Origin: a virus
Lineage: Duplodnaviria > Caudoviricetes
Reading direction: 5' to 3' (one strand)
DNA length: 60,803 bases
IMG/VR virus record: IMGVR_UViG_3300020044_008671
Span: 1 to 60,803 of that record
Shown here: positions 1 to 60,803 of the stretch, piece after piece
Numbering within the stretch: position 1 is the first letter of the stretch
Layout of the letters: every line of letters begins with the position of its first letter
Notes under the pieces: generated by a model
Seen by the model: the letters and a program-made list of their open reading frames with translations, nothing else
Databases searched by the model: none
Told to the model about the DNA's origin: nothing
Program-made: the position numbers and the translations under genes

Positions 1-52
1 ATGATTAATGAATTAATAAATGGAGTCGGCTATGTTGGAGGAACAGACGGAC
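1..52 (+). repeat. 52-bp exact copy of 20055..20106 at the window start
   Basis: atgattaatgaattaataaatggagtcggctatgttggaggaacagacggac occurs at both 1..52 and 20055..20106, the latter inside CDS 19770..20465. Confidence 0.9.
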
Positions 53-149
53 ATGGCGCATGATTAAAGGACTGCAACCCAACACATTGCAACTAGTTGG
101 AGCGACTTTCTGCCCTTGCGTATTTATTTATGCCAGTGCGGGTGCAATC

Positions 150-534
150 ATGCCGGGGGGACTTTGTAAATTTTATCGTGATGGTGTAGGTTGATAATAT
201 GATAACCTGTTTAAGCCCCTTATAAGGAAGAGGCTATAAAAAAAGAGGGTATGGGGGTATAATTAGGCCGGGGGGGGGTATTGTAAAAAACTTGGATTAT
301 GGGGGTACAAAATAACGGTATGCTATTTTAGGTTCTAAAAGGGGTGTTTTCTCGGGTATTTGGAGACTTAATTTTGTAAGAGGTTGATAATCAATGGTAG
401 TGTTTAGGCTAAAAATGGGGTATTATTGAGGTAGTAAGAAAAGCTAAAGCATTGATACTCTAGGGTTGTGATAATCCAAGTAAATTAAGGGGGTAGATTT
501 TCAAAAATCGACTAGGAAGTTTCGGGTTTGGGGA
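150..534. other. Non-coding region with strand-biased G-tracts; possible genome terminus or packaging region
   Basis: No ORF; G-runs at 155-160, 253-257, 270-278, 301-305, 341-344, 417-420 and 489-493, five of them reading GGGGTA. Confidence 0.5.
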
Positions 535-861
535 TTAGATTGGTGTTTCAATATTGAAGAGTTCTTTGGTGATAATACTTTGTGCTTGGTAAAGTTTGGC
601 GTCGGCGATCATTTGTTTATGGTGATTATAAATATCCTTGGTATGCAGGGTTAGGAGGAAAGGTATAGCAGGATGGACGTTCATTGCTTTACATATTTTG
701 TTGTATAGGGGCAATTGGAGGTATCTACACTTATCTTTTTCTAGTTTGCATAGGTAAGCCTGGGTAATTTCTGCTGCTAGTGCTACATCGCATTGTTTAA
801 GGTTTCGTTGTTTTCTGATGTAGATAATAGCTTGTCCAAGTGTGTTGATGGTTGATTCCAT
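535..861 (-). CDS. XRE-family helix-turn-helix regulator
   Basis: LGQAIIYIRKQRNLKQCDVALAAEITQAYLCKLEK fits the HTH_3 pattern. Confidence 0.85.
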   Translation of the reverse strand: MESTINTLGQAIIYIRKQRNLKQCDVALAAEITQAYLCKLEKDKCRYLQLPLYNKICKAMNVHPAIPFLLTLHTKDIYNHHKQMIADAKLYQAQSIITKELFNIETPI

Positions 862-1082
862 AGGTAAGGGGTTACTTTTTTAGGTAGGGGTAGTTTAGCG
901 TCTATTCTTCTTGCTGTAAACTGCAGGATTCTAATTTGGGATTGTAGCTCTTGTATTTGTAGTAGGATTTGGTGTTTAGCTTCTACTGATACTGGGGAGT
1001 AGTTGATGGCAAAGTAGAGTCCTAAGATAGCTTCGTCTTTAGCAAAGATCTTGTCGGTAACATTTTCATAGTCTGCTCTCAT
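783..1082 (-). CDS. Hypothetical protein
   Basis: Start overlaps the stop of the KilA-N gene (ATGA); 3' end overlaps the XRE gene. Confidence 0.55.
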   Translation of the reverse strand: MRADYENVTDKIFAKDEAILGLYFAINYSPVSVEAKHQILLQIQELQSQIRILQFTARRIDAKLPLPKKVTPYLWNQPSTHLDKLLSTSENNETLNNAM

Positions 1083-1690
1083 TTTATCCTTCCTCCTTCG
1101 GCAATTCCTATTCTTACTGCATCACTAGTATTTCTCAGTACATTGCAAAGAAGGGATATTGCATTGTGGATCTGATTACGTTGGCTAAGTTGCTCTTCTG
1201 TAGCTTGTTGCCAGTCTTCTACGTTGCATTTTAGTCTTATTGCATCAGCCACCTTTGAGATAAACGATGGAAAGGCTGCTTTGTTTGAATGGAGCGCATA
1301 TAACGATCCTGCCATCTTCTTGTAAGTGTCTCCACTATCGTTTCTGTTCTTAATCAAATGGTCAAATAGCCATTCGTAAACCTCAATCTTTAATTCTGGA
1401 CTCATTGCTAACGCCATGTCAATAAACAATAAAGGATGCGCCCATGTATGTTGACCTCTACCCCTAGCACTAATTTTTGCTTTTCCATGTTTCTTTTCTA
1501 GGGCTGCTATAAATTCTAGCGTATTTTTATTTTTAAGCCATTGAGTCGTATCAAAGGATTGTAGCCCATTAGCCATTCTCCACTTATTGCCTGCCCTGCC
1601 TAAGTCAGTCAGCGATAAAAATTCCGTTTTTGATTGTTGGTGAACTACTGTTCCTAATAATTCACGCTTCATTAATACTTCTGTTTTCAT
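1079..1690 (-). CDS. KilA-N domain DNA-binding protein (start revised to 1690)
   Basis: FLSLTDL...WLKNKNTLEFI...GRGQHTWAHPLLFIDMAL.MSPEL is a KilA-N signature; a promoter motif lies inside the longer annotated N-terminus. Confidence 0.85.
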   Translation of the reverse strand: MKTEVLMKRELLGTVVHQQSKTEFLSLTDLGRAGNKWRMANGLQSFDTTQWLKNKNTLEFIAALEKKHGKAKISARGRGQHTWAHPLLFIDMALAMSPELKIEVYEWLFDHLIKNRNDSGDTYKKMAGSLYALHSNKAAFPSFISKVADAIRLKCNVEDWQQATEEQLSQRNQIHNAISLLCNVLRNTSDAVRIGIAEGGRIK

Positions 1691-1710
1691 AAAGGTAGTT
1701 GTTTTATTTG

Positions 1711-1718
1711 CAAATATA
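1711..1718 (-). promoter_or_regulatory. Bacteroidota -7 promoter element TATATTTG
   Basis: Matches TAnnTTTG, 20 nt upstream of the ATG at 1690. Confidence 0.7.
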
Positions 1719-1818
1719 AACAACCTTTAAATAGGTTCCTAATATTTTCTAATAATTTAATACCCTTTTTTACTATGAAGCGATTTTTATATAAAAACCA
1801 AGGATTTTATGGTAATGC

Positions 1819-2379
1819 CTATTTTATAATCGTGATCTCTGTTGTCAGATCAAAGGAAGGGCCTTCTTCATCTTTCGTTTCAAACCATGGACCAGCTAAT
1901 CGAGGAAACAACCAAATTTTGGTAGCTTGATCTTCAACAATTCTAACATAGTCTAATGAATTAAATCCGTTCCATATATTGGGCATCGACACTCGACATA
2001 TATCTAAATAATACATTCCGTTGTCTAACCCTATATTGCACCTGTATTCTACTCCAGGGATAATTATAAAGTTGTAAATAGGCAACATGATCGTATTGCC
2101 CTTGCGATGGATATACATGATAGGCTTATACATAAATTCAGGGGTTTGGCTGATTATATTTTTTACCGGAGCCTTTCTGATTCCTAGCCTTACGGAGTTT
2201 CTTCCAAACAAATCCGATATTCCTGCTACCTTGTGGGTATAAGAGTCTTTGTCATCTAACGCCAGTTGCTTGTCCCACCCATCCATCAAGGTAAAGGTAA
2301 ATGACAACAGGTTTTTATTAGCCGTTTTTATTATTGGAGGAATGGTGCAATTGTTGCCTGCGTAGATAATTGTTTTCAT
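1819..2379 (-). CDS. Hypothetical beta-rich protein, paralog of 60389..>60803
   Basis: THKVAGISDLFGRNSVRLGIRK aligns by eye to THKIIGLADLLGKYSIRMGFRR. Confidence 0.75.
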   Translation of the reverse strand: MKTIIYAGNNCTIPPIIKTANKNLLSFTFTLMDGWDKQLALDDKDSYTHKVAGISDLFGRNSVRLGIRKAPVKNIISQTPEFMYKPIMYIHRKGNTIMLPIYNFIIIPGVEYRCNIGLDNGMYYLDICRVSMPNIWNGFNSLDYVRIVEDQATKIWLFPRLAGPWFETKDEEGPSFDLTTEITIIK

Positions 2380-2690
2380 GTATGAGTTATATAATAATTT
2401 ATATTATTTACGGTATTTACGGTATTTACGGTTTCGTTCGGAGGATTCATCAATTCAAAGGCCTCTTTTTCAAGCCTTTGTCTATGTAATACATCAACAA
2501 GTATTTCAAAATCGTGTACATTTATCTTTTCTAACAAATGGTTATAAGCTGCTTTAGCTCGCTGATAGCCTACTTCGTTTGTTGTTTTGCTGTTGTCTAA
2601 TACTATACATAAGGCTGCCATGCAAGTAAAGGCATAATCAATCCCCATCTCTACGATAGGGAGTGATTCGTTGTCATCTAGCTCATCCAT
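2376..2690 (-). CDS. Hypothetical protein
   Basis: ORF translationally coupled at both ends. Confidence 0.7.
   Translation of the reverse strand: MDELDDNESLPIVEMGIDYAFTCMAALCIVLDNSKTTNEVGYQRAKAAYNHLLEKINVHDFEILVDVLHRQRLEKEAFELMNPPNETVNTVNTVNNINYYITHT
2405..2431. repeat. 9-bp tandem repeat (tatttacgg) x3
   Basis: Read directly; encodes TVN repeats in 2376..2690. Confidence 0.85.
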
Positions 2691-3229
2691 TATAGGGCTA
2701 CTTGTTTTAGTTCAAATTCCTTAACTATCTCAATCAATGGAAAGCCTTGTCTGTCATCTACAAATGTGTCTAAAAAAGCATCTGTAATTTTCGGCAATGG
2801 CTCTCCTGCTAATTTACATAAATTAATCGCATAATACTGCTTCCAATAGAAGAACTGGCGTGTAGAGTTTCTTCCTCCCATCTTTTGATGATATACTGCC
2901 GTTGTCTTTAGCTTTGCCTGCCATGCGTTAATTTCTTCTTTAACTCCTGCAAGAGATGGCTTTTTCATAAAATCAATGAAGCCCTTTTCGGAAAGATAGC
3001 TCCCAAGTTCAATGTCATCACAATTTGGTACGTCAGGGTTTTGATTGCCTAATGTCTTGATTAGCATGTCAGTTGTTGGTTTGCTTAAATCTTTCCACCA
3101 TCGTTGTAATGAAGGCATTAATTGTTTTTCGTCCATAGTTTCTAGCGTAGGCAGAAACCATTCAGGCACTTGGTTGGGTGCTTCTAACAAGGCTTTCTTG
3201 TAGAAATCGTAGTTTGGAGTTTCGTTCAT
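2690..3229 (-). CDS. Hypothetical protein
   Basis: 179-aa ORF with an A-rich leader, within the operon. Confidence 0.75.
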   Translation of the reverse strand: MNETPNYDFYKKALLEAPNQVPEWFLPTLETMDEKQLMPSLQRWWKDLSKPTTDMLIKTLGNQNPDVPNCDDIELGSYLSEKGFIDFMKKPSLAGVKEEINAWQAKLKTTAVYHQKMGGRNSTRQFFYWKQYYAINLCKLAGEPLPKITDAFLDTFVDDRQGFPLIEIVKEFELKQVAL

Positions 3230-3256
3230 TTTTTTATTATATTAGTTATGATTATA

Positions 3257-3754
3257 TTAAATATGCTTCCAGATTTCTCTTCTTTTAATGTCGCCTATTA
3301 GTACATTGCTTACTCCGTAATCAATAGCAATTATACGAAGACTTCTTGAATCTGATCTGATTTGTAATACTTGTGCCTCTGTTAATTTAGATAAGCCATG
3401 CCTTTCGCCTTTAGGTGCTACATTTAATCCTGTATCAAAAGCATGTTGATTATTTTCTGATTGTGTAGACCACTCTAAGTTTATTGCTCTACAATCTGTC
3501 TTAATTCCGTTCTTATGGTTAACTGTTTTCTTGTTTTCTGGGTTAGGGATAAAAGCCTCTGCAACTAATCTATGAACTAATTTAGTATATCCTTTACCCT
3601 TAATGTGAAGATAAACTTTAGGATAGCCCCCTAGATTTAATCCAATTTTCAGTTGTCTTAATTCGCCATTAACATTCCCGCTCGATTTTTTATTGCTAAA
3701 TATGTTTCCCAACTCATTAACAAAGTAACCTTCAAAGTTTTCTATTTCCTTCAT
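3257..3754 (-). CDS. NUMOD4/HNH homing endonuclease
   Basis: FEGYFVNELGNIFS N-terminus; VHRLVAEAFIPNPENKKTVNHKNGIKTD...NLEW.T.SEN..HA; C-terminal KLTEAQV HTH. Confidence 0.92.
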   Translation of the reverse strand: MKEIENFEGYFVNELGNIFSNKKSSGNVNGELRQLKIGLNLGGYPKVYLHIKGKGYTKLVHRLVAEAFIPNPENKKTVNHKNGIKTDCRAINLEWSTQSENNQHAFDTGLNVAPKGERHGLSKLTEAQVLQIRSDSRSLRIIAIDYGVSNVLIGDIKRREIWKHI

Positions 3755-3762
3755 AATAGTAA

Positions 3763-4137
3763 TTAAATTAGTTTGACTATAGTATCATTATTAAATTTTT
3801 CGCTTATTCCAATCCAATCAGAAACGTCTTCAGCATTTGCCAGTGTCACTAACTCATAGGCCGTAACTCCAAATTCGTTAGTACGAATGTAATTCATTAC
3901 CTCCAACATATCAGCAGCCTCCCCTTGCCTATATGTTCCCACAATAGCCTCATGGATAGATTGTAGCTTAGGATATTTGCTAAATTTCTCGTTGTCAATC
4001 AACTCCACCATCTTCCGGCAAAGGTCAGCATCAAACATGCAGTTGTACAATAACCACCTTGCAGGATTACCCTTAATCGATGTCTTTTGTAAAGTAAACT
4101 GAGGAGATAAAGTTTCCCAATATTGGTTTGGTGTCAT
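3763..4137 (-). CDS. Stand-alone DnaB N-terminal-like domain protein
   Basis: KFSKYPKLQSIHEAIVGTYRQGEAADMLEVMNYI resembles the DnaB N-domain pattern F...HQ.IF.AI..L...G...D...V. Confidence 0.55.
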   Translation of the reverse strand: MTPNQYWETLSPQFTLQKTSIKGNPARWLLYNCMFDADLCRKMVELIDNEKFSKYPKLQSIHEAIVGTYRQGEAADMLEVMNYIRTNEFGVTAYELVTLANAEDVSDWIGISEKFNNDTIVKLI

Positions 4138-4139
4138 AG

Positions 4140-5495
4140 TTAAAATATATCGTCTTTAGTAAACCCATGAGACATGTTAATACCTGGATCTGAATTGTAA
4201 AATTGGTTAGTTCCCATATTACAATATCCGTAAACTACAATCTGAGCGTCCCCATCCCTATTTTTCTCAATGTGATACCCAATTCTATTTCTAAAAGATA
4301 CTCCATTCTCGTCCCTTGCCTCACTATCGTACACTTCTGGTCGATGCAGTAATATTACCGTATCTGCAGCCTCTTCAATACTCCCCGAATCTTTCAGATG
4401 GTAAATCTTAGGTTCTTTGTTGTCTGTTTTTACCGACTCTCTGTTTATCTGACACAAAAGAACGATGCAGATGTCTAGTCTTACTGCCAATGCTTTAAGT
4501 TCATTCACAATCTCGCCTAGCGCATTTGCCTTGCTCCCTTTACTCTCGTCAGTCTTCATAATTTGCAGGTAATCAATCACTACCAACTCACATTCAGACT
4601 CAAAACGCATCTTTGACAATACCCCTCGAAGCCTAAATAAGTCAATTGCTCCTGTATATTCCCTCACAAAACTATTGTTCTCTATCTTATAGGCTGCATT
4701 AACAAGCAAATCCCTTTCCTTATCGTTGATATGTCCGCTTTTAAGACGCTGATAATGAATGTCAGTCTCTATCGATAATTCTCTTCTATTCATTTGAGCC
4801 CTAGTCATCTCCATTGAAACAAACCCACATTTAGTTCCTCTCTTTTGAAGAGTAGCAGCTACCCACATAGCAAAAGCTGTCTTTCCTTGTCCACTACGTG
4901 CGCCAATAATGTTTAATGTACCCTTCTCATATCCTCCGTTCAGGTGCTTGTCTAAGTTTACTAACCCTAATGGAATTGCATTTGTCGACTTGCCATCTGC
5001 AGCAGCAAAAACTTCACTAATGGTAGAATGGATCTCATGTTCCTTTGTAGTAATAGAAGCCCCAATTGTGTTGATGCGTTCTAGCTGCGTTATCGCCATT
5101 GAACAAGCTCCTCTGCTGTCTGCCGTTAAATCCATTGAGTTTTCAGAGATCATACTTGCTATCCTGCCTAATTCTCGGTGTCTGTAAAGCTCCACCAATG
5201 CATCATATTGATGCTCAAAGCTTCCAGTAGTTTGCGCCACTATCTTAAACTTATTGATAGTAGCAGAATTTACGTTAAATCCTTTCTTTTTTAACTCAAT
5301 AGATAGATAAATAGCCTCCGGAACAGAAGTAATATCCTCAAATTTCTTGCAGATGCTCCATATAGCCTTGGACAATGGACTAGTAAAAATATTGTCATCA
5401 ATAGCGCCTAAAGCCTTGTTAAACAATGTTCTTGAAGATAATAGATGTCCTATTAATACTGTTTCTACCTCCTCGGAATTTAGTTGATTATTCAT
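4140..5495 (-). CDS. dnaB: Replicative DNA helicase
   Basis: Walker A IIGARSGQGKT, SMEM, VVIDYLQ, QINRE, LKDSGSIEEAAD, KNRDG. Confidence 0.96.
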   Translation of the reverse strand: MNNQLNSEEVETVLIGHLLSSRTLFNKALGAIDDNIFTSPLSKAIWSICKKFEDITSVPEAIYLSIELKKKGFNVNSATINKFKIVAQTTGSFEHQYDALVELYRHRELGRIASMISENSMDLTADSRGACSMAITQLERINTIGASITTKEHEIHSTISEVFAAADGKSTNAIPLGLVNLDKHLNGGYEKGTLNIIGARSGQGKTAFAMWVAATLQKRGTKCGFVSMEMTRAQMNRRELSIETDIHYQRLKSGHINDKERDLLVNAAYKIENNSFVREYTGAIDLFRLRGVLSKMRFESECELVVIDYLQIMKTDESKGSKANALGEIVNELKALAVRLDICIVLLCQINRESVKTDNKEPKIYHLKDSGSIEEAADTVILLHRPEVYDSEARDENGVSFRNRIGYHIEKNRDGDAQIVVYGYCNMGTNQFYNSDPGINMSHGFTKDDIF

Positions 5496-6219
5496 AGACT
5501 CTTCTTTTTGGTTCTGATGTTGCAGGTTTATTTTTTAACAGATGCATTGGTAGCCATGCTCTAAAATGTTGGCGCATGTCTGTTTCGTTTGCCCAAGTTT
5601 TATGCATGCCCGAATTATCAAAAACAAATTTGTCAAGTAAAATATAAATATCCCTATTTTCTTTGTAGTTGTTTTTTGCTAATACATCAATAAATGTTTC
5701 ATCGTTCTTCAGTTTTTTTAAAACTTCATTACAGTTTTTAGAATCTATTAAAGTATTAATAAGTTTCGACGTTGGCGTACTCTCTTCTTCTTCTCCTCTC
5801 TTCTCTTCTCTTCTCTTCTCTTCTATATTGCTTTCATTCGCTTTCATTTCGCTAACCGAAAGTAAAGCGGTCGGTTTTTGTCGCTGAATATCAATATGTT
5901 TAGACTTTGGCCTTCCCCCTAATTTGCCATTATCTGCATTTGTCTTACTAAGTTTATCCCTTTCTTCAAGTTGCTCGTCTAAAAATTTAATTCTAATTAA
6001 ACCATCGTCGTTTACCAAAATAAACCGTTCGGTTAAATTCGCTAACCGTTCGCTTTTATATCGTTTCTTTATATCATCAATAGTCAAAGCGCCTTGACGA
6101 TGCCAATACGTAGCGCATATATTTATAAATAACCCTTGGGTTTCCAAATCTTCATAAACAATATCGCCTGTAAGCCATTCTGCTGAATAAAATTTAAAAT
6201 AAGGTAAATTTTTAGCCAT
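5488..6219 (-). CDS. Phage replication initiator, DUF1376/lambda-O-like (start revised to 6219)
   Basis: MAKNLPYFKFYSAEWLTGDI...QGLFI.IC..YW; NGKLGGRPK; EEKRREE linker; directly upstream of dnaB. Confidence 0.8.
   Translation of the reverse strand: MAKNLPYFKFYSAEWLTGDIVYEDLETQGLFINICATYWHRQGALTIDDIKKRYKSERLANLTERFILVNDDGLIRIKFLDEQLEERDKLSKTNADNGKLGGRPKSKHIDIQRQKPTALLSVSEMKANESNIEEKRREEKRGEEEESTPTSKLINTLIDSKNCNEVLKKLKNDETFIDVLAKNNYKENRDIYILLDKFVFDNSGMHKTWANETDMRQHFRAWLPMHLLKNKPATSEPKRRVYE
5781..6058. other. Putative replication origin with iteron-like repeats inside the initiator gene
   Basis: TTCGCTAACCG at 5848-5858 and 6038-6048; AACCGTTCG at 6023 and 6044; palindrome AACCGTTCGGTT at 6023-6034; polypyrimidine (TTCTC)n tract at about 5781-5824. 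Confidence 0.5.
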
Positions 6220-6236
6220 AATACATTTAATAACAA

Positions 6237-6309
6237 AGCCTTGAAAAACAGAGTTAGGATTATCAGTCCCTAGAAACGTGTAGTTCGTTTCGCTCTGCCT
6301 TTCAAGGCT
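6237..6309 (-). ncRNA. Putative structured 5' leader (multibranch RNA) of the initiator operon
   Basis: Nested inverted repeats: AGCCTTGAAA/TTTCAAGGCT, CAGAG/CTCTG, TAGG/CCTA, GAAACG/CGTTTC. Confidence 0.55.
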
Positions 6310-6354
6310 CTTAATTTCTTTACTACATTTTAAGCAGTTGATTAGTCTGCTTGG

Positions 6355-6362
6355 CAAACATA
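6355..6362 (-). promoter_or_regulatory. -7 promoter element TATGTTTG for the replication operon
   Basis: TAnnTTTG match in the intergenic region after terL. Confidence 0.6.
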
Positions 6363-6401
6363 ATTAAAAATGACAACCATCCAAATAATTGTTAATAAAA
6401 T

Positions 6402-8267
6402 TTATGTCCGAACATTAATTTCCACATCTTCATAATAAACCCTTCCATCACGTCCTCTTTTTAAAACCCTGGTAGTCAATACTTGTTGCGACTCTGTTAC
6501 TTTTTCTCTTGCTCTGCGTAAGTCTTCCTCATAAAGCTCACAACCAATCATAGCATCTGCAACGTCGGTATTTAACTGCAAAAAGTTCTCTAAATCACGC
6601 ATAATTAGCTCAAAGTCCTGCCGATCTACATGACTTAATAAGAACTTAAAGAAAATATCATTAGCCCTAGCACCAGTTTTGTTTTTGTACCAACCATATT
6701 TCCTAGAAGTCTCATATTTAATTCCAAGGTTAATCGGTTTTTTGGCAAGTAGGTGCAAAGCTCCTGCATCTTTGTATTTAGTAAAGGCTACCTCTCCTCT
6801 GTTCATCTCAAGCATACTTGGTGCGCCAAAATAAAAGTTTTGTAACATCGTTTTTTGTTGATAGGCAAAGTCAGCATCCATTGTTCGATCAAGATAGATG
6901 GCTACATACTTTTGCTCCACCCTATTTTTGATGACAAGGCAATCACTAGAACCTTCGTCAATATCGGCATCTCCATAAGGTATTGGATCATTACCTGCTA
7001 TGTACGGATAAGTCAATTGTCCTTTTAGTCCCCCTTTTGGAAGTTGGGTAATAAAAAAATTACCCTTATTGTTAGGCGTAGCCACAATGTCGCCATGCAT
7101 ACCATACTCTAAGTCATAAGTAAAGCATGGCAAGACACTTTCAGCCCTGTTAAATATCTCACGAGAACGTACCTCCACCTTTTTCATGATGTTTTCAGGC
7201 AACTTGCCTTTACCGGAAGAAGAAACTACCTCTTCAATGGTCAATGGGTAGTTCTTGATACGAGCCTCTAACCTACTTTTGTCCTCTAGCTTTTCTAATA
7301 AGTCTCTTTCACGTAATATAACCTCGGTAGCAAACTTCTCATTGTTCCATCCGTTTTGTGTACCGGGGATCTGCGTTATCTGACCTTCTTCGTTTTCATA
7401 TTGTGTCATCGCCATCCATGCAGGAACCATAATTACTACGGTCCTACTTGCATCTTCCCCTACCTTGATAATATCACGAAGTGCATTTAGACTAGCTTGC
7501 GGAATGTCCTTTTCTACCGTTCCTCCCCACAAAAGATTACCAACCCTCAACATACCTTTCTCTAAAGTAGGATATAAAGAATCAAGTAAGGCAACTCTAT
7601 TAGTATGCAAAGGAAACTCATCAAGAAACACATACAGCATCCTTGCTACTGAGAAAGAACTAGGATTTTTTACAGTCTCGGTACAGAAAATATCAGGAAA
7701 CACAGCCTTTTCGTCCCCATCTTTAGTGACTATATTCTGTATTACTTGCAGGTAAGAATGGTTTTTAGTTTGCGACAACGATTTCTTAGTTAGCGCAATA
7801 TCAGGATCTAAGCCATCCCAAAAAGGAAGCGTCTTCTCTTTAAACATCTTACTAATACGATCAAGGTCGCAACTAGTCATCCCTGTATGGCAACCAGGAT
7901 TAGTCTGTATAAAGTAAAAAGGAAGACAGCCTGCCCCAATAGACGTTAATCCAAACTCTCGTCGTTTAACAACCCCCACATCATACCTTTTGTCAAATCC
8001 ATACTTAATCTGCTCAAATACTATCTCATCAGCCTCTCGCCAATGCGGACGAATAGGAGATCCATAGTTATCTTGAATCCAACCCTCTTGAATATAAAAG
8101 TAATGCATGCCCGATAGTCCTGCATAACCCTCGGTCCACCTTTTTTCTTGAATATCCCAATATTTACGCCTTTCAGCACCAGTATTAAAAGTAGGCTTAG
8201 ACACTCTGACGTATTTAGCAGGCCTTTCGTTAATGTGATTATGTATATGGAAAGGAGTTTCTATCAT
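6402..8267 (-). CDS. terL: Terminase large subunit (crAss-like type)
   Basis: GLSGMHYFY; Walker A variant VVKRREFGLTS; Walker B VFLDEF; WGGT; nuclease motifs IAGNDP, EMNRG, DVADA. Confidence 0.9.
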   Translation of the reverse strand: MIETPFHIHNHINERPAKYVRVSKPTFNTGAERRKYWDIQEKRWTEGYAGLSGMHYFYIQEGWIQDNYGSPIRPHWREADEIVFEQIKYGFDKRYDVGVVKRREFGLTSIGAGCLPFYFIQTNPGCHTGMTSCDLDRISKMFKEKTLPFWDGLDPDIALTKKSLSQTKNHSYLQVIQNIVTKDGDEKAVFPDIFCTETVKNPSSFSVARMLYVFLDEFPLHTNRVALLDSLYPTLEKGMLRVGNLLWGGTVEKDIPQASLNALRDIIKVGEDASRTVVIMVPAWMAMTQYENEEGQITQIPGTQNGWNNEKFATEVILRERDLLEKLEDKSRLEARIKNYPLTIEEVVSSSGKGKLPENIMKKVEVRSREIFNRAESVLPCFTYDLEYGMHGDIVATPNNKGNFFITQLPKGGLKGQLTYPYIAGNDPIPYGDADIDEGSSDCLVIKNRVEQKYVAIYLDRTMDADFAYQQKTMLQNFYFGAPSMLEMNRGEVAFTKYKDAGALHLLAKKPINLGIKYETSRKYGWYKNKTGARANDIFFKFLLSHVDRQDFELIMRDLENFLQLNTDVADAMIGCELYEEDLRRAREKVTESQQVLTTRVLKRGRDGRVYYEDVEINVRT

Positions 8268-8295
8268 ATATTAATAGACTTAATTAATTTTATCT

Positions 8296-8598
8296 TCATA
8301 ATATTTTCCATACTATAATACCATTATCACTCGCATTGGTACTTTTAATTGTAAAACTTACCCCAACAACTATCTCGTCAATGTCAACGTATAAATGTCC
8401 TATCGCTGTTGCCGTTGATTGCTTACGTGAAAGTACTACGTTCTTTCCTGCATTGATATTTGTTACCGTTGCACGACCAAGAACAAGTTGTATTTCTCCT
8501 TCTAATGCATCGTTCACGATTACATCCTCAAAGTAAACTGATGAAACTAACTCTAATGTTCCATCTTCATTCTGTTTCCACGTTTCGTTATAACCCAT
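8296..8598 (-). CDS. Small fibre tip-like protein
   Basis: GRATVTN...VVLSR...GHLYV...GVSFTIKSTNASDNGIIVWKI resembles C-terminal domains of phage fibres. Confidence 0.55.
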   Translation of the reverse strand: MGYNETWKQNEDGTLELVSSVYFEDVIVNDALEGEIQLVLGRATVTNINAGKNVVLSRKQSTATAIGHLYVDIDEIVVGVSFTIKSTNASDNGIIVWKIL

Positions 8599-8599
8599 C

Positions 8600-9427
8600 T
8601 TATGATATTTTGAAGTAAACTATTGGACAAGCAGTATTGTTGTTGGTATAAGCACCAAACGGATTCGGCAAAGTTCCAGCACCATAGGTTGAGCCTTTAA
8701 TAAATGAAGTCGTTTGAGTTGTTGTTACCGTTGCTTGTCCCATTATATTAAGCAATGCACCTCCTGTATTTGCAAAATTTCCTGTAATACTACAAGTTAC
8801 GCTTACCCAACAAGCAGTCCAATAGATTCCTTTAGTTAGTACCAATGGAGTTCCAAGAGTAACATTTTTTGAACCGTTAGAAGCTATATTTACCGAACCG
8901 CTAGTACATAGTAAAGCATTAGGTTCTCCTGCTGAATTACTATCATAAATGCCCCATGTTCCAAAAGAGCCAGCAGCAAATGCAACAACATTAATTGCTA
9001 TATCTGATATCGTTGTAGTTTTGGTGACAATAAATGGAATTAGATAAATATTGTTTAGGGTTGTAGATAAAGCTACCAATGTCCCTGTTAATAACATTGG
9101 CGTATGATATCTACCACCAATCCTGTTAAATTGTACTTCTTGTATTAAGTTTAAAGCAGTCTGTTGAGCAGTTGAAACAATTTTATTTACATCACTAGTA
9201 TCGTCAACGTTTCCCAAGCCAACTTGTAACTTAGTGACTGAATGGGGATTAGATAAATTGGCAACGTGTGTACTTAAGTCGCTAGAAGAAGTAGAATCAC
9301 CATCGGTAATAGCCTTTTGCAATGAAGCAGATGTCTTTAATAACAAAGCCTGCAGCGCATTATCATTCTCTAATCGAGTATTCGCTTCTTTTTTAATGTT
9401 TATTCGTAATACATCAAGATCTCTCAT
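8600..9427 (-). CDS. Tail or head fibre-like protein
   Basis: Fibre repeat HVANLSNPHSVTKLQVGLGNVDDTSDVNKIVSTAQQTALN followed by a beta-rich C-terminal domain. Confidence 0.75.
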   Translation of the reverse strand: MRDLDVLRINIKKEANTRLENDNALQALLLKTSASLQKAITDGDSTSSSDLSTHVANLSNPHSVTKLQVGLGNVDDTSDVNKIVSTAQQTALNLIQEVQFNRIGGRYHTPMLLTGTLVALSTTLNNIYLIPFIVTKTTTISDIAINVVAFAAGSFGTWGIYDSNSAGEPNALLCTSGSVNIASNGSKNVTLGTPLVLTKGIYWTACWVSVTCSITGNFANTGGALLNIMGQATVTTTQTTSFIKGSTYGAGTLPNPFGAYTNNNTACPIVYFKIS

Positions 9428-9428
9428 A

Positions 9429-9830
9429 TTAGTTTCTTTCAGGCATTTTTCTAGTCATAGCACCTTCCATGTTGTTATCTGAAGCAAGAATGTCGCTTTT
9501 TGCAACAACATTCTTTGATTTTTCCAACATTTCAAACAGTTTAGGCGATTTTTCAATAAGAGTTATAAACCTGCCAAAGATAACGTCATCTTTCTTGTTA
9601 TTCAAAAGAAGTGTGCAGTCAGCATTTCCACTTAAAAACAAATTAATGTCGTTTCCAACAGCTATTGCAGCCTTGGTAATTTGATTTTTTAAATGGGAAG
9701 AAGCGTCTATTTTAGCCTCTAGCATAAGACCTTCGGTAATTGACAAAAGCTTTTGTATGGTCGGATTTTCTTCGCAAACAAGACTAATATCCTCCATTTC
9801 TTGTGGAGTAAACATTGATTCAATAGCCAT
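9429..9830 (-). CDS. Hypothetical protein, possibly terminase small subunit (start revised to 9830)
   Basis: Helical 133-aa protein, first gene of the terL operon; assignment is by position only. Confidence 0.45.
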   Translation of the reverse strand: MAIESMFTPQEMEDISLVCEENPTIQKLLSITEGLMLEAKIDASSHLKNQITKAAIAVGNDINLFLSGNADCTLLLNNKKDDVIFGRFITLIEKSPKLFEMLEKSKNVVAKSDILASDNNMEGAMTRKMPERN

Positions 9831-9859
9831 TTTGTGTTGATAATTAGTTTGGTGTATTG

Positions 9860-9897
9860 CAAAGATAAAATAGTTTTGTGTTAATTTCATAGATTTG
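9860..9897. promoter_or_regulatory. Divergent promoter pair: TATCTTTG (- strand, 9860-9867) and TAGATTTG (+ strand, 9890-9897)
   Basis: Two TAnnTTTG motifs back to back at the genome's strand switch. Confidence 0.75.
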
Positions 9898-9920
9898 TAA
9901 ACAATTGTAAAACACATACC

Positions 9921-12128
9921 ATGGACTCTAATAGTACCTTAATGCCAGACTTGTTCGACTGCTCAATGCCGGATCTTACAGGGCCACCATCACAAAGGGA
10001 CGATAATTTTTATAAAAAAGCTATTAGACACTTTAGCAAGTTTTACAATCCAAGGCTGCAATCTTTTGAGTCCGACGAGACTCCTTATTACATGACCGAT
10101 CTTGAACAGATAAAAGAGAACTTCTCTTATATGTATGCAAGACAAAGCAATAAAGACTATGCTTATATGGCAACCGATGGCGTTACTAGAAAGCAAGATA
10201 GTCTAGGTATTGTGCCCGGAGGAAAGGTTTCACAGATTGTCGAATGGATGCGTGGTAAGTTCCAAGAGATGATTAACAACATGGAGTTGGAGGCCATATC
10301 TATTTCGCAGGATGCCAAAACAAGAGAGACCAACATGTTTGACAAGGTTATGCTATCTTATCTGTTAAAGCCTGAATTATCACAGTTAGCACAAGAAGGC
10401 GTAGACTTCATGCCTGCAGGACCAGACTTTAAGCCTGAAATATCAGAAGACGTTTATCGATGGATGGATCGTTCATTTTCAGCTAAGATGCAGATAACAT
10501 CAAAGTATATCGCGGACGATATTTTATACAACAACCATTACAAACAACTTTTCTTACGTGCAGCAACACACGTTTTAGTGGCAGGAAGAGCAGGAATAGA
10601 GGCTATCGCAGAAAAGGGAAAGATGAAACTTAATCAAATTCCTGCATGGCAGCTAATTACAGATACTAGCGTAGATGATGACTTTAACAGAAAGGCAAGG
10701 TTTGCAGGATATGTAACATACATGACTCCGGTAGAAATTTTTAGCCGATGGGACGACTTTTCAGTAGCCGACAAGGAGACCATTAAAAAACTTGCTAATG
10801 GAGACACGTTAAGCGACCAAGGCGAGATCACATATACCTCGTTTAACTCAAGCCACTCCAACTTTAACTGGTGGAACAGACACAAGGGAGGAGATATGGA
10901 AATTGCCGTTGTCAAGATGTACTTTAAGTGTACAGAAGATGCCAACTACAAAAAAAGATACGATAGATACGGCAACCCTCACATTAAAAAGCAAGACTAT
11001 CAAACTAAGACAAGCTCTTACACCTACCAAGGATGGAGACAAGGGGTGCTTATTGGCAATATGTTCTTACGTGATGCAGGCGAAGTGCCAAATAGAGTTG
11101 GAAGCGTCGGCTGTTTTGATGAAAGCGACTGCCCACTAAAGATATTCATGCCAAATATGAACCTTGGCGAAAACAGAAGTGTAACTGACAAGTTAAAAAA
11201 ACACCAAGATAGAATAGACGCCTTCAGAAGAAAGCTAACAGACAACGCAGCAAAGCTTGGAGGCAAAGGAATTGTAATTAACGGATCTATTTTTGGAATT
11301 AGAGAAAACGACAAGGTAGTTGCTGATTTAAAAAGAGATGGCGTTTCAGTAATCAATGCAGAATCAGGCGAGCCAGGAGAGGCTTCTCCATTTCAAGGTG
11401 CAATCATGCCTATCGACATGTCGGGAGATCCTAACATGCGCTATTATATTGACCTCATCCGAGAAGAGGAGCGTAACATGGAAGAAATATCTAACATTCC
11501 TAAGATAGCACAAGGAACACAAAGTGGATATGTAGGCGCAGGGGTGCAAGACAGAACATTAGCACAATCAGCCCTTGGCACAGCAACGCTATACTATGGA
11601 TTTATAGAATGGGTAAATTATTTAATGCAATATAGCGTAAATGTGGCCAAGTATGCGATGACAGCAAGTAATGACGACTACCATGCACGACTTAAAATAG
11701 GAGATATAGGATATAAATACGTTCATATCACAAGAGAGCTAAGATTAGAAGAGGTAAGTGTATGGTTTAAGGTGCAAGACGTAATCGACGAAAGCGCAAA
11801 AGGAAGAATACGAGCATACGCACAAGCCTTTAGTCAAAACCCTGAATGGGGAATAGATCCACTTGATATATTAGAGTTAGAAAGAGCTAGAACGTGGACA
11901 GAGATGATTAACAACTTGGAATACAGCCTTAAACGAAAAAAACGAGAGATGGCGCAGCAAAAGGTATATAATGATATGTTGGCGCAAATTCAGAACGAGC
12001 GAGCACAATCAGCGCAAGCAGAACAAGCTCAGTTACAATCAGAAACAAGCAGGGCAAATACACAAGATAAAATACAGGGAGACATTACTAAAGAGGCTAT
12101 AAAGCAAAATCCCGAACTTGTTAATTAA
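9921..12128 (+). CDS. Portal protein
   Basis: 735 aa, first gene of the structural operon; WRQGVLIGN, SVTDKLKKHQ, EEISNI..IAQG motifs and Q-rich C-terminal coil as in crAss/P22-type portals. Confidence 0.85.
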   Translation: MDSNSTLMPDLFDCSMPDLTGPPSQRDDNFYKKAIRHFSKFYNPRLQSFESDETPYYMTDLEQIKENFSYMYARQSNKDYAYMATDGVTRKQDSLGIVPGGKVSQIVEWMRGKFQEMINNMELEAISISQDAKTRETNMFDKVMLSYLLKPELSQLAQEGVDFMPAGPDFKPEISEDVYRWMDRSFSAKMQITSKYIADDILYNNHYKQLFLRAATHVLVAGRAGIEAIAEKGKMKLNQIPAWQLITDTSVDDDFNRKARFAGYVTYMTPVEIFSRWDDFSVADKETIKKLANGDTLSDQGEITYTSFNSSHSNFNWWNRHKGGDMEIAVVKMYFKCTEDANYKKRYDRYGNPHIKKQDYQTKTSSYTYQGWRQGVLIGNMFLRDAGEVPNRVGSVGCFDESDCPLKIFMPNMNLGENRSVTDKLKKHQDRIDAFRRKLTDNAAKLGGKGIVINGSIFGIRENDKVVADLKRDGVSVINAESGEPGEASPFQGAIMPIDMSGDPNMRYYIDLIREEERNMEEISNIPKIAQGTQSGYVGAGVQDRTLAQSALGTATLYYGFIEWVNYLMQYSVNVAKYAMTASNDDYHARLKIGDIGYKYVHITRELRLEEVSVWFKVQDVIDESAKGRIRAYAQAFSQNPEWGIDPLDILELERARTWTEMINNLEYSLKRKKREMAQQKVYNDMLAQIQNERAQSAQAEQAQLQSETSRANTQDKIQGDITKEAIKQNPELVN

Positions 12129-12189
12129 CTATACGAATAATATACAAAATATTTATTAAAAACATAAGTACGCACACCTCAATCGTTTA

Positions 12190-12197
12190 TAGATTTG
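12190..12197 (+). promoter_or_regulatory. -7 promoter element TAGATTTG
   Basis: Intergenic TAnnTTTG upstream of 12222; same octamer as at 9890. Confidence 0.7.
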
Positions 12198-12221
12198 AGG
12201 ACATAACGAACACCACCAACC

Positions 12222-13343
12222 ATGAACATTAAAATTAACAAACAATTATCCCCTGGAGTAGAAGGCGATATCACAGACGTTCTTGATAACTATGGAGAGT
12301 CTCTAATACAAGGAGACAATAGTCCTGCAACTGAACGACAACAGCAAGCTCCTTTTAACATTACCGAAGAAGGTCCTGTTAAAAAGGACATGCCAATACA
12401 GCCTCAAAGAGCCGAAGTACTTAACTTAGAAAATGTCAATAATGAGCCGTTAGGCATTGAGACAGAATTTGAGACACAACAGTACAACCCACAAAACTTC
12501 GACTCTTTAGATGATTTAGAAAATGGAATCGACATTTCTATTGACAGCCACAACCTAACACCCGAAGAAGTAGAGGCCAAGAAAAAGACTGCGGAAAGAG
12601 AGGCAAAAATTAAAGCTTGGGAAGAGTTTCAGCCATTTATAGAAACAGATCCATTCGTACAGTCTTATATAGAATGGAAAAAGGCAGGAGGAACATCATT
12701 TTCAGAGTTTGTAGAAAGTGTAACTGGCGACGACCTATCAAAACTATCAGAGGAAGATATATTTTCATTTGCAGTAAGGAATATTGATGGTATCACAGAC
12801 GACGACGAGGCAGAAATGGCACTTAATGACTATTTGATGATGCCCGACAACCTTCGTGCAAAGACTAAAAAGCAAATCTTACAAGCAGCAGACAGCGTTC
12901 GTGTAGAACGAGTAAAGCAACTTGGATTAGACATAAGAAAAACAGAAGAAATTAAAAGAGAACACCAACAAAAAGGACATGTAGAGCTTGGGAGCTTCTT
13001 AAAAAAAGTGGAGGGGAAATCGTACAATGGATTGGTTATTACGCCAGAAATGAATGCGAAGATCAAAGACAAAGTGGTAAAAGACTTTGCCTATTATGAC
13101 ACCCGAGAAGGTTACAAGGTTAAAGAATCTTGGGACTACCATTTTTGGAAGATGTATGCAAAAGACGTTATCAACGTTAATGCTAGCCAAAAACTAAATG
13201 CCGGAAGAGAGGAAGTTCTCGAATCAGTGATTAGACCTAGCGCAGACACAATACCACGAAACAATTCAATGGCTTCAAGATCGCAAGACGACGAGGAGTA
13301 CAGAAGAGCATCGTCAGACTTTGCCAACGAGCGATTAGGTTAA
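12222..13343 (+). CDS. Probable capsid scaffolding protein
   Basis: Acidic disordered N-terminus, helical C-terminus, located between portal and major capsid genes. Confidence 0.7.
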   Translation: MNIKINKQLSPGVEGDITDVLDNYGESLIQGDNSPATERQQQAPFNITEEGPVKKDMPIQPQRAEVLNLENVNNEPLGIETEFETQQYNPQNFDSLDDLENGIDISIDSHNLTPEEVEAKKKTAEREAKIKAWEEFQPFIETDPFVQSYIEWKKAGGTSFSEFVESVTGDDLSKLSEEDIFSFAVRNIDGITDDDEAEMALNDYLMMPDNLRAKTKKQILQAADSVRVERVKQLGLDIRKTEEIKREHQQKGHVELGSFLKKVEGKSYNGLVITPEMNAKIKDKVVKDFAYYDTREGYKVKESWDYHFWKMYAKDVINVNASQKLNAGREEVLESVIRPSADTIPRNNSMASRSQDDEEYRRASSDFANERLG

Positions 13344-13376
13344 TCTATAAAATTAACCAACTAAAAACTAAAAAAA

Positions 13377-14741
13377 ATGGGTGCAGTAAGTAATCTATCC
13401 TTAGCCGACAACCTTGTGTTGAAGATGCTAAATGATCCGGAGCGCAGCGATGTCGTTTGGGGATCTGACCTTGGATATAATAAAATCCAACAATTAACCG
13501 ACCTTATGAACAAGAAGGCAGGCGGTTCAAAAAGAGTTTACCAACAAAAGTTTGAAATGTACAAACTTGGTAGCTTAGAAATTACACAGGCTATTGGAGC
13601 AGCAGCTACAACTTCCGGTGCAGCATCAGGTAACATAATCGTTACTTTGGCGCAACCAAACAATAACTTTCGTGAGAGAGATATTATCGCAGATACAAAC
13701 ATGGTTCAAGGTAAGATTGAGCGCGTGTTGAGTTCTACGCAGTTTGAATTATCGCCATCTACAACAACTTGGAACACATCATTACACTTTACTAATGGCT
13801 CTTATGCTAAGGTATTGTATGATGCTTCTCCAAACAGAGGAAGTAGAGGTAAGTCAAGCCTTACGGTAACTCCGGATTCTGACTTCAACTATACAGGTGT
13901 TTCTCGTGAAAGCAATCACATGTATATTGCTGATGGAATTAAGACTTATCCTAAGTATAAAGGTAAATATTGGTACACTTCGCATCAGACAATGACGCTT
14001 CAACGTTTTGCAAAGAACGAAGAGAAGAGATCATTATTCTCTGAAAGACGTATCTTAAATGCAGGAACTCCACAAGAGACCTACACAACTGGAGCATTAC
14101 GTTGGAACATTATCAACAATGGTGGTACTTACTTGCCGTTAACAGGAAAAATCACTCGTGACGAGTGGCATGACTTCTTAAACAGCATGATGCAAAAGAC
14201 TACCAACAATGGTCGTAGAATTGTAGCGTTAATGGGCCAGCAGTTTATGTCTGACTTACAAGACCTTAATCGTGATGCTATCACATACGCCGGTAATCAA
14301 AACACTTTCGGTGGATTATCTGTAAAAGGATTTGATACACGTATGTATGCTTCAGCAGGCATGGAGGTTGAGTTTGACCGCTACCCATTGTTTGATGATC
14401 CTGAGTTCTTCCCTGAAATCAGTAACATCACAGGAAAGCGTCGTTGGTCAACATCTTGTTTATTGCTAGACTTAACACCAATTGAGTCAGCAGATGGAAC
14501 AGGAGAAATGGTTGCTCCAATTCAAAAGCGTCACTTCGGATCAGTAGAGACTCGTATGAAATACCTTCCAGGTATGATGAGCCTTGAAGAGATGAACGAT
14601 GATCGTGCTGCAGAAGTAATGAAATCAGGAGATTTCTCTTTAGCGGTAAGTGATTTGGATGCTTGTCAATTTGAGCTTTATCGTAATTCTGGTTGGTACA
14701 TTATACCTAAGAAGTTAGGTTTAATTGAATTAATCGACTAA
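13377..14741 (+). CDS. Major capsid protein
   Basis: 454 aa after the scaffold; EEKRSLFSER...TTGALRWNI..NGG and YPLFDD motifs consistent with crAss-like HK97-fold capsid proteins. Confidence 0.8.
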   Translation: MGAVSNLSLADNLVLKMLNDPERSDVVWGSDLGYNKIQQLTDLMNKKAGGSKRVYQQKFEMYKLGSLEITQAIGAAATTSGAASGNIIVTLAQPNNNFRERDIIADTNMVQGKIERVLSSTQFELSPSTTTWNTSLHFTNGSYAKVLYDASPNRGSRGKSSLTVTPDSDFNYTGVSRESNHMYIADGIKTYPKYKGKYWYTSHQTMTLQRFAKNEEKRSLFSERRILNAGTPQETYTTGALRWNIINNGGTYLPLTGKITRDEWHDFLNSMMQKTTNNGRRIVALMGQQFMSDLQDLNRDAITYAGNQNTFGGLSVKGFDTRMYASAGMEVEFDRYPLFDDPEFFPEISNITGKRRWSTSCLLLDLTPIESADGTGEMVAPIQKRHFGSVETRMKYLPGMMSLEEMNDDRAAEVMKSGDFSLAVSDLDACQFELYRNSGWYIIPKKLGLIELID

Positions 14742-14778
14742 TCAATTTAAAATCTAAAAAAATAGGAGGAAAATAATA

Positions 14779-15516
14779 ATGGAACAAAAAACTTATGTTC
14801 TTAATAGTGTTGCGGCATCAGCAGCCGACATCACATTAGCGGGAGGTATTCTTACCTTCACAGGAAATGACGCTGGATTAAAAGTAGCTTTAGATTATCT
14901 ATTGCTTGACCGTCCGGTAATTGCGCGTGTAGCGCCAGTAGCGGAGACGTTACAGGTATCTACATTTACCTACACGTTTGCGGTAAATAAAGTTTTTTCT
15001 TTTAATATCATGCAACGTGTGGATGATGAAAACTTACAAGCTACAATATCTGTAGATTCCACTAACCCTGGATTATCAACAGATGCTCTAGTGCAGGCAG
15101 CTTTCATCAAAAAAGCAACAGCATTTGGCTTTAAAATTACCCCAACTTCAGCAGCAGGGGTAATAACGTTAACAGCGCAAGCAGGATATCCGAAGTTTAA
15201 GATAGTAGCAATCAGCAATGGTGTAGCTGCTACAACAACTGCAGGGGTAAATGCTATCGGCGACTTCGCTGACGTTGTTGCGCAAGGCGGAACGCCAACA
15301 GTTGGAAATACGTACTCAAAGTATGAGTTTGTATCAAGACACATTGGAGGAGAGATGTTTGGAAAAGAAGCATCAGCAGAGACAAGAAAATACATTTGGT
15401 TTATTAACAATGGAGATGGCGACGCAGCAGCGTTGTACACTCGTGTTAACAACTACATTGCAGGTCTTGACAATGCAGGTACAGCTCCAAATCAAGAAGG
15501 ATTTAGCGGTAACTAA
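14779..15516 (+). CDS. Auxiliary capsid/decoration protein
   Basis: Ala/Thr/Gly-rich beta protein directly after the major capsid gene and before a terminator. Confidence 0.6.
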   Translation: MEQKTYVLNSVAASAADITLAGGILTFTGNDAGLKVALDYLLLDRPVIARVAPVAETLQVSTFTYTFAVNKVFSFNIMQRVDDENLQATISVDSTNPGLSTDALVQAAFIKKATAFGFKITPTSAAGVITLTAQAGYPKFKIVAISNGVAATTTAGVNAIGDFADVVAQGGTPTVGNTYSKYEFVSRHIGGEMFGKEASAETRKYIWFINNGDGDAAALYTRVNNYIAGLDNAGTAPNQEGFSGN

Positions 15517-15524
15517 AAAGAGTG

Positions 15525-15561
15525 AAAAGGGATGGGGGATAATATCCCCCTTCCTTTTTTT
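15525..15561 (+). terminator. Rho-independent terminator
   Basis: GGGGGAT-aat-ATCCCCC stem followed by a T-run. Confidence 0.85.
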
Positions 15562-15594
15562 AATTAAGCACAACAAACAAAAACACCAATAACC

Positions 15595-16701
15595 ATGAAA
15601 CTACAAGATTGTATTATTAAGCCAATCAACGAAAGTGACGCTACCGTTCCGGGTAGATACTTTGACCTTAAAGAAAGGCAAGCTGTTTTTTTAACGACAA
15701 GCTTTAAGATTAGAAAAGGAGAGCTTTTGCCAGGAGAACACATGTGGAACTTATTTCTTCCACACAAGCAAAAAGCAGGGCATAGATTCCAATGGGATCA
15801 ATCAAACCCTGAACATGAAGGATCGATATTAAGAACCTTCCTTATGCGACATACACTTGTCAAGGTGGAGGGGTATGATAACCCTAACCTTAGATCAGAA
15901 ACATTTTCACTTGTCGATCAGTTGTCGGTAAATGAAGATATGTACGACAGGGTAAAAGAAGTTAACCGCATGGTCAACATCATCAACTCTATGTCGTGGG
16001 AAGAACAGAAAGACGTTTGCTATTCATTTGGAGGAAACCCTACCAAGCTTACAAAAAGAGAGCTGTACCTTGATTTAATACATCCTATTTCGGGACGATT
16101 AATATTTCAAGACCTTGCTGCAAGCCCTATCATTGATAAATGTGTAGACTTCTTAAATAAGTTTGGAAAAGACAACTTAAATGAAGCTACTCGCATTGAG
16201 ACAATTTGCAAAAAAGCAATTATACTTGGCATTATTGTTAGAAAGGCTAGCGAGTCAAGTACTATCTATTTGCTTGATGGAGAGACCATTGCTAACTCAG
16301 AAGAGGGCGTTATTGCGTACATGCAGACCAACAAAAGTAAATACGAGAACCAAGTAAAGAAAGTTGTTGAGATGAAAGATTTGTATTCTGAACCGGAAGA
16401 CTTAGATAGTCAGCCATCACTAGGCACGTTTGCGGATGCTGCAAAAAAACTAGAAAAGGGCAAGACTCCTCCTGCGATAAGAACAGGAAATACAGAGCCT
16501 CCTGCTGACAATGTTTGGACCGTAGAGCAACACGAAGCGCTAGTAGCACAATACGAAAAGACAAAAAGAACGCCAAAAGCTAAAGAAGAAAAGGCGCTAC
16601 TGCTTGATAAGATGTCGGATCTAATAACAACAGCCGAAGAAAGCCTTGAAAAGCAAGGGATAAAGTTTGATATATCAGGATTCGCCAAAATTCCTGCATA
16701 G
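15595..16701 (+). CDS. Hypothetical virion-associated protein
   Basis: 368-aa ORF; KAIILGII...YLLDGETIANSEEGVIAYM resembles the conserved gene after capsid genes in crAss-like phages. Confidence 0.6.
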   Translation: MKLQDCIIKPINESDATVPGRYFDLKERQAVFLTTSFKIRKGELLPGEHMWNLFLPHKQKAGHRFQWDQSNPEHEGSILRTFLMRHTLVKVEGYDNPNLRSETFSLVDQLSVNEDMYDRVKEVNRMVNIINSMSWEEQKDVCYSFGGNPTKLTKRELYLDLIHPISGRLIFQDLAASPIIDKCVDFLNKFGKDNLNEATRIETICKKAIILGIIVRKASESSTIYLLDGETIANSEEGVIAYMQTNKSKYENQVKKVVEMKDLYSEPEDLDSQPSLGTFADAAKKLEKGKTPPAIRTGNTEPPADNVWTVEQHEALVAQYEKTKRTPKAKEEKALLLDKMSDLITTAEESLEKQGIKFDISGFAKIPA

Positions 16702-16757
16702 TAAGTAAGAGTGTATTGGCATATTCGGGTTTGGTGATCCGTTCGTGCTTGGTAATT

Positions 16758-16781
16758 TGCAGGACTTAGTTCCTGCATTTT
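16758..16781 (+). terminator. Rho-independent terminator
   Basis: TGCAGGA-cttagt-TCCTGCA followed by TTTT. Confidence 0.75.
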
Positions 16782-16793
16782 ACTTTTTATTTA

Positions 16794-16801
16794 TATCTTT
16801 G
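16794..16801 (+). promoter_or_regulatory. -7 promoter element TATCTTTG
   Basis: TAnnTTTG just after the terminator and before the ATG at 16816. Confidence 0.7.
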
Positions 16802-16815
16802 AACAAACAAGCGAG

Positions 16816-17676
16816 ATGTTAACAGGAGACGAAATACTACGAATCTTTAAGCTTAAGATTGACAGATCCTACACAGGCTACATTGATACGCCTAAATTAA
16901 ATAGACTATTAAATATTGTTGTCACAAAGCTTATTGACGACAAGGTTTCTTTGTATCGGCAGAACCAAAAAATAGCGGATGAAATACAGCCATTAGTAGT
17001 TTATAAAAAGCCTATAAACATTAATAACAACAAAGTTCCAGTAAAAAACATGTCTATCAAGGCAGTTAGTATTGCAGGACTAAACGTTACGCTAACAGTA
17101 GAGAACGAAGAGCATAACTTAAATGTTGCTGATACAATTACACTAAGCAATATTGCCTTATCAGGGCTTACAGGGCTTAACGCCACAGGAACAATAACTA
17201 TTAAGACTACAAACTCTTTAACATTTGTCAATACAGGAGCAGTAGCAGGAACGTATATTGCCAACTCTTTAGAGATGTCCTCTCCAAAATTTTTAGGAGA
17301 CTATTATAGACTATTAAACTTAAAGTGTAACTTTTCATCGGTAGGAGCAGTAAATTTCATTACAGGAATAAGCAGGATAGCTGAACTTGGCAATGCTTTT
17401 GGGAAGGCTACGACAAGATTTCCAAAGGCGGAATTATCAAACAATTTTATCTATATTGAGCCATCAACGGTAGCGTGTACAAGTGCGGAAGCGTATTACA
17501 TTAGAAAGATGCCAAAAGATATCGATACGTCAAATAGCGTATATGATTATAGCTTATTTTTGAATGACAAGATGATAGATAAAATTACAGATGACGCAGC
17601 CCTATTTTGGGCAGGGTACGTAAAAGATCCCGAAAGTTTTAAAATACAAGAGTCAATTATAATTGATAACCCTTAA
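16816..17676 (+). CDS. Tail ring/adaptor protein with an inserted beta domain
   Basis: Helical N-terminus (FKLKIDR...LNRLLN), YYIRKMP and C-terminal helix typical of podovirus ring proteins; central Thr/Asn-rich insertion. Confidence 0.6.
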   Translation: MLTGDEILRIFKLKIDRSYTGYIDTPKLNRLLNIVVTKLIDDKVSLYRQNQKIADEIQPLVVYKKPININNNKVPVKNMSIKAVSIAGLNVTLTVENEEHNLNVADTITLSNIALSGLTGLNATGTITIKTTNSLTFVNTGAVAGTYIANSLEMSSPKFLGDYYRLLNLKCNFSSVGAVNFITGISRIAELGNAFGKATTRFPKAELSNNFIYIEPSTVACTSAEAYYIRKMPKDIDTSNSVYDYSLFLNDKMIDKITDDAALFWAGYVKDPESFKIQESIIIDNP

Positions 17677-17687
17677 TCATTAAAAAA

Positions 17688-18830
17688 ATGAATTCTTTAC
17701 CACAAACACAAAAGACGTTAAGCGAAAGAATGCGAAGTAATGCAGGAGCGCATATTACAAATTCAGACCTAAATATGCTTTGTCAAGAGATTGAGGCTTT
17801 AAGTGGAGATTATACTACAACGTTTGTTAATTTATCGGCACAAGGAACCACATCAGCTACAACGGCAATTACAAGATATGGCGTAAACGTATTTACAACA
17901 GTAAATTCTACAAATTACGCTGCCATTTTACCGCAACCAATAACAGGGAAAACCGTAAAGATTGTTAATAGAGGAACAACAACACTTGCATTGTACCCAT
18001 CAAATCCAGGAGGGCAAATAAACATGTCGTCAGTTAATGCTCCTGCACAAATACCTCCAGATGGAAAGCTATATGAATTTATCTGTATAGAAAACCCTTT
18101 GCCAGGGGCGTGGACATGGAATCCTCCTGCAACGGCACAATACGATAGCGGAGATGTAACATCTAATATTACATTAGGCACAAATGCCGTAATTAGTGCA
18201 ATAGACACAACAACAAAGATTGAAAATCTAGGATTTTACGGAACAACAGGATGGGCTTTTAATGGCAAAAACCAACCTCCTATCTTTTTTGGAGGCACAT
18301 CTCCAACTGCTGCTGCTGCATTTAAGCCTGCAATTGGATGGAATGCTATTTCAAAAGTAAAGGTTTATACTAATATGAGTGCAACTAATCAAAATGTTAC
18401 ATTTGGATTAAGTTCAGGTGCAGGGTTCAATTATTATGATCCTGCTAACGGAAATTTTGTAACTAACGGACCATCAGGAGGCGGTAATTATGGCAACCCT
18501 TCAACTCCAGGTAATGCAGGTCTTTATGGTTACTGCAACCAAGCGGTTACAGGAGCGACACTTGCACAAAATCAACTTACAACAAATGTAGGCGACCCAG
18601 GAACTTGCTTTGGGGAGTTAACATTTTTTGGAGGAGGCACATCTATTGGAGGCGGAATAGATTCTCGTTTAGGAGATTTCTATAACGGACCAATCCCTAA
18701 CCCATTTTTAATATCATACCCAACAATACCAATTGTTGATTCATGGTTGACTGGCTATATAAACTTTCAGATTCAGCCAAGAGTAAATTTAACAGGGTTT
18801 AAATTCAGATTTTTTTTAGAATATTATTAA
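17688..18830 (+). CDS. Fibre-like structural protein
   Basis: Gly/Thr/Asn-rich; AQGTTSATTAI...ILP.P..G..V.IVN.G...L.LYP..GGQIN module. Confidence 0.6.
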   Translation: MNSLPQTQKTLSERMRSNAGAHITNSDLNMLCQEIEALSGDYTTTFVNLSAQGTTSATTAITRYGVNVFTTVNSTNYAAILPQPITGKTVKIVNRGTTTLALYPSNPGGQINMSSVNAPAQIPPDGKLYEFICIENPLPGAWTWNPPATAQYDSGDVTSNITLGTNAVISAIDTTTKIENLGFYGTTGWAFNGKNQPPIFFGGTSPTAAAAFKPAIGWNAISKVKVYTNMSATNQNVTFGLSSGAGFNYYDPANGNFVTNGPSGGGNYGNPSTPGNAGLYGYCNQAVTGATLAQNQLTTNVGDPGTCFGELTFFGGGTSIGGGIDSRLGDFYNGPIPNPFLISYPTIPIVDSWLTGYINFQIQPRVNLTGFKFRFFLEYY

Positions 18831-18895
18831 ACAATATTGTTAGAGAAACTAAAATTGTATAAGATTATAACTAATAATTTAAAAAACTAAAAATC

Positions 18896-19195
18896 ATGGG
18901 ACAAGATCCAAAAACTACTATTAAAAAGCAAAGGAATAGTAAAAACAAAAGTATGGTGAAAACGCAAACAGAAATACCTCCAAAAAGAGGTTCTGGATGG
19001 GAAAACATTCCTGAAAATGCTACATCAAGATACGTTAAAAATGTTGTTAAAACAAAAAAAGACGGAAATATAATTAAGTATAAACGAAAATCAGAAGATT
19101 TTTCGCCAAACAGCGAAGGACTATCTCAAAATAAAACAAAGAGCGTAGTAAAAATTAACAGAGTTACAGGTAAAGTAAAAAGCAGAACAAAATAA
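18896..19195 (+). CDS. Small Lys-rich basic protein (paralog of 19501..19770)
   Basis: Starts MGQDPKTTIKKQR; strongly basic. Confidence 0.75.
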   Translation: MGQDPKTTIKKQRNSKNKSMVKTQTEIPPKRGSGWENIPENATSRYVKNVVKTKKDGNIIKYKRKSEDFSPNSEGLSQNKTKSVVKINRVTGKVKSRTK

Positions 19196-19196
19196 C

Positions 19197-19481
19197 ATGG
19201 GAACTACTAAAACTGTAAAAAGGATGGATGCTAACGGCAACTTTCAAGATACAAAACAGACAAAAGTAGCTACAGTAGGTAAAAGAAAGCTATATGAAGA
19301 AACACCTATCTATGGAAAAAGAAAAGCAGGAAAATCGCCTGTTGGTATGGGTGGCACAGGAGGCGGAGGAAAGTCTGTAACAGGAACATCAAAAGGTAAA
19401 AAAACAGATAGCATTGGTAATGGTGCAGGATGCGCATTAACAGGAGATTGTAAAAAACCAAAAAGAAAAAGAATAAGATAA
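19197..19481 (+). CDS. Small Lys/Gly-rich basic protein
   Basis: Coupled to neighbours; ends CALTGDCKKPKRKRIR. Confidence 0.7.
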   Translation: MGTTKTVKRMDANGNFQDTKQTKVATVGKRKLYEETPIYGKRKAGKSPVGMGGTGGGGKSVTGTSKGKKTDSIGNGAGCALTGDCKKPKRKRIR

Positions 19482-19500
19482 CTTTTTAAAACTTAAAATC

Positions 19501-19770
19501 ATGGGACAAGATCCGAAAACTACTATTTTAAAGCAGAGACAAGGTAAGAGAAAAAGTAAAGTGCAAACTTTAACAGAAATACCAACCTCAAAAAACTCTC
19601 CTTATCCAGTACAAGATTCTTTAAGTAGAGTTACTACAAATGTGGTTAAAGTAAAAAAGGGTGGAGCTGAGGTTAAGTATAAAAGAAAGACTAGAGATAT
19701 TACTCCAAGTCCATTTTCAGGAGGAGCGCAGAAGAAGACAAAAAGTACAGTTACTATTAAAAGAAAATAA
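19501..19770 (+). CDS. Small Lys-rich basic protein (paralog of 18896..19195)
   Basis: Starts MGQDPKTTILKQR; 18890..18922 and 19495..19527 match at 32 of 33 nt. Confidence 0.75.
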   Translation: MGQDPKTTILKQRQGKRKSKVQTLTEIPTSKNSPYPVQDSLSRVTTNVVKVKKGGAEVKYKRKTRDITPSPFSGGAQKKTKSTVTIKRK

Positions 19771-20465
19771 TGGGCTACGATTCAGCAATGTCAAGAGCCG
19801 AAGACTTAGTAAGGTCGGTAAGCGGAGGTGTAACAGATATAGGTAATAAATATGAGCCTGACTACATGCTTTATTTATTAGACTTGTTTCGCGCAGTAGC
19901 TATATCCGAGCTTTTTAATAGCAAGGGTAGAACCTTTAGCCTTCATTATTCGCTGATGCAAGAATACGTTTCTAACAAAGATGATAGTATTCAAGTTGTA
20001 GATCCAATAAAACAAACATATTGCGCAGTAAGATTTGATGTTCCACAAATATTAATGATTAATGAATTAATAAATGGAGTCGGCTATGTTGGAGGAACAG
20101 ACGGACTAAGTCCATACAGGGCAGTAAGATCAAGACAAGAGTTAAGCGAACAATATATGCACCCTATAATGAAGCCTAGCTCAGAAAGGGTATATGTATT
20201 AACAGACGCTAACGGCAACTTTGAAGTTCATGGCAACGATGCTATAAATCAATTATTAATTAATGCTGCATTTTCGCAACCAACGCAAGTGCCAGGTTTT
20301 AATGTAGACGTTGACAGATACCCGGTTGACGATTCTGTAATGGCTCGAATGAAGGAAATCGCAAGAAAGTTATCTTTAGATTACATGGCAGGAACACCAG
20401 AAGACAGAATTCAAGACTTTCAAGTACAACTATCAAGACTTAAACAGCAAATTGTAATTAAGTAA
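19770..20465 (+). CDS. Tail ring/tubular protein
   Basis: SGG.TD N-terminus and AAFSQPT...DVDRYPVD motif as in crAss-like ring proteins; position. Confidence 0.6.
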   Translation: MGYDSAMSRAEDLVRSVSGGVTDIGNKYEPDYMLYLLDLFRAVAISELFNSKGRTFSLHYSLMQEYVSNKDDSIQVVDPIKQTYCAVRFDVPQILMINELINGVGYVGGTDGLSPYRAVRSRQELSEQYMHPIMKPSSERVYVLTDANGNFEVHGNDAINQLLINAAFSQPTQVPGFNVDVDRYPVDDSVMARMKEIARKLSLDYMAGTPEDRIQDFQVQLSRLKQQIVIK

Positions 20466-21217
20466 TGTCACAAGGAATATACGATACTATCACATACGAT
20501 CAGGTTCTTGCTTTTACCAAGAGAACGCTGCTTATTAGTGGAACTACGGAGCATGATGCTTTGTTAGAAACGCTACTTAATGAAGCAGTAGGACAAATTA
20601 ACAATCTAAGGATGGTAATTCCTCGATCATGCGTGAAAGACATTACCAATGGAAATCTTATTAAGCTACCAAACGGATTTAACAAACTAATAGGATTACG
20701 TTTTATCAAAGAGACAGCAGGCCAATCAGAACAAGAGGGCAATAATGCACAAATGATAAAAGGACACGATTATTTGTTTGAAGACTTGGTATATTTGAAT
20801 TATAAGTGGATGCTTGATTGTCAAGTAGATACCACATCTATACACAACAACCTAGATTATAAAGGTTTTTTTGATATTAAAGATGGATATATTGTATTTC
20901 AGTCTACCGTAGCAGACGTATATTCACAAGCTCAAATAGCCTTTAGCGGAACAAATGTAGATGAAGATGGTAAGTTTATCATCTATTCTGATTATGAAAG
21001 AGCGATACGCAACTATGCAGCAGCAGAGTTTGCAGAGTTGTTTCCTGATAAATATACGCCATCATTTGTAGGTACTAGACGTGCTACATGGACTGCACAA
21101 AAGAAATTCTTAAAAGGAAAGGACCAAGAACGCCATTGGGAAAATAACAAATTCCAAATTCAAAAGATAATACATAGCTTTTTTATTGATGAGTACGTAG
21201 CACCCGGTATGCCATAA
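20465..21217 (+). CDS. Tail ring/tubular protein
   Basis: IKLPNGF and VDEDG...IY..YERAI..Y motifs; directly before the nozzle gene. Confidence 0.6.
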   Translation: MSQGIYDTITYDQVLAFTKRTLLISGTTEHDALLETLLNEAVGQINNLRMVIPRSCVKDITNGNLIKLPNGFNKLIGLRFIKETAGQSEQEGNNAQMIKGHDYLFEDLVYLNYKWMLDCQVDTTSIHNNLDYKGFFDIKDGYIVFQSTVADVYSQAQIAFSGTNVDEDGKFIIYSDYERAIRNYAAAEFAELFPDKYTPSFVGTRRATWTAQKKFLKGKDQERHWENNKFQIQKIIHSFFIDEYVAPGMP

Positions 21218-24200
21218 TGAGATCTCAGTCAGTACGCCTAAATCCATTGGGAGGAATGGACAGCGATTCAGAAATACTTAAAGTTAATAACGGAAAGTAC
21301 ATATCAGCAGAAAACATTCGCCAATTAACTGACGAAGGACAATCTACTTTTAGCGTACAGAACATCAAGGGAAACAAGCTGATATTTTCGTTTCCTGAAG
21401 TGTTGCCATCGCAAAAAGGCTATCGAGTAAATATAGACATCTCAAAGATGGATCCTGCGCGAACAGAAACGTGGAGGGTAGAGCTATATGACAATTACGC
21501 TAACTTAATAGACTTTCAAACATTTGTTGTTAATCAGGCAAGTATAGCAACAAGTGCAACAAACCTGCAAACGGCAGTACAGGCAGCGTTAGCAACAGCA
21601 GCATGGACCTTTTCAGACGGTATAACTCCAATATCAAGTACAGAGAGAAGTTATTCTGTATCTGTATCTCCCGGATATCAGTATGCAGAATATCAGATAT
21701 ACATAATTCCTCCAACAAGCAACGATGAACAAGCAATTTTAGAAATTAACGTTTATCAAGAGGCTGTTGACTTGGGGATAGCAGGTTTTTTACGACCTAT
21801 GAGCGGGTATGAATTAGGCGAAGATATTTTTTTGTGGAGTACAACGCAAGACAACCTACCAACACCAATACCTTCAGTTGTGATTACTGGAGCAACAAAC
21901 GCAAACCCAATAGTTATTACTACTAATGTCGCACATACGATTTCTTTTGCGCAAGAAATAATAGTGGAGGGGGTATTAGGAAATACGGCCGCCAACGGAA
22001 CCTTTATTGCCATTCCAACATCTACCACTCAACTACAACTAGTCCAATCAAGAGGAGCAGCATCAGGAGCCTTTGTCGCAAGCCCAAACTCTGTCATTAC
22101 ATTACACCCAAAAGGGCTAGGAGAAATTGGCGTGTTGACTTATAATATCAACACAGAAGTTTATGATTATACTGCGCTATTAACAAGTAAGCAGCTAAAC
22201 TTTATAGCGCCAAAGCAAATTAAAATCCATGGAGAGGACAACTACGTCTACAAGTCTTTTTATTTTACAGATGGATTTAACCCTATGCGAGTTTTTTACT
22301 ACAAAGGGGCATACGTAAATAATGGAGCAATTAAATTATTAAATGATGAAGGCTATTATCAGTATGAAACGCTATCTAAAGAGACGCTATTAATACTTAG
22401 CACAGCATCATCAAGACTAACATTAAATAGAGTAATTCAGCAAGGAGGTAAGGTTAAGACAGGCAATATAATCTACTTCCATCGATTTTTAACAGATGCC
22501 TTATCTACGACAGACTGGATAGCGCCATGTAACCCAATTAATATATACGAAGCTGTATATACAGATCCAAATAATGCGGACCAGGCAAGAACTTTATTTG
22601 GATCAGAGGCCGATAAAGAAACATCAAAGATTGTAGAGCTAAACATTGAAAATATAATCCCTATATTCAAATATGTTGAGGTAGCCTATGTAATATATGG
22701 AGGCAAAGGCGTGTCCAATGCAGCAAGTATTTTACCAAGAATAGCATTAAACGAGGACGCTAACATTATTGTTCAGCATACAGGTAATGAGGCCGTATCA
22801 GAAACAGAGATTGACATAGGCACATTAAATAAAATTACAGCAGGGTATATTACAGCAGGGTACATTGATTCTTTAGACAATAGGTTAATAATTGCTGATC
22901 TTACTACGGCAGCCAACTATGATTTTACTGAGTTCTTTGCTACGTTTCAGCACGACTTATCGTATGATAAAATTTTATCGGTTGATACCTTAAACAACAA
23001 TGGACTAAATAATGAACAGTTTAAAATTGCGGAGTACCAACTAGAACAAAATGTAAATAGTAAAGTTGGTTACATGTTGTATGAGACTTATCGTTTTTTT
23101 GGGGTAGTGGAGTTTAATAATGGTTCAATGTCGCAAGGTTTTTTTATTGATGATATCCGCTTTGACTGCGATACAAGGGCAAGGAGAGGGTTGGCATTGC
23201 CAAACTATAACCTATCAGAATTGGTAGGATCAGACGTTTACCTGAGAATTCCAAGAGTGGAATTCTACGGATTTAATATTGACACAAAAGTTGGCGGAAC
23301 TCGAATAAGAGATATAATAAAAAGAATACATATTTACAGGGCAGAAGTAGACAACCCTACGGTATTAGCATCAGGCTATGTTATACCATGCGTGACAGGA
23401 GAGTTGAGTGTTCTTTTTAATTTCCCTGGTTATAGTACAACATTCTACATGCATGGGGGAGATGGAGTATCAGATACAAATATAACTCCAATAATGGAAT
23501 ATCCATTTGCAGCTGGCAATACGTGGGGCAATTACGCAACTCTTTCAATGTCAAATCCAACATATCCAGGCCCTGCACTAGAAACAGCAATTTTCTCAAC
23601 ATTTACAGCTAAAAGAAGGTATGTTGCCTTTTACTCTATGGACCTTAGATTAGGTGTAACATCAATAACCCCTAGGGCAAATGATAAAATATTAAATTTT
23701 GGACAAGATTATCCCGACATATTAGCTTTACCTTCCAATTACAATTTTTCGTGTGGTAAATATAGGTGGACTTCTGGAAGAACCGCAGCAAACCCTTTTG
23801 TACAAGAAAATATTTTAGAGGGAGCCTCAATGGCAAAGAACACTATTGTCAAAATGAATGGCGGTGCCGATATAATAACCAAAAATATTAAGAAAAAAAA
23901 CTCAGCTTCTTATTCAGAATATGATTCGTGGAGGGACTCGGGATTAATGTTAAGGCTAAGTGCCGATATAAGTCAGCCAAATACGGCAATGTCAAACGAC
24001 TATGGCTTTTACAATGCACTATATTATAGGGCTGCGGTTAATCAATACGGTAGCCCCGAAAATAACAAAATAATACCTACTAATAGCTTTATTGATTTAT
24101 CGATTTATAGAACCAATATTGTCCAAAAAGGATCGCTATATGTGTATGGGGGAGATACTTTTACGCAAGTGTGTTATAAAAAAACAGCATTTCAAACATT

Positions 24201-25806
24201 TCCCTTGAACTTTTTTGGTCAACCAGACCAACAAGGTTTACAACTTAATCATGGGGTAAGATATGTTGCACAAAACAAAGGAAACTTTTCCATGCGATAT
24301 AATTATGGCGATGGATCAATTCTTAACTACCCAAATACGACTTTTTCACTATCCGCTACTTTACAAGTAACAGGAATTAAAGCTTGGCTTTGGGCAAATA
24401 AAGAAGATGAGCCTTTAGGCTACAATACAGGGTACAATATAAAAGGTATATATAACTTATACTCTAAGCCGGTTTATGACGTAAATAAAAACTATACTAA
24501 CGAAGAACCTACGACGATAGCCTATTCTCCCAAGAAAGTGTTAGGCAGCCAAACTGATACTTACAGACAGTTTTTACCAATAGACATTAAGATATTAGAC
24601 TATGCTTATGGTAGAATATCAGGAATAAAAACTGCAAATGGAGAGCTTTATTCATGGCAACCAAGAATGTTTAAAAAGCACTATTTTAATTCTGATGGCG
24701 CATTTACAACACAAGATGGTGCAGAAGTAATAATAGGATCAGGCGGAGTGATGGCACGACAAGAGCTGGACTTATCCATATTTGGGACTTACAACTACTT
24801 TGGTATTGTAAAAGGAGTGTCAGATGGTGGCAAGTCAATTCTTTATTGGTTTAACGCAAAGCACAATAAATTTATTAGACATGGAGCAGATGGAACGCAG
24901 GTTATCAGCGACAGAGCTTTTATGTCTAGCTTCTTCAGAAATAATGCTAAATGGGTAATACTATACGATCAGCCATTGTATAATGGAGGAATTATAGGCG
25001 TATGGAATCAAAAGTTTTCGGAGGCTATATTTACCTTTTTAGCACAACGACAAGTTGCTAAGTATAATCCTGCAACAACATATAGTATTGGGCAGGCTGT
25101 ATCATATACTCCAACTACCTTTTCAACATTTCAACAGACTGGAGAGATATTTATATCTAAAACAAATGGTAATATTGGCAACACACCATCCAATGCAAGC
25201 GTATCAAATGCTAATTGGGAGATTGTGCCACATACAAACCCTGAATACTACAGTGAGTTTACAATCGTATGGAACGAAAAGGTAAATTCTTTTAATACCT
25301 ACCATACCTACAAATCAATAATGATGGTTCCATATAAAGATACCTTCATATCAGCAAGCAGAAATCTAAGTAATAGAACAGAGTTGTACAAGCACGACGA
25401 AGGAGATTACGGCGAGTGGTACAATAATGACGAGGTAAGCATATTTGTAGATTCATATATTGAACTAGTTGTTAATATTTATCCCGACGACATAAAGAAA
25501 TTTCAAGCAATAGAGATTACAAGCTTATTACGTCCTTATGGAGTAACATTTAGAACAGATGGGCAGCAGTCTTTTTTACAAGAGGCGGATTGGGAGTTGA
25601 TGGACGATAAGCAAACATGGAGATCCGAAATCAAGAACGACTCAACAGTTACATTACAGAACCCTACTGGCAGAAACGATATTGATACTAGCGGACTTTT
25701 TGGAAAATGGTTAACGGTCAGAATAGCCTTTGAAAAAGGGGTAAAGCAGGTTGTTAAAGATACGATAGTAAAATTTCAGGTATTGAATAGAACTAACAAA
25801 CAATAA
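21217..25806 (+). CDS. Tail nozzle/muzzle (stabilisation) protein
   Basis: N-terminal GGMDSDS...KY.SAENIR, FYFTDGFNPMR, YGRISGI and TIVWNEK..SF motifs; 1,529 aa, beta-rich. Confidence 0.75.
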   Translation: MRSQSVRLNPLGGMDSDSEILKVNNGKYISAENIRQLTDEGQSTFSVQNIKGNKLIFSFPEVLPSQKGYRVNIDISKMDPARTETWRVELYDNYANLIDFQTFVVNQASIATSATNLQTAVQAALATAAWTFSDGITPISSTERSYSVSVSPGYQYAEYQIYIIPPTSNDEQAILEINVYQEAVDLGIAGFLRPMSGYELGEDIFLWSTTQDNLPTPIPSVVITGATNANPIVITTNVAHTISFAQEIIVEGVLGNTAANGTFIAIPTSTTQLQLVQSRGAASGAFVASPNSVITLHPKGLGEIGVLTYNINTEVYDYTALLTSKQLNFIAPKQIKIHGEDNYVYKSFYFTDGFNPMRVFYYKGAYVNNGAIKLLNDEGYYQYETLSKETLLILSTASSRLTLNRVIQQGGKVKTGNIIYFHRFLTDALSTTDWIAPCNPINIYEAVYTDPNNADQARTLFGSEADKETSKIVELNIENIIPIFKYVEVAYVIYGGKGVSNAASILPRIALNEDANIIVQHTGNEAVSETEIDIGTLNKITAGYITAGYIDSLDNRLIIADLTTAANYDFTEFFATFQHDLSYDKILSVDTLNNNGLNNEQFKIAEYQLEQNVNSKVGYMLYETYRFFGVVEFNNGSMSQGFFIDDIRFDCDTRARRGLALPNYNLSELVGSDVYLRIPRVEFYGFNIDTKVGGTRIRDIIKRIHIYRAEVDNPTVLASGYVIPCVTGELSVLFNFPGYSTTFYMHGGDGVSDTNITPIMEYPFAAGNTWGNYATLSMSNPTYPGPALETAIFSTFTAKRRYVAFYSMDLRLGVTSITPRANDKILNFGQDYPDILALPSNYNFSCGKYRWTSGRTAANPFVQENILEGASMAKNTIVKMNGGADIITKNIKKKNSASYSEYDSWRDSGLMLRLSADISQPNTAMSNDYGFYNALYYRAAVNQYGSPENNKIIPTNSFIDLSIYRTNIVQKGSLYVYGGDTFTQVCYKKTAFQTFPLNFFGQPDQQGLQLNHGVRYVAQNKGNFSMRYNYGDGSILNYPNTTFSLSATLQVTGIKAWLWANKEDEPLGYNTGYNIKGIYNLYSKPVYDVNKNYTNEEPTTIAYSPKKVLGSQTDTYRQFLPIDIKILDYAYGRISGIKTANGELYSWQPRMFKKHYFNSDGAFTTQDGAEVIIGSGGVMARQELDLSIFGTYNYFGIVKGVSDGGKSILYWFNAKHNKFIRHGADGTQVISDRAFMSSFFRNNAKWVILYDQPLYNGGIIGVWNQKFSEAIFTFLAQRQVAKYNPATTYSIGQAVSYTPTTFSTFQQTGEIFISKTNGNIGNTPSNASVSNANWEIVPHTNPEYYSEFTIVWNEKVNSFNTYHTYKSIMMVPYKDTFISASRNLSNRTELYKHDEGDYGEWYNNDEVSIFVDSYIELVVNIYPDDIKKFQAIEITSLLRPYGVTFRTDGQQSFLQEADWELMDDKQTWRSEIKNDSTVTLQNPTGRNDIDTSGLFGKWLTVRIAFEKGVKQVVKDTIVKFQVLNRTNKQ
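22834..22866 (+). repeat. 15-bp tandem duplication encoding ITAGY x2
   Basis: attacagcagggtat attacagcagggtac att. Confidence 0.8.
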
Positions 25807-25809
25807 TTG

Positions 25810-25817
25810 TAAATTTG
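25810..25817 (+). promoter_or_regulatory. -7 promoter element TAAATTTG
   Basis: Intergenic TAnnTTTG before the ejection protein genes. Confidence 0.55.
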
Positions 25818-25837
25818 GAGTATTAATAATAAAAGAC

Positions 25838-26704
25838 ATGGCACTAGAAGGAGATGACTTTTTATCGCAATTGCAAGCAATGATGGGAGGCGGTGGAATA
25901 GCAGGAGCAGCTTCCACAGCACTTAAATTCAATCCATATACGGCAGCAGCAACAACGGCCCTTGGCGTTATTCAGTCGGCCGTAGGTTTTAGCAAGCTTA
26001 ATAAGCTAAAGAACGAAAACCCACAGTATGAGTTAACGGCAGGGATGAAGGGTAGTATATCAGATGCGGACGCAAGAAGAGGGATGGGATTTACGCCCGA
26101 ACAAACGCAAGCTTATCAAAATAGAATAGCAAGAGGAAACAATACAGGCTACCAACGTGCAGTTGACATGGCTCCAAGTATGGCAGGCGCAATTACGGCA
26201 GGTATTAACTTCAACAACGCACAACGGCAACTAGACTTTGCAGTAAAGGACGCAGAGATGCAGGCTAGAAACATTCAAAGGTCAGACTCACTTCGCAAAG
26301 AAGGGCAGAATATTTCTAATATGAATACGAATGTGAAGATTAACAACCTCGCGCGAGCAAGACAGTCTTTTGGGCAGGCAGCACAAACAGGCATTAACAA
26401 TGCTATTACAGGAATGACTATGTTAGGTAGTGGTGCAGGAAAAGGAAACAAGACAACCGCAGGTACGCCACAAGCAGAAAACACCAACGCCATGGGATTA
26501 GGAGAAGCAGGGGCTAAGATGTTTGACACGAACTACGGAGCAACAAAAGGCGGAACACGAGGCTTTGGAGGGATGGGTAAGACAAACAAAAGCTTTAATG
26601 TTCCTACGCCTACTGTAAATATGCAAACCCCTAATATGGATAGCGAAGAGGACTTTTCATTACAAGGTATTGACACAAGATTCCGACCATACGAAAATTT
26701 CTAA
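25838..26704 (+). CDS. Probable ejection (internal virion) protein
   Basis: Gly/Ala-rich hydrophobic N-terminus followed by Q/A/N-rich coils; follows the nozzle gene as in podoviruses. Confidence 0.65.
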   Translation: MALEGDDFLSQLQAMMGGGGIAGAASTALKFNPYTAAATTALGVIQSAVGFSKLNKLKNENPQYELTAGMKGSISDADARRGMGFTPEQTQAYQNRIARGNNTGYQRAVDMAPSMAGAITAGINFNNAQRQLDFAVKDAEMQARNIQRSDSLRKEGQNISNMNTNVKINNLARARQSFGQAAQTGINNAITGMTMLGSGAGKGNKTTAGTPQAENTNAMGLGEAGAKMFDTNYGATKGGTRGFGGMGKTNKSFNVPTPTVNMQTPNMDSEEDFSLQGIDTRFRPYENF

Positions 26705-26710
26705 GATAAC

Positions 26711-28243
26711 ATGGCAGAAGCAGGAAATTATGGATTAGGAATAGCACTCTCAGGAGAGCCTAGACAAGCATTGCGTATTGCAGAGATGCAGGCGCAGAAT
26801 GATGTAGCACAAGGGGCAGCAGCGCAAAAAGCAGCAGCCTTAAAGGCAAGGCAAGAGGCAGCCGACCTTAATAAAATATCAACACAGGACTTTAAGATTG
26901 ACCCTTCTAAATATCATAAGAAACTAGCTCCGTTAGTATCAAGCGACGCAAAGGACACATTTCAAAAGATTGTAGATCTTAGCAAGACAGGAAGTCCTAA
27001 TTGGCAAACATCGATGTACCCATTATTAATGGATTACAGAGAGAGGCTTAAAACATATCAAGACCAATCCAAAGTATTTTTTGATTATGAAGCGCAAGAC
27101 CCTATTAAGTTTAACATAGATCCTGAATTCAGAAAAAGATTAAATGCTAATCCTGGCGATTTAACTGATATAACAGAATACGTCAATGCCACAAGAGGGC
27201 TAAAAGGAGTTGATGTAGGCGAGAATGGCTTTGTCGTATTTAACCCTGCACCAAAAGGAGACTTTAACAAAGAGTGGGGAACTTATTTAAGTACAAAAGG
27301 AGCATTTAACCAAACTACAGGAAAGCCACGATCAATAGGGGATGGGTTATTAGGGATTGACAAGATGTTCAGCTTAGATCCAGTAGCAGCACAAGCCTTC
27401 CTTGATGATAAGCGTAAAGATCCTGCAATATTACAACAGTTAATTTGGGAGGCTGACCCAGCAACAATACCTGCTGATGTAGACACAAGAAACCCTGCTA
27501 AGTTAGCGGAATATGGACAGAAGTTATTTGATGAGAAGGCTGCGATATTAAAAAAGGCTGCCAATTATAGTGAGAATGATATTAGAAATGCTCCTGAAGA
27601 TAGTAAAGCTACTATACCTTCAAAATATGTTGGCAATGGCAGAGGAGGATTTAACTACCAAACGCAGCAAGGAATATGGTCCGCTAGTTACGATGAGCCA
27701 CAAGGCAAGTATTGGATTTCTGTACAGATGCCACAAGCAAAAGGAGAGAAGATGGGGCAGAAAGAGCTAGAGTTTACTAGAACAAACGAGACTACCGGCA
27801 AGCAAGAGGTTGTCAAAGGAACACTACAAGGCTTTATATATGACCCATCGAAAAAAACATTTAAAACTATCATCTCGCGTAAGCAAGGAGGCGATGGGTT
27901 TAACTTTATCATGCCAGACGCAAATGGCGCATTTCCATCACAGCCTGCAACATCATACGAGACACTAGATATTGGATGGGATCCTAAGATTAGAGATATG
28001 TTACAAGCGGAGTTCGGAAATAACAACCCACTTGATGTAGCTGCCGATTTGTTAAAGAGAAATTATGGAGTAGATGTAGGCATTGTAAATGAGGAATATG
28101 TACCTATTTATGACAAAGCAGTAAAAACACAGAAGCCAGGTGCAGCAGGCGCTCCATCACAAACGGTAACAAGAGGGCAGAGTAAAGCATTAAAAGCTAA
28201 GGCAGACAGCCTAACTAAAAACGATTCAAATTATCCATTCTAA
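26711..28243 (+). CDS. Probable ejection (internal virion) protein
   Basis: Ala/Gln-rich N-terminal coil; located between the small and giant ejection genes. Confidence 0.6.
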   Translation: MAEAGNYGLGIALSGEPRQALRIAEMQAQNDVAQGAAAQKAAALKARQEAADLNKISTQDFKIDPSKYHKKLAPLVSSDAKDTFQKIVDLSKTGSPNWQTSMYPLLMDYRERLKTYQDQSKVFFDYEAQDPIKFNIDPEFRKRLNANPGDLTDITEYVNATRGLKGVDVGENGFVVFNPAPKGDFNKEWGTYLSTKGAFNQTTGKPRSIGDGLLGIDKMFSLDPVAAQAFLDDKRKDPAILQQLIWEADPATIPADVDTRNPAKLAEYGQKLFDEKAAILKKAANYSENDIRNAPEDSKATIPSKYVGNGRGGFNYQTQQGIWSASYDEPQGKYWISVQMPQAKGEKMGQKELEFTRTNETTGKQEVVKGTLQGFIYDPSKKTFKTIISRKQGGDGFNFIMPDANGAFPSQPATSYETLDIGWDPKIRDMLQAEFGNNNPLDVAADLLKRNYGVDVGIVNEEYVPIYDKAVKTQKPGAAGAPSQTVTRGQSKALKAKADSLTKNDSNYPF

Positions 28244-28248
28244 TAGGT

Positions 28249-31200
28249 ATGGCAGAGATAGCAGAAGAAACCCCATTGGCGGTACAGCAAAATACAAACC
28301 AAGCATTAAAATCATTTCATAATGCGTGGAAGGATGATTTAAAGCTACCTCAAGATATAAATGAGTTTAAGAATGGGCTATCGAACGAGCAAGGAAGGAT
28401 GGCGTTTTGGAAGGCTTGGAAAGATGATATTTCCCTGCCAGACTTTGAAACTTTTAGTAGTAAGTTAGGATTTGATAAAGGTACAGCACAACCTATTCCA
28501 CCGCCTCCTGCAGTACAGGAAGAAATGCCGATGGAGACAACGCCTACCCAACAAGCTATAAAGCCAGGTATGGAAGGTTTGGCTGCTTTTACCAACAAGC
28601 AACAAAAGGAACAGGGCAGAATGTACTTTGATGATAAGATTAAGCCTTTAAAGATTAATCCGAATACAGAAGAAGACAATAAGCTTATTGAAGCCACTAT
28701 CAAAGATGCTCAATACCAAGCACCAACATTAAAAGAGCAAGAAAAGGAAGAGGTAAGCCTTGAAGCCTACCAAGAAAGAGTTGCTGCAAGGTACAACAAA
28801 GTAGCACTATCTATCGATGTTTGGATATTGCAGAACAAGACACAAGTTGAAGAAGAGATTCAAGAGAAAAAAAACGCAGATCCTGCGTATATCTCACTTA
28901 GAGGAAGTATTGAGGCGAAGACCATAGAATATCAACAAGGACTAGTTCAACAGGCACAACAAGCAATTGCAGGTCAGCAGATAAGTAAGGAGCAACAAGC
29001 ACAGATTAGTCAAGAGATAAATAAGAAGACGCAAGAGTTTAAAGATGCTGAATTTTTAAAGAGCAAAGAAGCGTTTGATAAGATTTCAGCTCCGCACATT
29101 AAAGATGGAGAGGATAAGTTAAAAGCGCAGTGGGATAACTACCAACGTGAGGCGATGAAGCCTAATACTGCTATCATCCCCCAAAAGATGCTTGACAATG
29201 CCCTAAAGCTTGTTACAAGTCCTCAGTTTGACGCACTTGGATATGAAGGTAAGAAGACTACGATAGCTAACTTTTGGAAGAGACAAGAGGCAGCCTTAGA
29301 AGGCAAAGGGCTTTCATTTGATAAGATAGAGGCTATCAAGGATGAGTATTACTATGCGGTAATGCCCAAGGTAGTTGTTAATGAAGAAAATCAAATAGCC
29401 CCTTTTGCTATCCGATCATTTGCAGAAGACCAAATAGAGGTATTAACACAACAGATTGCAGAAGCACAGAAAGCAGTACAAGTAGCGGACGCAGAGCAGG
29501 CGACATCACAAAGATTTTCTTCTAAGAACGACCTTGTAGTCCCAACTGTTACATCAAATAGAGCAGCAGACAAGGCAAAAGAAAACGTCTATAATTTAAT
29601 ACAAGCTAAAAAACATCTTGAAAACATTTTAGAACTATCAGATAATGAGTTCGCAGGTTTTTGGGCAGGTTTTGGAGCGCATGGCGTTCGCAATAAGATG
29701 CCATTCCTTTCTTCTATGCTTGACATTTCAGAGGCTGCAAACCTATTTACGGTAGTTAATAAATTAGATGCAGGACAACCGTTAAACGCAGGAGAAAAAG
29801 CTTTGTTAACAGCTTATTCTGCAGATCAGTCTATGCAGTCAGTTGCAAGAACAACGATGGCGTATAAAGCAGGAGAAGGTGTAGCACATTCATTGCCGTA
29901 CATGGCAGAATTCGTTGCTACCTCTGGTGTTTTTACAGGCACATACTCGGCAACAAAATTAGCACTTGAAGGGGTGTTAGGATCGTATGCTAAAAAAGCT
30001 ATGGTTCAAAGAGCAATCGTCAAGCCATTAGCAGGATTAATAGCTATCGAAGCTCAAACAGCAGCTAACCCACAAGCATACATCAAGGCAACACAAGAGC
30101 GTATGTTACCATCTTTTCAAGTAGCATTTGGCGAAAAGGGAGAGCAGATGGCAGCGATATTAGATAGAAACGCTGTAAATCAACTAACAGGATATAATAC
30201 AGGACACAACGAAGAGTTTTGGACTGCTTTGGTAAAAGGATTTGGCACTACCTCAGTAGATTTTGCTACAGAGAGAGGGGGGGAGTTAATTGAAAAGACG
30301 TTTAAATGGGCTGCAGGCAAAAAGAATATTCAGAAGTTCCTAACGCCTGACGTTATTAAGCGACTATCAATAGGACATTACCTAGAAAAGATGGGCCTAC
30401 AGCCTGATGCTGCAATAAAGAAGTTTATAGCAGAGAAGATGTCCTATCAAAGTTTTCCTGCTGAATTATTTGAAGAGTTTACAGCGATAGCTCCATCTAA
30501 CTTGATTACAGGAGATGCGCCAATGATGACAGGTATTGTCAATTATGACGATACCAACAAAGACTTCTTTGACTGGAAGGCGATAGGACAATTGACAGCA
30601 ACAGTAGCAGCAACATCAGCCTTATTAGGAGGAGCAGAGTTAGCAGGCACTATTGCATCAAAGGCTTGGCAGAAAACAAACCCTATCAAAGTAACGATGA
30701 GGGACAGAAACGGCAATGCGTTTAAGATAACCATAAAGCACTCTACACTTGCGCAGATTGTGAAGTTTAACACAATGAGCAAGGATGAATTAGTAAAGTG
30801 GAGAGACGAGGCGTTGCCAAAAATTGATGAAGAAGGAGATGCTAGATTATGGGTAACAAAATACGCTGATCAATTTATTAAGCAGAAGTCAGAACAAGAA
30901 GAACAAAACGCAAAGTCAAGAGAAAACTTATTAGGACAACTATTGCCTGATTTTACAGGGCAGAAGGCCACTTTTGAACAACAAGAAATATTTGATATCC
31001 TCCAAGCAAGAGTAGAAACATTGCTAGAAGAAGGATTAATACCACTACCAAAAAATGAAGAAGGAAACCAAAACGCACAAGGCAACCAACCCTTATCACA
31101 AGAAGCAGGGGAACAAGAAGATGGAACCGGCAAAGAAGGGGCCAAAGAAAATGAAGTAGGCAGATATGCAGCAGCTATTCCTACAATGCAGGAGTTGGAG

Positions 31201-34200
31201 GTTGACCTTCCGACAAGGCAGTTGGTAGGGCTTAGAGATAAAATTAAGGCTAATCCCGATAATACCGAAGCTATCATACAAGAAGAGGTAGATAGGCTTA
31301 AAGCGCAACAGTCGGATCCTGTATTTAAAGATCAGCCCGACTTTTTAGAGGCACAACAAGAGAAGATAGCAGCGCTAGAGAATGTAGTTGCTAAGATACA
31401 GGCTTCAACAAAAGTTACTCCTGGTCAACAAAACCAAATAATAATAAACCAAGATGGAAAAGCAGAAGAAAAACCCTTGTTGGAAGGGGTACAAAATGTT
31501 GGGAATGAAGGACAAGTCGGGCAAGAAAGTCCCGAACTGCGTACCCAAGAAGTCAACCAAGCAAAAGAAAGGGTAGATAAGTTTGTTTCAGAAACATTAG
31601 CACTTTCAACAACAGACCAAAATTTAAAGTCATTATTAGAGACTGATCCAAGAGCAGCACTACAAGACCTTATAGATTTCCATACAAATCAGAAGAGAGG
31701 GAAAAGTGATGTTTCGCAGAAATACCATCAAAGGGCTATTGATAGGTTTACAGCCTTACAAAACGATATTGACTTAATCAATCAAAATCAACAATCTGAA
31801 TTTAAAACCATAAGCGAATTTAAGGTCGGAGATATTGTTTCCGATAAAACAGGCGTAAATTATGAGGTAATGTCTCTTAATAACAAAGAGGCTAAGTTGA
31901 AAAACTTATCAGATACAGCTATGCCGGGAAGAATTGAAACCTACCCTATTGGCACTAACGCTAGGTTTAAATCTATATCTAAAAAAGTATTAACCCCTAA
32001 AAATAATCAAGATGAAAATGAAAATGGAATCCAAGAAGGAAGAAATGATGGAAAAGAAAATGTCTCCGAAAATGTACAAGGCGATGGAAAAGAAGGAGGG
32101 CAAGAAGTCGACAAGCAAAAAGAAGAAAAAGAAAGCCTGTTAAACCCTTCTGCACAACAAGACAAAAACAGTTCCAAAACTACTACGACAGAGCCTATGG
32201 TTATCTTTAAAGGTAACAGAGGCAAGTTAAACCCTGATGGGACTAAAAAGACAGCACACCCTGGAGTAGAGGGTGTTTTTGGAAGTACACAGTTAAAGGC
32301 TGCACAAAGATATGGAGAGGATATCTCGGAGTTTGACATTCCGATAGGCACAACCATAGAAACGGTAGAGCTAGAAGACAAAAAAACTCCTGTATCAAAG
32401 GCAAGAAAGATAGAAACAGACTTGATAAACAACTCTGATGCGCAGGTAGTAAGATTAATTACGATAGACGCAACAGGGAGAGAAGTTCAGTATATCATCA
32501 AAGACAAAAGCCTATTAGGTAAAAGGCCAACAGACGAAGTTACCGAAGCAGACGTTGTAGGTAAAGCCCTAATCCCTCGACTTAACAGAGGATTTTTAAA
32601 GGTAGGAGCCTTTATTCTAACTAACGAAAAAGCATTAAGAAATAAGGCTGACGATCTAATGTTGCAGGGAGAAGACTTGCGATTTAATATGACAATGCCT
32701 AATGGGGATAAAAAGACAATCAAAATAGTAAGTGAAGATGTTGTAAACGGATTTTATTCTCCATTAGAAAGAATAATCAACGAAACTAAGCTAGAGAAGC
32801 TTCCTGCAAAACAATGGTTAGATAAGTTTGGCAAAGGAGAAGAGGCTAAGTGGACCGGATTAGCAGAGTGGCTATCACAACAGCAAGGATCAGTCTCTAA
32901 AGCAGACATACAGCAGTACCTTAAGAACAACAGAATTAGTGTTGTTGAGGTTGTTAAAAGCGAGAACGACAAAAATCCAGAGTACCTAAAGCTAGTAGCA
33001 CTAGTGGAGGAGCTAAATAGTAAAGAGGGCAACAGAGTAGAACTGACAGATGAATTATACATAAACGGAGACGTAGGTAATTTCCTTAGTGCTGATGGAC
33101 TTACAATCAACATGGAAGAGTATGATCCAAAAAACTTTCCTAATTATACAAGAGAAGAATACGAAGAGCAGGCTAAAAAAGCAGTAGAGGCTCAAAAGAT
33201 TTTTAACGCAAATCAAGGTACGTGGGAAGATAACGGAGGTGTTAGTAGTGTTCGATATACAGACCAGCAAGAACAAGGAGAAAAAGAAAACTACAAGGAG
33301 GTGTTGGTTACGTTGCCATCAAAAAGAAATAAAGCAAAAGTTGTAGAGAAAGATGGGAAGTGGAAGATACAAAATTCAGACGGTAGTTTATCGCCAGTTT
33401 CTTTTACAGCCAAAAGTTTTGCAGAAAAAGCATTAAAAGAATATATAGAAAGAGAACAAAGTGGAGAGAGAACGGATAAAGAAACATTCAAATCCTCCCA
33501 CTTTGATGAACCAAATATTCTTGTTCATTTAAGAATGAATACTCGTACCGATGCAGATGGTAATAAAGTATTATTTCTTGAAGAAGTACAGAGCGATTGG
33601 GGGCAGATAGGGAAGAAGGAAGGGTTTGGCGAAACTTTTGTTATAAAAAGCAGAAACGGAATACCCGTTGGAAAAGAATTTTCTAATAGAAAAGATGCTG
33701 AAAAATACTTAAAAGAAAATTTTGATTTTGCTAAAGAAGGCGCTTATACTGTTCAGTCTAAAAATTCAACTCCTGCCGCGCCATTTGTGATGGACACAAA
33801 CGCATGGACCAAACTAGGGCTTAAGGTTGCTTTAAAAGAAGCAGTAAAGCAGGGTGCTGATAAGATTGCGTGGACAACAGGTGAGCAACAGAATGAAAGG
33901 TATAATTTAAGTAGGATAATTAAAAATATAGATGCTAAGATTGATGGGACAGCAGCATCAGATAACTCACCTATTTATAAGATAACATCAAAGTATAAAA
34001 GTGGGGAAGAAACAATTGGAAGTTATAGACAAGATGAATTAGAGGGTGTAGTAGGAAAAGAACTCGCTGAAAAGATTATCAAGAATAAGGGCGGAAAATA
34101 CGAAGGTGTAGATTTGCAAGTTGGCGGTAAAGGCATGAAAGGCTTTTATGGTTCGCCAACAGAAGGTAGTTTAGGTATAGTAGGTAATGTAGCTAAAAGT

Positions 34201-37200
34201 TTATTTAAGCAAGAGCCAAAAACGGTAACAATAGAAGTTTTAGGTAAAGTTCCCGATAGAACAAGCGTAGCTGATATTTATGAGGCAGGCGGAATGGAGG
34301 AGTTTAAAAAGAAAAACGTAATTAAATCCACCCAACACTCCATAGACATAACCCCCGAATTAAAAGCGCAAGTAGCACAAGGGCTTCCTTTATTTCACTT
34401 TGGCAATGATGGAGAGATATTAGGCTTTGCGTATGATGGTAAAATGTACTTGAATGGAGAGAAGCTTACGGCGCAGACTACCATGGAAGAGGCAGGCCAT
34501 ATATGGATCAATTGGTCAAAACAAAACCGACCAGACTTATATGATGCAGGGCTTAAAAAGGTAGCAAGTTCTAAATATCTAGTGCAAGTTTCTGCTAATC
34601 CTAAATACAAGGCAGAGGCTTTGAAGGTAGGTAAAGCAGGAAGTAAAGAGTACAACGATTACCTATTAGAAGAAGCGTTAGCTAAAGCTATTGCGGACCA
34701 AGGAGCATTATTTGTTTCTCAATCTAAGAGAGATTCCTTTAAGGAGTGGGTGCGTGAGATGTGGAAGGCAGTTACAAAAGCATTTGGCATCCAAGGTTTA
34801 TCATCAGAAGATATAGCTAAGTTGACTTTAGAGGACTTTGCTAAGATGGCAGCAGCAGATACTTTATCGAAAGAGAAGAAGGCAAAGCCAACTCAAGAAA
34901 TAAAGCCAACATTAGTTGCAGGAGAGGGAATGTTTCCTCTTAAAGATATTAATACAGACGAGGTTAGATTTCAGAATAGAGACAAGGCATTTAGTCCTGA
35001 ATCAGTAGCAAGGATTGTCAAAAACTTTGATCCTAACAAAATGGACGCTGTTGTCCTTTGGAAAGATCCCAAGGATGGCAAGACATATATGTTGTCGGGA
35101 CACTCTCGACTAGAGGCGCACAAACAACTAGGTAAAGGTCAGATTAAATCAAGGTTCTTTACAGGAACAGAGGCAGAGGCTATTGAATATGCTCGTACTT
35201 CTAACGTGCAAGGAACAAGAGAGACTAATACTGAAAGGGCAGCCTATTACAGAGCAAAGCGATTGGCAGGCGCTACAAACGCAGAAATAGAGGCAGAGGC
35301 AAAAGAACTAGAAGGGGCAAACGCAGCTAAAATCATTAGCTATTCATATTTAAACCCAAAAGGAAAGGTTGTCGCTGCATTACAAGCAAGCGAAGGAGCA
35401 GACGTTGCAAGTGAGAAAAATATCGAGGCGATAGCTAACTGGATTGGAAGTTCAAGAAAGCAATTTTCTATCTTGACAAATGCGCATGAAGATGAGATGT
35501 ATAATTGGCTTGTAGGAGAAGGCGTGTATGGCAATATTATTAAAAACAAATTGGTATTTACTGATCGCATCAATGCTGCGATAATGAAGAACACAGAGTT
35601 TGGAACCTTTAATGCTGAAAAGCCACTTAATCTCAACAATAAAGCAACTAAGACTTCTATTGAATTAGAGTACGATCAAGCAGTTGACGAGGCAACAAAA
35701 ACATTAGACGCAGCCAACAAAGCATTGGCAGCTAAAAGAACTGAATTAGTTACAAGAAAGGCTACAGCAGAAGAGATAGGCCGTATTCTTAAGCCATTCA
35801 ATGACGCAGTAATTGTAGCACAAAAGACATTAGTTGAGTTAAAGGCTAAGAAAGGAGAAGTGCTAGCAGCAGCAGCCAACCAACCATCATTATTTGACGA
35901 AATCCAAGAAAACATAGACAATGGAAACACCAATGAAGAAGAAGTCATCATTACCTTATCAAAGCCCGATGAGCCAATACAAGAAGATGATCAGGCTAGT
36001 GGAGGCGTTACGCCAAAACCATCCCAAGAAGACAATAAAACAAAAATAGATTCTATTAATGTTTTAGCTATAAAAGAGAGTGTTACAAACTTTGGTAGAC
36101 TGCAAGTGGGAGACAAGTTTTACATAGTCAAGCATAAAGCATTTACGCCTAGTTGGGATGGTGCTATATTAGGCGTTAAAACAGGTCCAGGCAAGTATAA
36201 GGTGGGTAAAAACGTCTTTGATATAGACGATACGGATATTGTTGTTTTAGAGTCCGATGTCATAAAAACACTTACCCCAACAGAATTCTATACTATTGCA
36301 AACGCAAGCACAAGAGCTGCAGGATGGGGCAATGCTTTAGTGGCAAAAGAGTTTCCAAAAGAGGTTCAAGATTTTTATTGGAGTGTTTCTGATAAAATGG
36401 TATCTATGTGGAAGCCTGGGCAACAATATAGTATTGGCCAATCTAAATATGAAATAGGTCTTATTACTACTGATGATAATGGACATAAAGTTGCACAAGT
36501 TACTGTAATAAAAGCGCCAACAAACTATTTTGGCGGATCCTCTATACAACAAGAAGGAGATGTAATTCTTAATGCTGTACCAACTCCCAAAGCTCAACCT
36601 ACACCTCCCCCAAGCCAAGAAAACAAACCCAAAGAGCTAACAATAAAAGCGAAGGGTGCTAAATATGAATATAGGGCGACTGATTCAACAGGCAACCATC
36701 TTTATATATCAGCAACAGGAACTAAGTCAACATACCCATATTTAGTGGTAGCTAAATACGGAAGTCAAAACTTCATTGTAGATATAGTAGACCATTGGGA
36801 GTTTCCTGATTTTGGGCAATATAAAATAGGGGCTAACAAACCTAATTTACAACCTACACCTCCGCCAAGCCAACCAAATCCTAAAGCAAAAAAGAGAGCA
36901 AGACGAGAAGTTGAAGAAGATCCTGAATTAGATCAATTACTAGGAGACTTATCGAATTTAGTACGCAACTCACGAAAAAATACAAACGTTAACTTTGATC
37001 CAATACAGGCAGCAGCCATAGCAGCTAAAGGAATTCAAATAGTAGCCTCTTACATAAGAAAAGGGGTGTATAAGTTTAAAGATATCATAGAGGAATTATA
37101 TGATAGAATTGGCGATACAGTCAACGATTTATACTTATCAATAAAAAAAGCCTATTTTTCTTATAACGCAGAAGCTGCTGACGAGATTGCAAGCCAAATG

Positions 37201-40200
37201 GATAATCTTAGTGATATTAGAAATATTACTTTGGCAGATATTATTCCTCAAGAAGAAGAAGACGAAGAAATAATTGAGGAAGAAATTGACAACGAAGATC
37301 CAATGTCTGAAAGAGACATGCAGATAGCAACGATAGCCCCATTTGCAAATAAAATACTATCAATGTTTGAAGATGGTTTTAAATGGACTTCAAGAACGCA
37401 GTATGAGAATATAGCTAAAATATATAAGATTACGGATCCTGCTATTGCAAAAGAAGGAGTTGAATATGCAATTACGCTACACGTTAAAAACATTGTCGCA
37501 CAAGGCAAGGAAAGCGGATTATCAGAGAAAGAGATTTACGACAAGATAGTTGACTTTTATGGCCAACAGCCTAATATGAGTCTGCGAACTAGCGAAAGCA
37601 TAGAGAATCAACAGTACTCAACACCTACTCCGTACTCATTTGCAGCAGCAATGTTTGTGGGTGGAACAGAAAATACAGAAGGCAAGCAGTTCTTTGAGCC
37701 ATCAGCAGGAAATGGACTATTGGTAAGTGCAATACCAAGCGCACAGGTAGAAGTAAACGAGATTGACGAAGTAAGAAATCATACCTTAACATTACAAGGA
37801 TTTAAGTTTGTAGGATCACAAGACGCAACCAATAGCTTTAACAACAAGCTAAAAGCTTTTGATGGTATTTTAACTAACCCTCCATTCGGTCCGATGGAGA
37901 CTACCATGTCGTATGATGGATTTAAGATTCGTGATAAGGCACATTGGATGGCGTTGAAAGCATTGGAGACAATGGCCGACAATGGAAGTGCAGCAATTAT
38001 TGTAGGAGGAAACAGCGAATACGAAGCCTCGGGATATATAGCAAACAACAAAGCGTTTATCAATTATCTGAATACAAGATATAATGTAATCGATATTATT
38101 AATGTAGATGGTAAGCTATACTCTAAGCAGGGGACTACGTTTCCTACGCAGATAATACTTATAGGCGGAAGAAAGTCCGAAGTAGGAAAATTGGCGTTTA
38201 ATATGCCAATTGAAAAACAAGCAGCAGTTAATAATTGGGATGATTTATACTCACGAGTAAAAATAGCACAAGATGAAAGAAATATTTTACAATCCAACTT
38301 GGATGCCGGACGAAAGGACAGCTTGCCTCCTAATGGTCAAATGCAGCCGGGAACACCGCCCCAAGAACAAAACCCAACTCCAATACCTCCTAGAGGACAG
38401 AGTGGAGGAAATGGTCAAATTACAGGAGGAGGAATGGCCGGGCCACGCAGTGGGACAAATGAAGGCAGAAATCCTAGACTCCCAAATCCACGACCAAATT
38501 CCACGAACCAACAACCCGAAGATATTAGCCCAATTCCTGGTGGAATACGGTCCGATGGGCCAAGCATTGAGGATGCCAGTAACCAAGACGAAGGCGAAAC
38601 GGTTAACCCAAGCCCAATTACAGGAATTGTGGGAGAGGATGGATTTTCAAAATCTACTCGATATGATGTAGAAGAAGTATTCGCTAGTAAAGTTGATGTA
38701 CCATATTTGCCAGTTTCTACTGCTAATGGAGGAGGAACTAGAATTCCTTCTACAATGGCATTACCTTTAGAGGCTGCACTATTACAAATAGATCAGCAGT
38801 TTGGAGGAATAGATAATTATGTTGCTAATAAGTTAGGCTATAAAACAATAGCTGATTTACATGAAGTTTTCTTAGCGGAGCAAATTGATGGCGTAGCGTT
38901 GGCTATCTATAATATCGACAAAGGAGAAGCGGTAATAATTAGCGACATGGCAGGAATTGGAAAGGGAAGAATAGCTGCAGGGATTATACGCTATGGTGTG
39001 AGAATAGGGAAGAAGCCTATTTTTATGACGCAGAAAGCTGCCTTATTCTCTGATATGAAACGTGATTTAATGGACATTAAGAGTGGGGATCTTGTGCCAA
39101 CGATTATGTCTAGTAATACCGAAGCTAATATAGTTGTTAAAGACGACAACGATAATGACGTTCTTATGCATAAAGCTCCAAGTTTGGAATTAGCTAAAAG
39201 AATATACGAATCGGGCCAAATGTTGCCTGGCACAGACTTTATGTTTGCCAACTATTCTTATTTTAACAAAGCAGCAGAAAAAGCAAAAAGAAATTTTTTA
39301 AAAGGGTTAGCAACAGATAACATCCTAATCTTAGATGAGAGCCATACTGCAGCAGGAGAAAAGCCTGCAAGAAGGCAGAAGAATGAAGATGGTACTGAGA
39401 AGATAAATTTAGCAACGTTTATGCGTAGTGTAGTTGAAGTTTCGCAAGGAGTAACTTATTTAAGTGCCACCTATGCCAAGACTGCTAAAAACATGCCTAT
39501 TTATGCGCTCAAAACAGCAATCAGAGACACAGGATTAAGCCCAGACGAAATTACGATAGCGATAGAATCGGGGGGAGTACCTTTGCTAGAGGTAATATCA
39601 AGACAGCTAGTTCAGTCGGGGCAATTAGTAAGAAGACAACGTAGCTACGATGGAATAAAATTCCAATATCCTGTTATTGGAGAGAATAATGAGGCTGAAA
39701 GAGATGCGCAATGGAAAGTCGCAGATGAAATCACTGCACTATATCGCAAGATTATTTCTTTTCAAGAAGAATATGTGCAGCCTGCAATAGAAGCTTGGGA
39801 TAGTGAATTACAACCAGTAGGAGGTGGGGCAGGCGCAACACAAGGAACGGTTAAAATGGGAATTTCTAACACCCCATTTGCAAATAAGCTATACAATACC
39901 ACTAACCAGCTATTGTTAGCATCAAAAGCGGATGCTGTAGCAGATATAGCGATAGCTGAACTAAAAGCAGACAGAAAAGTAGTGTTGTTTGCCATGAACA
40001 CGATGGAGTCGTTTATGTCTGACCAAGATAATTTAGGGCAAGAGATGGAAAGCCCTGATTTTATTGAGGTAACAAAAAAAGCTTTATCGGGAATTTTTAG
40101 AGTTACAATGACAACCATGTCTGGCCAAAAAATAGACATGATATTGCCATTAGACAGATTAACGAAGGAAGGGCAAGAGGAGTTCCGTAAGTTAGAGGAG

Positions 40201-43200
40201 GAGATAAACAACAAAAAGACAGGACTTCCACTAAGCCCTATCGATCACATCTTAAATAAAATTGAGGCAGCAGGATTTAGTACAGCAGAGATAACAGGGC
40301 GAACCAACAGATTAACGCAACAACAAAATGGGATGTTTGCTTTGTTGCCAAGAAAAAATAAAAACAGAAAGCAGAACGCAAGAGACTTTAATAACTATGT
40401 GCCTAACACGAAAAGGAACATTGTAAATGCCTTATTTATTAATCAAGCAGGAAGTACAGGAATAAGCTTACATTCAAGTAAGACAGTATCAGATCAACGA
40501 GAACGAACAATGATTGTTCTCCAAGCGCACCATGACATTAACGAAATGGTACAAGCTTTAGGTAGGGTATTTAGAACAGGGCAAGTAAATAACCCTAACT
40601 ATATATTTGTGTCAAGCGCACTTCCTGCCGAGTCTAGGCTGATGATGATGTTGAAAAGCAAAATACAAAAACTTAGTGCAACTACTACCTCAGATTCAAA
40701 AGATTCTACCGTTAAGGCAGAGGCGGACATTTTAAATATGTACGGAGATGGGATAGTAACAAGATATTTAGCAGACAATATATCGGACGATCCAAGTAGA
40801 CCAGGGGTAAATGAATTAATTGGAGATATATTAGATCTTAGGCTTCTTGTAATGATACAAGGACAAGAGGCTGTTCAGAACGAAGTAGAAAATCCTCAAG
40901 AAGATGCAGCAAGAACAGTGACAGGGCGGATAGCACTATTGCCTGCTGCTATGCAGAAAGATTTTTATGATACGGTTGTGAAAGATTATATTGAACTTAT
41001 TGACGATTTAGATAAGAAAGGCGAGAATAAGCTAAAATCACAAGCCCTTCCATTAAATGCTGTAACGGTGTCGAAGGAAGTATTTACGATTGGGCAAGGC
41101 GGCAGTTCAGTATTTGGGCAAGACTCTTTTCTTGAAATGGTAGAGGTAGACGTATTGAGGCAGCCATATTCTTCATTTAAAATTAAGGAGTTAATAAAAG
41201 AGCAGCTTGGCGAAGAAACAGCAGAGGAGCAGAAGGAGAGAATAGTGGCAGAGGCAATAGCTTACTATGATAACCAAGCATTGACATACAATCAACTGCA
41301 ACAAGAGAGAAAAGAACAAAAGATAGCAGAGGCTAGAGAAAAATATGAGGCTTTACCAAAAGAAGAGCTAAATGAACTACAACTAGAAGAGTTAAAAAAT
41401 CAATATGCTTTTATAGAGGCAGAAGCAGAGCAAAGAATGGGCGACAATATTGAGATAAATAGAGCTAAAGCCGAAAGAACAAAAAATATTATAACAACCT
41501 ATGTGCGTCAGTTTGCGCCTGGCAAACAAATGGTGGCTCCTGCAAATTCGGCTGATGGGACTACTACGGCAATTTCAATAGGGATAAATATAAACTACAA
41601 AGCAAAGAACCCATATACTTTATCAGGAATGAAAGTTCGTATAGCGTATGCTAATGCTATGCAATATCGCACTATTCCAATAAATAAGTCTAGGGAGTTA
41701 CAACCTATTATTGAGGCAACAGTTGCGTCAAGAACTCCGATGGATAGTTCTACTATATTAGAAAGATGGGACAATCTAAAGTCAAATAAAACAAGAGAAA
41801 AAGTTCCAATCATCACAGGAAATATATTACAAGCATACAAGGGAGATGTTTTAACATTAGGGAAGATCATTTCGTATAACACGTTGGATGGCAAAATAGA
41901 AAACGGCATATTGATGCCAGTAAATTTTGCCAAACCTACAACAACAAGTGTTCCTGCTAAACAGATGGCAGGCATCATTCAAAACCTAAACAAATATCAA
42001 ACTGTCTCAACAACGAACGGTGTAATATTTGAATGGGCAGATAAGGCAAAAACCGAACTAGAGATTTCTGTTCCTAGAAGCAAAAAGCAGGGGGGTATAT
42101 TTTTCTTAGATGAAGACATTAGAGACTTAGTAAATGGGCGTAACTTTAGATCAATGGGCAATCAAATGACTGCAAGTATGCCTGCATCTAACCTTCAGCC
42201 ATTGTTAAATATCCTTTCTGATAAACACAAGTCCGTTGTGGAAGTAAGGAATGAAGATCTGCCTGTTAGCCCTAACAATATGCGCAGTGGCAATGATATT
42301 GATAGCGCAAGAATAGGGCCTCCCGATGTTGACAGTAGAATGGAAGGAGACAAGCCATCTTTGCCTAATCGATCAAAGCTATTTGGGCAGATTGATGCAC
42401 TAAAGATCAATACAAAACGAGCGTATTCATTAGCACCTCCATTTGTATTTGCAATTGGCACATGGAACCTTGCTTTAGATATTCTTAAAGGAGCAATAAT
42501 CGCAGGTGATACTATCAACTTAGCTATCGACAAGACTGTTAGCTACCTTAGAGGACAAGCAGTAGCAAATGGATTAGCAATGAATGAGAGGGCAGTAACA
42601 GACTACCTTACATTACTTGCAAAGAAGCCTCATCTACTATTGAGCAATGCTGAGAAACGCATACTAAAGAGCAATGTAAAAAATCAGTTAATATTTCAAG
42701 AACTTAACTTGGAGCAGGCTGTATATGGAAGAATAATACAGACTCCAACATCTGCTGCAAGAAGAGGACTAACACGAGTGATGCCCGAGATGGCTATACT
42801 TGGAAAGGCGCAGAATGAAACTATCGCCAAAGGCACAGAAGCAATAGGCAGAGGAGTTCAGCAGCTTACACGCATGATGGGATCAAGTAAGTTTGCTCCA
42901 GTACGACTAGCAGCAAAGACATTGGCAGGAGTATTTAAAAATATCCAAAGAGACTTTGAGCATGTCAACAAAGCGGAAGAGATGTATGGCGCTATCGAAG
43001 GAAGGTCAATGTTAGATGCCGTTCAGTTGAGCAATATGCTTAAGTCAATGCTTGAAGGAGAAAGTCCAGATGCAATGCGCAGAATTGATGAGGTCCTTGA
43101 CCCTATATTTTACAGCAGAAACAAAACAAAGCAGCAGTTCTTTGATGAGTTAGACAACTTTTATCTATTGTCAACAGGGCAAACGATTAGTGGATCTTTC

Positions 43201-45552
43201 ACGCCTGCAGAAATGCAAGACTTGTATGACACTTATTTAGATCAAGGAGATGCAAGGTTTGACAATGTTATCACAAAAGTAGGCGACTTAACGCCATCTG
43301 AACTTGCCGTCTATGAGATGATACGCCAAGCGTATGACTTCATCCATGACATCAACTTTGTGATGGGTAACATCGAATATGAGACGTATATTCTTAACAA
43401 GGGCAACTACCATGCGAGAATGTATAACATATACGAGATGCCATCCGACATCAGCCAAGAGACGCAGCAGATTCAGAAGTACATGCAACTTGGTATGTAT
43501 AAAAAAAGAGGCGCACTTAACGAGTGGAAGTTGCAAGAGAAGATTGAAGATCCTATCCATGCAGTAACAAAAAGACTATATCAGACAAAACTCAATCTAG
43601 CAATCCACAATTATACAAGATGGGTAGTTACCAAAAGGCCTAACTTGGTAAGTAAAACTAAGAAGCCAGGGTATGTCTTGATGAAAGGAAGAGGGTATGG
43701 AGCATTTAACGGCAAGTTTGTAGCTAAAGATCTTGCGGAAGACTTTAAAGGATTCCACTTTAGTAATGAGATGATGCAGACTATATACCAATTTCCAAAG
43801 TATATAGGAGATCAGATGTATAAGTTCGCGCTTTTAAAACCATTGACAACAAGATGGTGGAAGAAAGTATTTACCGTATTTCAACCTGCAACACACATAG
43901 GTAACTATACAGGAAATGCCGTATTTGCTTCATGGATCGGAATAAGCCCATTACGTTTTAATACCAACTATTGGACAACAGCCCGACAAGAGATTAAGAA
44001 TAAGGGAGACCTATACTTATATATGATGTCCAAAGGAATGATAGGGACTGACATAGCATACGCAGAGTTGACAAGCAATCTAAACCAAGTAAAGGAAATA
44101 CTAGGCGAAGGACTACCGACAGCAGAAGAGTGGAAGAAGAATCCAATAGAGGCCTTTGATAATATGGCACAACATATCTACCACTCGACAGATAACATCT
44201 CTAAAGTGGCAGCTATGCAGAGTTTACTACAACTAGGATATAGCATAGACGTAGCTGCAGAAAAGGTAAAAGCAGGCTTCCAAAACAAATATAGAGTTGG
44301 AGGATTGTATAAGGTGTTCAGCGCAATACCATTGATAGGCCCTCCATTCGGGCAATTTGCAGGCGATCTTGTACGTATCATACGTAGCGGAGCGACAAAG
44401 ACTCCATTAACAGTAGGCGTTTATGTTTCTGCTATGCATGCATTGGCAGGATTGGCTCAGTATTGGGATGGAGAGGACGACAAGCGCAGAAAACTAAGAG
44501 AAGAAAGGCCAGGTGCGCCATCTATACCATTACCAGCATGGGCGATAGATAACTTAGGACTACCTGATTGGTTTAAATATATTCCTGTTATCAACTTCTT
44601 TACAGGCAACGTGCCGTTGAGTTATAAGATATTTGACGATCAAGAGCTAAACCTTGCTAGATTCTTAAGTCCTATGTATATCTACAACTCGTTGACAAGT
44701 GATGAGATTGACGACGCATTTAGAAAGTTGTCTCCATTGCCGATTGAAGCGATGCCTAAGACTGGAGATTCTTACAGAGACTTTGCTGTATGGAGTGCAA
44801 AAATGGTAAAACAGCCATTTATAGGACCGATAGTACAGTTATTTATAGACTCTGACTTTAGAGGACAGCATATTATAGACAGAGATCAAACTACCTTCCG
44901 ACAAAGTACCATGACAAAATCGGAAAGACAAGCTGCTGCTGCAGAGTTTTTACTTAGAAATAACGTTCCTTACGGAGCGTTAATGAACGACATATATCGC
45001 ATTAACCAAAGTGGACAAGACTATTATGGACGTACAAAGACTACAAACCAAGCAATATTGAGGTATTTTGGGTACAATGCGCAGATGTTTGATGAATCTC
45101 GCTACAAACAAGTTTCTCAAAAGGCAATTAATGCTAAGGTGTCTCAATTTAAACGATCACTAGATATGCTTAACCAATTGGTTGGAGACTACAAGAAAAC
45201 GCAAGAGTACGATAATCTACTAGACTATGTAAATAATACTAGAACATTTATCTTGGGTATCAACAAGTTACAAAAGGAAGGCAAAATAACGATAATGCAG
45301 CAGAGGGCTCTTTATCAATCATACATAAGAAAAGCTCCTGCAGGAAAGACAGGGTTACAAAAAATAAGCGACGAGGTATTTTTGACTAGATTAGTCAACA
45401 TACTTGATGAGCAGGCTAAAATAACGCAGGAGGCAAAAGTTGAAATAAAAAAGTCGAGAGGTGTATTGAAAAACGAGGAAATCAAATCTATCATCATAAA
45501 TAGCGAACTAGACAAATTTAATAAGATAAAAATGTTGCAATTCTTAAACTAA
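28249..45552 (+). CDS. Giant polyvalent DarB-like ejection protein, 5,767 aa, with ART-like, zincin-like, ParB-like, N6-adenine methyltransferase and strawberry-notch SF2 helicase regions
   Basis: MTase: QQYSTP, FEPSAGNGLL, ILTNPPFG. Helicase: DMAGIGKGR, ILDESH, LSAT, AGSTGISLHS, QALGRVFRTGQ. ParB-like: LSGHSRLEA. Zincin-like: TMEEAGHIW...EEALA. Confidence 0.9.
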   Translation: MAEIAEETPLAVQQNTNQALKSFHNAWKDDLKLPQDINEFKNGLSNEQGRMAFWKAWKDDISLPDFETFSSKLGFDKGTAQPIPPPPAVQEEMPMETTPTQQAIKPGMEGLAAFTNKQQKEQGRMYFDDKIKPLKINPNTEEDNKLIEATIKDAQYQAPTLKEQEKEEVSLEAYQERVAARYNKVALSIDVWILQNKTQVEEEIQEKKNADPAYISLRGSIEAKTIEYQQGLVQQAQQAIAGQQISKEQQAQISQEINKKTQEFKDAEFLKSKEAFDKISAPHIKDGEDKLKAQWDNYQREAMKPNTAIIPQKMLDNALKLVTSPQFDALGYEGKKTTIANFWKRQEAALEGKGLSFDKIEAIKDEYYYAVMPKVVVNEENQIAPFAIRSFAEDQIEVLTQQIAEAQKAVQVADAEQATSQRFSSKNDLVVPTVTSNRAADKAKENVYNLIQAKKHLENILELSDNEFAGFWAGFGAHGVRNKMPFLSSMLDISEAANLFTVVNKLDAGQPLNAGEKALLTAYSADQSMQSVARTTMAYKAGEGVAHSLPYMAEFVATSGVFTGTYSATKLALEGVLGSYAKKAMVQRAIVKPLAGLIAIEAQTAANPQAYIKATQERMLPSFQVAFGEKGEQMAAILDRNAVNQLTGYNTGHNEEFWTALVKGFGTTSVDFATERGGELIEKTFKWAAGKKNIQKFLTPDVIKRLSIGHYLEKMGLQPDAAIKKFIAEKMSYQSFPAELFEEFTAIAPSNLITGDAPMMTGIVNYDDTNKDFFDWKAIGQLTATVAATSALLGGAELAGTIASKAWQKTNPIKVTMRDRNGNAFKITIKHSTLAQIVKFNTMSKDELVKWRDEALPKIDEEGDARLWVTKYADQFIKQKSEQEEQNAKSRENLLGQLLPDFTGQKATFEQQEIFDILQARVETLLEEGLIPLPKNEEGNQNAQGNQPLSQEAGEQEDGTGKEGAKENEVGRYAAAIPTMQELEVDLPTRQLVGLRDKIKANPDNTEAIIQEEVDRLKAQQSDPVFKDQPDFLEAQQEKIAALENVVAKIQASTKVTPGQQNQIIINQDGKAEEKPLLEGVQNVGNEGQVGQESPELRTQEVNQAKERVDKFVSETLALSTTDQNLKSLLETDPRAALQDLIDFHTNQKRGKSDVSQKYHQRAIDRFTALQNDIDLINQNQQSEFKTISEFKVGDIVSDKTGVNYEVMSLNNKEAKLKNLSDTAMPGRIETYPIGTNARFKSISKKVLTPKNNQDENENGIQEGRNDGKENVSENVQGDGKEGGQEVDKQKEEKESLLNPSAQQDKNSSKTTTTEPMVIFKGNRGKLNPDGTKKTAHPGVEGVFGSTQLKAAQRYGEDISEFDIPIGTTIETVELEDKKTPVSKARKIETDLINNSDAQVVRLITIDATGREVQYIIKDKSLLGKRPTDEVTEADVVGKALIPRLNRGFLKVGAFILTNEKALRNKADDLMLQGEDLRFNMTMPNGDKKTIKIVSEDVVNGFYSPLERIINETKLEKLPAKQWLDKFGKGEEAKWTGLAEWLSQQQGSVSKADIQQYLKNNRISVVEVVKSENDKNPEYLKLVALVEELNSKEGNRVELTDELYINGDVGNFLSADGLTINMEEYDPKNFPNYTREEYEEQAKKAVEAQKIFNANQGTWEDNGGVSSVRYTDQQEQGEKENYKEVLVTLPSKRNKAKVVEKDGKWKIQNSDGSLSPVSFTAKSFAEKALKEYIEREQSGERTDKETFKSSHFDEPNILVHLRMNTRTDADGNKVLFLEEVQSDWGQIGKKEGFGETFVIKSRNGIPVGKEFSNRKDAEKYLKENFDFAKEGAYTVQSKNSTPAAPFVMDTNAWTKLGLKVALKEAVKQGADKIAWTTGEQQNERYNLSRIIKNIDAKIDGTAASDNSPIYKITSKYKSGEETIGSYRQDELEGVVGKELAEKIIKNKGGKYEGVDLQVGGKGMKGFYGSPTEGSLGIVGNVAKSLFKQEPKTVTIEVLGKVPDRTSVADIYEAGGMEEFKKKNVIKSTQHSIDITPELKAQVAQGLPLFHFGNDGEILGFAYDGKMYLNGEKLTAQTTMEEAGHIWINWSKQNRPDLYDAGLKKVASSKYLVQVSANPKYKAEALKVGKAGSKEYNDYLLEEALAKAIADQGALFVSQSKRDSFKEWVREMWKAVTKAFGIQGLSSEDIAKLTLEDFAKMAAADTLSKEKKAKPTQEIKPTLVAGEGMFPLKDINTDEVRFQNRDKAFSPESVARIVKNFDPNKMDAVVLWKDPKDGKTYMLSGHSRLEAHKQLGKGQIKSRFFTGTEAEAIEYARTSNVQGTRETNTERAAYYRAKRLAGATNAEIEAEAKELEGANAAKIISYSYLNPKGKVVAALQASEGADVASEKNIEAIANWIGSSRKQFSILTNAHEDEMYNWLVGEGVYGNIIKNKLVFTDRINAAIMKNTEFGTFNAEKPLNLNNKATKTSIELEYDQAVDEATKTLDAANKALAAKRTELVTRKATAEEIGRILKPFNDAVIVAQKTLVELKAKKGEVLAAAANQPSLFDEIQENIDNGNTNEEEVIITLSKPDEPIQEDDQASGGVTPKPSQEDNKTKIDSINVLAIKESVTNFGRLQVGDKFYIVKHKAFTPSWDGAILGVKTGPGKYKVGKNVFDIDDTDIVVLESDVIKTLTPTEFYTIANASTRAAGWGNALVAKEFPKEVQDFYWSVSDKMVSMWKPGQQYSIGQSKYEIGLITTDDNGHKVAQVTVIKAPTNYFGGSSIQQEGDVILNAVPTPKAQPTPPPSQENKPKELTIKAKGAKYEYRATDSTGNHLYISATGTKSTYPYLVVAKYGSQNFIVDIVDHWEFPDFGQYKIGANKPNLQPTPPPSQPNPKAKKRARREVEEDPELDQLLGDLSNLVRNSRKNTNVNFDPIQAAAIAAKGIQIVASYIRKGVYKFKDIIEELYDRIGDTVNDLYLSIKKAYFSYNAEAADEIASQMDNLSDIRNITLADIIPQEEEDEEIIEEEIDNEDPMSERDMQIATIAPFANKILSMFEDGFKWTSRTQYENIAKIYKITDPAIAKEGVEYAITLHVKNIVAQGKESGLSEKEIYDKIVDFYGQQPNMSLRTSESIENQQYSTPTPYSFAAAMFVGGTENTEGKQFFEPSAGNGLLVSAIPSAQVEVNEIDEVRNHTLTLQGFKFVGSQDATNSFNNKLKAFDGILTNPPFGPMETTMSYDGFKIRDKAHWMALKALETMADNGSAAIIVGGNSEYEASGYIANNKAFINYLNTRYNVIDIINVDGKLYSKQGTTFPTQIILIGGRKSEVGKLAFNMPIEKQAAVNNWDDLYSRVKIAQDERNILQSNLDAGRKDSLPPNGQMQPGTPPQEQNPTPIPPRGQSGGNGQITGGGMAGPRSGTNEGRNPRLPNPRPNSTNQQPEDISPIPGGIRSDGPSIEDASNQDEGETVNPSPITGIVGEDGFSKSTRYDVEEVFASKVDVPYLPVSTANGGGTRIPSTMALPLEAALLQIDQQFGGIDNYVANKLGYKTIADLHEVFLAEQIDGVALAIYNIDKGEAVIISDMAGIGKGRIAAGIIRYGVRIGKKPIFMTQKAALFSDMKRDLMDIKSGDLVPTIMSSNTEANIVVKDDNDNDVLMHKAPSLELAKRIYESGQMLPGTDFMFANYSYFNKAAEKAKRNFLKGLATDNILILDESHTAAGEKPARRQKNEDGTEKINLATFMRSVVEVSQGVTYLSATYAKTAKNMPIYALKTAIRDTGLSPDEITIAIESGGVPLLEVISRQLVQSGQLVRRQRSYDGIKFQYPVIGENNEAERDAQWKVADEITALYRKIISFQEEYVQPAIEAWDSELQPVGGGAGATQGTVKMGISNTPFANKLYNTTNQLLLASKADAVADIAIAELKADRKVVLFAMNTMESFMSDQDNLGQEMESPDFIEVTKKALSGIFRVTMTTMSGQKIDMILPLDRLTKEGQEEFRKLEEEINNKKTGLPLSPIDHILNKIEAAGFSTAEITGRTNRLTQQQNGMFALLPRKNKNRKQNARDFNNYVPNTKRNIVNALFINQAGSTGISLHSSKTVSDQRERTMIVLQAHHDINEMVQALGRVFRTGQVNNPNYIFVSSALPAESRLMMMLKSKIQKLSATTTSDSKDSTVKAEADILNMYGDGIVTRYLADNISDDPSRPGVNELIGDILDLRLLVMIQGQEAVQNEVENPQEDAARTVTGRIALLPAAMQKDFYDTVVKDYIELIDDLDKKGENKLKSQALPLNAVTVSKEVFTIGQGGSSVFGQDSFLEMVEVDVLRQPYSSFKIKELIKEQLGEETAEEQKERIVAEAIAYYDNQALTYNQLQQERKEQKIAEAREKYEALPKEELNELQLEELKNQYAFIEAEAEQRMGDNIEINRAKAERTKNIITTYVRQFAPGKQMVAPANSADGTTTAISIGININYKAKNPYTLSGMKVRIAYANAMQYRTIPINKSRELQPIIEATVASRTPMDSSTILERWDNLKSNKTREKVPIITGNILQAYKGDVLTLGKIISYNTLDGKIENGILMPVNFAKPTTTSVPAKQMAGIIQNLNKYQTVSTTNGVIFEWADKAKTELEISVPRSKKQGGIFFLDEDIRDLVNGRNFRSMGNQMTASMPASNLQPLLNILSDKHKSVVEVRNEDLPVSPNNMRSGNDIDSARIGPPDVDSRMEGDKPSLPNRSKLFGQIDALKINTKRAYSLAPPFVFAIGTWNLALDILKGAIIAGDTINLAIDKTVSYLRGQAVANGLAMNERAVTDYLTLLAKKPHLLLSNAEKRILKSNVKNQLIFQELNLEQAVYGRIIQTPTSAARRGLTRVMPEMAILGKAQNETIAKGTEAIGRGVQQLTRMMGSSKFAPVRLAAKTLAGVFKNIQRDFEHVNKAEEMYGAIEGRSMLDAVQLSNMLKSMLEGESPDAMRRIDEVLDPIFYSRNKTKQQFFDELDNFYLLSTGQTISGSFTPAEMQDLYDTYLDQGDARFDNVITKVGDLTPSELAVYEMIRQAYDFIHDINFVMGNIEYETYILNKGNYHARMYNIYEMPSDISQETQQIQKYMQLGMYKKRGALNEWKLQEKIEDPIHAVTKRLYQTKLNLAIHNYTRWVVTKRPNLVSKTKKPGYVLMKGRGYGAFNGKFVAKDLAEDFKGFHFSNEMMQTIYQFPKYIGDQMYKFALLKPLTTRWWKKVFTVFQPATHIGNYTGNAVFASWIGISPLRFNTNYWTTARQEIKNKGDLYLYMMSKGMIGTDIAYAELTSNLNQVKEILGEGLPTAEEWKKNPIEAFDNMAQHIYHSTDNISKVAAMQSLLQLGYSIDVAAEKVKAGFQNKYRVGGLYKVFSAIPLIGPPFGQFAGDLVRIIRSGATKTPLTVGVYVSAMHALAGLAQYWDGEDDKRRKLREERPGAPSIPLPAWAIDNLGLPDWFKYIPVINFFTGNVPLSYKIFDDQELNLARFLSPMYIYNSLTSDEIDDAFRKLSPLPIEAMPKTGDSYRDFAVWSAKMVKQPFIGPIVQLFIDSDFRGQHIIDRDQTTFRQSTMTKSERQAAAAEFLLRNNVPYGALMNDIYRINQSGQDYYGRTKTTNQAILRYFGYNAQMFDESRYKQVSQKAINAKVSQFKRSLDMLNQLVGDYKKTQEYDNLLDYVNNTRTFILGINKLQKEGKITIMQQRALYQSYIRKAPAGKTGLQKISDEVFLTRLVNILDEQAKITQEAKVEIKKSRGVLKNEEIKSIIINSELDKFNKIKMLQFLN
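31055..31159 (+). CDS. Nested +1-frame basic peptide, 34 aa: MKKETKTHKATNPYHKKQGNKKMEPAKKGPKKMK
   Basis: Manual translation; ATG after an A-run; covers a linker of the giant protein. Confidence 0.55.
   Translation: MKKETKTHKATNPYHKKQGNKKMEPAKKGPKKMK
31454..31576 (+). CDS. Nested +1-frame peptide, 40 aa: MEKQKKNPCWKGYKMLGMKDKSGKKVPNCVPKKSTKQKKG
   Basis: Manual translation; carries the CWxGY...GMK...GKxVPNCVP phage motif; A-rich leader aataataataaaccaagATG. Confidence 0.85.
   Translation: MEKQKKNPCWKGYKMLGMKDKSGKKVPNCVPKKSTKQKKG
32012..32143 (+). CDS. Nested +1-frame Lys/Met-rich peptide, 43 aa: MKMKMESKKEEMMEKKMSPKMYKAMEKKEGKKSTSKKKKKKAC
   Basis: Manual translation; leader taaaaataatcaagATG; covers a linker. 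Confidence 0.7.
   Translation: MKMKMESKKEEMMEKKMSPKMYKAMEKKEGKKSTSKKKKKKAC
35921..36049 (+). CDS. Nested +1-frame basic peptide, 42 aa: METPMKKKSSLPYQSPMSQYKKMIRLVEALRQNHPKKTIKQK
   Basis: Manual translation; leader aagaaaacatagacaATG; linker after the ParB/coiled-coil region. Confidence 0.6.
   Translation: METPMKKKSSLPYQSPMSQYKKMIRLVEALRQNHPKKTIKQK
36595..36873 (+). repeat. 24-bp direct repeats (36595-36618 and 36850-36873) flanking a small domain
   Basis: caacctacacctcc(c/g)ccaagccaa, 23 of 24 identical, both encoding QPTPPPSQ. Confidence 0.85.
38273..38671 (+). CDS. Nested +1-frame 132-aa protein over the MTase-helicase linker
   Basis: Present in the ORF track; amphipathic helical composition; leader aaaaatagcacaagATG; ends match the P/G/N/Q-rich linker. 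Confidence 0.7.
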   Translation: MKEIFYNPTWMPDERTACLLMVKCSREHRPKNKTQLQYLLEDRVEEMVKLQEEEWPGHAVGQMKAEILDSQIHDQIPRTNNPKILAQFLVEYGPMGQALRMPVTKTKAKRLTQAQLQELWERMDFQNLLDMM

Positions 45553-45580
45553 CGGACAAAAGGAGTAAACAGAAAATTTA

Positions 45581-45588
45581 TATATTTG
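45581..45588 (+). promoter_or_regulatory. -7 promoter element TATATTTG
   Basis: Intergenic TAnnTTTG before 45596. Confidence 0.65.
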
Positions 45589-45595
45589 AACCATC

Positions 45596-46228
45596 ATGGC
45601 ACTAAGCTTTATAGCACAATACAAAGAATACCCGGACTATTCAAAATTAACAATTGAGGATAAGACTGGCGTTTATAATGTAACTACCAATCCAACAGGT
45701 TGGGGATTACCTAACCTACGGATTTCAGATGTGCTGACCTGCTCTGCCGAAATAACTAAGCCTGATCTAACAACGTTGCTTCCTTCTTCTGATCCTTTGA
45801 TGAAGGTAACAAAGAATGTTTACTATGGATTTGCAGGAGGCGTGTTACCAAACATTACAAGCGAGTTGCAAAGTGTTACTGCATTAGAGTTAGGATATGC
45901 GGATGAAAAGCTAGTATCGGGAATATACTCTATACGCACGTACGGGGCAGGAAATCCAGCCTTACCCGGAACGTCATTTACTTACACAGGGTACTTTTTA
46001 TCATTAGGAAAAGCTGTTTGCTGTATTGACAAGTTGCTTTTAAGTTCAAACATAAAAGATTGTTGTGGATGCTTTAAAAAAGAAGATGCAAGCTCAAGAG
46101 CAAGACTAGGTAAAATGTATATATGGGGTGCTATTGCAGCCTTTAACAATGGACTAAACCAAGAGAGTGCTGCCTATATTAAAAGAGTAAATGAAATTTG
46201 TGCTAACTGTATTCCTTGCGGATGTTAA
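45596..46228 (+). CDS. Structural protein with Cys-rich C-terminus (tail hub/fibre-associated)
   Basis: D.TG.YN...NPTGWG.PN motif; CCIDK...DCCGC...CANCIPCGC. Confidence 0.6.
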   Translation: MALSFIAQYKEYPDYSKLTIEDKTGVYNVTTNPTGWGLPNLRISDVLTCSAEITKPDLTTLLPSSDPLMKVTKNVYYGFAGGVLPNITSELQSVTALELGYADEKLVSGIYSIRTYGAGNPALPGTSFTYTGYFLSLGKAVCCIDKLLLSSNIKDCCGCFKKEDASSRARLGKMYIWGAIAAFNNGLNQESAAYIKRVNEICANCIPCGC

Positions 46229-46231
46229 GCC

Positions 46232-48961
46232 ATGGCAATAACTAGAGAAGATATAAACACAAGTTTACCTGCCATTCAAAAAGCGATGGTAAATAAGGTA
46301 AGCGAATTATTGCGAACTGAACGAAAAGGAGGAAAAGATTTAGGAGACAAGCTAGCTAAAATAGAAGCAGCCTCTTGGATGACAGACTACCTAGAGAACT
46401 ATATTGTAGCAGGAACGGTTTTAACCGAAGGCGTAAGCTCGCAATCAACACTTGACTTCTCGACATTTAATGCATCTACGTTAGCTGATGGAATGTCAAT
46501 CGACGTAATAGTTAGTGGGAATAATGGGTATCTAGTCAACTTGGCTACATATATTGGCAATTATTATGGCTTTACGCTAAACCAATTTATAGACGATCTT
46601 GCTATACAGATAGAGTTGCAGTCTACATGGTCTGCAGCAAGGGTTGGTAGCACGTTGGTAATTAATGCCCCTGATTCAATAGGCGCAATTCCTAATGGGA
46701 GTTCGGCGCAAATAATATTTGCCGATTATTATGCCGTTGTAAAAGATAAAAACGTAGGAGCCACAGCATCTGCGCTAAATCAAATAGCTGTTGCCCCAAT
46801 TACAAGGACAGTCTATGCCACAAACCCTAGTTCAAATGCCATTGCATATAATACTGTTGCAGATACTATAGCTAATCCTGCTATTTCTGCGAGTAGCCAG
46901 GATGTCGTTTTTCTTCCTATAGAAGGACACAGAGGATATTCAAGAGCATCACTCGGTACTCAGCCTGCCAACTATACATGGGGATGCGATGTTAGATTGT
47001 CGGATGGTCTATTATTTTATACAACTGGTTTTTTCCTACAAGTTGTTGATAGTACTAATACAATTATTGATACTGTTACTTTAACAGCAGGATCTACGCC
47101 TTCTTATTATTATGCTGTTGTTAATCAGTCGACAGGCAAGATATATGTTTTTAATGATAACATAGCATATAAGGAGATAACATGGACTGGTCCAGGGTTG
47201 GCAGTTGTTGGTCCTGCGATATCGTTGCCTATTCCATTTGTAGGGGAATTAGGAAATGCCTGTTATTCTCCATTTAATCAGTCAGTATATATCGTTTTCT
47301 TTGGAAATATTGTACGGATAAATAGTGCAGGAGTCTTTGTAAATAGCGTTGTACTACTAAACACAGTATCTCGTCATTGGATTGGCGTTAATCCATATAA
47401 TGGAAATATTTATGCTAAACAAATAGATGCAGGAGCAAGTGTATATACTTACAGCCCAACGTTATCATTATTGTCTACACAAACAATTTCCTCTTCTGTT
47501 GGGCAAATGGGTATTGATGTCGGAACTAGCGACTCAACGCTTAGAATGTACGCTACTGGACCATCGGGTGGTAATATTTTTGAATACGACTCCTCTTTCA
47601 ACCAAATTAATCAATTTAACTTTTACATTGGCAACACGCCATCAATTACCTCATGCTATTTTAGTAAGCAAACAAGACATTTGATATTAGTAGGCAGAAA
47701 TGCAGACCCAGCTAATGGTTATGATGTTTTAACATATAGTATTGCTGAACAAAAATTGCTGATGAGGTATCCGATGCCATCGCCAAACATAGATAATTTT
47801 ATAAATCAATTTTTTGAAGATGCCACTAATAACATTTGGCTTCAAGAAGGACTTAATGGTTTTATACGTAAATTAATATACAGAGACTATTCTTCTTATA
47901 CACAAGGGCAATTATGGATTCAAGCATACGGAACGTTAGTCAAGATATATTACATTAATGGCACTTCTTTAGTAGAATCCGATTTTTACATTAACAATAA
48001 CGAATATGGCCTTGATCGCATAAGAGCGCACTCTGATAACAGCGTGTCTATATACGCAGAGACCAATCCTACATTTTTATTTCCTTATTTTATCCATGTA
48101 GACGCTACAAATTTAGTAGGCTTTCCTTTTATAGATAGTAATGAGTTAGGAGGGTTTAAAACAGAGGTTTCCCCAAGCGCAATAGGGTTGTATAAAATAG
48201 ATTCTATTGTATATAAGCCATACGGACAACTATACATGATAGGGTCAGCCTACCCTGTTGCTTCGGGAGTGGCAGAAATGCACATATTTTCTATCACAGG
48301 AGGTTGGCAGGGCAGAATCAACAATGGTTTTATATCTTATAAGGCGATAGCATATAATGAAATAGATGGATTAATATATGCCATTGATGCAGCAGGAAGA
48401 CTAAAAAGCTATGATGGATCTGCACTTCCATTATCTAACATACAACTTCCCTTTACGCCAGCAATAGCAGGAGGAGTTGAGATGATATACGATAGCTACT
48501 ACGACAAGTTAGTAGTATTGAATGGAATAGGTGGAGATATTTTTATCATTAACCCTTATACTGGAGATGTGTATGAGCCTATTGGAACGCCTATATCAGG
48601 ATATTCTTTTCGTGGAATAGAAACCGATAACCAAGGCCGTATTTACGTTAATGTATTTAACACAATTGCTGCCGTAGGAAGGATATTATCTATATCATTT
48701 ATTAATGGAGGTCAAATACAGATAAATGGAATATTTGCAGGAGGAGAGACTATGATAGTATGGCAAGAAAGCCAAAACTGCCTTAGCCAAGAAGAGGTAG
48801 AGGGTATGTATGAGGAAATAAAATCATGGCTTGGCGTATCTCTTTGTGGAGATCAAGATTTTAGTATGCCCGACTCCCCATATAGTTTACAAAACAGACT
48901 TTTAACAGCATCAACAGGATTGTTTATCACAACGGCACTAGGACAATATATAGCAACATGA
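46232..48961 (+). CDS. Tail-associated protein with beta-propeller repeats
   Basis: Recurring blades (VVNQSTGKIYV, CYSPFNQSVYI, GVNPYNGNIYA, AYNEIDGLIYA, IYDSYYDKLVV, ETDNQGRIYV) between helical N- and C-termini. Confidence 0.7.
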   Translation: MAITREDINTSLPAIQKAMVNKVSELLRTERKGGKDLGDKLAKIEAASWMTDYLENYIVAGTVLTEGVSSQSTLDFSTFNASTLADGMSIDVIVSGNNGYLVNLATYIGNYYGFTLNQFIDDLAIQIELQSTWSAARVGSTLVINAPDSIGAIPNGSSAQIIFADYYAVVKDKNVGATASALNQIAVAPITRTVYATNPSSNAIAYNTVADTIANPAISASSQDVVFLPIEGHRGYSRASLGTQPANYTWGCDVRLSDGLLFYTTGFFLQVVDSTNTIIDTVTLTAGSTPSYYYAVVNQSTGKIYVFNDNIAYKEITWTGPGLAVVGPAISLPIPFVGELGNACYSPFNQSVYIVFFGNIVRINSAGVFVNSVVLLNTVSRHWIGVNPYNGNIYAKQIDAGASVYTYSPTLSLLSTQTISSSVGQMGIDVGTSDSTLRMYATGPSGGNIFEYDSSFNQINQFNFYIGNTPSITSCYFSKQTRHLILVGRNADPANGYDVLTYSIAEQKLLMRYPMPSPNIDNFINQFFEDATNNIWLQEGLNGFIRKLIYRDYSSYTQGQLWIQAYGTLVKIYYINGTSLVESDFYINNNEYGLDRIRAHSDNSVSIYAETNPTFLFPYFIHVDATNLVGFPFIDSNELGGFKTEVSPSAIGLYKIDSIVYKPYGQLYMIGSAYPVASGVAEMHIFSITGGWQGRINNGFISYKAIAYNEIDGLIYAIDAAGRLKSYDGSALPLSNIQLPFTPAIAGGVEMIYDSYYDKLVVLNGIGGDIFIINPYTGDVYEPIGTPISGYSFRGIETDNQGRIYVNVFNTIAAVGRILSISFINGGQIQINGIFAGGETMIVWQESQNCLSQEEVEGMYEEIKSWLGVSLCGDQDFSMPDSPYSLQNRLLTASTGLFITTALGQYIAT

Positions 48962-50931
48962 GTACTACAATAACACTTCCTCAACTTAACGCACCTTCAG
49001 TTCCGGTTATTGGATCGGATATAATACATGGCTTTCGCCAAAGTGCGCCAGTAGGAGAGCAGGACGTACAAATATTAGTGCAAGCTATTTACGATCAGAT
49101 ATTAGCTACCGTAGCAGCACAAAATCAAGGATTGATAAATACGGTCAATGCATTAACAGCAATGCAGGGGCAGTTTGTAGAAGATACAGAAAAGGGAGTT
49201 ACAGTAGCGACATTGGAAGGAGGAAAGATTCCTTTAAGCCAAATGCCAATATCAGGACTTACCCCAAAAGGAAATTGGAACGCAGCAACAAATACTCCTG
49301 CGCTTTCAGATGCGACAGGATCTTCGGGATGGTGGTACAAGTCTACGACAGCTAATGCATCGATAAATTTAGGCTCCGGAACGTTAAATGTTGGAGTAGG
49401 TGCATGGCTTATTCATAATGGGACAAAATGGGAGGTTAACTCAGATGGGCTAACGGTAACAATTAATGGCGTGTCGGGAACGGTATTTAGCTTAACAACA
49501 GCAAACATACCTGACTCATCAGGCAAAAGATACATTCCAACAGAAGATATTTTAGCAGCATTATTAAATACAACAGGCATCCCTGCTTCCGGTAATCCAT
49601 TTGTATTAAACAATGATCCTAGGCTATTGACAACCCAAGGCGTTGTTATAAATAATGAATTTTTCTCTCCTCGCCAATACGAAAAAAACGGCGTTCGGGC
49701 AGACGATGGCACAGTAAAGATGCTATCCGCTTTAGGGTGGACCAATGTGTCGGCTGCTGCTGCATGGCCAAGAACCAATACCTTGTGGGCAGCAACAGGA
49801 GGCATCGATGTAAATACGGCAGCTTATGCAGATGTTGTATTACAAGAAACGTTTTTAGCCATGGAGTATGAGGGGTACAAGACTGTTCACTTTCCTGATA
49901 ATGCATGTTATGATTTAATGCTACCTTTTGGAATGTTAGTAATCCCAACAAGAGATAGAACTAGAAGCGACACAAAAAATACCTTTATCTTAACTTTTGA
50001 ATTTAATGGGGCTGCATTTAGAAATCGATCTGGCGCAGCTAAAACTATATTTCATAGAGCGCCAACAAGCAGTTCAGAGGCGGATCAAAACACTGGCAAT
50101 GGTCCGTACATTGAAACGGCAATAAATATGTCCAACTTCGCTTTATATGGGGCAGCACTTGCAGCAGGCAGTGGAGATAAAGGCATCTTTTTAGGAAGTA
50201 CATATAATTCCGTTATTGAAAAAGGCTTTGTTGCAGACTTTGATATTGGTATTCATCATACACAAGCTCTACTATCTAAAGTTTCAAATGTAAAAGCTAG
50301 ATTTTGTAGAACAAATGCTTTTTTAGCAGACACAGCAACATGGACAGGTGCTTCGATAGGTAATTCAGTAAGTCAAATGACATATAATGATTGCAGAGCA
50401 TACGCTTATTTGGGATCAACTCCATTTAAGAGTAGAGGTGGAGATAGTACTCGCTTTGACCATTGTTTTATTGAAGGAGACAACCCATTGGTAGGAATTG
50501 ACATAGATTCTCGCCAAGCTACCGTAACTAGACAACATAGAATAAATGACACTCGTTTTGAAACTGAATGTACACAAGCAGGAATAAGAATGAGAGGTCA
50601 AACCAACATTTTTATGGTAGATGGGATATACAATGCAGCTAAAAGCGGAACGGCATGGACTAAAACATTGTTTGAATTTGTTAATACGGTTGGCGTTAAT
50701 ACTTTCGATATACGAAACATTCAAAATTATAGCGGAGCCAACTGGAAAATGAATTATATCATGGAGGACTTAGCAGCTAACGGAGCTATATTGGACTTCA
50801 AAAACGTATATTTGCAAGGTAATCCTGTTACGGCAGCAGACGTTGTAAATACAGTAGGTTTTCCAAATATATGGAAGGCAGGATCTCAAATACCATTAGT
50901 GGGTAGAGTAACGCAAAATTGTAAATATTAA
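48958..50931 (+). CDS. Tailspike/fibre with a pectin-lyase-like beta-helix
   Basis: GVTVATLEGGKIPLSQMP...KGNWNAATNTPAL fibre module; C-terminal beta-helix-like repeats. Confidence 0.75.
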   Translation: MSTTITLPQLNAPSVPVIGSDIIHGFRQSAPVGEQDVQILVQAIYDQILATVAAQNQGLINTVNALTAMQGQFVEDTEKGVTVATLEGGKIPLSQMPISGLTPKGNWNAATNTPALSDATGSSGWWYKSTTANASINLGSGTLNVGVGAWLIHNGTKWEVNSDGLTVTINGVSGTVFSLTTANIPDSSGKRYIPTEDILAALLNTTGIPASGNPFVLNNDPRLLTTQGVVINNEFFSPRQYEKNGVRADDGTVKMLSALGWTNVSAAAAWPRTNTLWAATGGIDVNTAAYADVVLQETFLAMEYEGYKTVHFPDNACYDLMLPFGMLVIPTRDRTRSDTKNTFILTFEFNGAAFRNRSGAAKTIFHRAPTSSSEADQNTGNGPYIETAINMSNFALYGAALAAGSGDKGIFLGSTYNSVIEKGFVADFDIGIHHTQALLSKVSNVKARFCRTNAFLADTATWTGASIGNSVSQMTYNDCRAYAYLGSTPFKSRGGDSTRFDHCFIEGDNPLVGIDIDSRQATVTRQHRINDTRFETECTQAGIRMRGQTNIFMVDGIYNAAKSGTAWTKTLFEFVNTVGVNTFDIRNIQNYSGANWKMNYIMEDLAANGAILDFKNVYLQGNPVTAADVVNTVGFPNIWKAGSQIPLVGRVTQNCKY

Positions 50932-50937
50932 ACAGCT

Positions 50938-52395
50938 ATGGCAGTAGATATCAATAAGTTAAATACGGCAAGGACGAGGACCGACAGAAATTTTGATAAG
51001 TCAAAGCTACTTACTGGAGTAGAGCTTATTGAGATTTTTCAGGACATAGAAAAAGTTGCTAATGATGGCGGAGGTGGTGGTGGTGGTTCTCAAACACTAG
51101 CACAAACTTTAGTTTTAGGGAATGAGACAGACGGCACAAACATAAAAGTAAATAATGCTGATGCGATTGAGCTAGAGAATACATCTTTGCTTAAAAAGGG
51201 TACTTATAACTTTGGTGCTACTGGTGGCATTTCTCGTATTTGCTCAAACAATTACGAGGACAATTGGCAAGATGGATTTAGGCACGTATTTGACCAAAGT
51301 GGATTCATAAGAAACTCAACTAATTGCTTTGATATTGTTCCAAATTATAGCTTTGATGAAACACTACGATTTAAGGTTGGTTCATTTTGGACGCTAGATA
51401 ATGGTACAACATATATATGTAGAGACGCAACAATTGGTGCAGCAGTTTGGGAGATTTATTCACTATACGAAGAACTTACTCTTGCTGATTATAAGGCTAA
51501 AGCTCAGGATGGAGACTTAGTAAAAGGCAAATTATATGCGATTACCAATATTATATTTACAGCTGGTTTCAGTTGGACGTTATTAGTCCAAGCAAGTAAC
51601 TTAAACGGGCTTTATATTACTTCAGGAAGATTAGTATCTAATGATTTTGGTGATAATATTCCCTATGCAAGTTGGGAAGTGTCGTATAACTTTAATTTAG
51701 AAGCGTTTACTTCGTTTTATAATCAATCATTAGATATACGATGTACTTCCTATACGATGTTTAATATATTGTTTGCTAGCAGTACTGTTTTTGCAGCATT
51801 TATTGCGAATAAAATTATAAGTTGTGACTTTAGTAATTATACAGGCACTTTAATATTTGATGGTTATGGACTTACTACATTACGTAATTGTGATTTTAGT
51901 AATTCTTCTGCTGATTTTAGTACAGATATACTAAATGTAGTATCAGGAGCAACATTTAGCGGTAGAATATTACACGACTTTGAAGTGCCTAACCAAACAT
52001 TGTACCCTTGTGACTTTACAAATACCATTCATATTAATGCGGATGGTACTAATAATATGATGGCTACAATTACATTAACAAATAGTCAATTTAGATTAGA
52101 TTTTACAGGGTTTGAAAGTGCTTCTATTATTTTATTAGTCCCCGATGTAGGAGGTAATACTATTGATTCAATAATTAATTCAGTAATTGGTAGAGAATAT
52201 ACTATTATAAGTAATGATACAACAGGTAGCTTAAATATAGGGACGGGACTTAATGTTTTAATTGCAGATAGCATTAATCTTTTTTATATGGGATTAATAT
52301 CTTGGGGTGCTGCTAATTCAGTTTTTAATAAAGTTTATTTTACTTATGATGGAATAAACGCTCTTATAAACAATAAAACATCAACATACTCATAA
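50938..52395 (+). CDS. Fibre-like protein
   Basis: GGGGGGSQTLAQTLVLGN, FKVGSFW...YICRDATIGAAVW and DGDLVKGKLYAIT modules typical of phage fibres. Confidence 0.7.
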   Translation: MAVDINKLNTARTRTDRNFDKSKLLTGVELIEIFQDIEKVANDGGGGGGGSQTLAQTLVLGNETDGTNIKVNNADAIELENTSLLKKGTYNFGATGGISRICSNNYEDNWQDGFRHVFDQSGFIRNSTNCFDIVPNYSFDETLRFKVGSFWTLDNGTTYICRDATIGAAVWEIYSLYEELTLADYKAKAQDGDLVKGKLYAITNIIFTAGFSWTLLVQASNLNGLYITSGRLVSNDFGDNIPYASWEVSYNFNLEAFTSFYNQSLDIRCTSYTMFNILFASSTVFAAFIANKIISCDFSNYTGTLIFDGYGLTTLRNCDFSNSSADFSTDILNVVSGATFSGRILHDFEVPNQTLYPCDFTNTIHINADGTNNMMATITLTNSQFRLDFTGFESASIILLVPDVGGNTIDSIINSVIGREYTIISNDTTGSLNIGTGLNVLIADSINLFYMGLISWGAANSVFNKVYFTYDGINALINNKTSTYS

Positions 52396-52400
52396 AAACT

Positions 52401-52685
52401 ATGGACTTCAAAACTTACACAACGCCAAACGGTTCAACAATCCTTTGTGATATGACAAATGATTTTGCATATATACTAACAGATTTAGCACCGCAAATTA
52501 GTGAGTCTAACGGCATCAAAGTAATTGCTGAAAAGCCATCTCAACTAGTTGGAATATTAGACAACTACACAATGCTTGAGGATGGTCTAGGTGCAGTTAC
52601 GGCTTCTATATTGCAAAATATTCAGATTAGTACTGACCAAACAAGTGCTGCATTAGCTACATACCTGTTACAATTCCAAGTATAA
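52401..52685 (+). CDS. Hypothetical protein (possible fibre accessory)
   Basis: 94-aa ORF coupled to neighbours. Confidence 0.6.
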   Translation: MDFKTYTTPNGSTILCDMTNDFAYILTDLAPQISESNGIKVIAEKPSQLVGILDNYTMLEDGLGAVTASILQNIQISTDQTSAALATYLLQFQV

Positions 52686-53992
52686 TGAGATTCATACTTC
52701 TATTATTACTGACTATTAGCTTAAATGTAAATGCTCAGACTACGTTATCGGGTAGGATTTCTACCTGTGATAGTTTGCCATTGTTGAAGCCAACAGGATT
52801 TTCAAACTCTGACTTTATGTATGTAAAGAAAGATTCAACTACTTGGATGTGGAGACTGAAATGGATTGAAGCACCTATCAGACTGAACGCTAAGGATGGT
52901 AAGGATGGTCAGCAAGGTGTTCAAGGAATACAAGGTGTTCAAGGGGTTGCGGGTGTTTGTCCTTCATGTCCTCCTTCGAGTGGAGGTATGATGAAAGGCT
53001 ATGTAAGTACTTGGGCAGAGTTTGTTGCAGCATACAATGACAAGACAATACGCTCCATTACTTTAATGGCAAACATTACACAGACTAGTAAGCTATACTT
53101 AGATAAAAACTATTCAGAGATTTACGAGATTAACGGCAACGGATATACTTGGACTACATCTATTGATACTGCTATCGTAAGACGATATGCTTCGTTAACT
53201 GAGGCTAATCAAGGGATAGATATGCAACTACGAATGACTAACATATTATTCAAAGGAAATAATAATATGCTTTTGTACCTTGAAGCTAACTATGGTGCTA
53301 AGTTTGAGGGGTGCAGATTCTACAACTTTGGTACTGCTCTTGGTTTGTTTTGGGCTATGGGTACAGAAATTAATGAGTGCTACTTTTGGGAGAATAACAT
53401 CGGCATAGAACTAGACTACGCTAGATTTGTTGGAGGCTCTAACTCTGCAAGTCAATCGAACCATTGCATCATCACTAACTGCAAGTTCAGAAATTCAGCA
53501 GGAGACTTTGCCAACATCAAGGCTACTGCCGTAAGTGGTTTACAAATACTCCATAACATCTTTGAAGGTACACAGGCTGGAGGGGATTATGATATTTTCT
53601 TTGATGACAATAACTCCAACGTGGTTAAGGAAGTTTTGATCTATGGAAACCACGTAGAACATCAACCTCGAATAGCATCAACTTACATCAAGCTAAAGGA
53701 AGGAATAGCAGTTGTGGGAGGTGTGTATTCTCAGTATGATTGTACTCTTGTTAAATTTGAATCATCGGCTTATGCTAAGATGATAGTTGAAAACATACCA
53801 TACCTCACACCATTGACTAAGTTTGAGAATGTACGAGCTGAGGGCAGATGGCAGTTTATCAATTTACCATCATCATTCACTCCATCATCAACAGATAGAT
53901 GGATAGGCACAATGCCAATAAACAGTAGATTTGACTTATGGGATAGCAATGGACAACAACCATATATACAATTAGGTAATAGAAAGTTATGA
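52685..53992 (+). CDS. Signal-peptide-bearing collagen-repeat/beta-helix protein
   Basis: Sec-like leader MRFILLLLLTISLNVNA-Q; G-X-Y run GKDGQQGVQGIQGVQGVAG; beta-helix repeats. Confidence 0.75.
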   Translation: MRFILLLLLTISLNVNAQTTLSGRISTCDSLPLLKPTGFSNSDFMYVKKDSTTWMWRLKWIEAPIRLNAKDGKDGQQGVQGIQGVQGVAGVCPSCPPSSGGMMKGYVSTWAEFVAAYNDKTIRSITLMANITQTSKLYLDKNYSEIYEINGNGYTWTTSIDTAIVRRYASLTEANQGIDMQLRMTNILFKGNNNMLLYLEANYGAKFEGCRFYNFGTALGLFWAMGTEINECYFWENNIGIELDYARFVGGSNSASQSNHCIITNCKFRNSAGDFANIKATAVSGLQILHNIFEGTQAGGDYDIFFDDNNSNVVKEVLIYGNHVEHQPRIASTYIKLKEGIAVVGGVYSQYDCTLVKFESSAYAKMIVENIPYLTPLTKFENVRAEGRWQFINLPSSFTPSSTDRWIGTMPINSRFDLWDSNGQQPYIQLGNRKL

Positions 53993-54225
53993 CAAAGATT
54001 GACATTGAAGCAAAATCTGATAGAGAGTTATTAATATTGATGAATCATCAGTTAACTTATCATTCTGAAAAACACGATGAATTGAAAAACACTTTAAAGT
54101 CAGTACAAGAAGATGTACATAAACTGCAACAGGATTTGTATGCAAGAAAAGGAATTTCAAAAGCGTGGGCTTTGATAGTAAGTTTATTTTCATTGATAGG
54201 AGTAGTACTAGCTTACAACAAATGA
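53989..54225 (+). CDS. Holin/antiholin-like membrane protein
   Basis: Coiled coil plus one C-terminal TM segment (AWALIVSLFSLIGVVLAY), just before the endolysin. Confidence 0.55.
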   Translation: MTKIDIEAKSDRELLILMNHQLTYHSEKHDELKNTLKSVQEDVHKLQQDLYARKGISKAWALIVSLFSLIGVVLAYNK

Positions 54226-54659
54226 GAAAGCACCTAGAAGTAGCATTGTTACAATTAGGAGTTGAAGAAGCTCCACGAGGCTCTAATTGGGGTAATGACA
54301 TCGCTAAGTACTTACATAGTGTTGGCATTGACTTTCCAGCCTCTTGGTGTATGGCTTATGTCTATTGGTGTATGCAAGAAGCCTATGCAGAAGGTAATCC
54401 ATTGTTTCGCACTGGTGGAGTATTAAACCAATGGAATAAGACACCACTAGCAGCACGAAGTAAGACACCTGAAGTGGGTGATGTATTTATCATGGACTTT
54501 GGTAAAGGGCTAGGTCATACTGGCTTTGTCTATGAGATAATAGGTGAACACATCATGACCATTGAGGGCAATAGCAACGATGAAGGATCTAGGGAAGGGT
54601 ATGAGGTCTGCATCCGTTCACGTAAGATATCAACATGTAAAGGATTTATAAAAGTATAA
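54222..54659 (+). CDS. Endolysin, CHAP domain (start revised to 54222)
   Basis: SWCMAYVYWC, GHTGFV and TIEGN catalytic motifs; ATGA overlap with the upstream gene. Confidence 0.9.
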   Translation: MRKHLEVALLQLGVEEAPRGSNWGNDIAKYLHSVGIDFPASWCMAYVYWCMQEAYAEGNPLFRTGGVLNQWNKTPLAARSKTPEVGDVFIMDFGKGLGHTGFVYEIIGEHIMTIEGNSNDEGSREGYEVCIRSRKISTCKGFIKV

Positions 54660-54661
54660 AA

Positions 54662-54892
54662 ATGGCTAAACTACAAATCGGTTGGAGCGAGTATATGAAA
54701 CCTACTCCCAACAACGTTAAACTAATCTTCGATAGTGCTGCTATTAGCTTAGTGGCATTGACTACTACCTTTGCTGAATCTATCGTATCAGTTAAGTTGA
54801 TGATGGTAGGTGTGGGTATTATGCAGATGGTAAGCAGATATATTGGATCAAAGGAAGTTGTTGAAACTCCAACAGAAGAAAACCATGATTAG
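54662..54892 (+). CDS. Probable holin
   Basis: Two hydrophobic segments and a KPTP motif; between endolysin and spanin. Confidence 0.65.
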   Translation: MAKLQIGWSEYMKPTPNNVKLIFDSAAISLVALTTTFAESIVSVKLMMVGVGIMQMVSRYIGSKEVVETPTEENHD

Positions 54893-55409
54893 TAGGAATC
54901 AAATTGATAGGCTTTTTGTAGCCGGATTATTAATCTTGATGCTTTTATTCTTTTTGACTTCTTGTTGCCCAAAGATTACAGAGTCAATCACGACAAAGGT
55001 TGATACATTATACGTTTATAAAACTGACACAGTAATAGTACATGAGGTTGATACCTTTAGAACAGAGTTTAATGTGGATAGCCTGCTTGATATTTTAAAT
55101 GGTCCAATACCGGCTAATCAAACATTATCTACAAATACACATAAAGGAGTTACAACAAAACTATCAGTAAAGAATGGCAAGTTAGTTTGTGAATCCACAA
55201 TAGATAGTCTGCAACACGTCATTGATAGCGTGCGTTCATCAGTAATAACAGTTACCAATGATGTTGTAAAGGTTAAGGAGATCAAAAAGCCTGATACATG
55301 GTTTGAGAAACTACAAAAATGGTTTTTTTGGGTAGTCATTGCGTTATTTGTAGGTTATATAGTAGCCAAAACACAAACCTACTGGACAAGGTTTATACCT
55401 ATTAGGTAG
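54885..55409 (+). CDS. Unimolecular spanin (start revised to 54885)
   Basis: N-terminal lipoprotein signal LLILMLLFFLTS-C and C-terminal TM segment WFFWVVIALFVGYIVA. Confidence 0.75.
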   Translation: MISRNQIDRLFVAGLLILMLLFFLTSCCPKITESITTKVDTLYVYKTDTVIVHEVDTFRTEFNVDSLLDILNGPIPANQTLSTNTHKGVTTKLSVKNGKLVCESTIDSLQHVIDSVRSSVITVTNDVVKVKEIKKPDTWFEKLQKWFFWVVIALFVGYIVAKTQTYWTRFIPIR

Positions 55410-55420
55410 TATTTTTCATC

Positions 55421-55684
55421 ATGAAGCCTCATACCAAACTCTATTTAGAGTCTTTCGGGTACACAACGGAAGACTTTATTGCTTGTGAGGTATGCGGAAT
55501 GAAGGCAGTAGACATACATCATATTGAAAGTCGAGGAATGGGAGGCACAAAACAAGCAGATACTATCGAAAATTTAATGGCTGTTTGTAGGCCATGCCAT
55601 GTAAAGTACGGCGACAAGAAGCAATACTTGGATTTTTTGAAGGATTTACATAACAAATCAATGAATTACGGAGGCGTCAAATAA
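55421..55684 (+). CDS. HNH endonuclease
   Basis: CEVCG...DIHH...ENLMAVCRPCH. Confidence 0.85.
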   Translation: MKPHTKLYLESFGYTTEDFIACEVCGMKAVDIHHIESRGMGGTKQADTIENLMAVCRPCHVKYGDKKQYLDFLKDLHNKSMNYGGVK

Positions 55685-55721
55685 TAGTTATTAACAATGC
55701 TCCAAAGTAATGTAAATAGTC

Positions 55722-55729
55722 TATATTTG
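55722..55729 (+). promoter_or_regulatory. -7 promoter element TATATTTG for the recombination module
   Basis: TAnnTTTGC 9 nt before the ATG at 55739. Confidence 0.65.
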
Positions 55730-55738
55730 CATCACGAA

Positions 55739-56623
55739 ATGGATTCACCACCTATTACACAATCTTTAATTAAGGCACTCAGCGACTACGCATTTGACAG
55801 AGAGTGCGGAAAACGCATTGAGGCTCAATACTTAGAAGGCATTGAATTTTCTCCAAGCGATGCTATGCTTGTCGGCATCTATTTTGAGTATAGCGCCTTT
55901 GGGACATTCCCTAAGAATGGTAAACGCCCTATACCTAAGACAACGAAAAGCAAGAAAGGGCAGTCGGATAAGCAAGGCACATTAACTAAACCCTATGAGA
56001 TAGCGGTAGCCCAAGCAGAGAAGATAAAGGCAGGACTTAAACACCATGGCCTTAAAATAATCGGCAAAGGGGAAAAGTTACGGCATGTAATGGACGATGG
56101 AACCGTTGTAGAGGGAACTACCGATTTGCGATTAGAGACTACTAAGCCTTTAGTCATATATAATCATGAAACAGGACATGTAGCAAAAACAATTCCTGCA
56201 GGAGTAATGATTATAGGAGATGCTAAAAGTACTGGCTTGTTAGGGGATAGAGGCAAATGGTCCGAGATGGGTTGGCACATTGACTTTGTAGATCAGAAGC
56301 CAAGGCTATTAATACAAGCAGTCCATTATACTTATCTAGCAAGAAAGATTTATGGATTAGACGAAGTTCCTTTTATATTCTTTGTCTACTCGCAGTCGAA
56401 TGATATCTCGGCGATGATGCTACACGTCACTATTGATCCCGAGAGATACCCAATACATGAAGAAACAATAGTAACAACAAGAAGGTTACTAGAATTAGAA
56501 ATAAGACTAGGCTCCGATGGTTTTAGGGCAAAGCCCGAATTGGAGCGATGTGGAAGTTGCGACTTATTTGCTCATTGTAAAGATCGAATGGAATACCCTA
56601 AAATATTTAACATAAATTACTAA
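55739..56623 (+). CDS. PD-(D/E)XK exonuclease, RecE/Cas4-like (start revised to 55739)
   Basis: EGTTDL...GDAKST...QAVHY motifs; C-terminal CGSCDLFAHC. Confidence 0.75.
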   Translation: MDSPPITQSLIKALSDYAFDRECGKRIEAQYLEGIEFSPSDAMLVGIYFEYSAFGTFPKNGKRPIPKTTKSKKGQSDKQGTLTKPYEIAVAQAEKIKAGLKHHGLKIIGKGEKLRHVMDDGTVVEGTTDLRLETTKPLVIYNHETGHVAKTIPAGVMIIGDAKSTGLLGDRGKWSEMGWHIDFVDQKPRLLIQAVHYTYLARKIYGLDEVPFIFFVYSQSNDISAMMLHVTIDPERYPIHEETIVTTRRLLELEIRLGSDGFRAKPELERCGSCDLFAHCKDRMEYPKIFNINY

Positions 56624-56877
56624 TGGAATTTGAATTAAAAGACTGGAAGCCTAAAATGGCTAAGGTTTATGCTGCCAAATTTAAAAACAAAGATTGCGAA
56701 GTCTGTAATAAAAAAAAGAGAATTATGGACATTCAGTTCATGAAAGAACTAAAAAACTATCAAGAAAGATTCTCTTCTCAAAATTTAATTTTATTGTGCA
56801 AAAAATGCACGTTACAATTTCATGGAAAGGATTTGTATATAGGGATGCTTAAATTAAAACACCAACAAACAATATGA
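56623..56877 (+). CDS. Small Zn-binding, degenerate HNH-like protein
   Basis: CEVC...NLILLCKKC. Confidence 0.55.
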   Translation: MEFELKDWKPKMAKVYAAKFKNKDCEVCNKKKRIMDIQFMKELKNYQERFSSQNLILLCKKCTLQFHGKDLYIGMLKLKHQQTI

Positions 56878-57020
56878 AGTGCGGAATATTATTTAGGCCT
56901 TTAAGCCTATGGATTGGATTTCATTATAGCATATATAACAGAAGGTTATGTATTAATATAATACCATGCATCACTATTTGGATAACATTAAAACAAGGCA
57001 ATTGCCCATATAAACACTAA
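56874..57020 (+). CDS. Small hypothetical protein, 48 aa, not in the ORF track: MKCGILFRPLSLWIGFHYSIYNRRLCINIIPCITIWITLKQGNCPYKH
   Basis: Manual translation; ATGA overlap with the upstream stop; fills the gap before 57025. Confidence 0.7.
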   Translation: MKCGILFRPLSLWIGFHYSIYNRRLCINIIPCITIWITLKQGNCPYKH

Positions 57021-57024
57021 AATA

Positions 57025-57918
57025 ATGACAAACGAAGACGAATTTATCCACCCAGCAGTAGAGGTACTGCCCAACGACACTATCAGACAGCAAGAGGCTG
57101 CCATGATTGACATTCAAATAGCTACGGCTAACAAGTACCCAAGAAACTTAACTAAGACATTATCCAATGTGCTTGCAGAGGTAAAGATGTCAAAGGAGGT
57201 TGCGGAGGCGTGTTCTTATTCTCTAAAGAGAGGAGGCAAAACAATTTCAGGACCTTCGGTACACTTAGCGAAGATTGTAGCCCGACACTTTAAAAATTGC
57301 AGAATAGCATCACGAGTAATTGATGTTGGCGAAACTTATGTAACAACGCAAGGAGTATTCCATGATATTGAGAATAACATAGCATGGTCAGTAGAGGTAT
57401 TGCGTAGGATTACAGATAGAGATGGTAAACGCTTCAATGACGATATGATTGTTGTTACTGCCAATGCAGGGTTAAGTATTGCAACACGCCAAGCAATATT
57501 TGCAGGAGTATCGCCAGGAATTGTAGATCAGGCATTAAAGGCAGCACAAAACAAGGTATTAGGCATCGCCGATGGTGCAGACTTTGTAGCAACAAGGACT
57601 GATTGGTTTAAGAGAGTATCTGAAGCTTTTGATGGGGTAAAAGAGTCTGACATTCTTCGAGCATTAGGGAAACAAGCAATAAGCCATGTTACGGCCAACG
57701 ATTTACAAATATTAGTAGGCATGGTGCAAGCCATTAAAGATGGGGACTCTACCGTTGATCTTACTTTTAAAACAATTGAAAACTCTGGTGGCGCAGCGAA
57801 TAATACCAACGCTAACATTAAGGCTGCGCTTGATGAAGCAGAAAAAAAGATTAAAGAAAAAGACAAGAGTTCAAAAACAAACGATCAAGCAGGAGACTTG
57901 TCAAAACTAAAAGACTAA
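57025..57918 (+). CDS. Putative single-strand annealing/recombination protein
   Basis: DIQIATANKYPR...CSYSLKRGGKTISGPSVHLA motif common in phage proteins next to exonucleases; function inferred from context. Confidence 0.55.
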   Translation: MTNEDEFIHPAVEVLPNDTIRQQEAAMIDIQIATANKYPRNLTKTLSNVLAEVKMSKEVAEACSYSLKRGGKTISGPSVHLAKIVARHFKNCRIASRVIDVGETYVTTQGVFHDIENNIAWSVEVLRRITDRDGKRFNDDMIVVTANAGLSIATRQAIFAGVSPGIVDQALKAAQNKVLGIADGADFVATRTDWFKRVSEAFDGVKESDILRALGKQAISHVTANDLQILVGMVQAIKDGDSTVDLTFKTIENSGGAANNTNANIKAALDEAEKKIKEKDKSSKTNDQAGDLSKLKD

Positions 57919-58173
57919 ATGGACATAAAAATATCAACAAGGGCTTCTATCCTATATGGAACTAAGAGGTCGGAGGTAAGCGAACAGTTGTCAAAGCTAT
58001 TTCATCTAAACATTCTTGTAAAAACAGGAATAGCAGAGCAACTAGGGATGGGTAGAACTACCCTTGACAGAAAACTATCTCTTCATACGTGGACTATTGA
58101 AGAAATACAGACACTTATTACAATGGGTGTGTTAGACATAAAGACGAATCACCAAACACAAGCAAATGATTAA
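57919..58173 (+). CDS. Small HTH protein
   Basis: KTGIAEQLGMGRTTLDRKL...WTIEEI. Confidence 0.7.
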   Translation: MDIKISTRASILYGTKRSEVSEQLSKLFHLNILVKTGIAEQLGMGRTTLDRKLSLHTWTIEEIQTLITMGVLDIKTNHQTQAND

Positions 58174-59767
58174 ACAACTATTAGTGCTAACCGAAGAGGA
58201 GAAAATGCGCCTCTTCGCAGCGAAAAAAGAAAATGCTTCTAGTGGCGTGTGGGTTGCTATCGCTAAGGCAAGAGACTTTGAAGTAACCTCTTTGGAGGAA
58301 ACAGAAACAAAAGGGCATTATTTAGTGTCGTATAACTCCAAAGAAGTGGTGCAAGAAGAACCTAAAGGAACAAAAGATTTAGAGTTTATCCATGAAAAAG
58401 GAGTTGATATTGCAGTACAAGAAGTAGACTCATCTTTATCTCCCATCAAGCTAAAGTCTTTAGTATCTGAAAACTTTAAAAAGCTAAACATAACCATTGA
58501 GGCTGAAGGACGAGGGTTTATGTTACGAGGAGACAATGCAGTTGGCAAATCCTCGGTATTGGATGCTATATGGACAACCCTTCAAGGGATGAAAGGCAAC
58601 GACACTCCAGAACCTATTCAGCAAGGTAAGGAGTCTGCACAGAATACTGTTGAACTTATTATTCAACAAGAGCTAGAGATAAATGGCGATATTCTAAAGG
58701 AAGGAACTATCATCAAGGCTACAAGGACGTTTACACAAGGAGGTAGCACATTAAACGTAAAAATTGATGGCAAAACTGCTAAGTCTCCTGCAACACTTTT
58801 GACATGGATTATTGGAGAGTCTACGATTACAGATCCTTCTGATTTATGGTCGATGAAAAACATTGACCTTAAAAAATATCTTACCCGACTATCGGGAATT
58901 GAGCATAAGCTTGATGATGTTGAAGGAAGAAAGAAAGTTGTTTATGACAAAAAGTTTGCCGTAGAACAAGAGATATTGCGCTTTGAGAAGGATCTTGCAG
59001 AGTTTAGTGAGATAGACGCCCACATGGAGCCGGTAGACTTGACACAAATCCAAAAAGACATTCAGCACAGAATGGATTTAGCGGAGGAGTTGAAGTTAAA
59101 GCAAAAGGCTTTACAAGATGTAAATATAGACTATACCATCAAGCGTCAGAACATAGAGGTAACAATGGAAGATATCGCAACTACAAAAAGAAAGCTACAA
59201 GCCCTTGAAGAGTCGCTTGCAGGTCAACAAGAAGCTTACAACGACAAAACACGCCATCAAGAATCATTGGCAATAGTCGAACAAGCAGAAAAGGCCTACA
59301 ATGAATGTGAGGACAAGGGAGATCAGCTAAAAACATTGGAAGCGGACCAAAAGAAATACTTCCAAGCGCAAGAAAAGAAAAAGTTAATTGAACGAGTAAG
59401 CAAACAGAAGGACATACAATCTGATGTGATGTTAGAAGTCGGGGCTATTGAGCGAGAGCGCAAGCAGTTGTTTGCCTCTGCAAAGATGCCAATAGAGTTT
59501 TTGACTATCACAGAAGATGGAGTTCAATACAAAGGAGTGCCATTAGCTAAAGATCAGATTAGCGAAGCAGAAGGATTAGAGTTATGCATGGATATCTTAA
59601 TTGCCGAAAAGCCTAACTTAAGATTAATAAGTTGCAAGTACGGACATGCATTAAGCACCAAGACATTAGAAAGGGTATTGCGTAAAGCTAAGTACCAAGA
59701 CTATCAAATTATCATCGAGCGAGTAGCCGACAATCAAACATTAGAAGTAGAATTCTTAGAAAAATAA
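58166..59767 (+). CDS. SMC/Rad50-like ATPase
   Basis: LVSENFKKL; Walker A GDNAVGKSS; long coiled coil; degenerate signature QISEAE. Confidence 0.8.
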   Translation: MIKQLLVLTEEEKMRLFAAKKENASSGVWVAIAKARDFEVTSLEETETKGHYLVSYNSKEVVQEEPKGTKDLEFIHEKGVDIAVQEVDSSLSPIKLKSLVSENFKKLNITIEAEGRGFMLRGDNAVGKSSVLDAIWTTLQGMKGNDTPEPIQQGKESAQNTVELIIQQELEINGDILKEGTIIKATRTFTQGGSTLNVKIDGKTAKSPATLLTWIIGESTITDPSDLWSMKNIDLKKYLTRLSGIEHKLDDVEGRKKVVYDKKFAVEQEILRFEKDLAEFSEIDAHMEPVDLTQIQKDIQHRMDLAEELKLKQKALQDVNIDYTIKRQNIEVTMEDIATTKRKLQALEESLAGQQEAYNDKTRHQESLAIVEQAEKAYNECEDKGDQLKTLEADQKKYFQAQEKKKLIERVSKQKDIQSDVMLEVGAIERERKQLFASAKMPIEFLTITEDGVQYKGVPLAKDQISEAEGLELCMDILIAEKPNLRLISCKYGHALSTKTLERVLRKAKYQDYQIIIERVADNQTLEVEFLEK

Positions 59768-59774
59768 AAAAAAC

Positions 59775-60086
59775 ATGAAAACATTTAACAATTGTAAGGT
59801 AATAAAGAAATTACCAGCAGAGTCGATAAGCGACAAGCATCAAAAGGCAGCCTTAATATTATTGTCTCAAGAAGAATACGAGAAGGAGTTCAGGGTAGAC
59901 TTCTGGAACGCAGCCATCAAGCAGATGGACGCTATAAAAGTTGGCGATGTTGTTAGTGGAACTATGTCTGTTTCGTCAAGAGAGCATAATGGAAGATGGT
60001 ATTCTGACATCAAGGCGAACAAGATCCAAGTGGATTCTGCTAAACAGATGGACTCTTATCCTCCGCACTCTAGCTTTCCTGTTTAG
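59775..60086 (+). CDS. DUF3127-like single-stranded DNA-binding protein
   Basis: KVGDVV...SSREHNGRWYSDIKA.KI motif; C-terminal ...FPV. Confidence 0.75.
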   Translation: MKTFNNCKVIKKLPAESISDKHQKAALILLSQEEYEKEFRVDFWNAAIKQMDAIKVGDVVSGTMSVSSREHNGRWYSDIKANKIQVDSAKQMDSYPPHSSFPV

Positions 60087-60092
60087 GCTAAG

Positions 60093-60392
60093 ATGCACTA
60101 TCAACACATAGACGAGATTAAGCGCAGAAGGGTATATCTTGAAGAGACCTACTTTTTAGTGGTAGACTTTATCGAGATATACTCTGAGGCGTTAAATAGC
60201 TCACTTGGATATAGAAAAGGTCAACTACAATCAATACTAAAAAATCTTGTATTAAGAAAGGAAGTCCTTGTACGTGAGTTACACGAAGTAGACACTATGA
60301 TTAGTGATAGGATTCCATTTCAAGAAATAACCCTTCAAGACTATATGTTTGGAGACATAAAAGTAACTACAATAACAACCATTAATAAATGA
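60093..60392 (+). CDS. Hypothetical protein
   Basis: 99-aa ORF within the operon. Confidence 0.65.
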   Translation: MHYQHIDEIKRRRVYLEETYFLVVDFIEIYSEALNSSLGYRKGQLQSILKNLVLRKEVLVRELHEVDTMISDRIPFQEITLQDYMFGDIKVTTITTINK

Positions 60393-60803
60393 CCAACTAC
60401 ATCATTAAAAAAGGCTCAAGAACGAGCAGTCCAAGTATCAGTAAATGGTGCGTCAACCAAAACACACTTACTGCTAGATTCAAACTAGGAGCATCATTCA
60501 GTCAGCTCTATGAGGTTGCTGATAATTCCACACATAAGATAATAGGCTTAGCTGACCTACTAGGTAAATACAGCATTAGAATGGGATTTAGGCGAAAGCC
60601 AACAGATACCTTTAAAGATGAATTTGTGCCGGTGGCATATCTGCACATTGGTGGTAAAATATTTTACCCTAAGATTGAAGGTATGATACTAAAGACTGGT
60701 AAAACCTATGAAGTAACTATCTATAAGAATGTTTTAGGATATCATGACATCAAGCTTGATGCTTTAGATGACTTTGGATATGTTATACATTCTACACAGT
60801 ACT
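60389..60803 (+). CDS. Hypothetical protein truncated by the window end; paralog of 1819..2379
   Basis: Open from the ATG at 60389 to the end: MTNYIIKKGSR...THKIIGLADLLGKYSIRMGFRRK...PVAYLHIGG. Confidence 0.75.
   Translation, partial: MTNYIIKKGSRTSSPSISKWCVNQNTLTARFKLGASFSQLYEVADNSTHKIIGLADLLGKYSIRMGFRRKPTDTFKDEFVPVAYLHIGGKIFYPKIEGMILKTGKTYEVTIYKNVLGYHDIKLDALDDFGYVIHSTQY

What the first reader, a model, noticed from the sequence alone, without database searches (positions are those of the whole stretch)
31055..38671. A set of nested +1-frame genes overprinted on the linkers of the giant ejection protein
Seen: five ATG-initiated ORFs (31055-31159, 31454-31576, 32012-32143, 35921-36049, 38273-38671) lie inside the 17.3-kb gene on the same strand. 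All are in the same +1 frame, all have an A-rich leader with A at -3, and three start from caagATG. Each coincides with an acidic or polar low-complexity linker of the host protein and ends near where folded sequence resumes. Known: Bacteroidota initiate translation on A-rich, SD-less regions with A at -3, so internal starts are feasible. Inference: the 'linkers' are the out-of-frame reading of real small genes. Either the polyvalent protein grew by reading through its small neighbours, or its linkers serve as docking space for co-expressed basic peptides and partner proteins. Standard gene callers would miss all of them. Caveat: E/Q/G-rich linkers give Lys-rich +1 readings by composition alone, so the two ORFs with specific sequence features carry most of the weight.
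Basis: partly seen in the sequence, partly recalled or inferred. Interest (0 to 1): 0.92.

Follow-up and report, generated by a model that had tools for sequence, protein, structure and literature searches.

The report
Hidden genes inside a giant phage gene
Two of the five small reading frames nested inside this phage's 17-kb gene are real, conserved protein-coding genes that annotation misses, and one of them turns what looks like a floppy linker of the giant protein into a stretch of DNA that codes in two frames at once.

Summary
All five +1-frame ORFs exist exactly as described. As a set they are no longer or more numerous than synonymous-codon shuffles give, but they differ sharply one from another.

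ORF5 (38273-38671, 132 aa) is a real nested gene. It lies across the methyltransferase-to-helicase junction. The same +1 ORF is present in 80 of 80 related viral loci, in cultured Bacteroides phage BS-TP4, and in at least 14 of 80 bacterial-genome loci. In those relatives variation peaks at its own third codon positions. dN/dS is 0.10-0.44 in the +1 frame against 0.96-5.24 in the host frame. Both frames are kept open. AlphaFold2 with its alignment gives pLDDT 87.5. It matches no Pfam, PHROG or NCBIfam family, no PDB sequence and no known fold.

ORF2 (31454-31576, 40 aa) is a full-length copy of a widespread basic two-cysteine phage mini-protein (best PHROG E 4e-9). It is nested in the same way in the giant gene of an otherwise unrelated complete phage.

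ORF4 is undecided. ORF1 and ORF3 are what the composition gives.

The function of both real genes is inferred only, and no expression data exist. The closest printed precedent is the out-of-frame HNH insertion in a phage methylase ("ShiLan").

The parts
28249..45552 (+). Giant host gene (5767 aa), a polyvalent virion-type protein that holds a DNA methyltransferase / Strawberry-notch-like helicase dyad
   Evidence: ORF list. Pfam AAA_34 at 1.5e-18 and Helicase_C_4 at 1.2e-27. 858 long homologues, many carrying polyvalent-protein LPD domains. It lies downstream of a portal gene and a virion structural gene.
37558..38247 (+). Methyltransferase domain of the host protein (about aa 3104-3333), ending where ORF5 starts
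   Evidence: Conserved block in alignment A1, with invariant columns around QQYSTP, EPSAGNG and NPPFG. The coordinates are converted from A1 residue numbers and are approximate.
38273..38671 (+). ORF5: nested +1-frame gene of 132 aa, a member of a conserved small-protein family. The same bases read in frame 0 give the Pro/Gly/Asn/Gln-rich 'linker' (host aa 3342-3475).
38926..41028 (+). Strawberry-notch-like helicase core of the host protein (AAA_34 at 38926-39672, Helicase_C_4 at 40279-41028)
   Evidence: Pfam coordinates, converted to window coordinates.
38311..42241 (+). Segment (ORF5 from its 13th codon onward, plus the helicase) that the nearest relatives replace with an allele under 80% identical, while the flanks are about 98-99% identical
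   Evidence: read laying on four lake-water runs: contig pieces, joints and depth bins.
31454..31576 (+). ORF2: nested +1-frame mini-gene of 40 aa, a full-length copy of the basic two-cysteine 'PCWKGY...VPNCVP' phage mini-protein. Three TAA codons in its frame lie two codons upstream of the ATG.
35921..36049 (+). ORF4: undecided +1 ORF of 42 aa
   Evidence: P(open | host protein) is 0.043. The three in-ORF variants in relatives are I>I, R>K and L>L in the +1 frame, and Q>K, Q>Q and V>A in the host frame. No Pfam, PHROG or phage tblastn match.
31055..31159 (+). ORF1: Lys-rich +1 ORF of 34 aa, most likely a by-product of composition
   Evidence: P(open | host protein) is 0.69. No family match.
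32012..32143 (+). ORF3: Lys-rich +1 ORF of 43 aa, most likely a by-product of composition
   Evidence: P(open | host protein) is 0.43. No family match. The relatives carry an in-frame AAG insertion and a K>K change, which decide nothing.

Best explanation
Two real protein-coding genes are nested, same strand and +1 frame, inside the giant polyvalent-protein gene.

(1) ORF5 encodes a folded, mostly helical protein of about 130 aa. It belongs to a family that is written across the methyltransferase-to-helicase junction of DarB-like dyads in many phage and mobile-element giant proteins. Purifying selection acts on the +1 frame. The host frame is only kept free of stops, so its translation drifts as a low-complexity tether between the two enzyme domains. 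The small protein is made by internal initiation at its own ATG, which lies 1-14 codons after an in-frame stop (2 codons in this window). That start overlaps the last conserved residues of the methyltransferase domain.

(2) ORF2 is a complete copy of a 31-48-aa basic two-cysteine phage mini-protein that has been placed in a polar linker without breaking the host frame.

Shown: both frames are maintained; the +1 frame is constrained; homology; foldability.

Inferred: translation of the nested ORFs and their function. My best guess for ORF5 (about 45%) is an accessory or regulatory partner of the helicase module, with which it is co-inherited. About 30% goes to an independent anti-defence effector. 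ORF1 and ORF3 are by-products of composition, and ORF4 is open.
For: ORF5, presence. All 80 related IMG/VR loci (73 distinct junctions, 33-39% host identity; the best 80 of 357 relatives found) carry an ATG ORF of 108-182 aa in the +1 frame across the junction. The +2 frame is open for a median of only 33 codons. The host frame is open in 80 of 80.

ORF5, selection.
- Changes by host codon position 1/2/3 inside the ORF against the flanks: 152/95/65 against 204/137/946 in the largest cluster.
- The shift is significant in 7 of the 9 clusters that have two or more members (p from 7e-4 to 7.5e-66). One cluster had only 5 changes and one had none.
- The switch falls exactly at the ORF boundaries.
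- In 10 of 10 pairs, dN/dS is 0.10-0.44 in the +1 frame, 0.96-5.24 in the host frame, and 0.04-0.11 in the helicase flank for the 7 pairs where the flank dS was not saturated.
- P(+1 open | host protein) is 0.011-0.27 in 16 lineages (L082 0.0155 after correction) and 0.003-0.0075 here.
- P(host open | +1 protein) is 0 of 2000 in 12 of 17 lineages, and at most 0.0045.

ORF5, homology and fold.
- Among 17 lineage representatives, 20 of 136 pairs reach E<=1e-3 in the +1 frame against 4 in the host frame. Window against L002: 5.7e-7 over 130 aa in +1, 0.67 over 12 aa in the host frame.
- A profile built without the window sequence finds ORF5 as the only hit among 863 six-frame stretches of the window (E 1.2e-5).
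- AlphaFold2 gives pLDDT 87.5 and pTM 0.81 with the 29-row +1 alignment, against 46.2 and 0.32 for the single sequence.

ORF5, other records.
- Cultured phage BS-TP4 has the ORF (E 3.7e-12), unannotated.
- In 80 bacterial-genome loci, all 42 junctions of 24-55 aa lack a +1 ORF over 53 aa.
- 14 of the 38 long junctions hold a profile-positive +1 ORF. 10 more hold a divergent one (hhalign E 7.3e-5).

ORF2.
- 9 PHROG hits, best E 4.3e-9. The other four listed ORFs gave 0 hits and ten control +1 ORFs gave 0 of 10.
- 252 phage records match by tblastn. The motif lies in the annotated frame in 3 of 3 records checked.
- 12 of 81 motif copies in IMG/VR sit in open frames of 65 aa or less. Those of 31-48 aa printed share its K-rich-head / motif / K-rich-tail layout (by eye).
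- The nearest ESM-Atlas clusters are proteins of 35-39 aa, scoring 0.94-0.96.
- A complete, otherwise unrelated 57.7-kb phage holds a 39-aa copy in the +1 frame of its 4253-aa gene. This is the only tblastx match between the two phages.
- There, +1 identity is 26 of 38 against 19 of 38 in the host frame, and most differences fall at +1 third positions (10/7/15).
Against: There is no evidence that either nested ORF is translated. No RNA, ribosome-profiling or proteomic data were available.

ORF5.
- Selection on ORF5 was measured in relatives whose host protein is only 33-39% identical, not in this phage's own lineage.
- In the nearest relatives the segment from 38311 onward is a different allele whose sequence I could not read.
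- ORF5 is a divergent family member: 10-25% identity, 21.6 bits in the leave-one-out search. It is near neutral by eye, whereas the others are acidic (pI 4.0-5.2).
- Its codon usage and GC3 (0.59 against a genome mean of 0.32) are unlike this phage's genes.
- 12 long junctions in bacterial genomes have no +1 ORF. More distant dyads lack the family: an Acinetobacter phage and a Persicobacter plasmid.

ORF2.
- No relative allows a within-lineage test.
- A single comparison with one other phage carries the frame argument.
- A recently frame-shifted relic is not excluded.

Function.
- Nothing points to a function: no family, PDB-sequence or fold match.
Confidence: 0.85

Rival explanations
1. The nested genes are real, but they are selfish insertion elements and not functional partners of the giant protein. 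They would resemble the out-of-frame HNH insertion ('ShiLan domain') in an actinophage methylase. Such an element lands inside a gene, persists because it leaves the host frame open as a tolerated loop or linker, and spreads between elements.
For: The junction insert is present or absent among dyads: 42 of 80 genome loci have only 24-55 aa there. The ORF2-type mini-gene is the only similarity between two otherwise unrelated phages, and it also exists free-standing. The host frame is kept open in every case. The precedent is in print (PMC11855218, abstract read).
Against: No nuclease or other mobility domain was found. At E<=0.01 only 2 of the 29 ORF5-family members have any Pfam match, both isolated and weak (CENP-X at 0.0015; Mal s 1-like at 0.0092), and neither is a nuclease. 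There are 0 PHROG matches and no fold neighbour. The family has diverged together with its host gene across lineages that are only 33-39% identical, which looks like long vertical co-inheritance. ORF2 is only 40 aa.
Confidence: 0.25
2. ORF2 is a relic, not a gene. On this reading an in-frame mini-domain or a captured gene fragment was thrown out of frame by compensated indels, and the +1 reading has not yet decayed.
For: Compensated frameshifts 4-7 nt apart do occur between this gene and its near relatives (28774/28780, 33548/33555, 43280/43284). In other phages the motif sits inside larger proteins of 103-577 aa. No within-lineage selection test was possible.
Against: ORF2 has the complete architecture of the free-standing 31-48-aa mini-proteins: its own ATG, a K-rich head and a K-rich tail. 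A second nested copy in an unrelated phage also keeps the ATG and the stop, and it is more conserved in the +1 frame than in the host frame. None of the 252 giant homologues carries the motif in frame. P(+1 open | host protein) is 0.023.
Confidence: 0.15
3. All five ORFs, ORF5 included, are by-products of composition. Linkers poor in hydrophobic residues simply lack +1 stops.
For: The numbers and lengths of +1 ORFs as a set match synonymous shuffles, and the ORF5 segment gives a median +1 ORF of 61 aa in shuffles. ORF1 and ORF3 are fully explained this way. The +1 frames have atypical GC3.
Against: Composition cannot explain four things: suppressed host-synonymous variation with dN/dS below 1 in the +1 frame; greater conservation of the +1 reading; a confident fold from the +1 alignment; and the PHROG and tblastn homology of ORF2. 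In addition, 12 long junctions have no +1 ORF.
Confidence: 0.02
4. The +1 segment of ORF5 is part of the giant protein itself. Ribosomes would shift into it and back out, so the folded domain would sit between the methyltransferase and the helicase.
For: The +1 reading looks like a folded domain, while the frame-0 reading looks like filler.
Against: A +1-frame stop lies 1-14 codons before a conserved ATG, and a stop closes the ORF before the helicase. Frame 0 is kept open against strong odds in 17 of 17 lineages, which would be needless if it were not read. This model needs two efficient programmed shifts.
Confidence: 0.03

Closest known systems
[quoted passage not shown]
   Same: A small gene lies out of frame inside a phage methylase-type gene. 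The host frame has no stops across it and is thought to read as a tolerated loop. Annotation misses the inner gene. The inner gene has its own start codon near the beginning of the insert.
   Different: That inner gene is a recognisable homing endonuclease, and the element is described as actively homing. ORF5 has no nuclease or other known domain. It sits between two domains rather than inside one, and it has diverged with its host gene across many lineages. ORF2 is a 40-aa basic peptide.
Embedded spanin genes Rz/Rz1 of phage lambda (recalled; the spanin paper PMC6139136 was seen only as a listing with the start of its abstract)
   Same: A complete gene is nested on the same strand in the +1 frame of a larger phage gene, and both products are functional.
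   Different: In Rz/Rz1 the two products are partners with one known function (lysis), and the outer gene is small. Here the outer gene is 17 kb, the outer reading is a non-conserved linker, and the inner function is unknown.
DarB-type methylase-helicase dyad of polyvalent proteins (Iyer et al. 2017, PMC5512222; passages read)
   Same: The host gene carries the adenine-methyltransferase plus SWI2/SNF2 (Strawberry-notch-like) pair that the paper describes as a dyad delivered with the DNA.
   Different: In the main text of that paper 'overlap' and 'linker' occur 0 times, so no nested gene at the junction is described. That P1 DarB needs small accessory proteins for packaging is recalled from memory and was not checked here.
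Overprinted genes of small viruses (review PMC8227390; listing and start of abstract only)
   Same: Two proteins come from one stretch of DNA in different frames. One frame is strongly constrained and the other is compositionally odd and disordered.
   Different: The classic cases are in small RNA or ssDNA genomes under size pressure, and the new frame is usually the disordered one. Here the genome is a dsDNA phage of at least 60 kb, and the large 'host' gene carries the disordered reading.

Membership tests
Junction-embedded small protein family (alignment A2; unnamed) | Complete ATG-to-stop ORF in the +1 frame that spans the methyltransferase-to-helicase junction of the giant gene | tested here: met
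   38273-38671 begins at the end of the methyltransferase block and ends just before the helicase block.
Junction-embedded small protein family (alignment A2; unnamed) | Sequence match to a family profile built without the query | tested here: met
   The leave-one-out HMM gives E 1.2e-5 and 21.6 bits, the only hit among 863 six-frame stretches. blastp to L002 gives 1e-8 in a database of 80 sequences. blastp to L233 gives 2e-7.
Junction-embedded small protein family (alignment A2; unnamed) | Purifying selection on the +1 frame, with the host frame merely kept open | tested here: inconclusive
   This is shown for 7 clusters and 10 pairs of relatives. It is not testable in the window's own lineage, because the near relatives carry an unreadable divergent allele from 38311 onward. 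For the window itself only the open-frame odds are available: 0.003-0.0075 and 0 of 2000-3000.
Junction-embedded small protein family (alignment A2; unnamed) | Folds as a compact protein | tested here: met
   AlphaFold2 with A2 gives pLDDT 87.5 and pTM 0.81 for the window's sequence. This is a prediction only.
'PCWKGY...VPNCVP' basic two-cysteine phage mini-protein (PHROGs 9737, 4359, 36547, 727 and others; function unknown) | The core motif of about 25 residues with both cysteines | tested here: met
   phrog_9737 at E 4.3e-9, six PHROGs at E<=1e-4. tblastn identity of 52-74% to 252 phage records. Motif comparison.
'PCWKGY...VPNCVP' basic two-cysteine phage mini-protein (PHROGs 9737, 4359, 36547, 727 and others; function unknown) | Stand-alone architecture: Met, a short Lys-rich head, the motif, a Lys-rich tail, 31-48 aa in all | tested here: met
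   ORF2 is 40 aa with this layout, the same as the free-standing copies in L114, L095, L119, L109 and L133. The nearest ESM-Atlas clusters are 35-39 aa.
Polyvalent protein with a DarB-like methylase-helicase dyad (the host gene) | Adenine methyltransferase and SWI2/SNF2-type (Strawberry-notch-like) ATPase in one polypeptide, together with other domains | tested here: met
   Pfam AAA_34 and Helicase_C_4. The NPPF-type methyltransferase block is conserved in A1. Homologues carry LPD domains.
Polyvalent protein with a DarB-like methylase-helicase dyad (the host gene) | Packaged in the virion and delivered with the DNA | not testable with these tools
   The only support is position: the gene lies in the structural module, after the portal and a virion structural protein.
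Out-of-frame homing-endonuclease insertion (ShiLan type) | The inner ORF encodes an HNH or other homing endonuclease | tested here: not met
   No nuclease family was found in any of the 29 ORF5-family members. The only two Pfam matches at E<=0.01 are isolated and weak (CENP-X, Mal s 1-like), and there are 0 PHROG matches. There is no fold neighbour. ORF2 has no endonuclease match either.
Out-of-frame homing-endonuclease insertion (ShiLan type) | The insert is present or absent among homologous host genes, and the host frame stays open | tested here: met
   42 junctions of 24-55 aa lack the ORF, while 24 long junctions have it. The host frame is open in 80 of 80 loci.

The most novel reading that the evidence does not exclude
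Long 'disordered linkers' of giant phage and mobile-element proteins are often not linkers by design. They would be the frame-0 shadow of embedded small genes. On this reading, polyvalent proteins were built, at least in part, by reading through small genes or captured gene cassettes. There would then be a hidden layer of nested genes: the junction protein as an obligate partner of the DarB-like anti-restriction dyad, and mobile basic mini-protein cassettes. This layer would have gone unseen in thousands of genomes.
Probability: 0.25. Interest if true: 0.9.

Novelty: new variant of a known kind. Interest (0 to 1): 0.82.

Why it matters
Nested same-strand genes are known in phages, and an out-of-frame gene inside a phage methylase was described in 2025. 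What is new here has four parts.

1. A whole, widely distributed family of folded proteins of about 110-180 aa is written across the methyltransferase-helicase junction of giant polyvalent proteins. It was found in 80 of 80 viral loci examined, in a cultured Bacteroides phage, and in prophage-like regions of many bacterial genomes. It is all but absent from protein databases: 11 clusters out of 5.8 billion.

2. The evolutionary evidence shows that the apparent interdomain linker is the passive reading and the hidden frame is the constrained one. That changes how low-complexity linkers in giant proteins should be read. It also warns that structure and domain surveys of these anti-defence proteins miss a component.

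3. A basic mini-protein gene is found nested in the same way in two unrelated giant genes. This suggests that cassettes can be dropped into such linkers.

4. A cultured system, BS-TP4 on B. salyersiae, makes the question testable at the bench with host-synonymous mutations.

Tried and rejected
Searches for close relatives with readable DNA. All failed:
- blastn against phages found nothing.
- Three peptide-pattern scans of IMG/VR with single proteins found nothing.
- One scan of JGI metagenome contigs found nothing.
- Protein searches for long forms and for fragments gave nothing above 73% identity. Nothing spans host aa 900-1300 or 2558-2601, so ORF1-4 have no distant comparison.

Sequencing runs.
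- The look-up of sequencing runs listed 12 DNA runs with 20% of the sampled words or fewer. No RNA holder was listed.
- Read laying showed relatives about 98-99% identical, but it printed only 40 of 436 differences. That is too few to test ORF1-4.
- Of the 4 printed variants inside ORF3 and ORF4, 3 are synonymous in the +1 frame. The expected share is 0.21-0.26. I treat this as a hint only.

Arguments I dropped.
- I first read the codon-usage score and GC3 and the poor single-sequence fold as evidence against ORF5. I dropped that, because the validated nested family shows the same features.
- Part (the sliding window) failed numerically and is not used.

Function searches, all blank or weak.
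- phmmer of ORF5 against 1.84 billion representatives gave one marginal hit: P0121, E 8.2e-4, a repeat protein.
- Pfam, PHROG, NCBIfam and PDB sequence searches gave nothing usable.
- Foldseek against PDB: best E 4.0. Against BFVD: best E 0.67. VIA-align wide: best Z 3.5.
- ESM Atlas for ORF5 gave only a weak lead (0.91, GNAT_C in 25% of members).
- Complex prediction with the methyltransferase part, the helicase part and ORF5 gave no verdict (score 0.00).

Distant dyads and other checks.
- More distant dyads gave no profile hit (Acinetobacter phage, and Persicobacter, Gloeobacter and Pseudomonas plasmids). An annotated 149-aa +1 CDS in the GC-rich Gloeobacter plasmid looked similar by eye but did not match the profile.
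- The N-termini of helicases encoded as separate genes (L271, L281) are not homologous to the small protein.
- ORF4 has no tblastn match in phages.
- The 152-aa +1 ORF of G001 has no match in phages.

Literature.
- Searches. Papers read in part.
- None describes a nested gene at the dyad junction or the mini-protein motif.
- Supplementary files were not consulted. They could hold virion proteomics or domain tables that bear on this.

Full report
THE WINDOW AND THE OBSERVATION

The window is a linear IMG/VR virus record of 60.8 kb, estimated 57% complete. Gene 28249-45552 encodes a 5767-aa protein. It lies after a portal gene and a virion structural gene.

[quoted passage not shown] This is the 'methylase-helicase dyad' of polyvalent proteins described by Iyer et al. 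2017 (passages read). The nearest long homologues are only 39-40% identical over this part.

All are in the +1 frame, all have A at -3 and an A-rich leader, and three start from caagATG. caagATG is host Gln-Asp followed by a codon that starts with G.

CHANCE

Results from 2000 synonymous-codon shuffles:

| Measure | Observed | Shuffles |
|---|---|---|
| +1 ORFs of 30 aa or more | 15 | 11.0 +/- 2.5; 8.6% reach 15 |
| +1 ORFs of 40 aa or more | 5 | 4.96 |
| Longest ORF of 132 aa or more | yes | 0.9% |

Taken one by one, the ORFs differ:

| ORF | P(+1 stop-free given host protein) |
|---|---|
| ORF1 | 0.69 |
| ORF3 | 0.43 |
| ORF4 | 0.043 |
| ORF2 | 0.023 |
| ORF5 | 0.003 |

ORF5, THE TURNING POINT

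No close relative with readable DNA could be found. I therefore used an alignment of the dyad region to fetch 80 distant loci from IMG/VR. These are the best 80 of 357 relatives and are 33-39% identical. My intent was to use them as a control for composition.

Instead, every one of the 73 distinct junctions carried an ATG ORF of 108-182 aa in the +1 frame across the whole 'linker'. The +2 frame was open for a median of only 33 codons. The host frame was open in 80 of 80.

The +1 products resemble one another and ORF5. blastp of ORF5 against the L002 and L006 products gives E 1e-8 and 2e-8 over 130 aa. 71 of the 80 products form one blastp component.

WHICH FRAME IS SELECTED

- Largest cluster, first pass (the 33 loci whose +1 ORF is exactly 160 aa). 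Changes per site at host codon positions 1/2/3 are 0.51/0.43/1.16 upstream and 0.08/0.04/0.82 in the helicase. Inside the ORF they are 0.47/0.23/0.15. Variation therefore peaks at the third position of the +1 frame, and host-synonymous sites are suppressed.
- Other clusters. The shift is significant in 7 of the 9 clusters with two or more members (p from 7e-4 to 7.5e-66). One cluster had 5 changes in all and one had none.
- Boundaries. A sliding profile over the full 43-locus cluster shows the switch exactly at the ORF boundaries.
- dN/dS (Nei-Gojobori). In 10 of 10 pairs it is 0.10-0.44 in the +1 frame. The same bases read in the host frame give 0.96-5.24. The helicase flank gives 0.04-0.11 in the 7 pairs where its dS was not saturated.
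- Conservation. Across 17 lineage representatives, 20 of 136 pairs reach E<=1e-3 in the +1 reading against 4 in the host reading.
- Openness of each frame. Given the host protein, the +1 frame stays open in 1-27% of shuffles per lineage. Given the +1 protein, the host frame stays open in 0 of 2000 resamplings in 12 of 17 lineages, and in at most 0.45%.

Both frames are therefore maintained. Only the +1 frame is constrained in sequence.

IS THE WINDOW'S ORF5 A MEMBER

- A profile built from the 28 other sequences finds 38267-38668 as the only hit among 863 six-frame open stretches of the window (E 1.2e-5).
- The alignment shares the N-terminal Met-x-x-(Phe/Tyr)-Tyr start, a central helix block and a C-terminal hydrophobic block.
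- AlphaFold2 gives pLDDT 46 for the single sequence but 87.5 (pTM 0.81) with the 29-row +1 alignment.

The family has no Pfam, PHROG, NCBIfam or PDB-sequence match and no fold neighbour: best Foldseek E 4.0 and 0.67, best Z 3.5. Only 11 clusters out of 5.8 billion proteins match its profile, mostly on short contigs.

Cultured Bacteroides phage BS-TP4 has the ORF (119 aa, E 3.7e-12). Its record annotates only the giant CDS. The paper that describes BS-TP4 mentions no mass spectrometry (find mode).

A NATURAL CONTROL

Eighty loci from bacterial genomes, the best of 437 relatives, split as follows:

| Junction | Loci | +1 ORF |
|---|---|---|
| 24-55 aa | 42 | none over 53 aa; 0 profile hits |
| 100 aa or more | 14 | 116-161 aa, profile-positive (E 7e-11 to 3e-38) |
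| 100 aa or more | 10 | 120-229 aa, not matching the A2 profile at E<=1e-3 |
| 100 aa or more | 12 | none of 100 aa or more |
| 100 aa or more | 2 | host frame not continuous (L247, L271) |

Aligned together, the 10 unmatched products match A2 by hhalign (probability 62.5%, E 7.3e-5). One of them, L233, matches ORF5 directly at 2e-7.

The long 'linker' is therefore largely the nested gene itself, and length alone does not make a +1 ORF. More distant dyads lack the family.

In this phage's nearest relatives, from lake-water runs and about 98-99% identical elsewhere, identity falls below 80% from 38311 to 42241. That span runs from the 13th codon of ORF5 through the helicase. The small gene thus travels with the helicase module. 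This is my only hint towards a partner.

ORF2

Its product matches nine PHROGs of unknown function (best E 4.3e-9). ORF1, ORF3 and ORF4 match none, and ten control +1 ORFs match none.

tblastn finds the motif in 252 phage records, mostly cyanophages and also haloviruses. In 3 of 3 records checked it lies in the annotated frame of ordinary proteins of 103, 155 and 577 aa. It occurs once in the window, and in none of the 252 giant homologues.

A degenerate DNA pattern recovered 81 copies in 80 IMG/VR loci. The scan stopped at 120 stretches, of which 80 were listed and read. Twelve copies sit in open frames of 65 aa or less, two of them at contig ends. Those of 31-48 aa printed share ORF2's layout by eye. 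The nearest ESM-Atlas clusters are proteins of 35-39 aa.

One copy, in L160, is a 39-aa ORF in the +1 frame of a 4253-aa gene of a complete 57.7-kb phage, G001. That phage shares nothing else with the window by tblastx at E<=1e-8. Between the two copies:
- the +1 reading is identical at 26 of 38 residues;
- the host reading is identical at 19 of 38;
- differences at +1 codon positions 1/2/3 are 10/7/15.

Both copies start from ...caagATG. I conclude that ORF2 is probably a live nested mini-gene (about 0.7). A frame-shifted relic remains possible.

ORF1, ORF3, ORF4

No homologue of the host segments that carry them exists among the 252 proteins fetched. They have no family match.

ORF1 and ORF3 are Lys-rich mirror readings of Glu/Gln/Gly-rich host sequence, and they are expected to be open.

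ORF4 is open against odds of 0.043. Its three in-ORF variants in relatives are I>I, R>K and L>L in the +1 frame. That is too little to decide. My estimate that each is a real gene: ORF4 about 0.25, ORF1 and ORF3 about 0.1 each.

MECHANISM, AND WHAT IS INFERRED

Shown: dual maintenance of the frames, constraint on the +1 frame, homology and foldability.

Inferred:
- Internal initiation at the +1 ATG. No Shine-Dalgarno sequence is seen in most loci, and leaders are A-rich. AAGGAG and GAGGAG sites lie upstream in L002 and L005.
- Late co-expression with the giant gene.
- Function.

The family members are acidic (pI 4.0-5.2). The complex prediction gave no verdict (see Tried and rejected).

The closest printed case is the out-of-frame HNH insertion in an actinophage methylase (abstract read). 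That raises the rival reading that these are selfish insertions. The presence-or-absence pattern and the transfer of ORF2 fit it. The lack of any nuclease domain and the long co-divergence of ORF5 with its host gene do not.

My searches and the Iyer paper gave no description of a nested gene at the dyad junction. Supplements were not seen.

VERDICT

Noticed in passing
window 38311-42241: In all four lake-water runs the relatives are about 98-99% identical to the window over most of the giant gene. Identity drops below 80% over this span (rest of ORF5 plus helicase), apart from islands of 45-48 nt. This looks like a swapped module.
   Followed up: partly
window 36594-36850: Relatives in three runs lack 255 nt in frame. 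The deletion is bounded by a 14-nt direct repeat, which corresponds to the repeated PTPPPSQ linkers around a small domain.
   Followed up: no
window 43280-43284 (also 28774/28780 and 33548/33555): Compensated one-base deletion and insertion pairs lie 4-7 nt apart between the window and its relatives. The pair at 43280/43284 is present in all four runs. Either local frame slips are tolerated or the window assembly has small errors.
   Followed up: no
G001 (record behind L160), reverse-strand coordinates 29316-29774; L211:7901-8356 (-): The 4253-aa giant gene of this unrelated complete phage holds a second +1 ORF of 152 aa. It lies over an acidic linker just upstream of a helicase Walker-A motif. 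It does not match the A2 profile or any phage record.
   Followed up: partly
L224, L227-L230, L232-L235, L244 (bacterial genome loci, mostly Pseudomonadota): A divergent second subgroup of junction-embedded +1 ORFs (120-229 aa). Its members appear related to one another (by eye, from the sequences) and only weakly to A2 (hhalign E 7.3e-5). L233 is an exception and resembles the window's ORF5 directly.
   Followed up: partly
L242, L246, L250, L262, L266-L268, L277, L278, L280, L287, L290: Twelve dyads have long junctions (116-363 aa) but no +1 ORF of 100 aa or more. What fills these junctions was not examined.
   Followed up: no
L085:2773-3222 (Gloeobacter morelensis plasmid pGMOR1): The record annotates a 149-aa CDS in the +1 frame at the dyad junction and starts the helicase CDS internally, although the fused frame is open for more than 1684 aa. 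The product does not match A2, and the replicon is GC-rich.
   Followed up: partly
L084 (Persicobacter plasmid pPP10), L271, L281: Here the methyltransferase and the helicase are separate genes in different frames, with no small gene between them. This is an unfused state of the dyad.
   Followed up: partly
P0121 (266 aa): This was the only hit of ORF5 among 1.84 billion representatives (E 8.2e-4). It has a Rho_N domain and three repeats, and each repeat aligns to ORF5 residues 85-129. It may be chance.
   Followed up: partly
window 30870-31277 (-), 32007-32357 (-), 32754-33113 (-), 39762-40139 (-), 41595-41978 (-): Antisense ATG ORFs of 116-135 aa lie inside the giant gene, as long as ORF5. 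They were not tested for conservation.
   Followed up: no

What the first reader, a model, noticed from the sequence alone, without database searches (positions are those of the whole stretch)
31454..31576. Nested peptide carrying the CWKGY...VPNCVP phage motif
The +1 frame reads MEKQKKNPCWKGYKMLGMKDKSGKKVPNCVPKKSTKQKKG, while the main frame here is a featureless linker (DGKAEEKPLLEGVQNVGNEGQVGQESPELRTQ). I recognise C-W-x-G-Y-x3-G-M-K-x3-G-K-x-V-P-N-C-V-P from memory as a two-Cys hairpin motif in small or repetitive proteins of T4-like cyanophages and other environmental phages. A roughly 22-residue motif is very unlikely to arise by chance in an off frame. This is the strongest single sign that the nested frame is the constrained one.
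Basis: partly seen in the sequence, partly recalled or inferred. Interest (0 to 1): 0.88.

Follow-up and report, generated by a model that had tools for sequence, protein, structure and literature searches.

The report
Mini-gene nested inside giant phage gene
A 40-codon gene for a small, positively charged hairpin peptide found in hundreds of phages sits in a second reading frame inside a 5,767-codon phage gene, and comparison with other phages suggests the small hidden frame, not the big one, is conserved there.

Summary
Window 31454-31576 (+1 frame of the 5767-aa ORF 28249-45552) reads MEKQKKNPCWKGY...VPNCVPKK...*. It matches a phage motif in 384 GenBank phage records (tblastn E down to 1e-8) and 7 PHROGs at E<0.01. 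None of 8 other off-frame ORFs of the same gene hit any PHROG.

It is not an assembly error. Contigs from independent lake metagenomes show no indel between 31242 and 32118.

The same module, in the same frame relation, occurs in at least five other lineages of giant phage ORFs that are otherwise unrelated around it. Each copy has its own ATG and stop.

Outside the search anchors, the nested frame is better conserved than the host frame: 67% against 49% amino-acid identity. Differences pile up at nested third positions (20 of 38). Only 6 of 38 are synonymous in the host frame, against 18 in the nested frame.

Free-standing 33-48-aa homologues sit in ordinary gene arrays. AlphaFold2 predicts a beta-hairpin.

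Best reading: a pre-existing mini-gene engulfed by a giant modular protein gene and still translated from its own start. Translation and function are untested.

The parts
28249..45552 (+). Host gene: a 5767-aa giant modular ORF, polyvalent-protein-like, lying among virion genes.
   Evidence: ORF listing and translation. Pfam finds AAA_34 and Helicase_C_4 (Strawberry-notch type) in the C-terminal half. Neighbours match PHROG virion structural protein, tail protein, portal and terminase families. 6130 library proteins match residues 600-1800 at E<=0.001, many of them 2000-7000 aa long.
31454..31576 (+). Nested mini-ORF in the +1 frame: ATG, 40 codons, TAG. It has a basic N-tail, the motif core and a basic C-tail.
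   Evidence: Matches. Homologous nested ORFs in other giant genes.
31475..31546 (+). Motif core P8-P31 (PCWKGYKMLGMKDKSGKKVPNCVP), the predicted beta-hairpin. On the host frame it reads as the linker KPLLEGVQNVGNEGQVGQESPELRT.
   Evidence: Alignment A1 of 22 mini-proteins has invariant C9, G17, K19, K21, K24, V26, P27, N28, C29, V30 and P31. AlphaFold2 predicts strands 13-21 and 24-31.
31439..31447 (+). Three consecutive stop codons (TAA TAA TAA) in the nested frame, two codons before the nested ATG. The host frame reads them as part of ...I I I N...
   Evidence: A nested-frame stop lies 0-2 codons before the ATG in the window, L148, L152 and L156.
31531..31531 (+). Natural variant C>G in related lake strains. 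It is synonymous in the nested frame (Val26 GTC>GTG) and changes Pro to Ala in the host frame.
   Evidence: table 3 (runs X2 and X5). Frames worked out.
31384..31602 (+). Extent of the shared cassette: the only stretch of the giant protein (residues 1046-1118) that aligns with the host ORF of L129.
   Evidence: BLASTP.

Best explanation
The stretch is a dual-coding cassette.

What it is. A pre-existing phage mini-gene lies wholly inside the giant modular virion-associated gene, one base out of register. It encodes about 33-50 aa: basic tail, PCWKGYxMxGxKxKxGKxVPNCVP, basic tail, and is predicted to fold as a cationic two-strand beta-hairpin with a Cys near each end.

How the two frames relate. 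The giant protein reads the same bases as an E/G/Q-rich linker, whose sequence is largely dictated by the mini-gene. The mini-gene is the older and constrained reading. The linker is the derived one, a kind of 'reverse overprinting' that most likely arose when neighbouring genes or domains fused across a mini-gene.

Inferred, not shown. The peptide is made by independent initiation at its own ATG on the giant gene's mRNA. The ATG sits in an A-rich, unpaired context without a Shine-Dalgarno sequence, like the other gene starts of this phage.

Function. It is unknown. My best guess is a polyanion (nucleic-acid) binding hairpin that works with virion or ejected proteins. A membrane-active lysis peptide is the second guess.
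For: 1. Homology of the nested reading.
- 384 phage records by tblastn; 7 PHROGs at E<0.01.
- 19 gene-called mini-protein clusters of 36-64 aa at up to 86% identity.
- ESM Atlas nearest clusters are 35-39-aa proteins, score 0.94-0.96.

2. Free-standing homologues look like ordinary genes. Mini-ORFs of 33-48 aa sit in tight same-strand gene arrays. Several have purine-rich Shine-Dalgarno-like sequences or a 1-nt stop-start overlap with the upstream gene.

3. The arrangement is real DNA. Contigs of X1, X2 and X7 (three studies) cover 31454-31576. The only indel listed in 30500-32500 is an AAG insertion at 32119.

4. It recurs.
- The 5' anchor scan of IMG/VR gave 3 true copies of 17 hits.
- The 3' anchor scan gave 3 of 3 in IMG/VR and 7 of 25 in metagenome contigs.
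- All copies are in the same frame relation. Open host frames are 813, 1278, 1880, 2296 and 2422 aa, plus one copy overlapping the start of an 873-aa ORF.
- The host ORFs share little or nothing around the module.
- Two further giant proteins (P0009, P0053) carry the host-frame reading.

5. Selection signature in columns not fixed by the search pattern, 8 sequences.
- Amino-acid identity 0.67 nested against 0.49 host; BLOSUM62 per site 4.13 against 2.45.
- Family-conserved residues kept: C9 8/8, G17 8/8, K19 8/8, K21 8/8, P8, W10, K11 and M15 7/8, G12 and Y13 6/8.
- In four close pairs there are 38 differences: 18 synonymous in the nested frame against 6 in the host frame, and by nested codon position 11, 7 and 20.
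- The one listed natural SNP in the ORF is synonymous only in the nested frame.

6. The host frame uses codons it otherwise avoids, exactly where the motif needs them. CCC is 8% of Pro codons, NTG 21% of Leu and GGG 17% of Gly in the giant gene.

7. Start codon.
- Every copy has an ATG 3-12 codons before Cys9 and a stop 5-10 codons after NCVP.
- The 25 nt upstream are A-rich, like the other gene starts of this window, and most of those lack a Shine-Dalgarno sequence.
- These 25 nt are unpaired in the minimum-free-energy fold.
Against: - There is no direct evidence of transcription start, translation or peptide. No sigma-70-like promoter lies on the + strand in 30800-32000.
- An in-frame ATG upstream could be partly chance: ATG is 3.4% of +1-frame codons.
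- Some copies deviate at conserved residues. L146 has Q for W10, R for K11 and A for M15. L152 and L155 have SH for G12-Y13.
- Raw change counts by codon position over all 8 sequences are only mildly skewed (17, 14, 23).
- The four pairs are few and not fully independent, because L029 is used twice.
- The 3' half of the metagenome copies and the 5' 21 nt of the IMG/VR copies were fixed by my patterns. They cannot count as evidence.
- The nested state is rare in the family. Only 1 of 120 sampled IMG/VR copies lies in a long ORF of the other frame.
- The function is not indicated by any library: no Pfam family, no PDB sequence match, no significant Foldseek PDB match.
Confidence: 0.68

Rival explanations
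1. Untranslated passenger. The cassette derives from a mini-gene and was spread recently among giant genes by recombination. Only the host-frame linker, or nothing, is now under selection, and the nested reading is a decaying relic.
For: - No expression data exist.
- The nested state is rare (1 of 120 sampled family copies).
- L146, L152 and L155 have lost some consensus residues.
- The cassette clearly moves between unrelated contexts.
Against: - None of the 8 compared copies has a nested-frame stop or indel, despite substantial DNA divergence.
- Differences concentrate at nested third positions (20 of 38).
- They are synonymous three times as often in the nested frame as in the host frame (18 against 6).
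- Host-frame fourfold sites stay frozen at rare codons.
- ATG and stop are retained in all copies.
Confidence: 0.13
2. Programmed +1 ribosomal frameshift. Ribosomes translating the giant ORF slip into the nested frame just before the motif. The product is a truncated protein of about 1100 aa that ends in the hairpin module.
For: In other phages the module is often an in-frame part of larger proteins, sometimes at the very C-terminus, for example L045 and L058. The frame offset is +1.
Against: - Nested-frame stops lie 0-2 codons before the ATG in 4 lineages. The slip would therefore have to occur within about 10 codons.
- Those codons share no slippery sequence across copies.
- In L146 the mini-ORF begins upstream of the host ORF's own start, which frameshifting cannot explain.
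- The basic tails match free-standing mini-proteins, not the acidic flanks of in-frame modules.
Confidence: 0.07
3. The host-frame linker (EKPLLEGV...GQES.ELR) is the functional, selected unit. The resemblance of its +1 frame to the motif is a by-product.
For: The host-frame peptide recurs in giant proteins and aligns between contexts.
Against: - Host-frame identity is lower (49% against 67%), with radical replacements such as G/T/A/N/E/K/D at one site.
- Only 6 of 38 differences are synonymous in this frame.
- Its conserved residues are those forced by the nested codons.
- The nested reading matches 384 phage records where no such host frame exists. The host-like frame is open in only 5 of 120 family copies.
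Confidence: 0.03
4. Assembly or sequencing artefact, or a pair of compensating indels in this one contig. The motif would really be in frame with the giant protein.
For: Homopolymer runs flank the motif. Removing one base upstream and adding one downstream would put it in frame (reading).
Against: - Contigs from runs of three different studies cover the ORF without any indel.
- The same out-of-frame arrangement is found in 10 other contigs.
- 0 of 150 giant-protein representatives carry the motif in frame.
Confidence: 0.01
5. A structured RNA or a DNA binding site explains the conservation, rather than a peptide.
For: A short inverted repeat overlaps the P-C-W-K-G codons.
Against: - The consensus fold of 8 copies is -4.8 kcal/mol, and its covariation term (+0.38) does not favour the structure. 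Only 2 of 15 predicted pairs show a compensatory change.
- The single-sequence fold has z = -0.73.
- Variation follows a codon periodicity in the nested frame.
Confidence: 0.02

Closest known systems
Embedded phage genes such as lambda Rz1 inside Rz (+1 frame) and phiX174 E inside D (recalled from general knowledge, not from a call)
   Same: A small ORF lies entirely within a larger gene on the same strand in another frame. It has its own start codon, and both readings are maintained.
   Different: - Here the embedded frame belongs to an old family that is widespread and normally not overlapped. The enclosing frame is the derived reading, the opposite of classical overprinting.
- The host is a giant modular gene, and the cassette recurs in unrelated positions of different giant genes.
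- There is no lipoprotein signal as in Rz1.
- Translation is unproven.
Polyvalent proteins of phages and conjugative elements (Iyer et al. 2017, PMC5512222; I saw the abstract and the passages returned by a term search)
   Same: The host gene is a multi-domain giant ORF encoded among virion genes and shares shuffled modules with thousands of other giant proteins.
   Different: A term search of that paper found 0 occurrences of 'overlapping', 'frameshift', 'linker' or 'cysteine'. A second gene hidden in a linker is not part of that concept. Packaging and injection of this protein are inferred only.
The unnamed CWKGY...VPNCVP module of cyanophage and other phage proteins (PHROGs 9737, 4359, 36547, 727 and others, all 'unknown function')
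   Same: Same conserved residues and spacing.
   Different: In most members it is an in-frame module with acidic flanks inside proteins of 100-1000 aa. Here, and in the free-standing mini-genes, it is a whole protein with basic tails. It is not covered by any Pfam-A model.
Phage-encoded cationic peptide for outer-membrane disruption, phiKT gp28 (preprint 10.1101/515445; I saw the search listing and the start of the abstract only)
   Same: A small cationic phage-encoded peptide. One group of free-standing homologues lies two genes upstream of an endolysin.
   Different: No sequence comparison was made. The motif also occurs inside many non-lysis proteins. No lysis genes were identified next to it in this window.

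Membership tests
CWKGY...VPNCVP phage mini-protein / module family (unnamed; PHROG 9737 and others) | Significant sequence match to family profiles and members | tested here: met
   phrog_9737 at E 4.3e-9 and six more families at E<0.01. tblastn finds 384 records. 19 mini-protein clusters match at E<=3e-5.
CWKGY...VPNCVP phage mini-protein / module family (unnamed; PHROG 9737 and others) | Invariant residues and fixed spacing: C-W-K-x-Y-x-M-x-G-x-K-x-K-x-G-K-x-V-P-N-C-V-P | tested here: met
   All are present in the window's peptide. Invariant columns of alignment A1 are listed.
CWKGY...VPNCVP phage mini-protein / module family (unnamed; PHROG 9737 and others) | Free-standing form: 33-50 aa, own ATG, basic N- and C-tails | tested here: met
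   40 aa with tails MEKQKKN- and -KKSTKQKKG. Compare L004, L007, L071, L073, L095 and P0156-P0174.
CWKGY...VPNCVP phage mini-protein / module family (unnamed; PHROG 9737 and others) | The peptide is made and folds as a Cys-flanked beta-hairpin | not testable with these tools
   Only an AlphaFold2 model exists (mean pLDDT 78, core 91-92). The disulfide or metal state is unknown.
Embedded (nested) overlapping gene | ORF wholly inside a longer same-strand ORF in another frame, with its own start and stop | tested here: met
Embedded (nested) overlapping gene | Purifying selection on the embedded frame, shown by comparison of diverged copies | tested here: met
   on columns outside the search anchors. 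The sample is small: 8 sequences in about 6 lineages.
Embedded (nested) overlapping gene | Demonstrated translation of the embedded frame | not testable with these tools
Rz1-type embedded o-spanin | N-terminal lipoprotein signal with lipobox Cys (feature recalled from general knowledge) | tested here: not met
   The N-terminus MEKQKKNP is charged and has no hydrophobic signal segment.
Programmed +1 frameshift site | Conserved slippery or pause sequence in the short window between the upstream nested-frame stop and the motif | tested here: not met
   No shared sequence there across the copies. L146's mini-ORF starts before the host ORF's start.
Polyvalent protein (host gene) | Giant multi-domain protein encoded among virion genes, with domains shared combinatorially with other such proteins | tested here: met
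   Packaging and injection were not tested.
Defensin-like disulfide-rich peptides | Significant structural match and three disulfides (the disulfide count is recalled) | tested here: not met
   The best Foldseek E-value is 1.8. The peptide has only two Cys.

The most novel reading that the evidence does not exclude
An ancient phage mini-gene for a cationic, Cys-flanked beta-hairpin travels as a dual-coding cassette among giant injected 'polyvalent' protein genes. The giant genes grew by fusing across it and read it out of frame as a linker, so the linker is the de novo product (reverse overprinting). The peptide is still made by internal initiation and acts together with the giant protein, for example bound to the packaged DNA or to the ejected protein, or as a membrane-active lysis or entry peptide. 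This would make giant phage ORFs a place where conserved hidden genes can be found systematically.
Probability: 0.45. Interest if true: 0.82.

Novelty: new variant of a known kind. Interest (0 to 1): 0.72.

Why it matters
Gene callers forbid ORFs nested in longer ORFs, so a gene like this is invisible in annotations.

This case is unusually well supported for a sequence-only finding. The hidden frame belongs to a family seen in hundreds of phages, so its coding status does not rest on the overlap alone. The same overlap also recurs in unrelated giant genes.

It offers three things:
- A clean natural example in which the older gene is the embedded one, and a protein linker was created by reading it in another frame.
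- A testable model for how giant modular phage proteins grow by fusing across small genes.
- A defined, synthesisable 40-aa peptide family of unknown function that is very common in marine and freshwater phages.

Tried and rejected
Searches for relatives of the giant gene around the module that found nothing useful:
- The search for related loci with residues about 800-1400: 16 pattern hits, none confirmed.
- The search for homologous proteins on residues 700-1500: 5023 candidates, none at E<=0.001, lengths 3171-10093 only.
- blastn of 30000-33500 against phage records: no match.
- The search for homologous proteins with the 60-aa host-frame peptide, 'longer': 7 candidates, none scored, only 106-2000 aa searched.
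- The best collinear relative, P0008, aligns at its N- and C-terminal thirds but not across the module.

Other negative or uninformative results:
- An exact back-translation of MEKQKKNPCWKGY found nothing in IMG/VR.
- The genome-contig scan with the 3' anchor gave 7 hits, 0 of them real, so there is no prophage copy and no host assignment.
- Pfam has no family for the peptide or over the motif in 10 larger carriers.
- A PDB profile search gave 0 hits at E<=10.
- Foldseek against PDB found nothing at E<=0.001. The alpha-defensin rows at E 1.8-9.5 only reflect a generic hairpin.
- Two other +1-frame ORFs in nearby linkers (31055-31159, 32012-32143) are K-rich low-complexity readings without any hit.
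- Short contigs in runs X1, X2 and X5 that match only 31433-31527 at 80-91% were seen. One of them (X1 record 4) has an open host-like frame and a nested-frame stop just before the ATG, by my reading of its loose end. This is a hint only.
- Run shares, habitats and parts without cover are not used as evidence beyond 'lake-water metagenomes hold near-identical strains'.
- No supplementary files were requested.
Full report
**1. What is there**

The window is an IMG/VR virus record of 60.8 kb, with CheckV completeness 57%. Near-identical strains occur in lake-water metagenomes of many studies.

ORF 28249-45552 (+) is 5767 aa long. It lies among portal, terminase, virion-structural and tail genes. 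Its C-terminal half carries a Strawberry-notch-type ATPase and helicase pair (AAA_34, Helicase_C_4). Residues 600-1800 match 6130 library proteins at E<=0.001, many of them 2000-7000 aa. It is therefore one of the shuffled giant modular phage proteins. The closest published concept is the 'polyvalent protein' (PMC5512222; I saw the abstract and searched passages).

At 31454-31576, one base out of register, lies a 40-codon ORF: MEKQKKNPCWKGYKMLGMKDKSGKKVPNCVPKKSTKQKKG*. The host frame reads DGKAEEKPLLEGVQNVGNEGQVGQESPELRTQ over the same bases. Three TAA codons in the nested frame (31439-31447) lie two codons before its ATG.

**2. Is it more than chance?**

An off-frame ORF of this size is common here. 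One search lists 16 same-strand ATG ORFs of 28 aa or more in the alternative frames.

The content is not common:
- tblastn finds 384 phage records (400 places), with E down to 1e-8, mostly cyanomyoviruses.
- PHROGs gives seven families at E<0.01, the best at 4.3e-9.
- Eight other off-frame ORFs of the same gene give no PHROG hit at E<=1.

In annotated phages the motif is read in frame. Paraglaciecola GD virus 1 gp34 has two tandem copies, and a 104-aa S-TIM66 protein has one. Both have acidic flanks.

BFVD holds many phage proteins with the module at 45-73% identity. Their names include cytidyltransferase, DUF6321-containing protein and virion protein. No Pfam-A model covers the motif itself. 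The motif strings occur in no relevant paper of the searched library.

**3. Not an artefact**

Contigs from runs of different studies cover the ORF:
- X1: 30500-31527 and 31498-32500.
- X2: 31050-32500.
- X7: 31242-31575.

The only indel listed in the 2-kb stretch is an in-frame AAG insertion at 32119.

The only substitution listed inside the ORF is 31531 C>G, in X2 and X5. It is the third base of nested Val26 and so is silent there. It is also the first base of a host-frame Pro codon, giving Pro>Ala. Twenty-three further differences in the stretch were not shown by the tool.

None of the 150 best giant-protein representatives carries the motif in frame. The idea of a recently frame-scrambled in-frame module therefore has no support.

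**4. The family includes free-standing mini-genes**

In most of them the motif lies in frame within open frames of up to 1001 aa.

Thirteen distinct ORFs of 33-48 aa have no same-strand ORF covering them, for example MADKKKGPCWKGYEMVGMKKKGGKPVPNCVPKGK. They sit in tight co-oriented gene arrays. Several have purine-rich Shine-Dalgarno-like sequences or a 1-nt overlap with the upstream gene.

In one group the mini-gene lies two genes upstream of an endolysin. Others lie next to baseplate or head genes.

The protein catalogue holds 19 gene-called clusters of 36-64 aa at up to 86% identity to the window's peptide. The ESM Atlas nearest clusters are 35-39-aa proteins scoring 0.94-0.96.

The window's peptide has the basic tails of this free-standing class. 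It does not have the acidic flanks of the in-frame modules.

**5. The nested arrangement recurs**

- A 21-nt anchor on the 5' end of the module found 17 IMG/VR loci. Three are true copies: L029, L129 and L130.
- A 24-nt anchor on the 3' end found the same 3 of 3 in IMG/VR.
- The 3' anchor found 7 true copies among 25 metagenome loci: L142, L146, L148, L151, L152, L155 and L156.

All ten copies have the same frame relation. Together with the window they fall into about six lineages.

Where the contig allows, the host frames are long: 813, 1278, 1880, 2296 and 2422 aa open. The module sits near the N-terminus, inside, or near the C-terminus of these frames.

In L146 the mini-ORF (18-170) overlaps the start of an 873-aa ORF (86-2707) instead of being nested.

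BLASTP among the host ORFs shows that, apart from close relatives, they share only the module itself or unrelated shuffled domains elsewhere. Two more giant proteins from the representative library, P0009 and P0053, carry the host-frame reading. By my back-translation on paper it is compatible with an intact nested motif. I have no DNA for them.

Of the 120 sampled family copies, only L029 lies in a long ORF of the other frame. The host-like frame is stop-free over the motif in only 5 of 120. The nested copies are therefore a special, codon-adapted minority.

**6. Which frame is constrained?**

I used only columns not fixed by the search pattern and eight sequences (window, L029, L129, L146, L148, L156, L152, L155), aligned without gaps.

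- Over nested codons 8-21, mean pairwise amino-acid identity is 0.67 in the nested frame and 0.49 in the host frame. BLOSUM62 per site is 4.13 against 2.45.
- Residues conserved in the wider family are kept: C9, G17, K19 and K21 in 8 of 8; P8, W10, K11 and M15 in 7 of 8; G12 and Y13 in 6 of 8. The family-variable positions 14, 16, 18, 20 and 22 vary freely.
- Four close pairs show 38 differences outside the anchors. Of these, 18 are synonymous in the nested frame and 6 in the host frame.
- By nested codon position the differences number 11, 7 and 20. The usual third-position excess therefore belongs to the nested frame, and the host frame's third position (nested position 2) changes least.
- My own binomial estimate for 20 or more of 38 at one position is about 0.01. 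This is not a tool result, and the pairs are not fully independent.
- Host-frame codons at the motif are ones the giant gene otherwise avoids: CCC 8% of Pro, NTG 21% of Leu, GGG 17% of Gly.
- The host-frame residues that look conserved (P-L-L-E-G-V and others) are those forced by the nested codons.

Points against:
- Pooled minimum-change counts over all eight sequences are only mildly skewed (17, 14, 23).
- L146 and the L152/L155 pair depart from the consensus at three and two conserved residues.
- The sample is small.

**7. How it probably works**

Shown: a dual-coding cassette, in which the nested reading belongs to an older, widespread family and is the better conserved frame.

Inferred: the mini-gene pre-dates the overlap. 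The giant gene came to read across it, most simply by fusion of flanking genes or domains. L146 may represent an intermediate state.

Inferred: the peptide is translated from its own ATG.
- Every copy keeps an ATG 3-12 codons before Cys9 and a stop 5-10 codons after NCVP.
- The upstream 25 nt are A-rich, like the other gene starts of this phage. Most of those lack a Shine-Dalgarno sequence, a pattern I associate from general knowledge with Bacteroidota-type initiation.
- The upstream 25 nt are unpaired in the predicted fold.
- No + strand promoter-like site lies nearby, so the peptide would come from the giant gene's mRNA.

A +1 frameshift product is unlikely. Nested-frame stops lie 0-2 codons before the ATG in four lineages, no slippery sequence is shared, and L146 cannot work that way. 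An RNA element is not supported.

**8. The peptide**

AlphaFold2 with a 22-sequence alignment gives a two-strand beta-hairpin: residues 13-21 and 24-31, pLDDT 91-92 over residues 11-30 and 78 overall. Cys9 lies just before the first strand and Cys29 within the second. Whether they pair, bind metal, or do neither is untested.

There is no PDB relative by sequence or by fold.

Function is therefore a guess. The module is strongly cationic, occurs in many virion-associated and DNA-metabolism proteins, and is embedded here in a presumably packaged giant protein. I favour polyanion (nucleic-acid) binding. A membrane-active role is the alternative, by analogy with the phiKT cationic lysis peptide (10.1101/515445; I saw the listing and the start of the abstract only) and given the endolysin-proximal mini-genes.

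**9. Comparison and novelty**

Nested genes in phages are known. Lambda Rz1 in Rz and phiX174 E in D are examples (recalled from general knowledge).

This case differs in three ways:
- The embedded frame is the ancestral, family-level gene, and the enclosing frame is the novelty.
- The host is a giant modular gene.
- The cassette recurs in unrelated giant genes.

A term search of the polyvalent-protein paper finds no mention of overlapping frames. A search for papers on overlapping or embedded phage genes listed nothing on this case (listing only). I rate it a new variant of a known kind.

**10. Verdict**

- Observation: confirmed.
- Interpretation: supported.
- Confidence that this is a selected, translated nested mini-gene: about 0.68.
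- Function: unknown.
- Interest: 0.72.

Noticed in passing
window 31993-32154 (giant residues about 1249-1302): A second short linker element (NENGIQEG.NGKENV...GGQ.V..QKE..LLNP) is shared at 57% identity with the 4922-aa relative P0008, although the surrounding sequence does not align. Extra short contigs from the lake runs pile up at 31974-32125. Its +1-frame ORF 32012-32143 is a K/M/E-rich reading with no PHROG hit. It looks like another shuffled linker cassette, without a recognisable hidden gene.
   Followed up: partly
window 38273-38671: A 132-aa ATG ORF lies in the +1 frame of the giant gene, over a P/G/N-rich low-complexity part of the host protein. It has no PHROG hit at E<=1. It is probably chance, but it is the longest same-strand off-frame ORF in the gene.
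   Followed up: partly
L146 18-170 and 86-2707: Here the mini-ORF is not nested. It overlaps the first 28 or so codons of an 873-aa ORF whose ATG lies inside the motif, where the host frame reads P-M-P instead of P-L-L and the nested frame has lost Trp10. It may be an intermediate between the free-standing and nested states. The first 17 bases of this contig resemble, from memory, a random-amplification primer, so the 5' end should be read with care.
   Followed up: partly
L065 2083-2193 and 2196-2471: A free-standing mini-gene is followed directly by a 91-aa gene. That gene matches the C-terminal ends of phrog_10346 and phrog_727, two families whose profiles also contain the motif just upstream. 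The module and this domain therefore exist both split and fused.
   Followed up: partly
window 31439-31447; L148, L152 and L156 at the equivalent place: A stop codon in the nested frame lies 0-2 codons before the nested ATG in 4 of about 6 lineages. +1-frame stops occur at 8.2% per codon, so this is only mildly unexpected. It could reflect termination-reinitiation, or it could be chance.
   Followed up: no
window 32119: Related lake strains (runs X1 and X2) carry an in-frame AAG insertion in the giant gene's linker.
   Followed up: no
window, gene starts throughout: Most ORFs have A/T-rich upstream regions without a Shine-Dalgarno sequence. Only 14779 has a clear GGAGG. GC content is 38%. This suggests a host with Shine-Dalgarno-independent initiation. 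The host was not identified: the genome-contig scan gave 0 true hits of 7.
   Followed up: partly
L008 4512-4628 (and L074): Another mini-ORF of the family (39 aa) is overlapped on the same strand by ORFs of 82 and 138 aa in other frames. It is a different and unexamined kind of overlap.
   Followed up: no

Follow-up and report, generated by a model that had tools for sequence, protein, structure and literature searches.

The stretch from 38273 to 38671 is, with high confidence, a real protein-coding gene that is under selection and lies nested on the same strand within a far larger one; this confidence concerns its being a gene and does not extend to its function. It was found in the window, by which we mean the whole 60,803-nucleotide stretch of viral DNA analysed here. 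ORF listing places this 132-aa ORF inside the 5767-aa ORF 28249..45552 (+), at an offset of +1 to the giant frame (frame 0). Its location is the methyltransferase-helicase linker of a phage polyvalent protein, which is where a sequence-only reading of this DNA had put it. Because the +1 ORF is conserved across many related phages, we regard it as a real gene that standard annotation misses. The features on which the argument draws are as follows.

28249 to 45552, + strand: host gene for the polyvalent protein of 5767 aa, frame 0, from the ORF listing.
37558 to 38260, + strand: N6-adenine methyltransferase-like domain, frame 0, with motif I and motif IV.
38252 to 38272, + strand: A-rich, weakly structured leader directly 5' of the internal ATG, presumed translation-initiation region.
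38272 to 38697, + strand: frame-0 tether of 142 residues from methyltransferase to helicase, G/P/N/S/Q-rich and predicted disordered.
38273 to 38671, + strand: nested gene of 132 aa in the +1 frame, with its ATG at 38273 and its TAG at 38669-38671.
38926 to 41028, + strand: strawberry-notch-type SF2 ATPase, frame 0.
38926 to 39672, + strand: AAA_34 domain (Pfam PF13872, E 1.4e-18).
40279 to 41028, + strand: Helicase_C_4 domain (Pfam PF13871, E 1.1e-27).

Homologues of the host gene (3273-7236 aa) carry the polyvalent-protein Pfam domains LPD38, InPase and ddrB-ParB, and its neighbours (portal, large terminase, a virion structural protein and tail proteins) place it in a virion-gene block. The methyltransferase domain contains motif I as EPSAGNG (37696-37716) and motif IV as NPPFG (37876-37890), and in 16 giant proteins E3150, P3151, A3153, G3154, G3156, N3210, P3211, P3212, F3213 and G3214 occupy invariant columns. 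Pfam methyltransferase models gave no match at threshold on the window itself; Pfam methyltransferase families are present on the homologues P0184 and P0120. The host gene has the domain order of a DarB-like dyad, with gamma-class adenine methyltransferase motifs (NPPY/F, here NPPF) N-terminal to a SWI2/SNF2-type SF2 ATPase. The UAG of the nested ORF lies 27 nt upstream of the first conserved helicase motif. Between the two domains, frame 0 reads as the P/G/N/Q-rich linker that had been described from the sequence, with the quoted residues (...WDDLYSRVKIAQDE..., ...VPYLPVS...) found as stated and a composition of G20, P20, N12, S12 and Q11 among 136 residues.

The +1 stop-free run at the ORF extends over 134 codons (38267-38671), and of the other +1 runs in the 17.3-kb gene the longest has 67 codons (median 8 over 473 runs), so that the stretch stands out as the sequence-only reading had said. 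Composition accounts for part of this openness. The only frame-0 codons able to start a +1 stop are the hydrophobic NTA/NTG codons, which make up 6.6% of the linker vs 14.7% of the gene; LIVM content falls from 22% for the gene to 13%, and local GC is 0.51-0.53 at the ORF vs 0.38 for the window. Nowhere else in the gene are so few +1 stops expected (4.8 in the linker vs a median of 10.6). The ORF might then be an untranslated by-product of a linker poor in L/I/V/M codons. However, when the frame-0 protein was held fixed and synonymous codons were resampled, 3.9-4.1 +1 stops were expected in the window and the probability of none was 0.0015-0.005, with 0.002-0.007 from codon shuffling. Composition does not explain all of the +1 openness in the window.

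We then translated the +1 frame of other linkers. All 80 homologous viral loci from IMG/VR have a +1 frame that crosses the linker without a stop for 110-171 codons, and their flanking domains share only 33-39% identity with those of the window; the +2 frame of the same loci contains 8-21 stops in the linker and frame 0 none. The +1 frame was open in each of 32 clusters, with 0.8-4.8 stops expected in each. Given the frame-0 protein, the probability of no +1 stop per cluster had a geometric mean of 0.045 (range 0.0015-0.41), and a joint probability across the 32 clusters would be overstated because clusters share ancestry; codon shuffling gave 0.0017. In favour of a compositional origin, the probability reaches 0.2-0.4 in some clusters. 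Among 80 loci in bacterial genomes, +1 runs of 106-189 codons were present in 20, and in 17 the +1 frame matched the family HMM. A further 14 of the 80 genome loci have a long linker and no +1 ORF, but these hold hydrophobic in-frame inserted domains (LIVM 18-31%) and are therefore not composition-matched controls.

The +1 frame also behaves as a protein family. A leave-one-out HMM built from the other 31 members found the window's +1 ORF at E 1.2e-11, as the sole match among 183 six-frame pieces, and 41 independently called database proteins match the family profile, so that the profile search proposed earlier did find homologues once the +1 frame of related linkers was translated. Among 496 cluster pairs, scored with composition-based statistics, 80 reached at least 40 bits in the +1 frame, vs 31 in frame 0 and 24 in +2. 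Family proteins are 103-159 residues long and 12-25% identical to the window's protein.

The selection acting on each frame was read from the position of nucleotide changes in other lineages of the family, at or below about 40% protein identity to the window, and not in the window's own. Of the changes in the flanks, 60-88% are at frame-0 position 3. Within the ORF, in seven of eight groups, 41-50% are at frame-0 position 1, which is the wobble position of the +1 frame, and 17-28% at position 3; in the same seven groups the synonymous fraction is 0.32-0.48 for the +1 frame vs 0.15-0.23 for frame 0. Group E, with two loci and 72 changes, shows no clear phase (0.36/0.22/0.42; synonymous fractions 0.41 vs 0.38). 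Purifying selection on amino-acid sequence is mainly in the +1 frame. Frame 0 across the ORF is also held open by selection: given the +1 protein, 5.0-13.8 frame-0 stops were expected and none was seen in any of the 32 clusters. Antisense coding as the source of the signal is excluded by stops, since the antisense frame with matching wobble has a mean of 4.6 and is open in one of 32 clusters. Synonymous codon usage, which was compared for the relative age of the two frames, is a point against the +1 frame: in 20 of the 32 clusters it is frame 0, and not the +1 frame, that lies nearer the flanks, and both frames fit worse than the flanks do.

Against a compositional by-product, then, stand 32 of 32 open clusters with a conserved ATG, and wobble periodicity, synonymous excess and protein likeness that all fall in the +1 frame, together with a predicted fold at pLDDT 90. 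We judge that reading very improbable. Still less probable, and the least so of the readings considered here, is a conserved nucleic-acid element (RNA structure, packaging or recombination site) in place of a protein. In its favour, a lake-water metagenome relative covers only 37303-38311, at about 98% identity, and falls below the 80% likeness threshold beyond 38311, a drop that lies inside the ORF and suggests, from the sequence comparison, a recombination boundary in that relative. However, three-base periodicity, a conserved ATG and stop, protein likeness and a confident fold do not arise from a nucleic-acid element, and the start region shows no unusual structure: in stability, the RNA fold over 38233-38312 does not exceed that of shuffled sequences (z +0.58).

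The start of the nested gene is as constant as its frame. An ATG falls within three alignment columns in all 32 clusters, just 5' of an aromatic motif (M-x-x-Y/F-Y), and the first start codon of each run is preceded, at a distance of 0-20 codons, by a +1 stop. Among the independently called proteins, 38 of 41 start with MEQK or MAQK at the conserved Met. In the 32 cluster representatives the leader has A at -13 in 31, at -12 in 28, at -8 in 24 and at -2 in 25 (background 0.32); since the same bases code for the conserved methyltransferase end, the A-richness is consistent with a start site and is not proof of one. A scan for internal promoters gave five sigma-70-like sites where 2.9 were expected, an uninformative excess.

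An independent translation start at the internal AUG is what we infer from this arrangement. A search for RNA runs with this locus listed none. The +1 frame could instead be reached by frameshifting, either ribosomal or through polymerase slippage, giving a truncated isoform made of the N-terminal modules, the methyltransferase and the small domain. One protein is exactly such a fusion: in P0184 (454 aa) the methyltransferase sequence continues into the small protein shortly before its Met, with a junction as expected from a one-base shift in a short A run, and an A-rich stretch precedes the ATG. But P0184 is represented by one contig, and an assembly error or a mutant may account for it. Every cluster keeps the ATG, and the conserved residues that follow the Met form a strand in the model (pLDDT 95). 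Four clusters (L036, L063, L066 and L073) have a single codon between the upstream +1 stop and the ATG, which leaves almost no room for a shift site, and in the sequences, as read by eye, there is neither a frame-0 stop nor a long homopolymer to drive a +1 shift. We therefore consider frameshifting improbable and retain initiation at the internal AUG.

Structure prediction agreed with the earlier suggestion that the +1 frame is ordered; together with the homologues and the uninterrupted +1 linkers, this means that each of the three outcomes named as refuting the sequence-only reading failed to appear. AF2 on the 32 +1 proteins gave pLDDT 90.1 and pTM 0.83, vs 56.8 and 0.15, without secondary structure, for the 32 frame-0 translations of the ORF DNA, although this frame-0 control is not helix-prone and any E/L/Q-rich alignment might also score well. 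By prediction the +1 product is soluble and of the alpha/beta type, with a short beta hairpin at the N-terminus and about seven helices after it; the predicted elements are E3-5, H14-20, E22-24, H33-54, H58-69, H82-92, H94-100, H113-122 and H125-131. GRAVY values of -0.3 to -1.0 mark the family as hydrophilic. As modelled, the fold appears to match nothing solved: with the pLDDT-90 model, Foldseek found nothing in the PDB at E <= 0.001, the VIA wide fold search of 48,161 chains reached a best Z of 3.5, the BFVD fold search a best E of 0.5, and no match of the PDB sequence profile search had an E below 0.16. Searches with sequence models were similar. None of the 32 members matched PHROG or PADLOC models, matches of these members to Pfam/NCBIfam were all single-member and at weak E-values, and the window ORF alone gave only chance matches to Pfam. 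One borderline match (E 8e-4) was returned by phmmer for the window ORF against 1.84 billion representatives. The ESM Atlas pointed weakly to GNAT_C (score 0.91, a family on 25% of members), an assignment that we rejected because the Pfam scans of the 32 members do not support it, and for P0134 it gave no usable match.

On the dyad tree a branch with SH-aLRT 100% separates the 49 HMM-positive rows, along with three more long-ORF rows, from 59 dyads that have short linkers or in-frame inserts. The nested gene marks one well-supported clade of methyltransferase-helicase dyads, within which its position is unchanged through more than one substitution per site of divergence. The genome loci of the clade are mostly Bacteroidota, with a few contigs from MAGs that carry labels of other phyla. 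The cultured Bacteroides phage BS-TP4 (PQ571277.1; host Bacteroides salyersiae BG8) has the nested gene at about 10044-10391, with a product of 115 aa, and its annotation lists the giant gene as gp3 and omits the nested one. Three proteobacterial/myxococcal loci (L098, L099 and L101) also have long +1 ORFs, of 106-189 codons. Similarity searches of these three against the family found nothing significant, and the phase signal of the L099/L101 pair is only weak (0.37/0.32/0.32); they are possible members. Closer relatives of the window were sought by single-protein search of viral contigs, phage DNA and metagenome contigs, which yielded none, and by an exact 30-nt pattern in metagenome contigs, which had no match.

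We propose that two sets of ribosomes would use this DNA. Those starting at 28249 would translate it in frame 0 as a disordered tether of about 140 residues joining methyltransferase to helicase, and others would initiate at the conserved internal AUG at 38273 to make the soluble 132-aa protein, ending at the UAG. If, as we infer, the small protein is made only from the giant-gene mRNA, then production of the two is coupled temporally as well as genetically. The small protein is a plausible candidate partner of the giant one. The sequence-only reading had named it a dedicated partner of the DarB-like module, inseparable from the dyad; an ordered +1 protein that cannot be separated genetically from the dyad is borne out, and the partner role stays a candidate. 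A complex prediction of the small protein with the methyltransferase domain and helicase N-lobe scored 0.08, a value that speaks neither for nor against binding. Neither the family and fold searches nor the gene context gave a clue to function. Our best guess, which is tentative, is an accessory subunit of the polyvalent protein, either as an assembly or packaging adaptor or as a regulator that would restrain the dyad or another domain until packaged or delivered.

It is possible, if somewhat unlikely, that the nested gene is real and its product acts independently of the giant protein, as a DNA-mimic-like anti-restriction protein, another anti-defence effector or a regulator, the overlap being a frozen accident not easily undone. 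Strong acidity is seen in most members (median pI 4.4, net charge as low as -24), and the host gene belongs to an anti-restriction-type module (Iyer et al. 2017). The unrelated P0185 (455 aa) carries the small domain in frame at its C-terminus, outside the overlap, which implies that the domain can work there. Its N-terminal 330 aa had no Pfam, PHROG or PDB match and none among the giant proteins; P0185 was not found in viral contigs or in 400 other Bacteroidales genomes, and in the centre genome G001 the only match was the nested ORF itself. Likewise, P0140 was not found in genome contigs. However, the window's protein and two other members are near neutral (pI 6.3, 6.8 and 7.9), and the exact position has been kept throughout the divergence of the clade. 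No Ocr/ArdA-type chain was among the matches listed by the Foldseek PDB, VIA wide and PDB sequence profile searches. As a guess at function, an independent anti-defence effector comes next after the accessory subunit and is unlikely. Returning to the partner reading, its strongest form, on which we would not count, is that the linker exists only since the gene is written through it, that the product has a new fold and was possibly born de novo in a low-complexity tether, and that it is an obligate partner, adaptor or brake, of the giant protein in packaging or DNA activity.

The arrangement resembles known systems in part. In phage lambda the spanin gene Rz1 is nested in the +1 frame of Rz, and Rz1 is a secreted lipoprotein that binds Rz to span the periplasm. 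Here too, one phage gene is enclosed entirely by another, on the same strand and in its +1 frame, and would have its own internal start and share one mRNA. The difference is that no Rz1-type signal peptide or lipobox cysteine is found in the window's N-terminus (MKEIFYNPTWMPDERT; MKEIFYNPTWMPDE), and that the host frame is only an interdomain tether. Phage P1 needs separately encoded accessory Dar proteins for the packaging of DarB, whereas the candidate accessory protein here is written inside the dyad itself. A DarB-like dyad is packaged in the virion and guards incoming DNA against restriction; what is seen of the present gene in this respect is its position among portal, structural and tail genes. 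With DarB and the methyltransferase-SWI2/SNF2 'dyad' of polyvalent proteins (Iyer et al. 2017, PMC5512222) the present protein shares the fusion of an NPPF-type adenine methyltransferase to an SF2 ATPase and a place among virion genes. The words 'overlapping', 'frameshift' and 'linker' do not occur in the main text of that paper, which thus describes no nested gene.

Overprinted viral gene pairs with one ordered and one disordered partner, in which selection per nucleotide acts mainly on one frame, are described in the review PMC8227390 and the preprint 10.1101/229690. Most of the pairs described there are two separate proteins of small viral genomes; here the disordered partner is a linker in a giant dsDNA-phage protein. 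Same-strand nested small proteins such as GndA in E. coli gnd, which like the present ORF are out-of-frame internal ORFs on the strand of an annotated coding sequence, are peptides of fewer than 50 residues according to the abstract of PMC11230408, whereas the family reported here is much longer, has a confident predicted fold and is deeply conserved.

These results give the DarB-like anti-restriction module a further, unstudied component. Gene callers drop any ORF that lies within another gene, and what reads as a disordered linker in a giant phage protein can be the shadow cast by a second one. BS-TP4, which was detected in 31.3% of 930 gut viromes according to PMC12694917, offers with its host a tractable case in which to study how ribosomes would start inside a translated 17-kb ORF in the SD-blind Bacteroidia, and how a single piece of DNA serves two proteins, one folded and one disordered. 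If the partner reading is true, the regulator of a giant injected anti-defence protein would be encoded within the gene for that protein, and similar logic may hold for the disordered linkers of giant phage and conjugative-element proteins.

The window, an IMG/VR virus record of 60.8 kb, encodes portal and large-terminase proteins, a structural protein of the virion, tail proteins and a helicase of the DnaB type. It also carries a single ORF for a giant polyvalent protein, within which a second ORF is nested:

28249–45552, plus strand: giant ORF, a single ORF of 5767 aa
38273–38671, plus strand: nested ORF, offset +1 inside the giant ORF, ATG start, 132 aa

Invariant EPSAGNG and NPPFG methyltransferase (MTase) motifs lie 5′ of the linker that the nested ORF overlaps, and Pfam AAA_34 and Helicase_C_4 (strawberry-notch type ATPase) lie 3′ of it in frame 0. 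The closest giant proteins are only about 35–40% identical to that of the window within this MTase–helicase dyad. For the first 2900 aa of the window's protein (28249–36948) Pfam gives no match at E ≤ 0.001, although its homologues carry several LPD-type domains.

The stop-free run of the nested ORF spans 134 codons, compared to 67 for the next-longest +1 run of the giant gene (43364–43567) and a median of 8 over 473 runs, so that the sequence-only reading was right to call such a run unusual in this stop-rich frame. Across it, frame 0 is the low-complexity linker which that reading described, G/P/N/S/Q-rich and bounded by ...WDDLYSRV... and VPYLPVS.... A +1 stop can arise only where frame 0 has NTA or NTG, codons that specify L, I, V or M. 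Since these make up 6.6% of the linker stretch versus 14.7% of the giant gene and GC is raised to about 0.52, this is where +1 stops are least expected in the gene. With the frame-0 protein fixed, 3.9–4.1 stops are still expected (P(none) = 0.0015–0.005; 0.002–0.007 by codon shuffle). In a scan of many windows such single-window statistics are suggestive but short of decisive, and the relatives decide.

A profile of the dyad retrieved 80 IMG/VR loci and 80 loci from bacterial genomes. Frame 0 has no stop in any of the viral loci. Across the linker, their +1 frame runs for 110–171 codons free of the stops sought there as evidence against the ORF, and the +2 frame has 8–21 stops. Clustering at 80% identity sorts the +1 translations into 32 clusters, all of which have an ATG within three alignment columns, directly before a conserved M-x-x-aromatic-Y motif, and a +1 stop 0–20 codons 5′ of the run's first start codon. 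The linker is 124–167 aa long and hydrophobic-poor in all 60 giant homologues (of 120) whose junction was inspected, and its sequence is little conserved from group to group.

Given the frame-0 protein, the per-cluster probability of no +1 stop has a geometric mean of 0.045 (0.0017 by shuffle), with 32 of 32 clusters open; multiplying these values would exaggerate the evidence since clusters share ancestry, but the direction is clear. Conversely, with the +1 protein fixed, 5.0–13.8 frame-0 stops are expected per cluster and none is found in any of the 32, so both frames are kept open. We also compared substitution phase in eight groups of related loci, all from outside the window's own lineage. 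In the flanking MTase and helicase, 60–88% of changes fall at frame-0 position 3. Within the ORF, 41–50% fall at frame-0 position 1 (the +1 wobble position) and 17–28% at position 3 in seven groups, the distribution being flat in the eighth (two loci, 72 changes). In the same seven groups a larger fraction of single-base differences is synonymous in the +1 frame (0.32–0.48) than in frame 0 (0.15–0.23). The antisense frame sharing the +1 wobble has a mean of 4.6 stops and is open in one cluster. Antisense ORFs or stop-free runs do lie over the nested ORF in the window (38287–38586, minus strand, 99 codons; 38415–38792, minus strand, 125 codons), but these look like composition by-products because relatives do not keep the antisense frames open (1, 2 and 6 of 32 clusters). 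Elsewhere, an antisense run of 160 codons lies within the helicase (39762–40244, minus strand).

In composition, the +1 translations resemble ordinary proteins (E 13.8%, L 11.3%, W 2.3%), and the frame-0 translations of the linker are rich in G (16%), S (10.5%) and R (9.8%). Under composition-based statistics, the +1 frame has 80 of 496 cluster pairs at 40 bits or more; the counts for frame 0 and +2 are 31 and 24. The window ORF does have homologues among the +1 translations: an HMM from the other 31 members matches it at E 1.2e-11, the sole match among the window's 183 six-frame pieces. For the 32-row +1 alignment (A3), AlphaFold2 predicts seven helices and two short strands (pLDDT 90.1, pTM 0.83), whereas the frame-0 translations of that DNA, taken at these 32 loci (A4), give pLDDT 56.8 and pTM 0.15 with secondary structure absent. 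These models agree with the proposal of an ordered +1 protein over a disordered linker. A general bias toward helical alignments may nevertheless contribute, and would be compatible with the A4 control since A4 is not helix-prone. Fold and profile searches found no solved or predicted viral structure resembling the A3 model, and matches to Pfam, PHROG, NCBIfam and PADLOC families are weak and each confined to a single member. Every member is hydrophilic, without a signal sequence. The majority are acidic, with a median pI of 4.4; the window member, at pI 6.3, is not.

The family profile also matches 41 called proteins of 70–125 aa, each with 57–100% identity to nested ORFs from a single subclade. 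Thirty-eight start MEQK or MAQK at the conserved Met, and among the 41 is the RefSeq entry WP_418550841.1, 'hypothetical protein [Prevotella sp.]'. In P0184, a 454-aa database protein from one contig, MTase sequence continues into the small protein at a junction matching what a one-base shift just 5′ of the internal ATG would yield; P0184 may reflect a mutation or a misassembly, or may hint at slippage. In P0185 (455 aa, five contigs) the domain forms the C-terminus, in frame (43–51% identical to nested ORFs), after 330 aa that match neither Pfam, PHROG or PDB entries nor the giant proteins, and so the domain can exist outside the overlap. The temperate cultured Bacteroides phage BS-TP4 (PQ571277.1) has the nested ORF, unannotated, inside gp3 (1511–17686, 'hypothetical protein'; HMM E 8e-28). 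The main text of the paper on this phage, reported present in 31.3% of 930 viromes, uses neither 'giant' nor 'polyvalent' (PMC12694917).

Among the 80 genome loci, the +1 frame matches the family HMM in 17 (Bacteroidales, Porphyromonadaceae, Muribaculaceae, Tannerellaceae, Prevotella, and contigs of MAGs labelled Saccharibacteria, Ignavibacteriaceae and Bacillota). A short linker of 27–51 aa is found in 46, and 14 have long hydrophobic in-frame inserts with +1 runs of just 18–87 codons. The remaining three (L098, L099, L101) have long +1 ORFs without significant similarity to the family. These are high-GC Myxococcota/Pseudomonadota MAG contigs on the window's side of the tree, with 106–189 codons open over G/A/R/P-rich linkers and no family HMM match; the ORFs of L099 and L101 resemble each other, as in ...ALEMSQEQAPE....

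In a flanking-domain tree of 111 rows (L147 dropped for masked letters; quick search, midpoint root only), the 49 HMM-positive and three further long-ORF rows are separated from the 59 others by a branch whose SH-aLRT support is 100%, the window itself being on a long branch. This fits either a single gain or a single loss of the nested gene, and codon usage did not discriminate which of frame 0 and +1 is older.

The MTase–helicase junction seems to be an insertion hot spot. Hydrophobic in-frame domains of 117–287 aa occur there in an environmental Bacteroidota clade without the nested gene (L114, L116, L118, L120, L128, L141, L143, L144, L146, L148, L150, L156 and L158). Several share the pattern ...Y..LK.KYPDA.LL....D.Y.F.EDA..., which may be reminiscent of MutS domain I. 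L092, a Bacteroidia MAG locus, has a 154-aa linker, a +1 run of only 36 codons and no HMM match, and its frame 0 looks like a different folded insert. In four lake-water metagenome runs, contigs are about 98% identical to the window over 37303–38311, and from 38311 on, a position within the nested ORF, their likeness drops under the 80% threshold; one contig of 8295 nt replaces the window's 491 letters by 488 others (38311–38803) with the reading frame kept. Position 38311 is a likely recombination boundary.

The small protein is presumably produced solely from the giant protein's mRNA, within the virion-gene block. Written within the linker of the dyad, it cannot be passed on separately from the dyad, in keeping with the suggestion that it is genetically inseparable from the DarB-like module, and its nested position has been retained through deep divergence. 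The single most likely function, tentatively, is an accessory role for the giant protein as adaptor, chaperone or brake; an independent anti-defence or regulatory role seems somewhat less likely.

Phage lambda Rz1 is likewise nested in the +1 frame of another phage gene, Rz. Overprinted pairs in which one partner is ordered and the other disordered, as predicted here, are described in viruses (PMC8227390; 10.1101/229690). Both are already known kinds of arrangement. The dyad that hosts the nested ORF is of the DarB type described for polyvalent proteins by Iyer et al. 2017 (PMC5512222), in the main text of which 'overlapping', 'frameshift' and 'linker' do not occur. Because full-text literature searches, covering main texts, returned no account of such a dyad with a gene inside it, we suggest that what is new here is a protein that is conserved, predicted to fold and without a known family, and whose gene runs through the tether between two domains of a giant phage protein.
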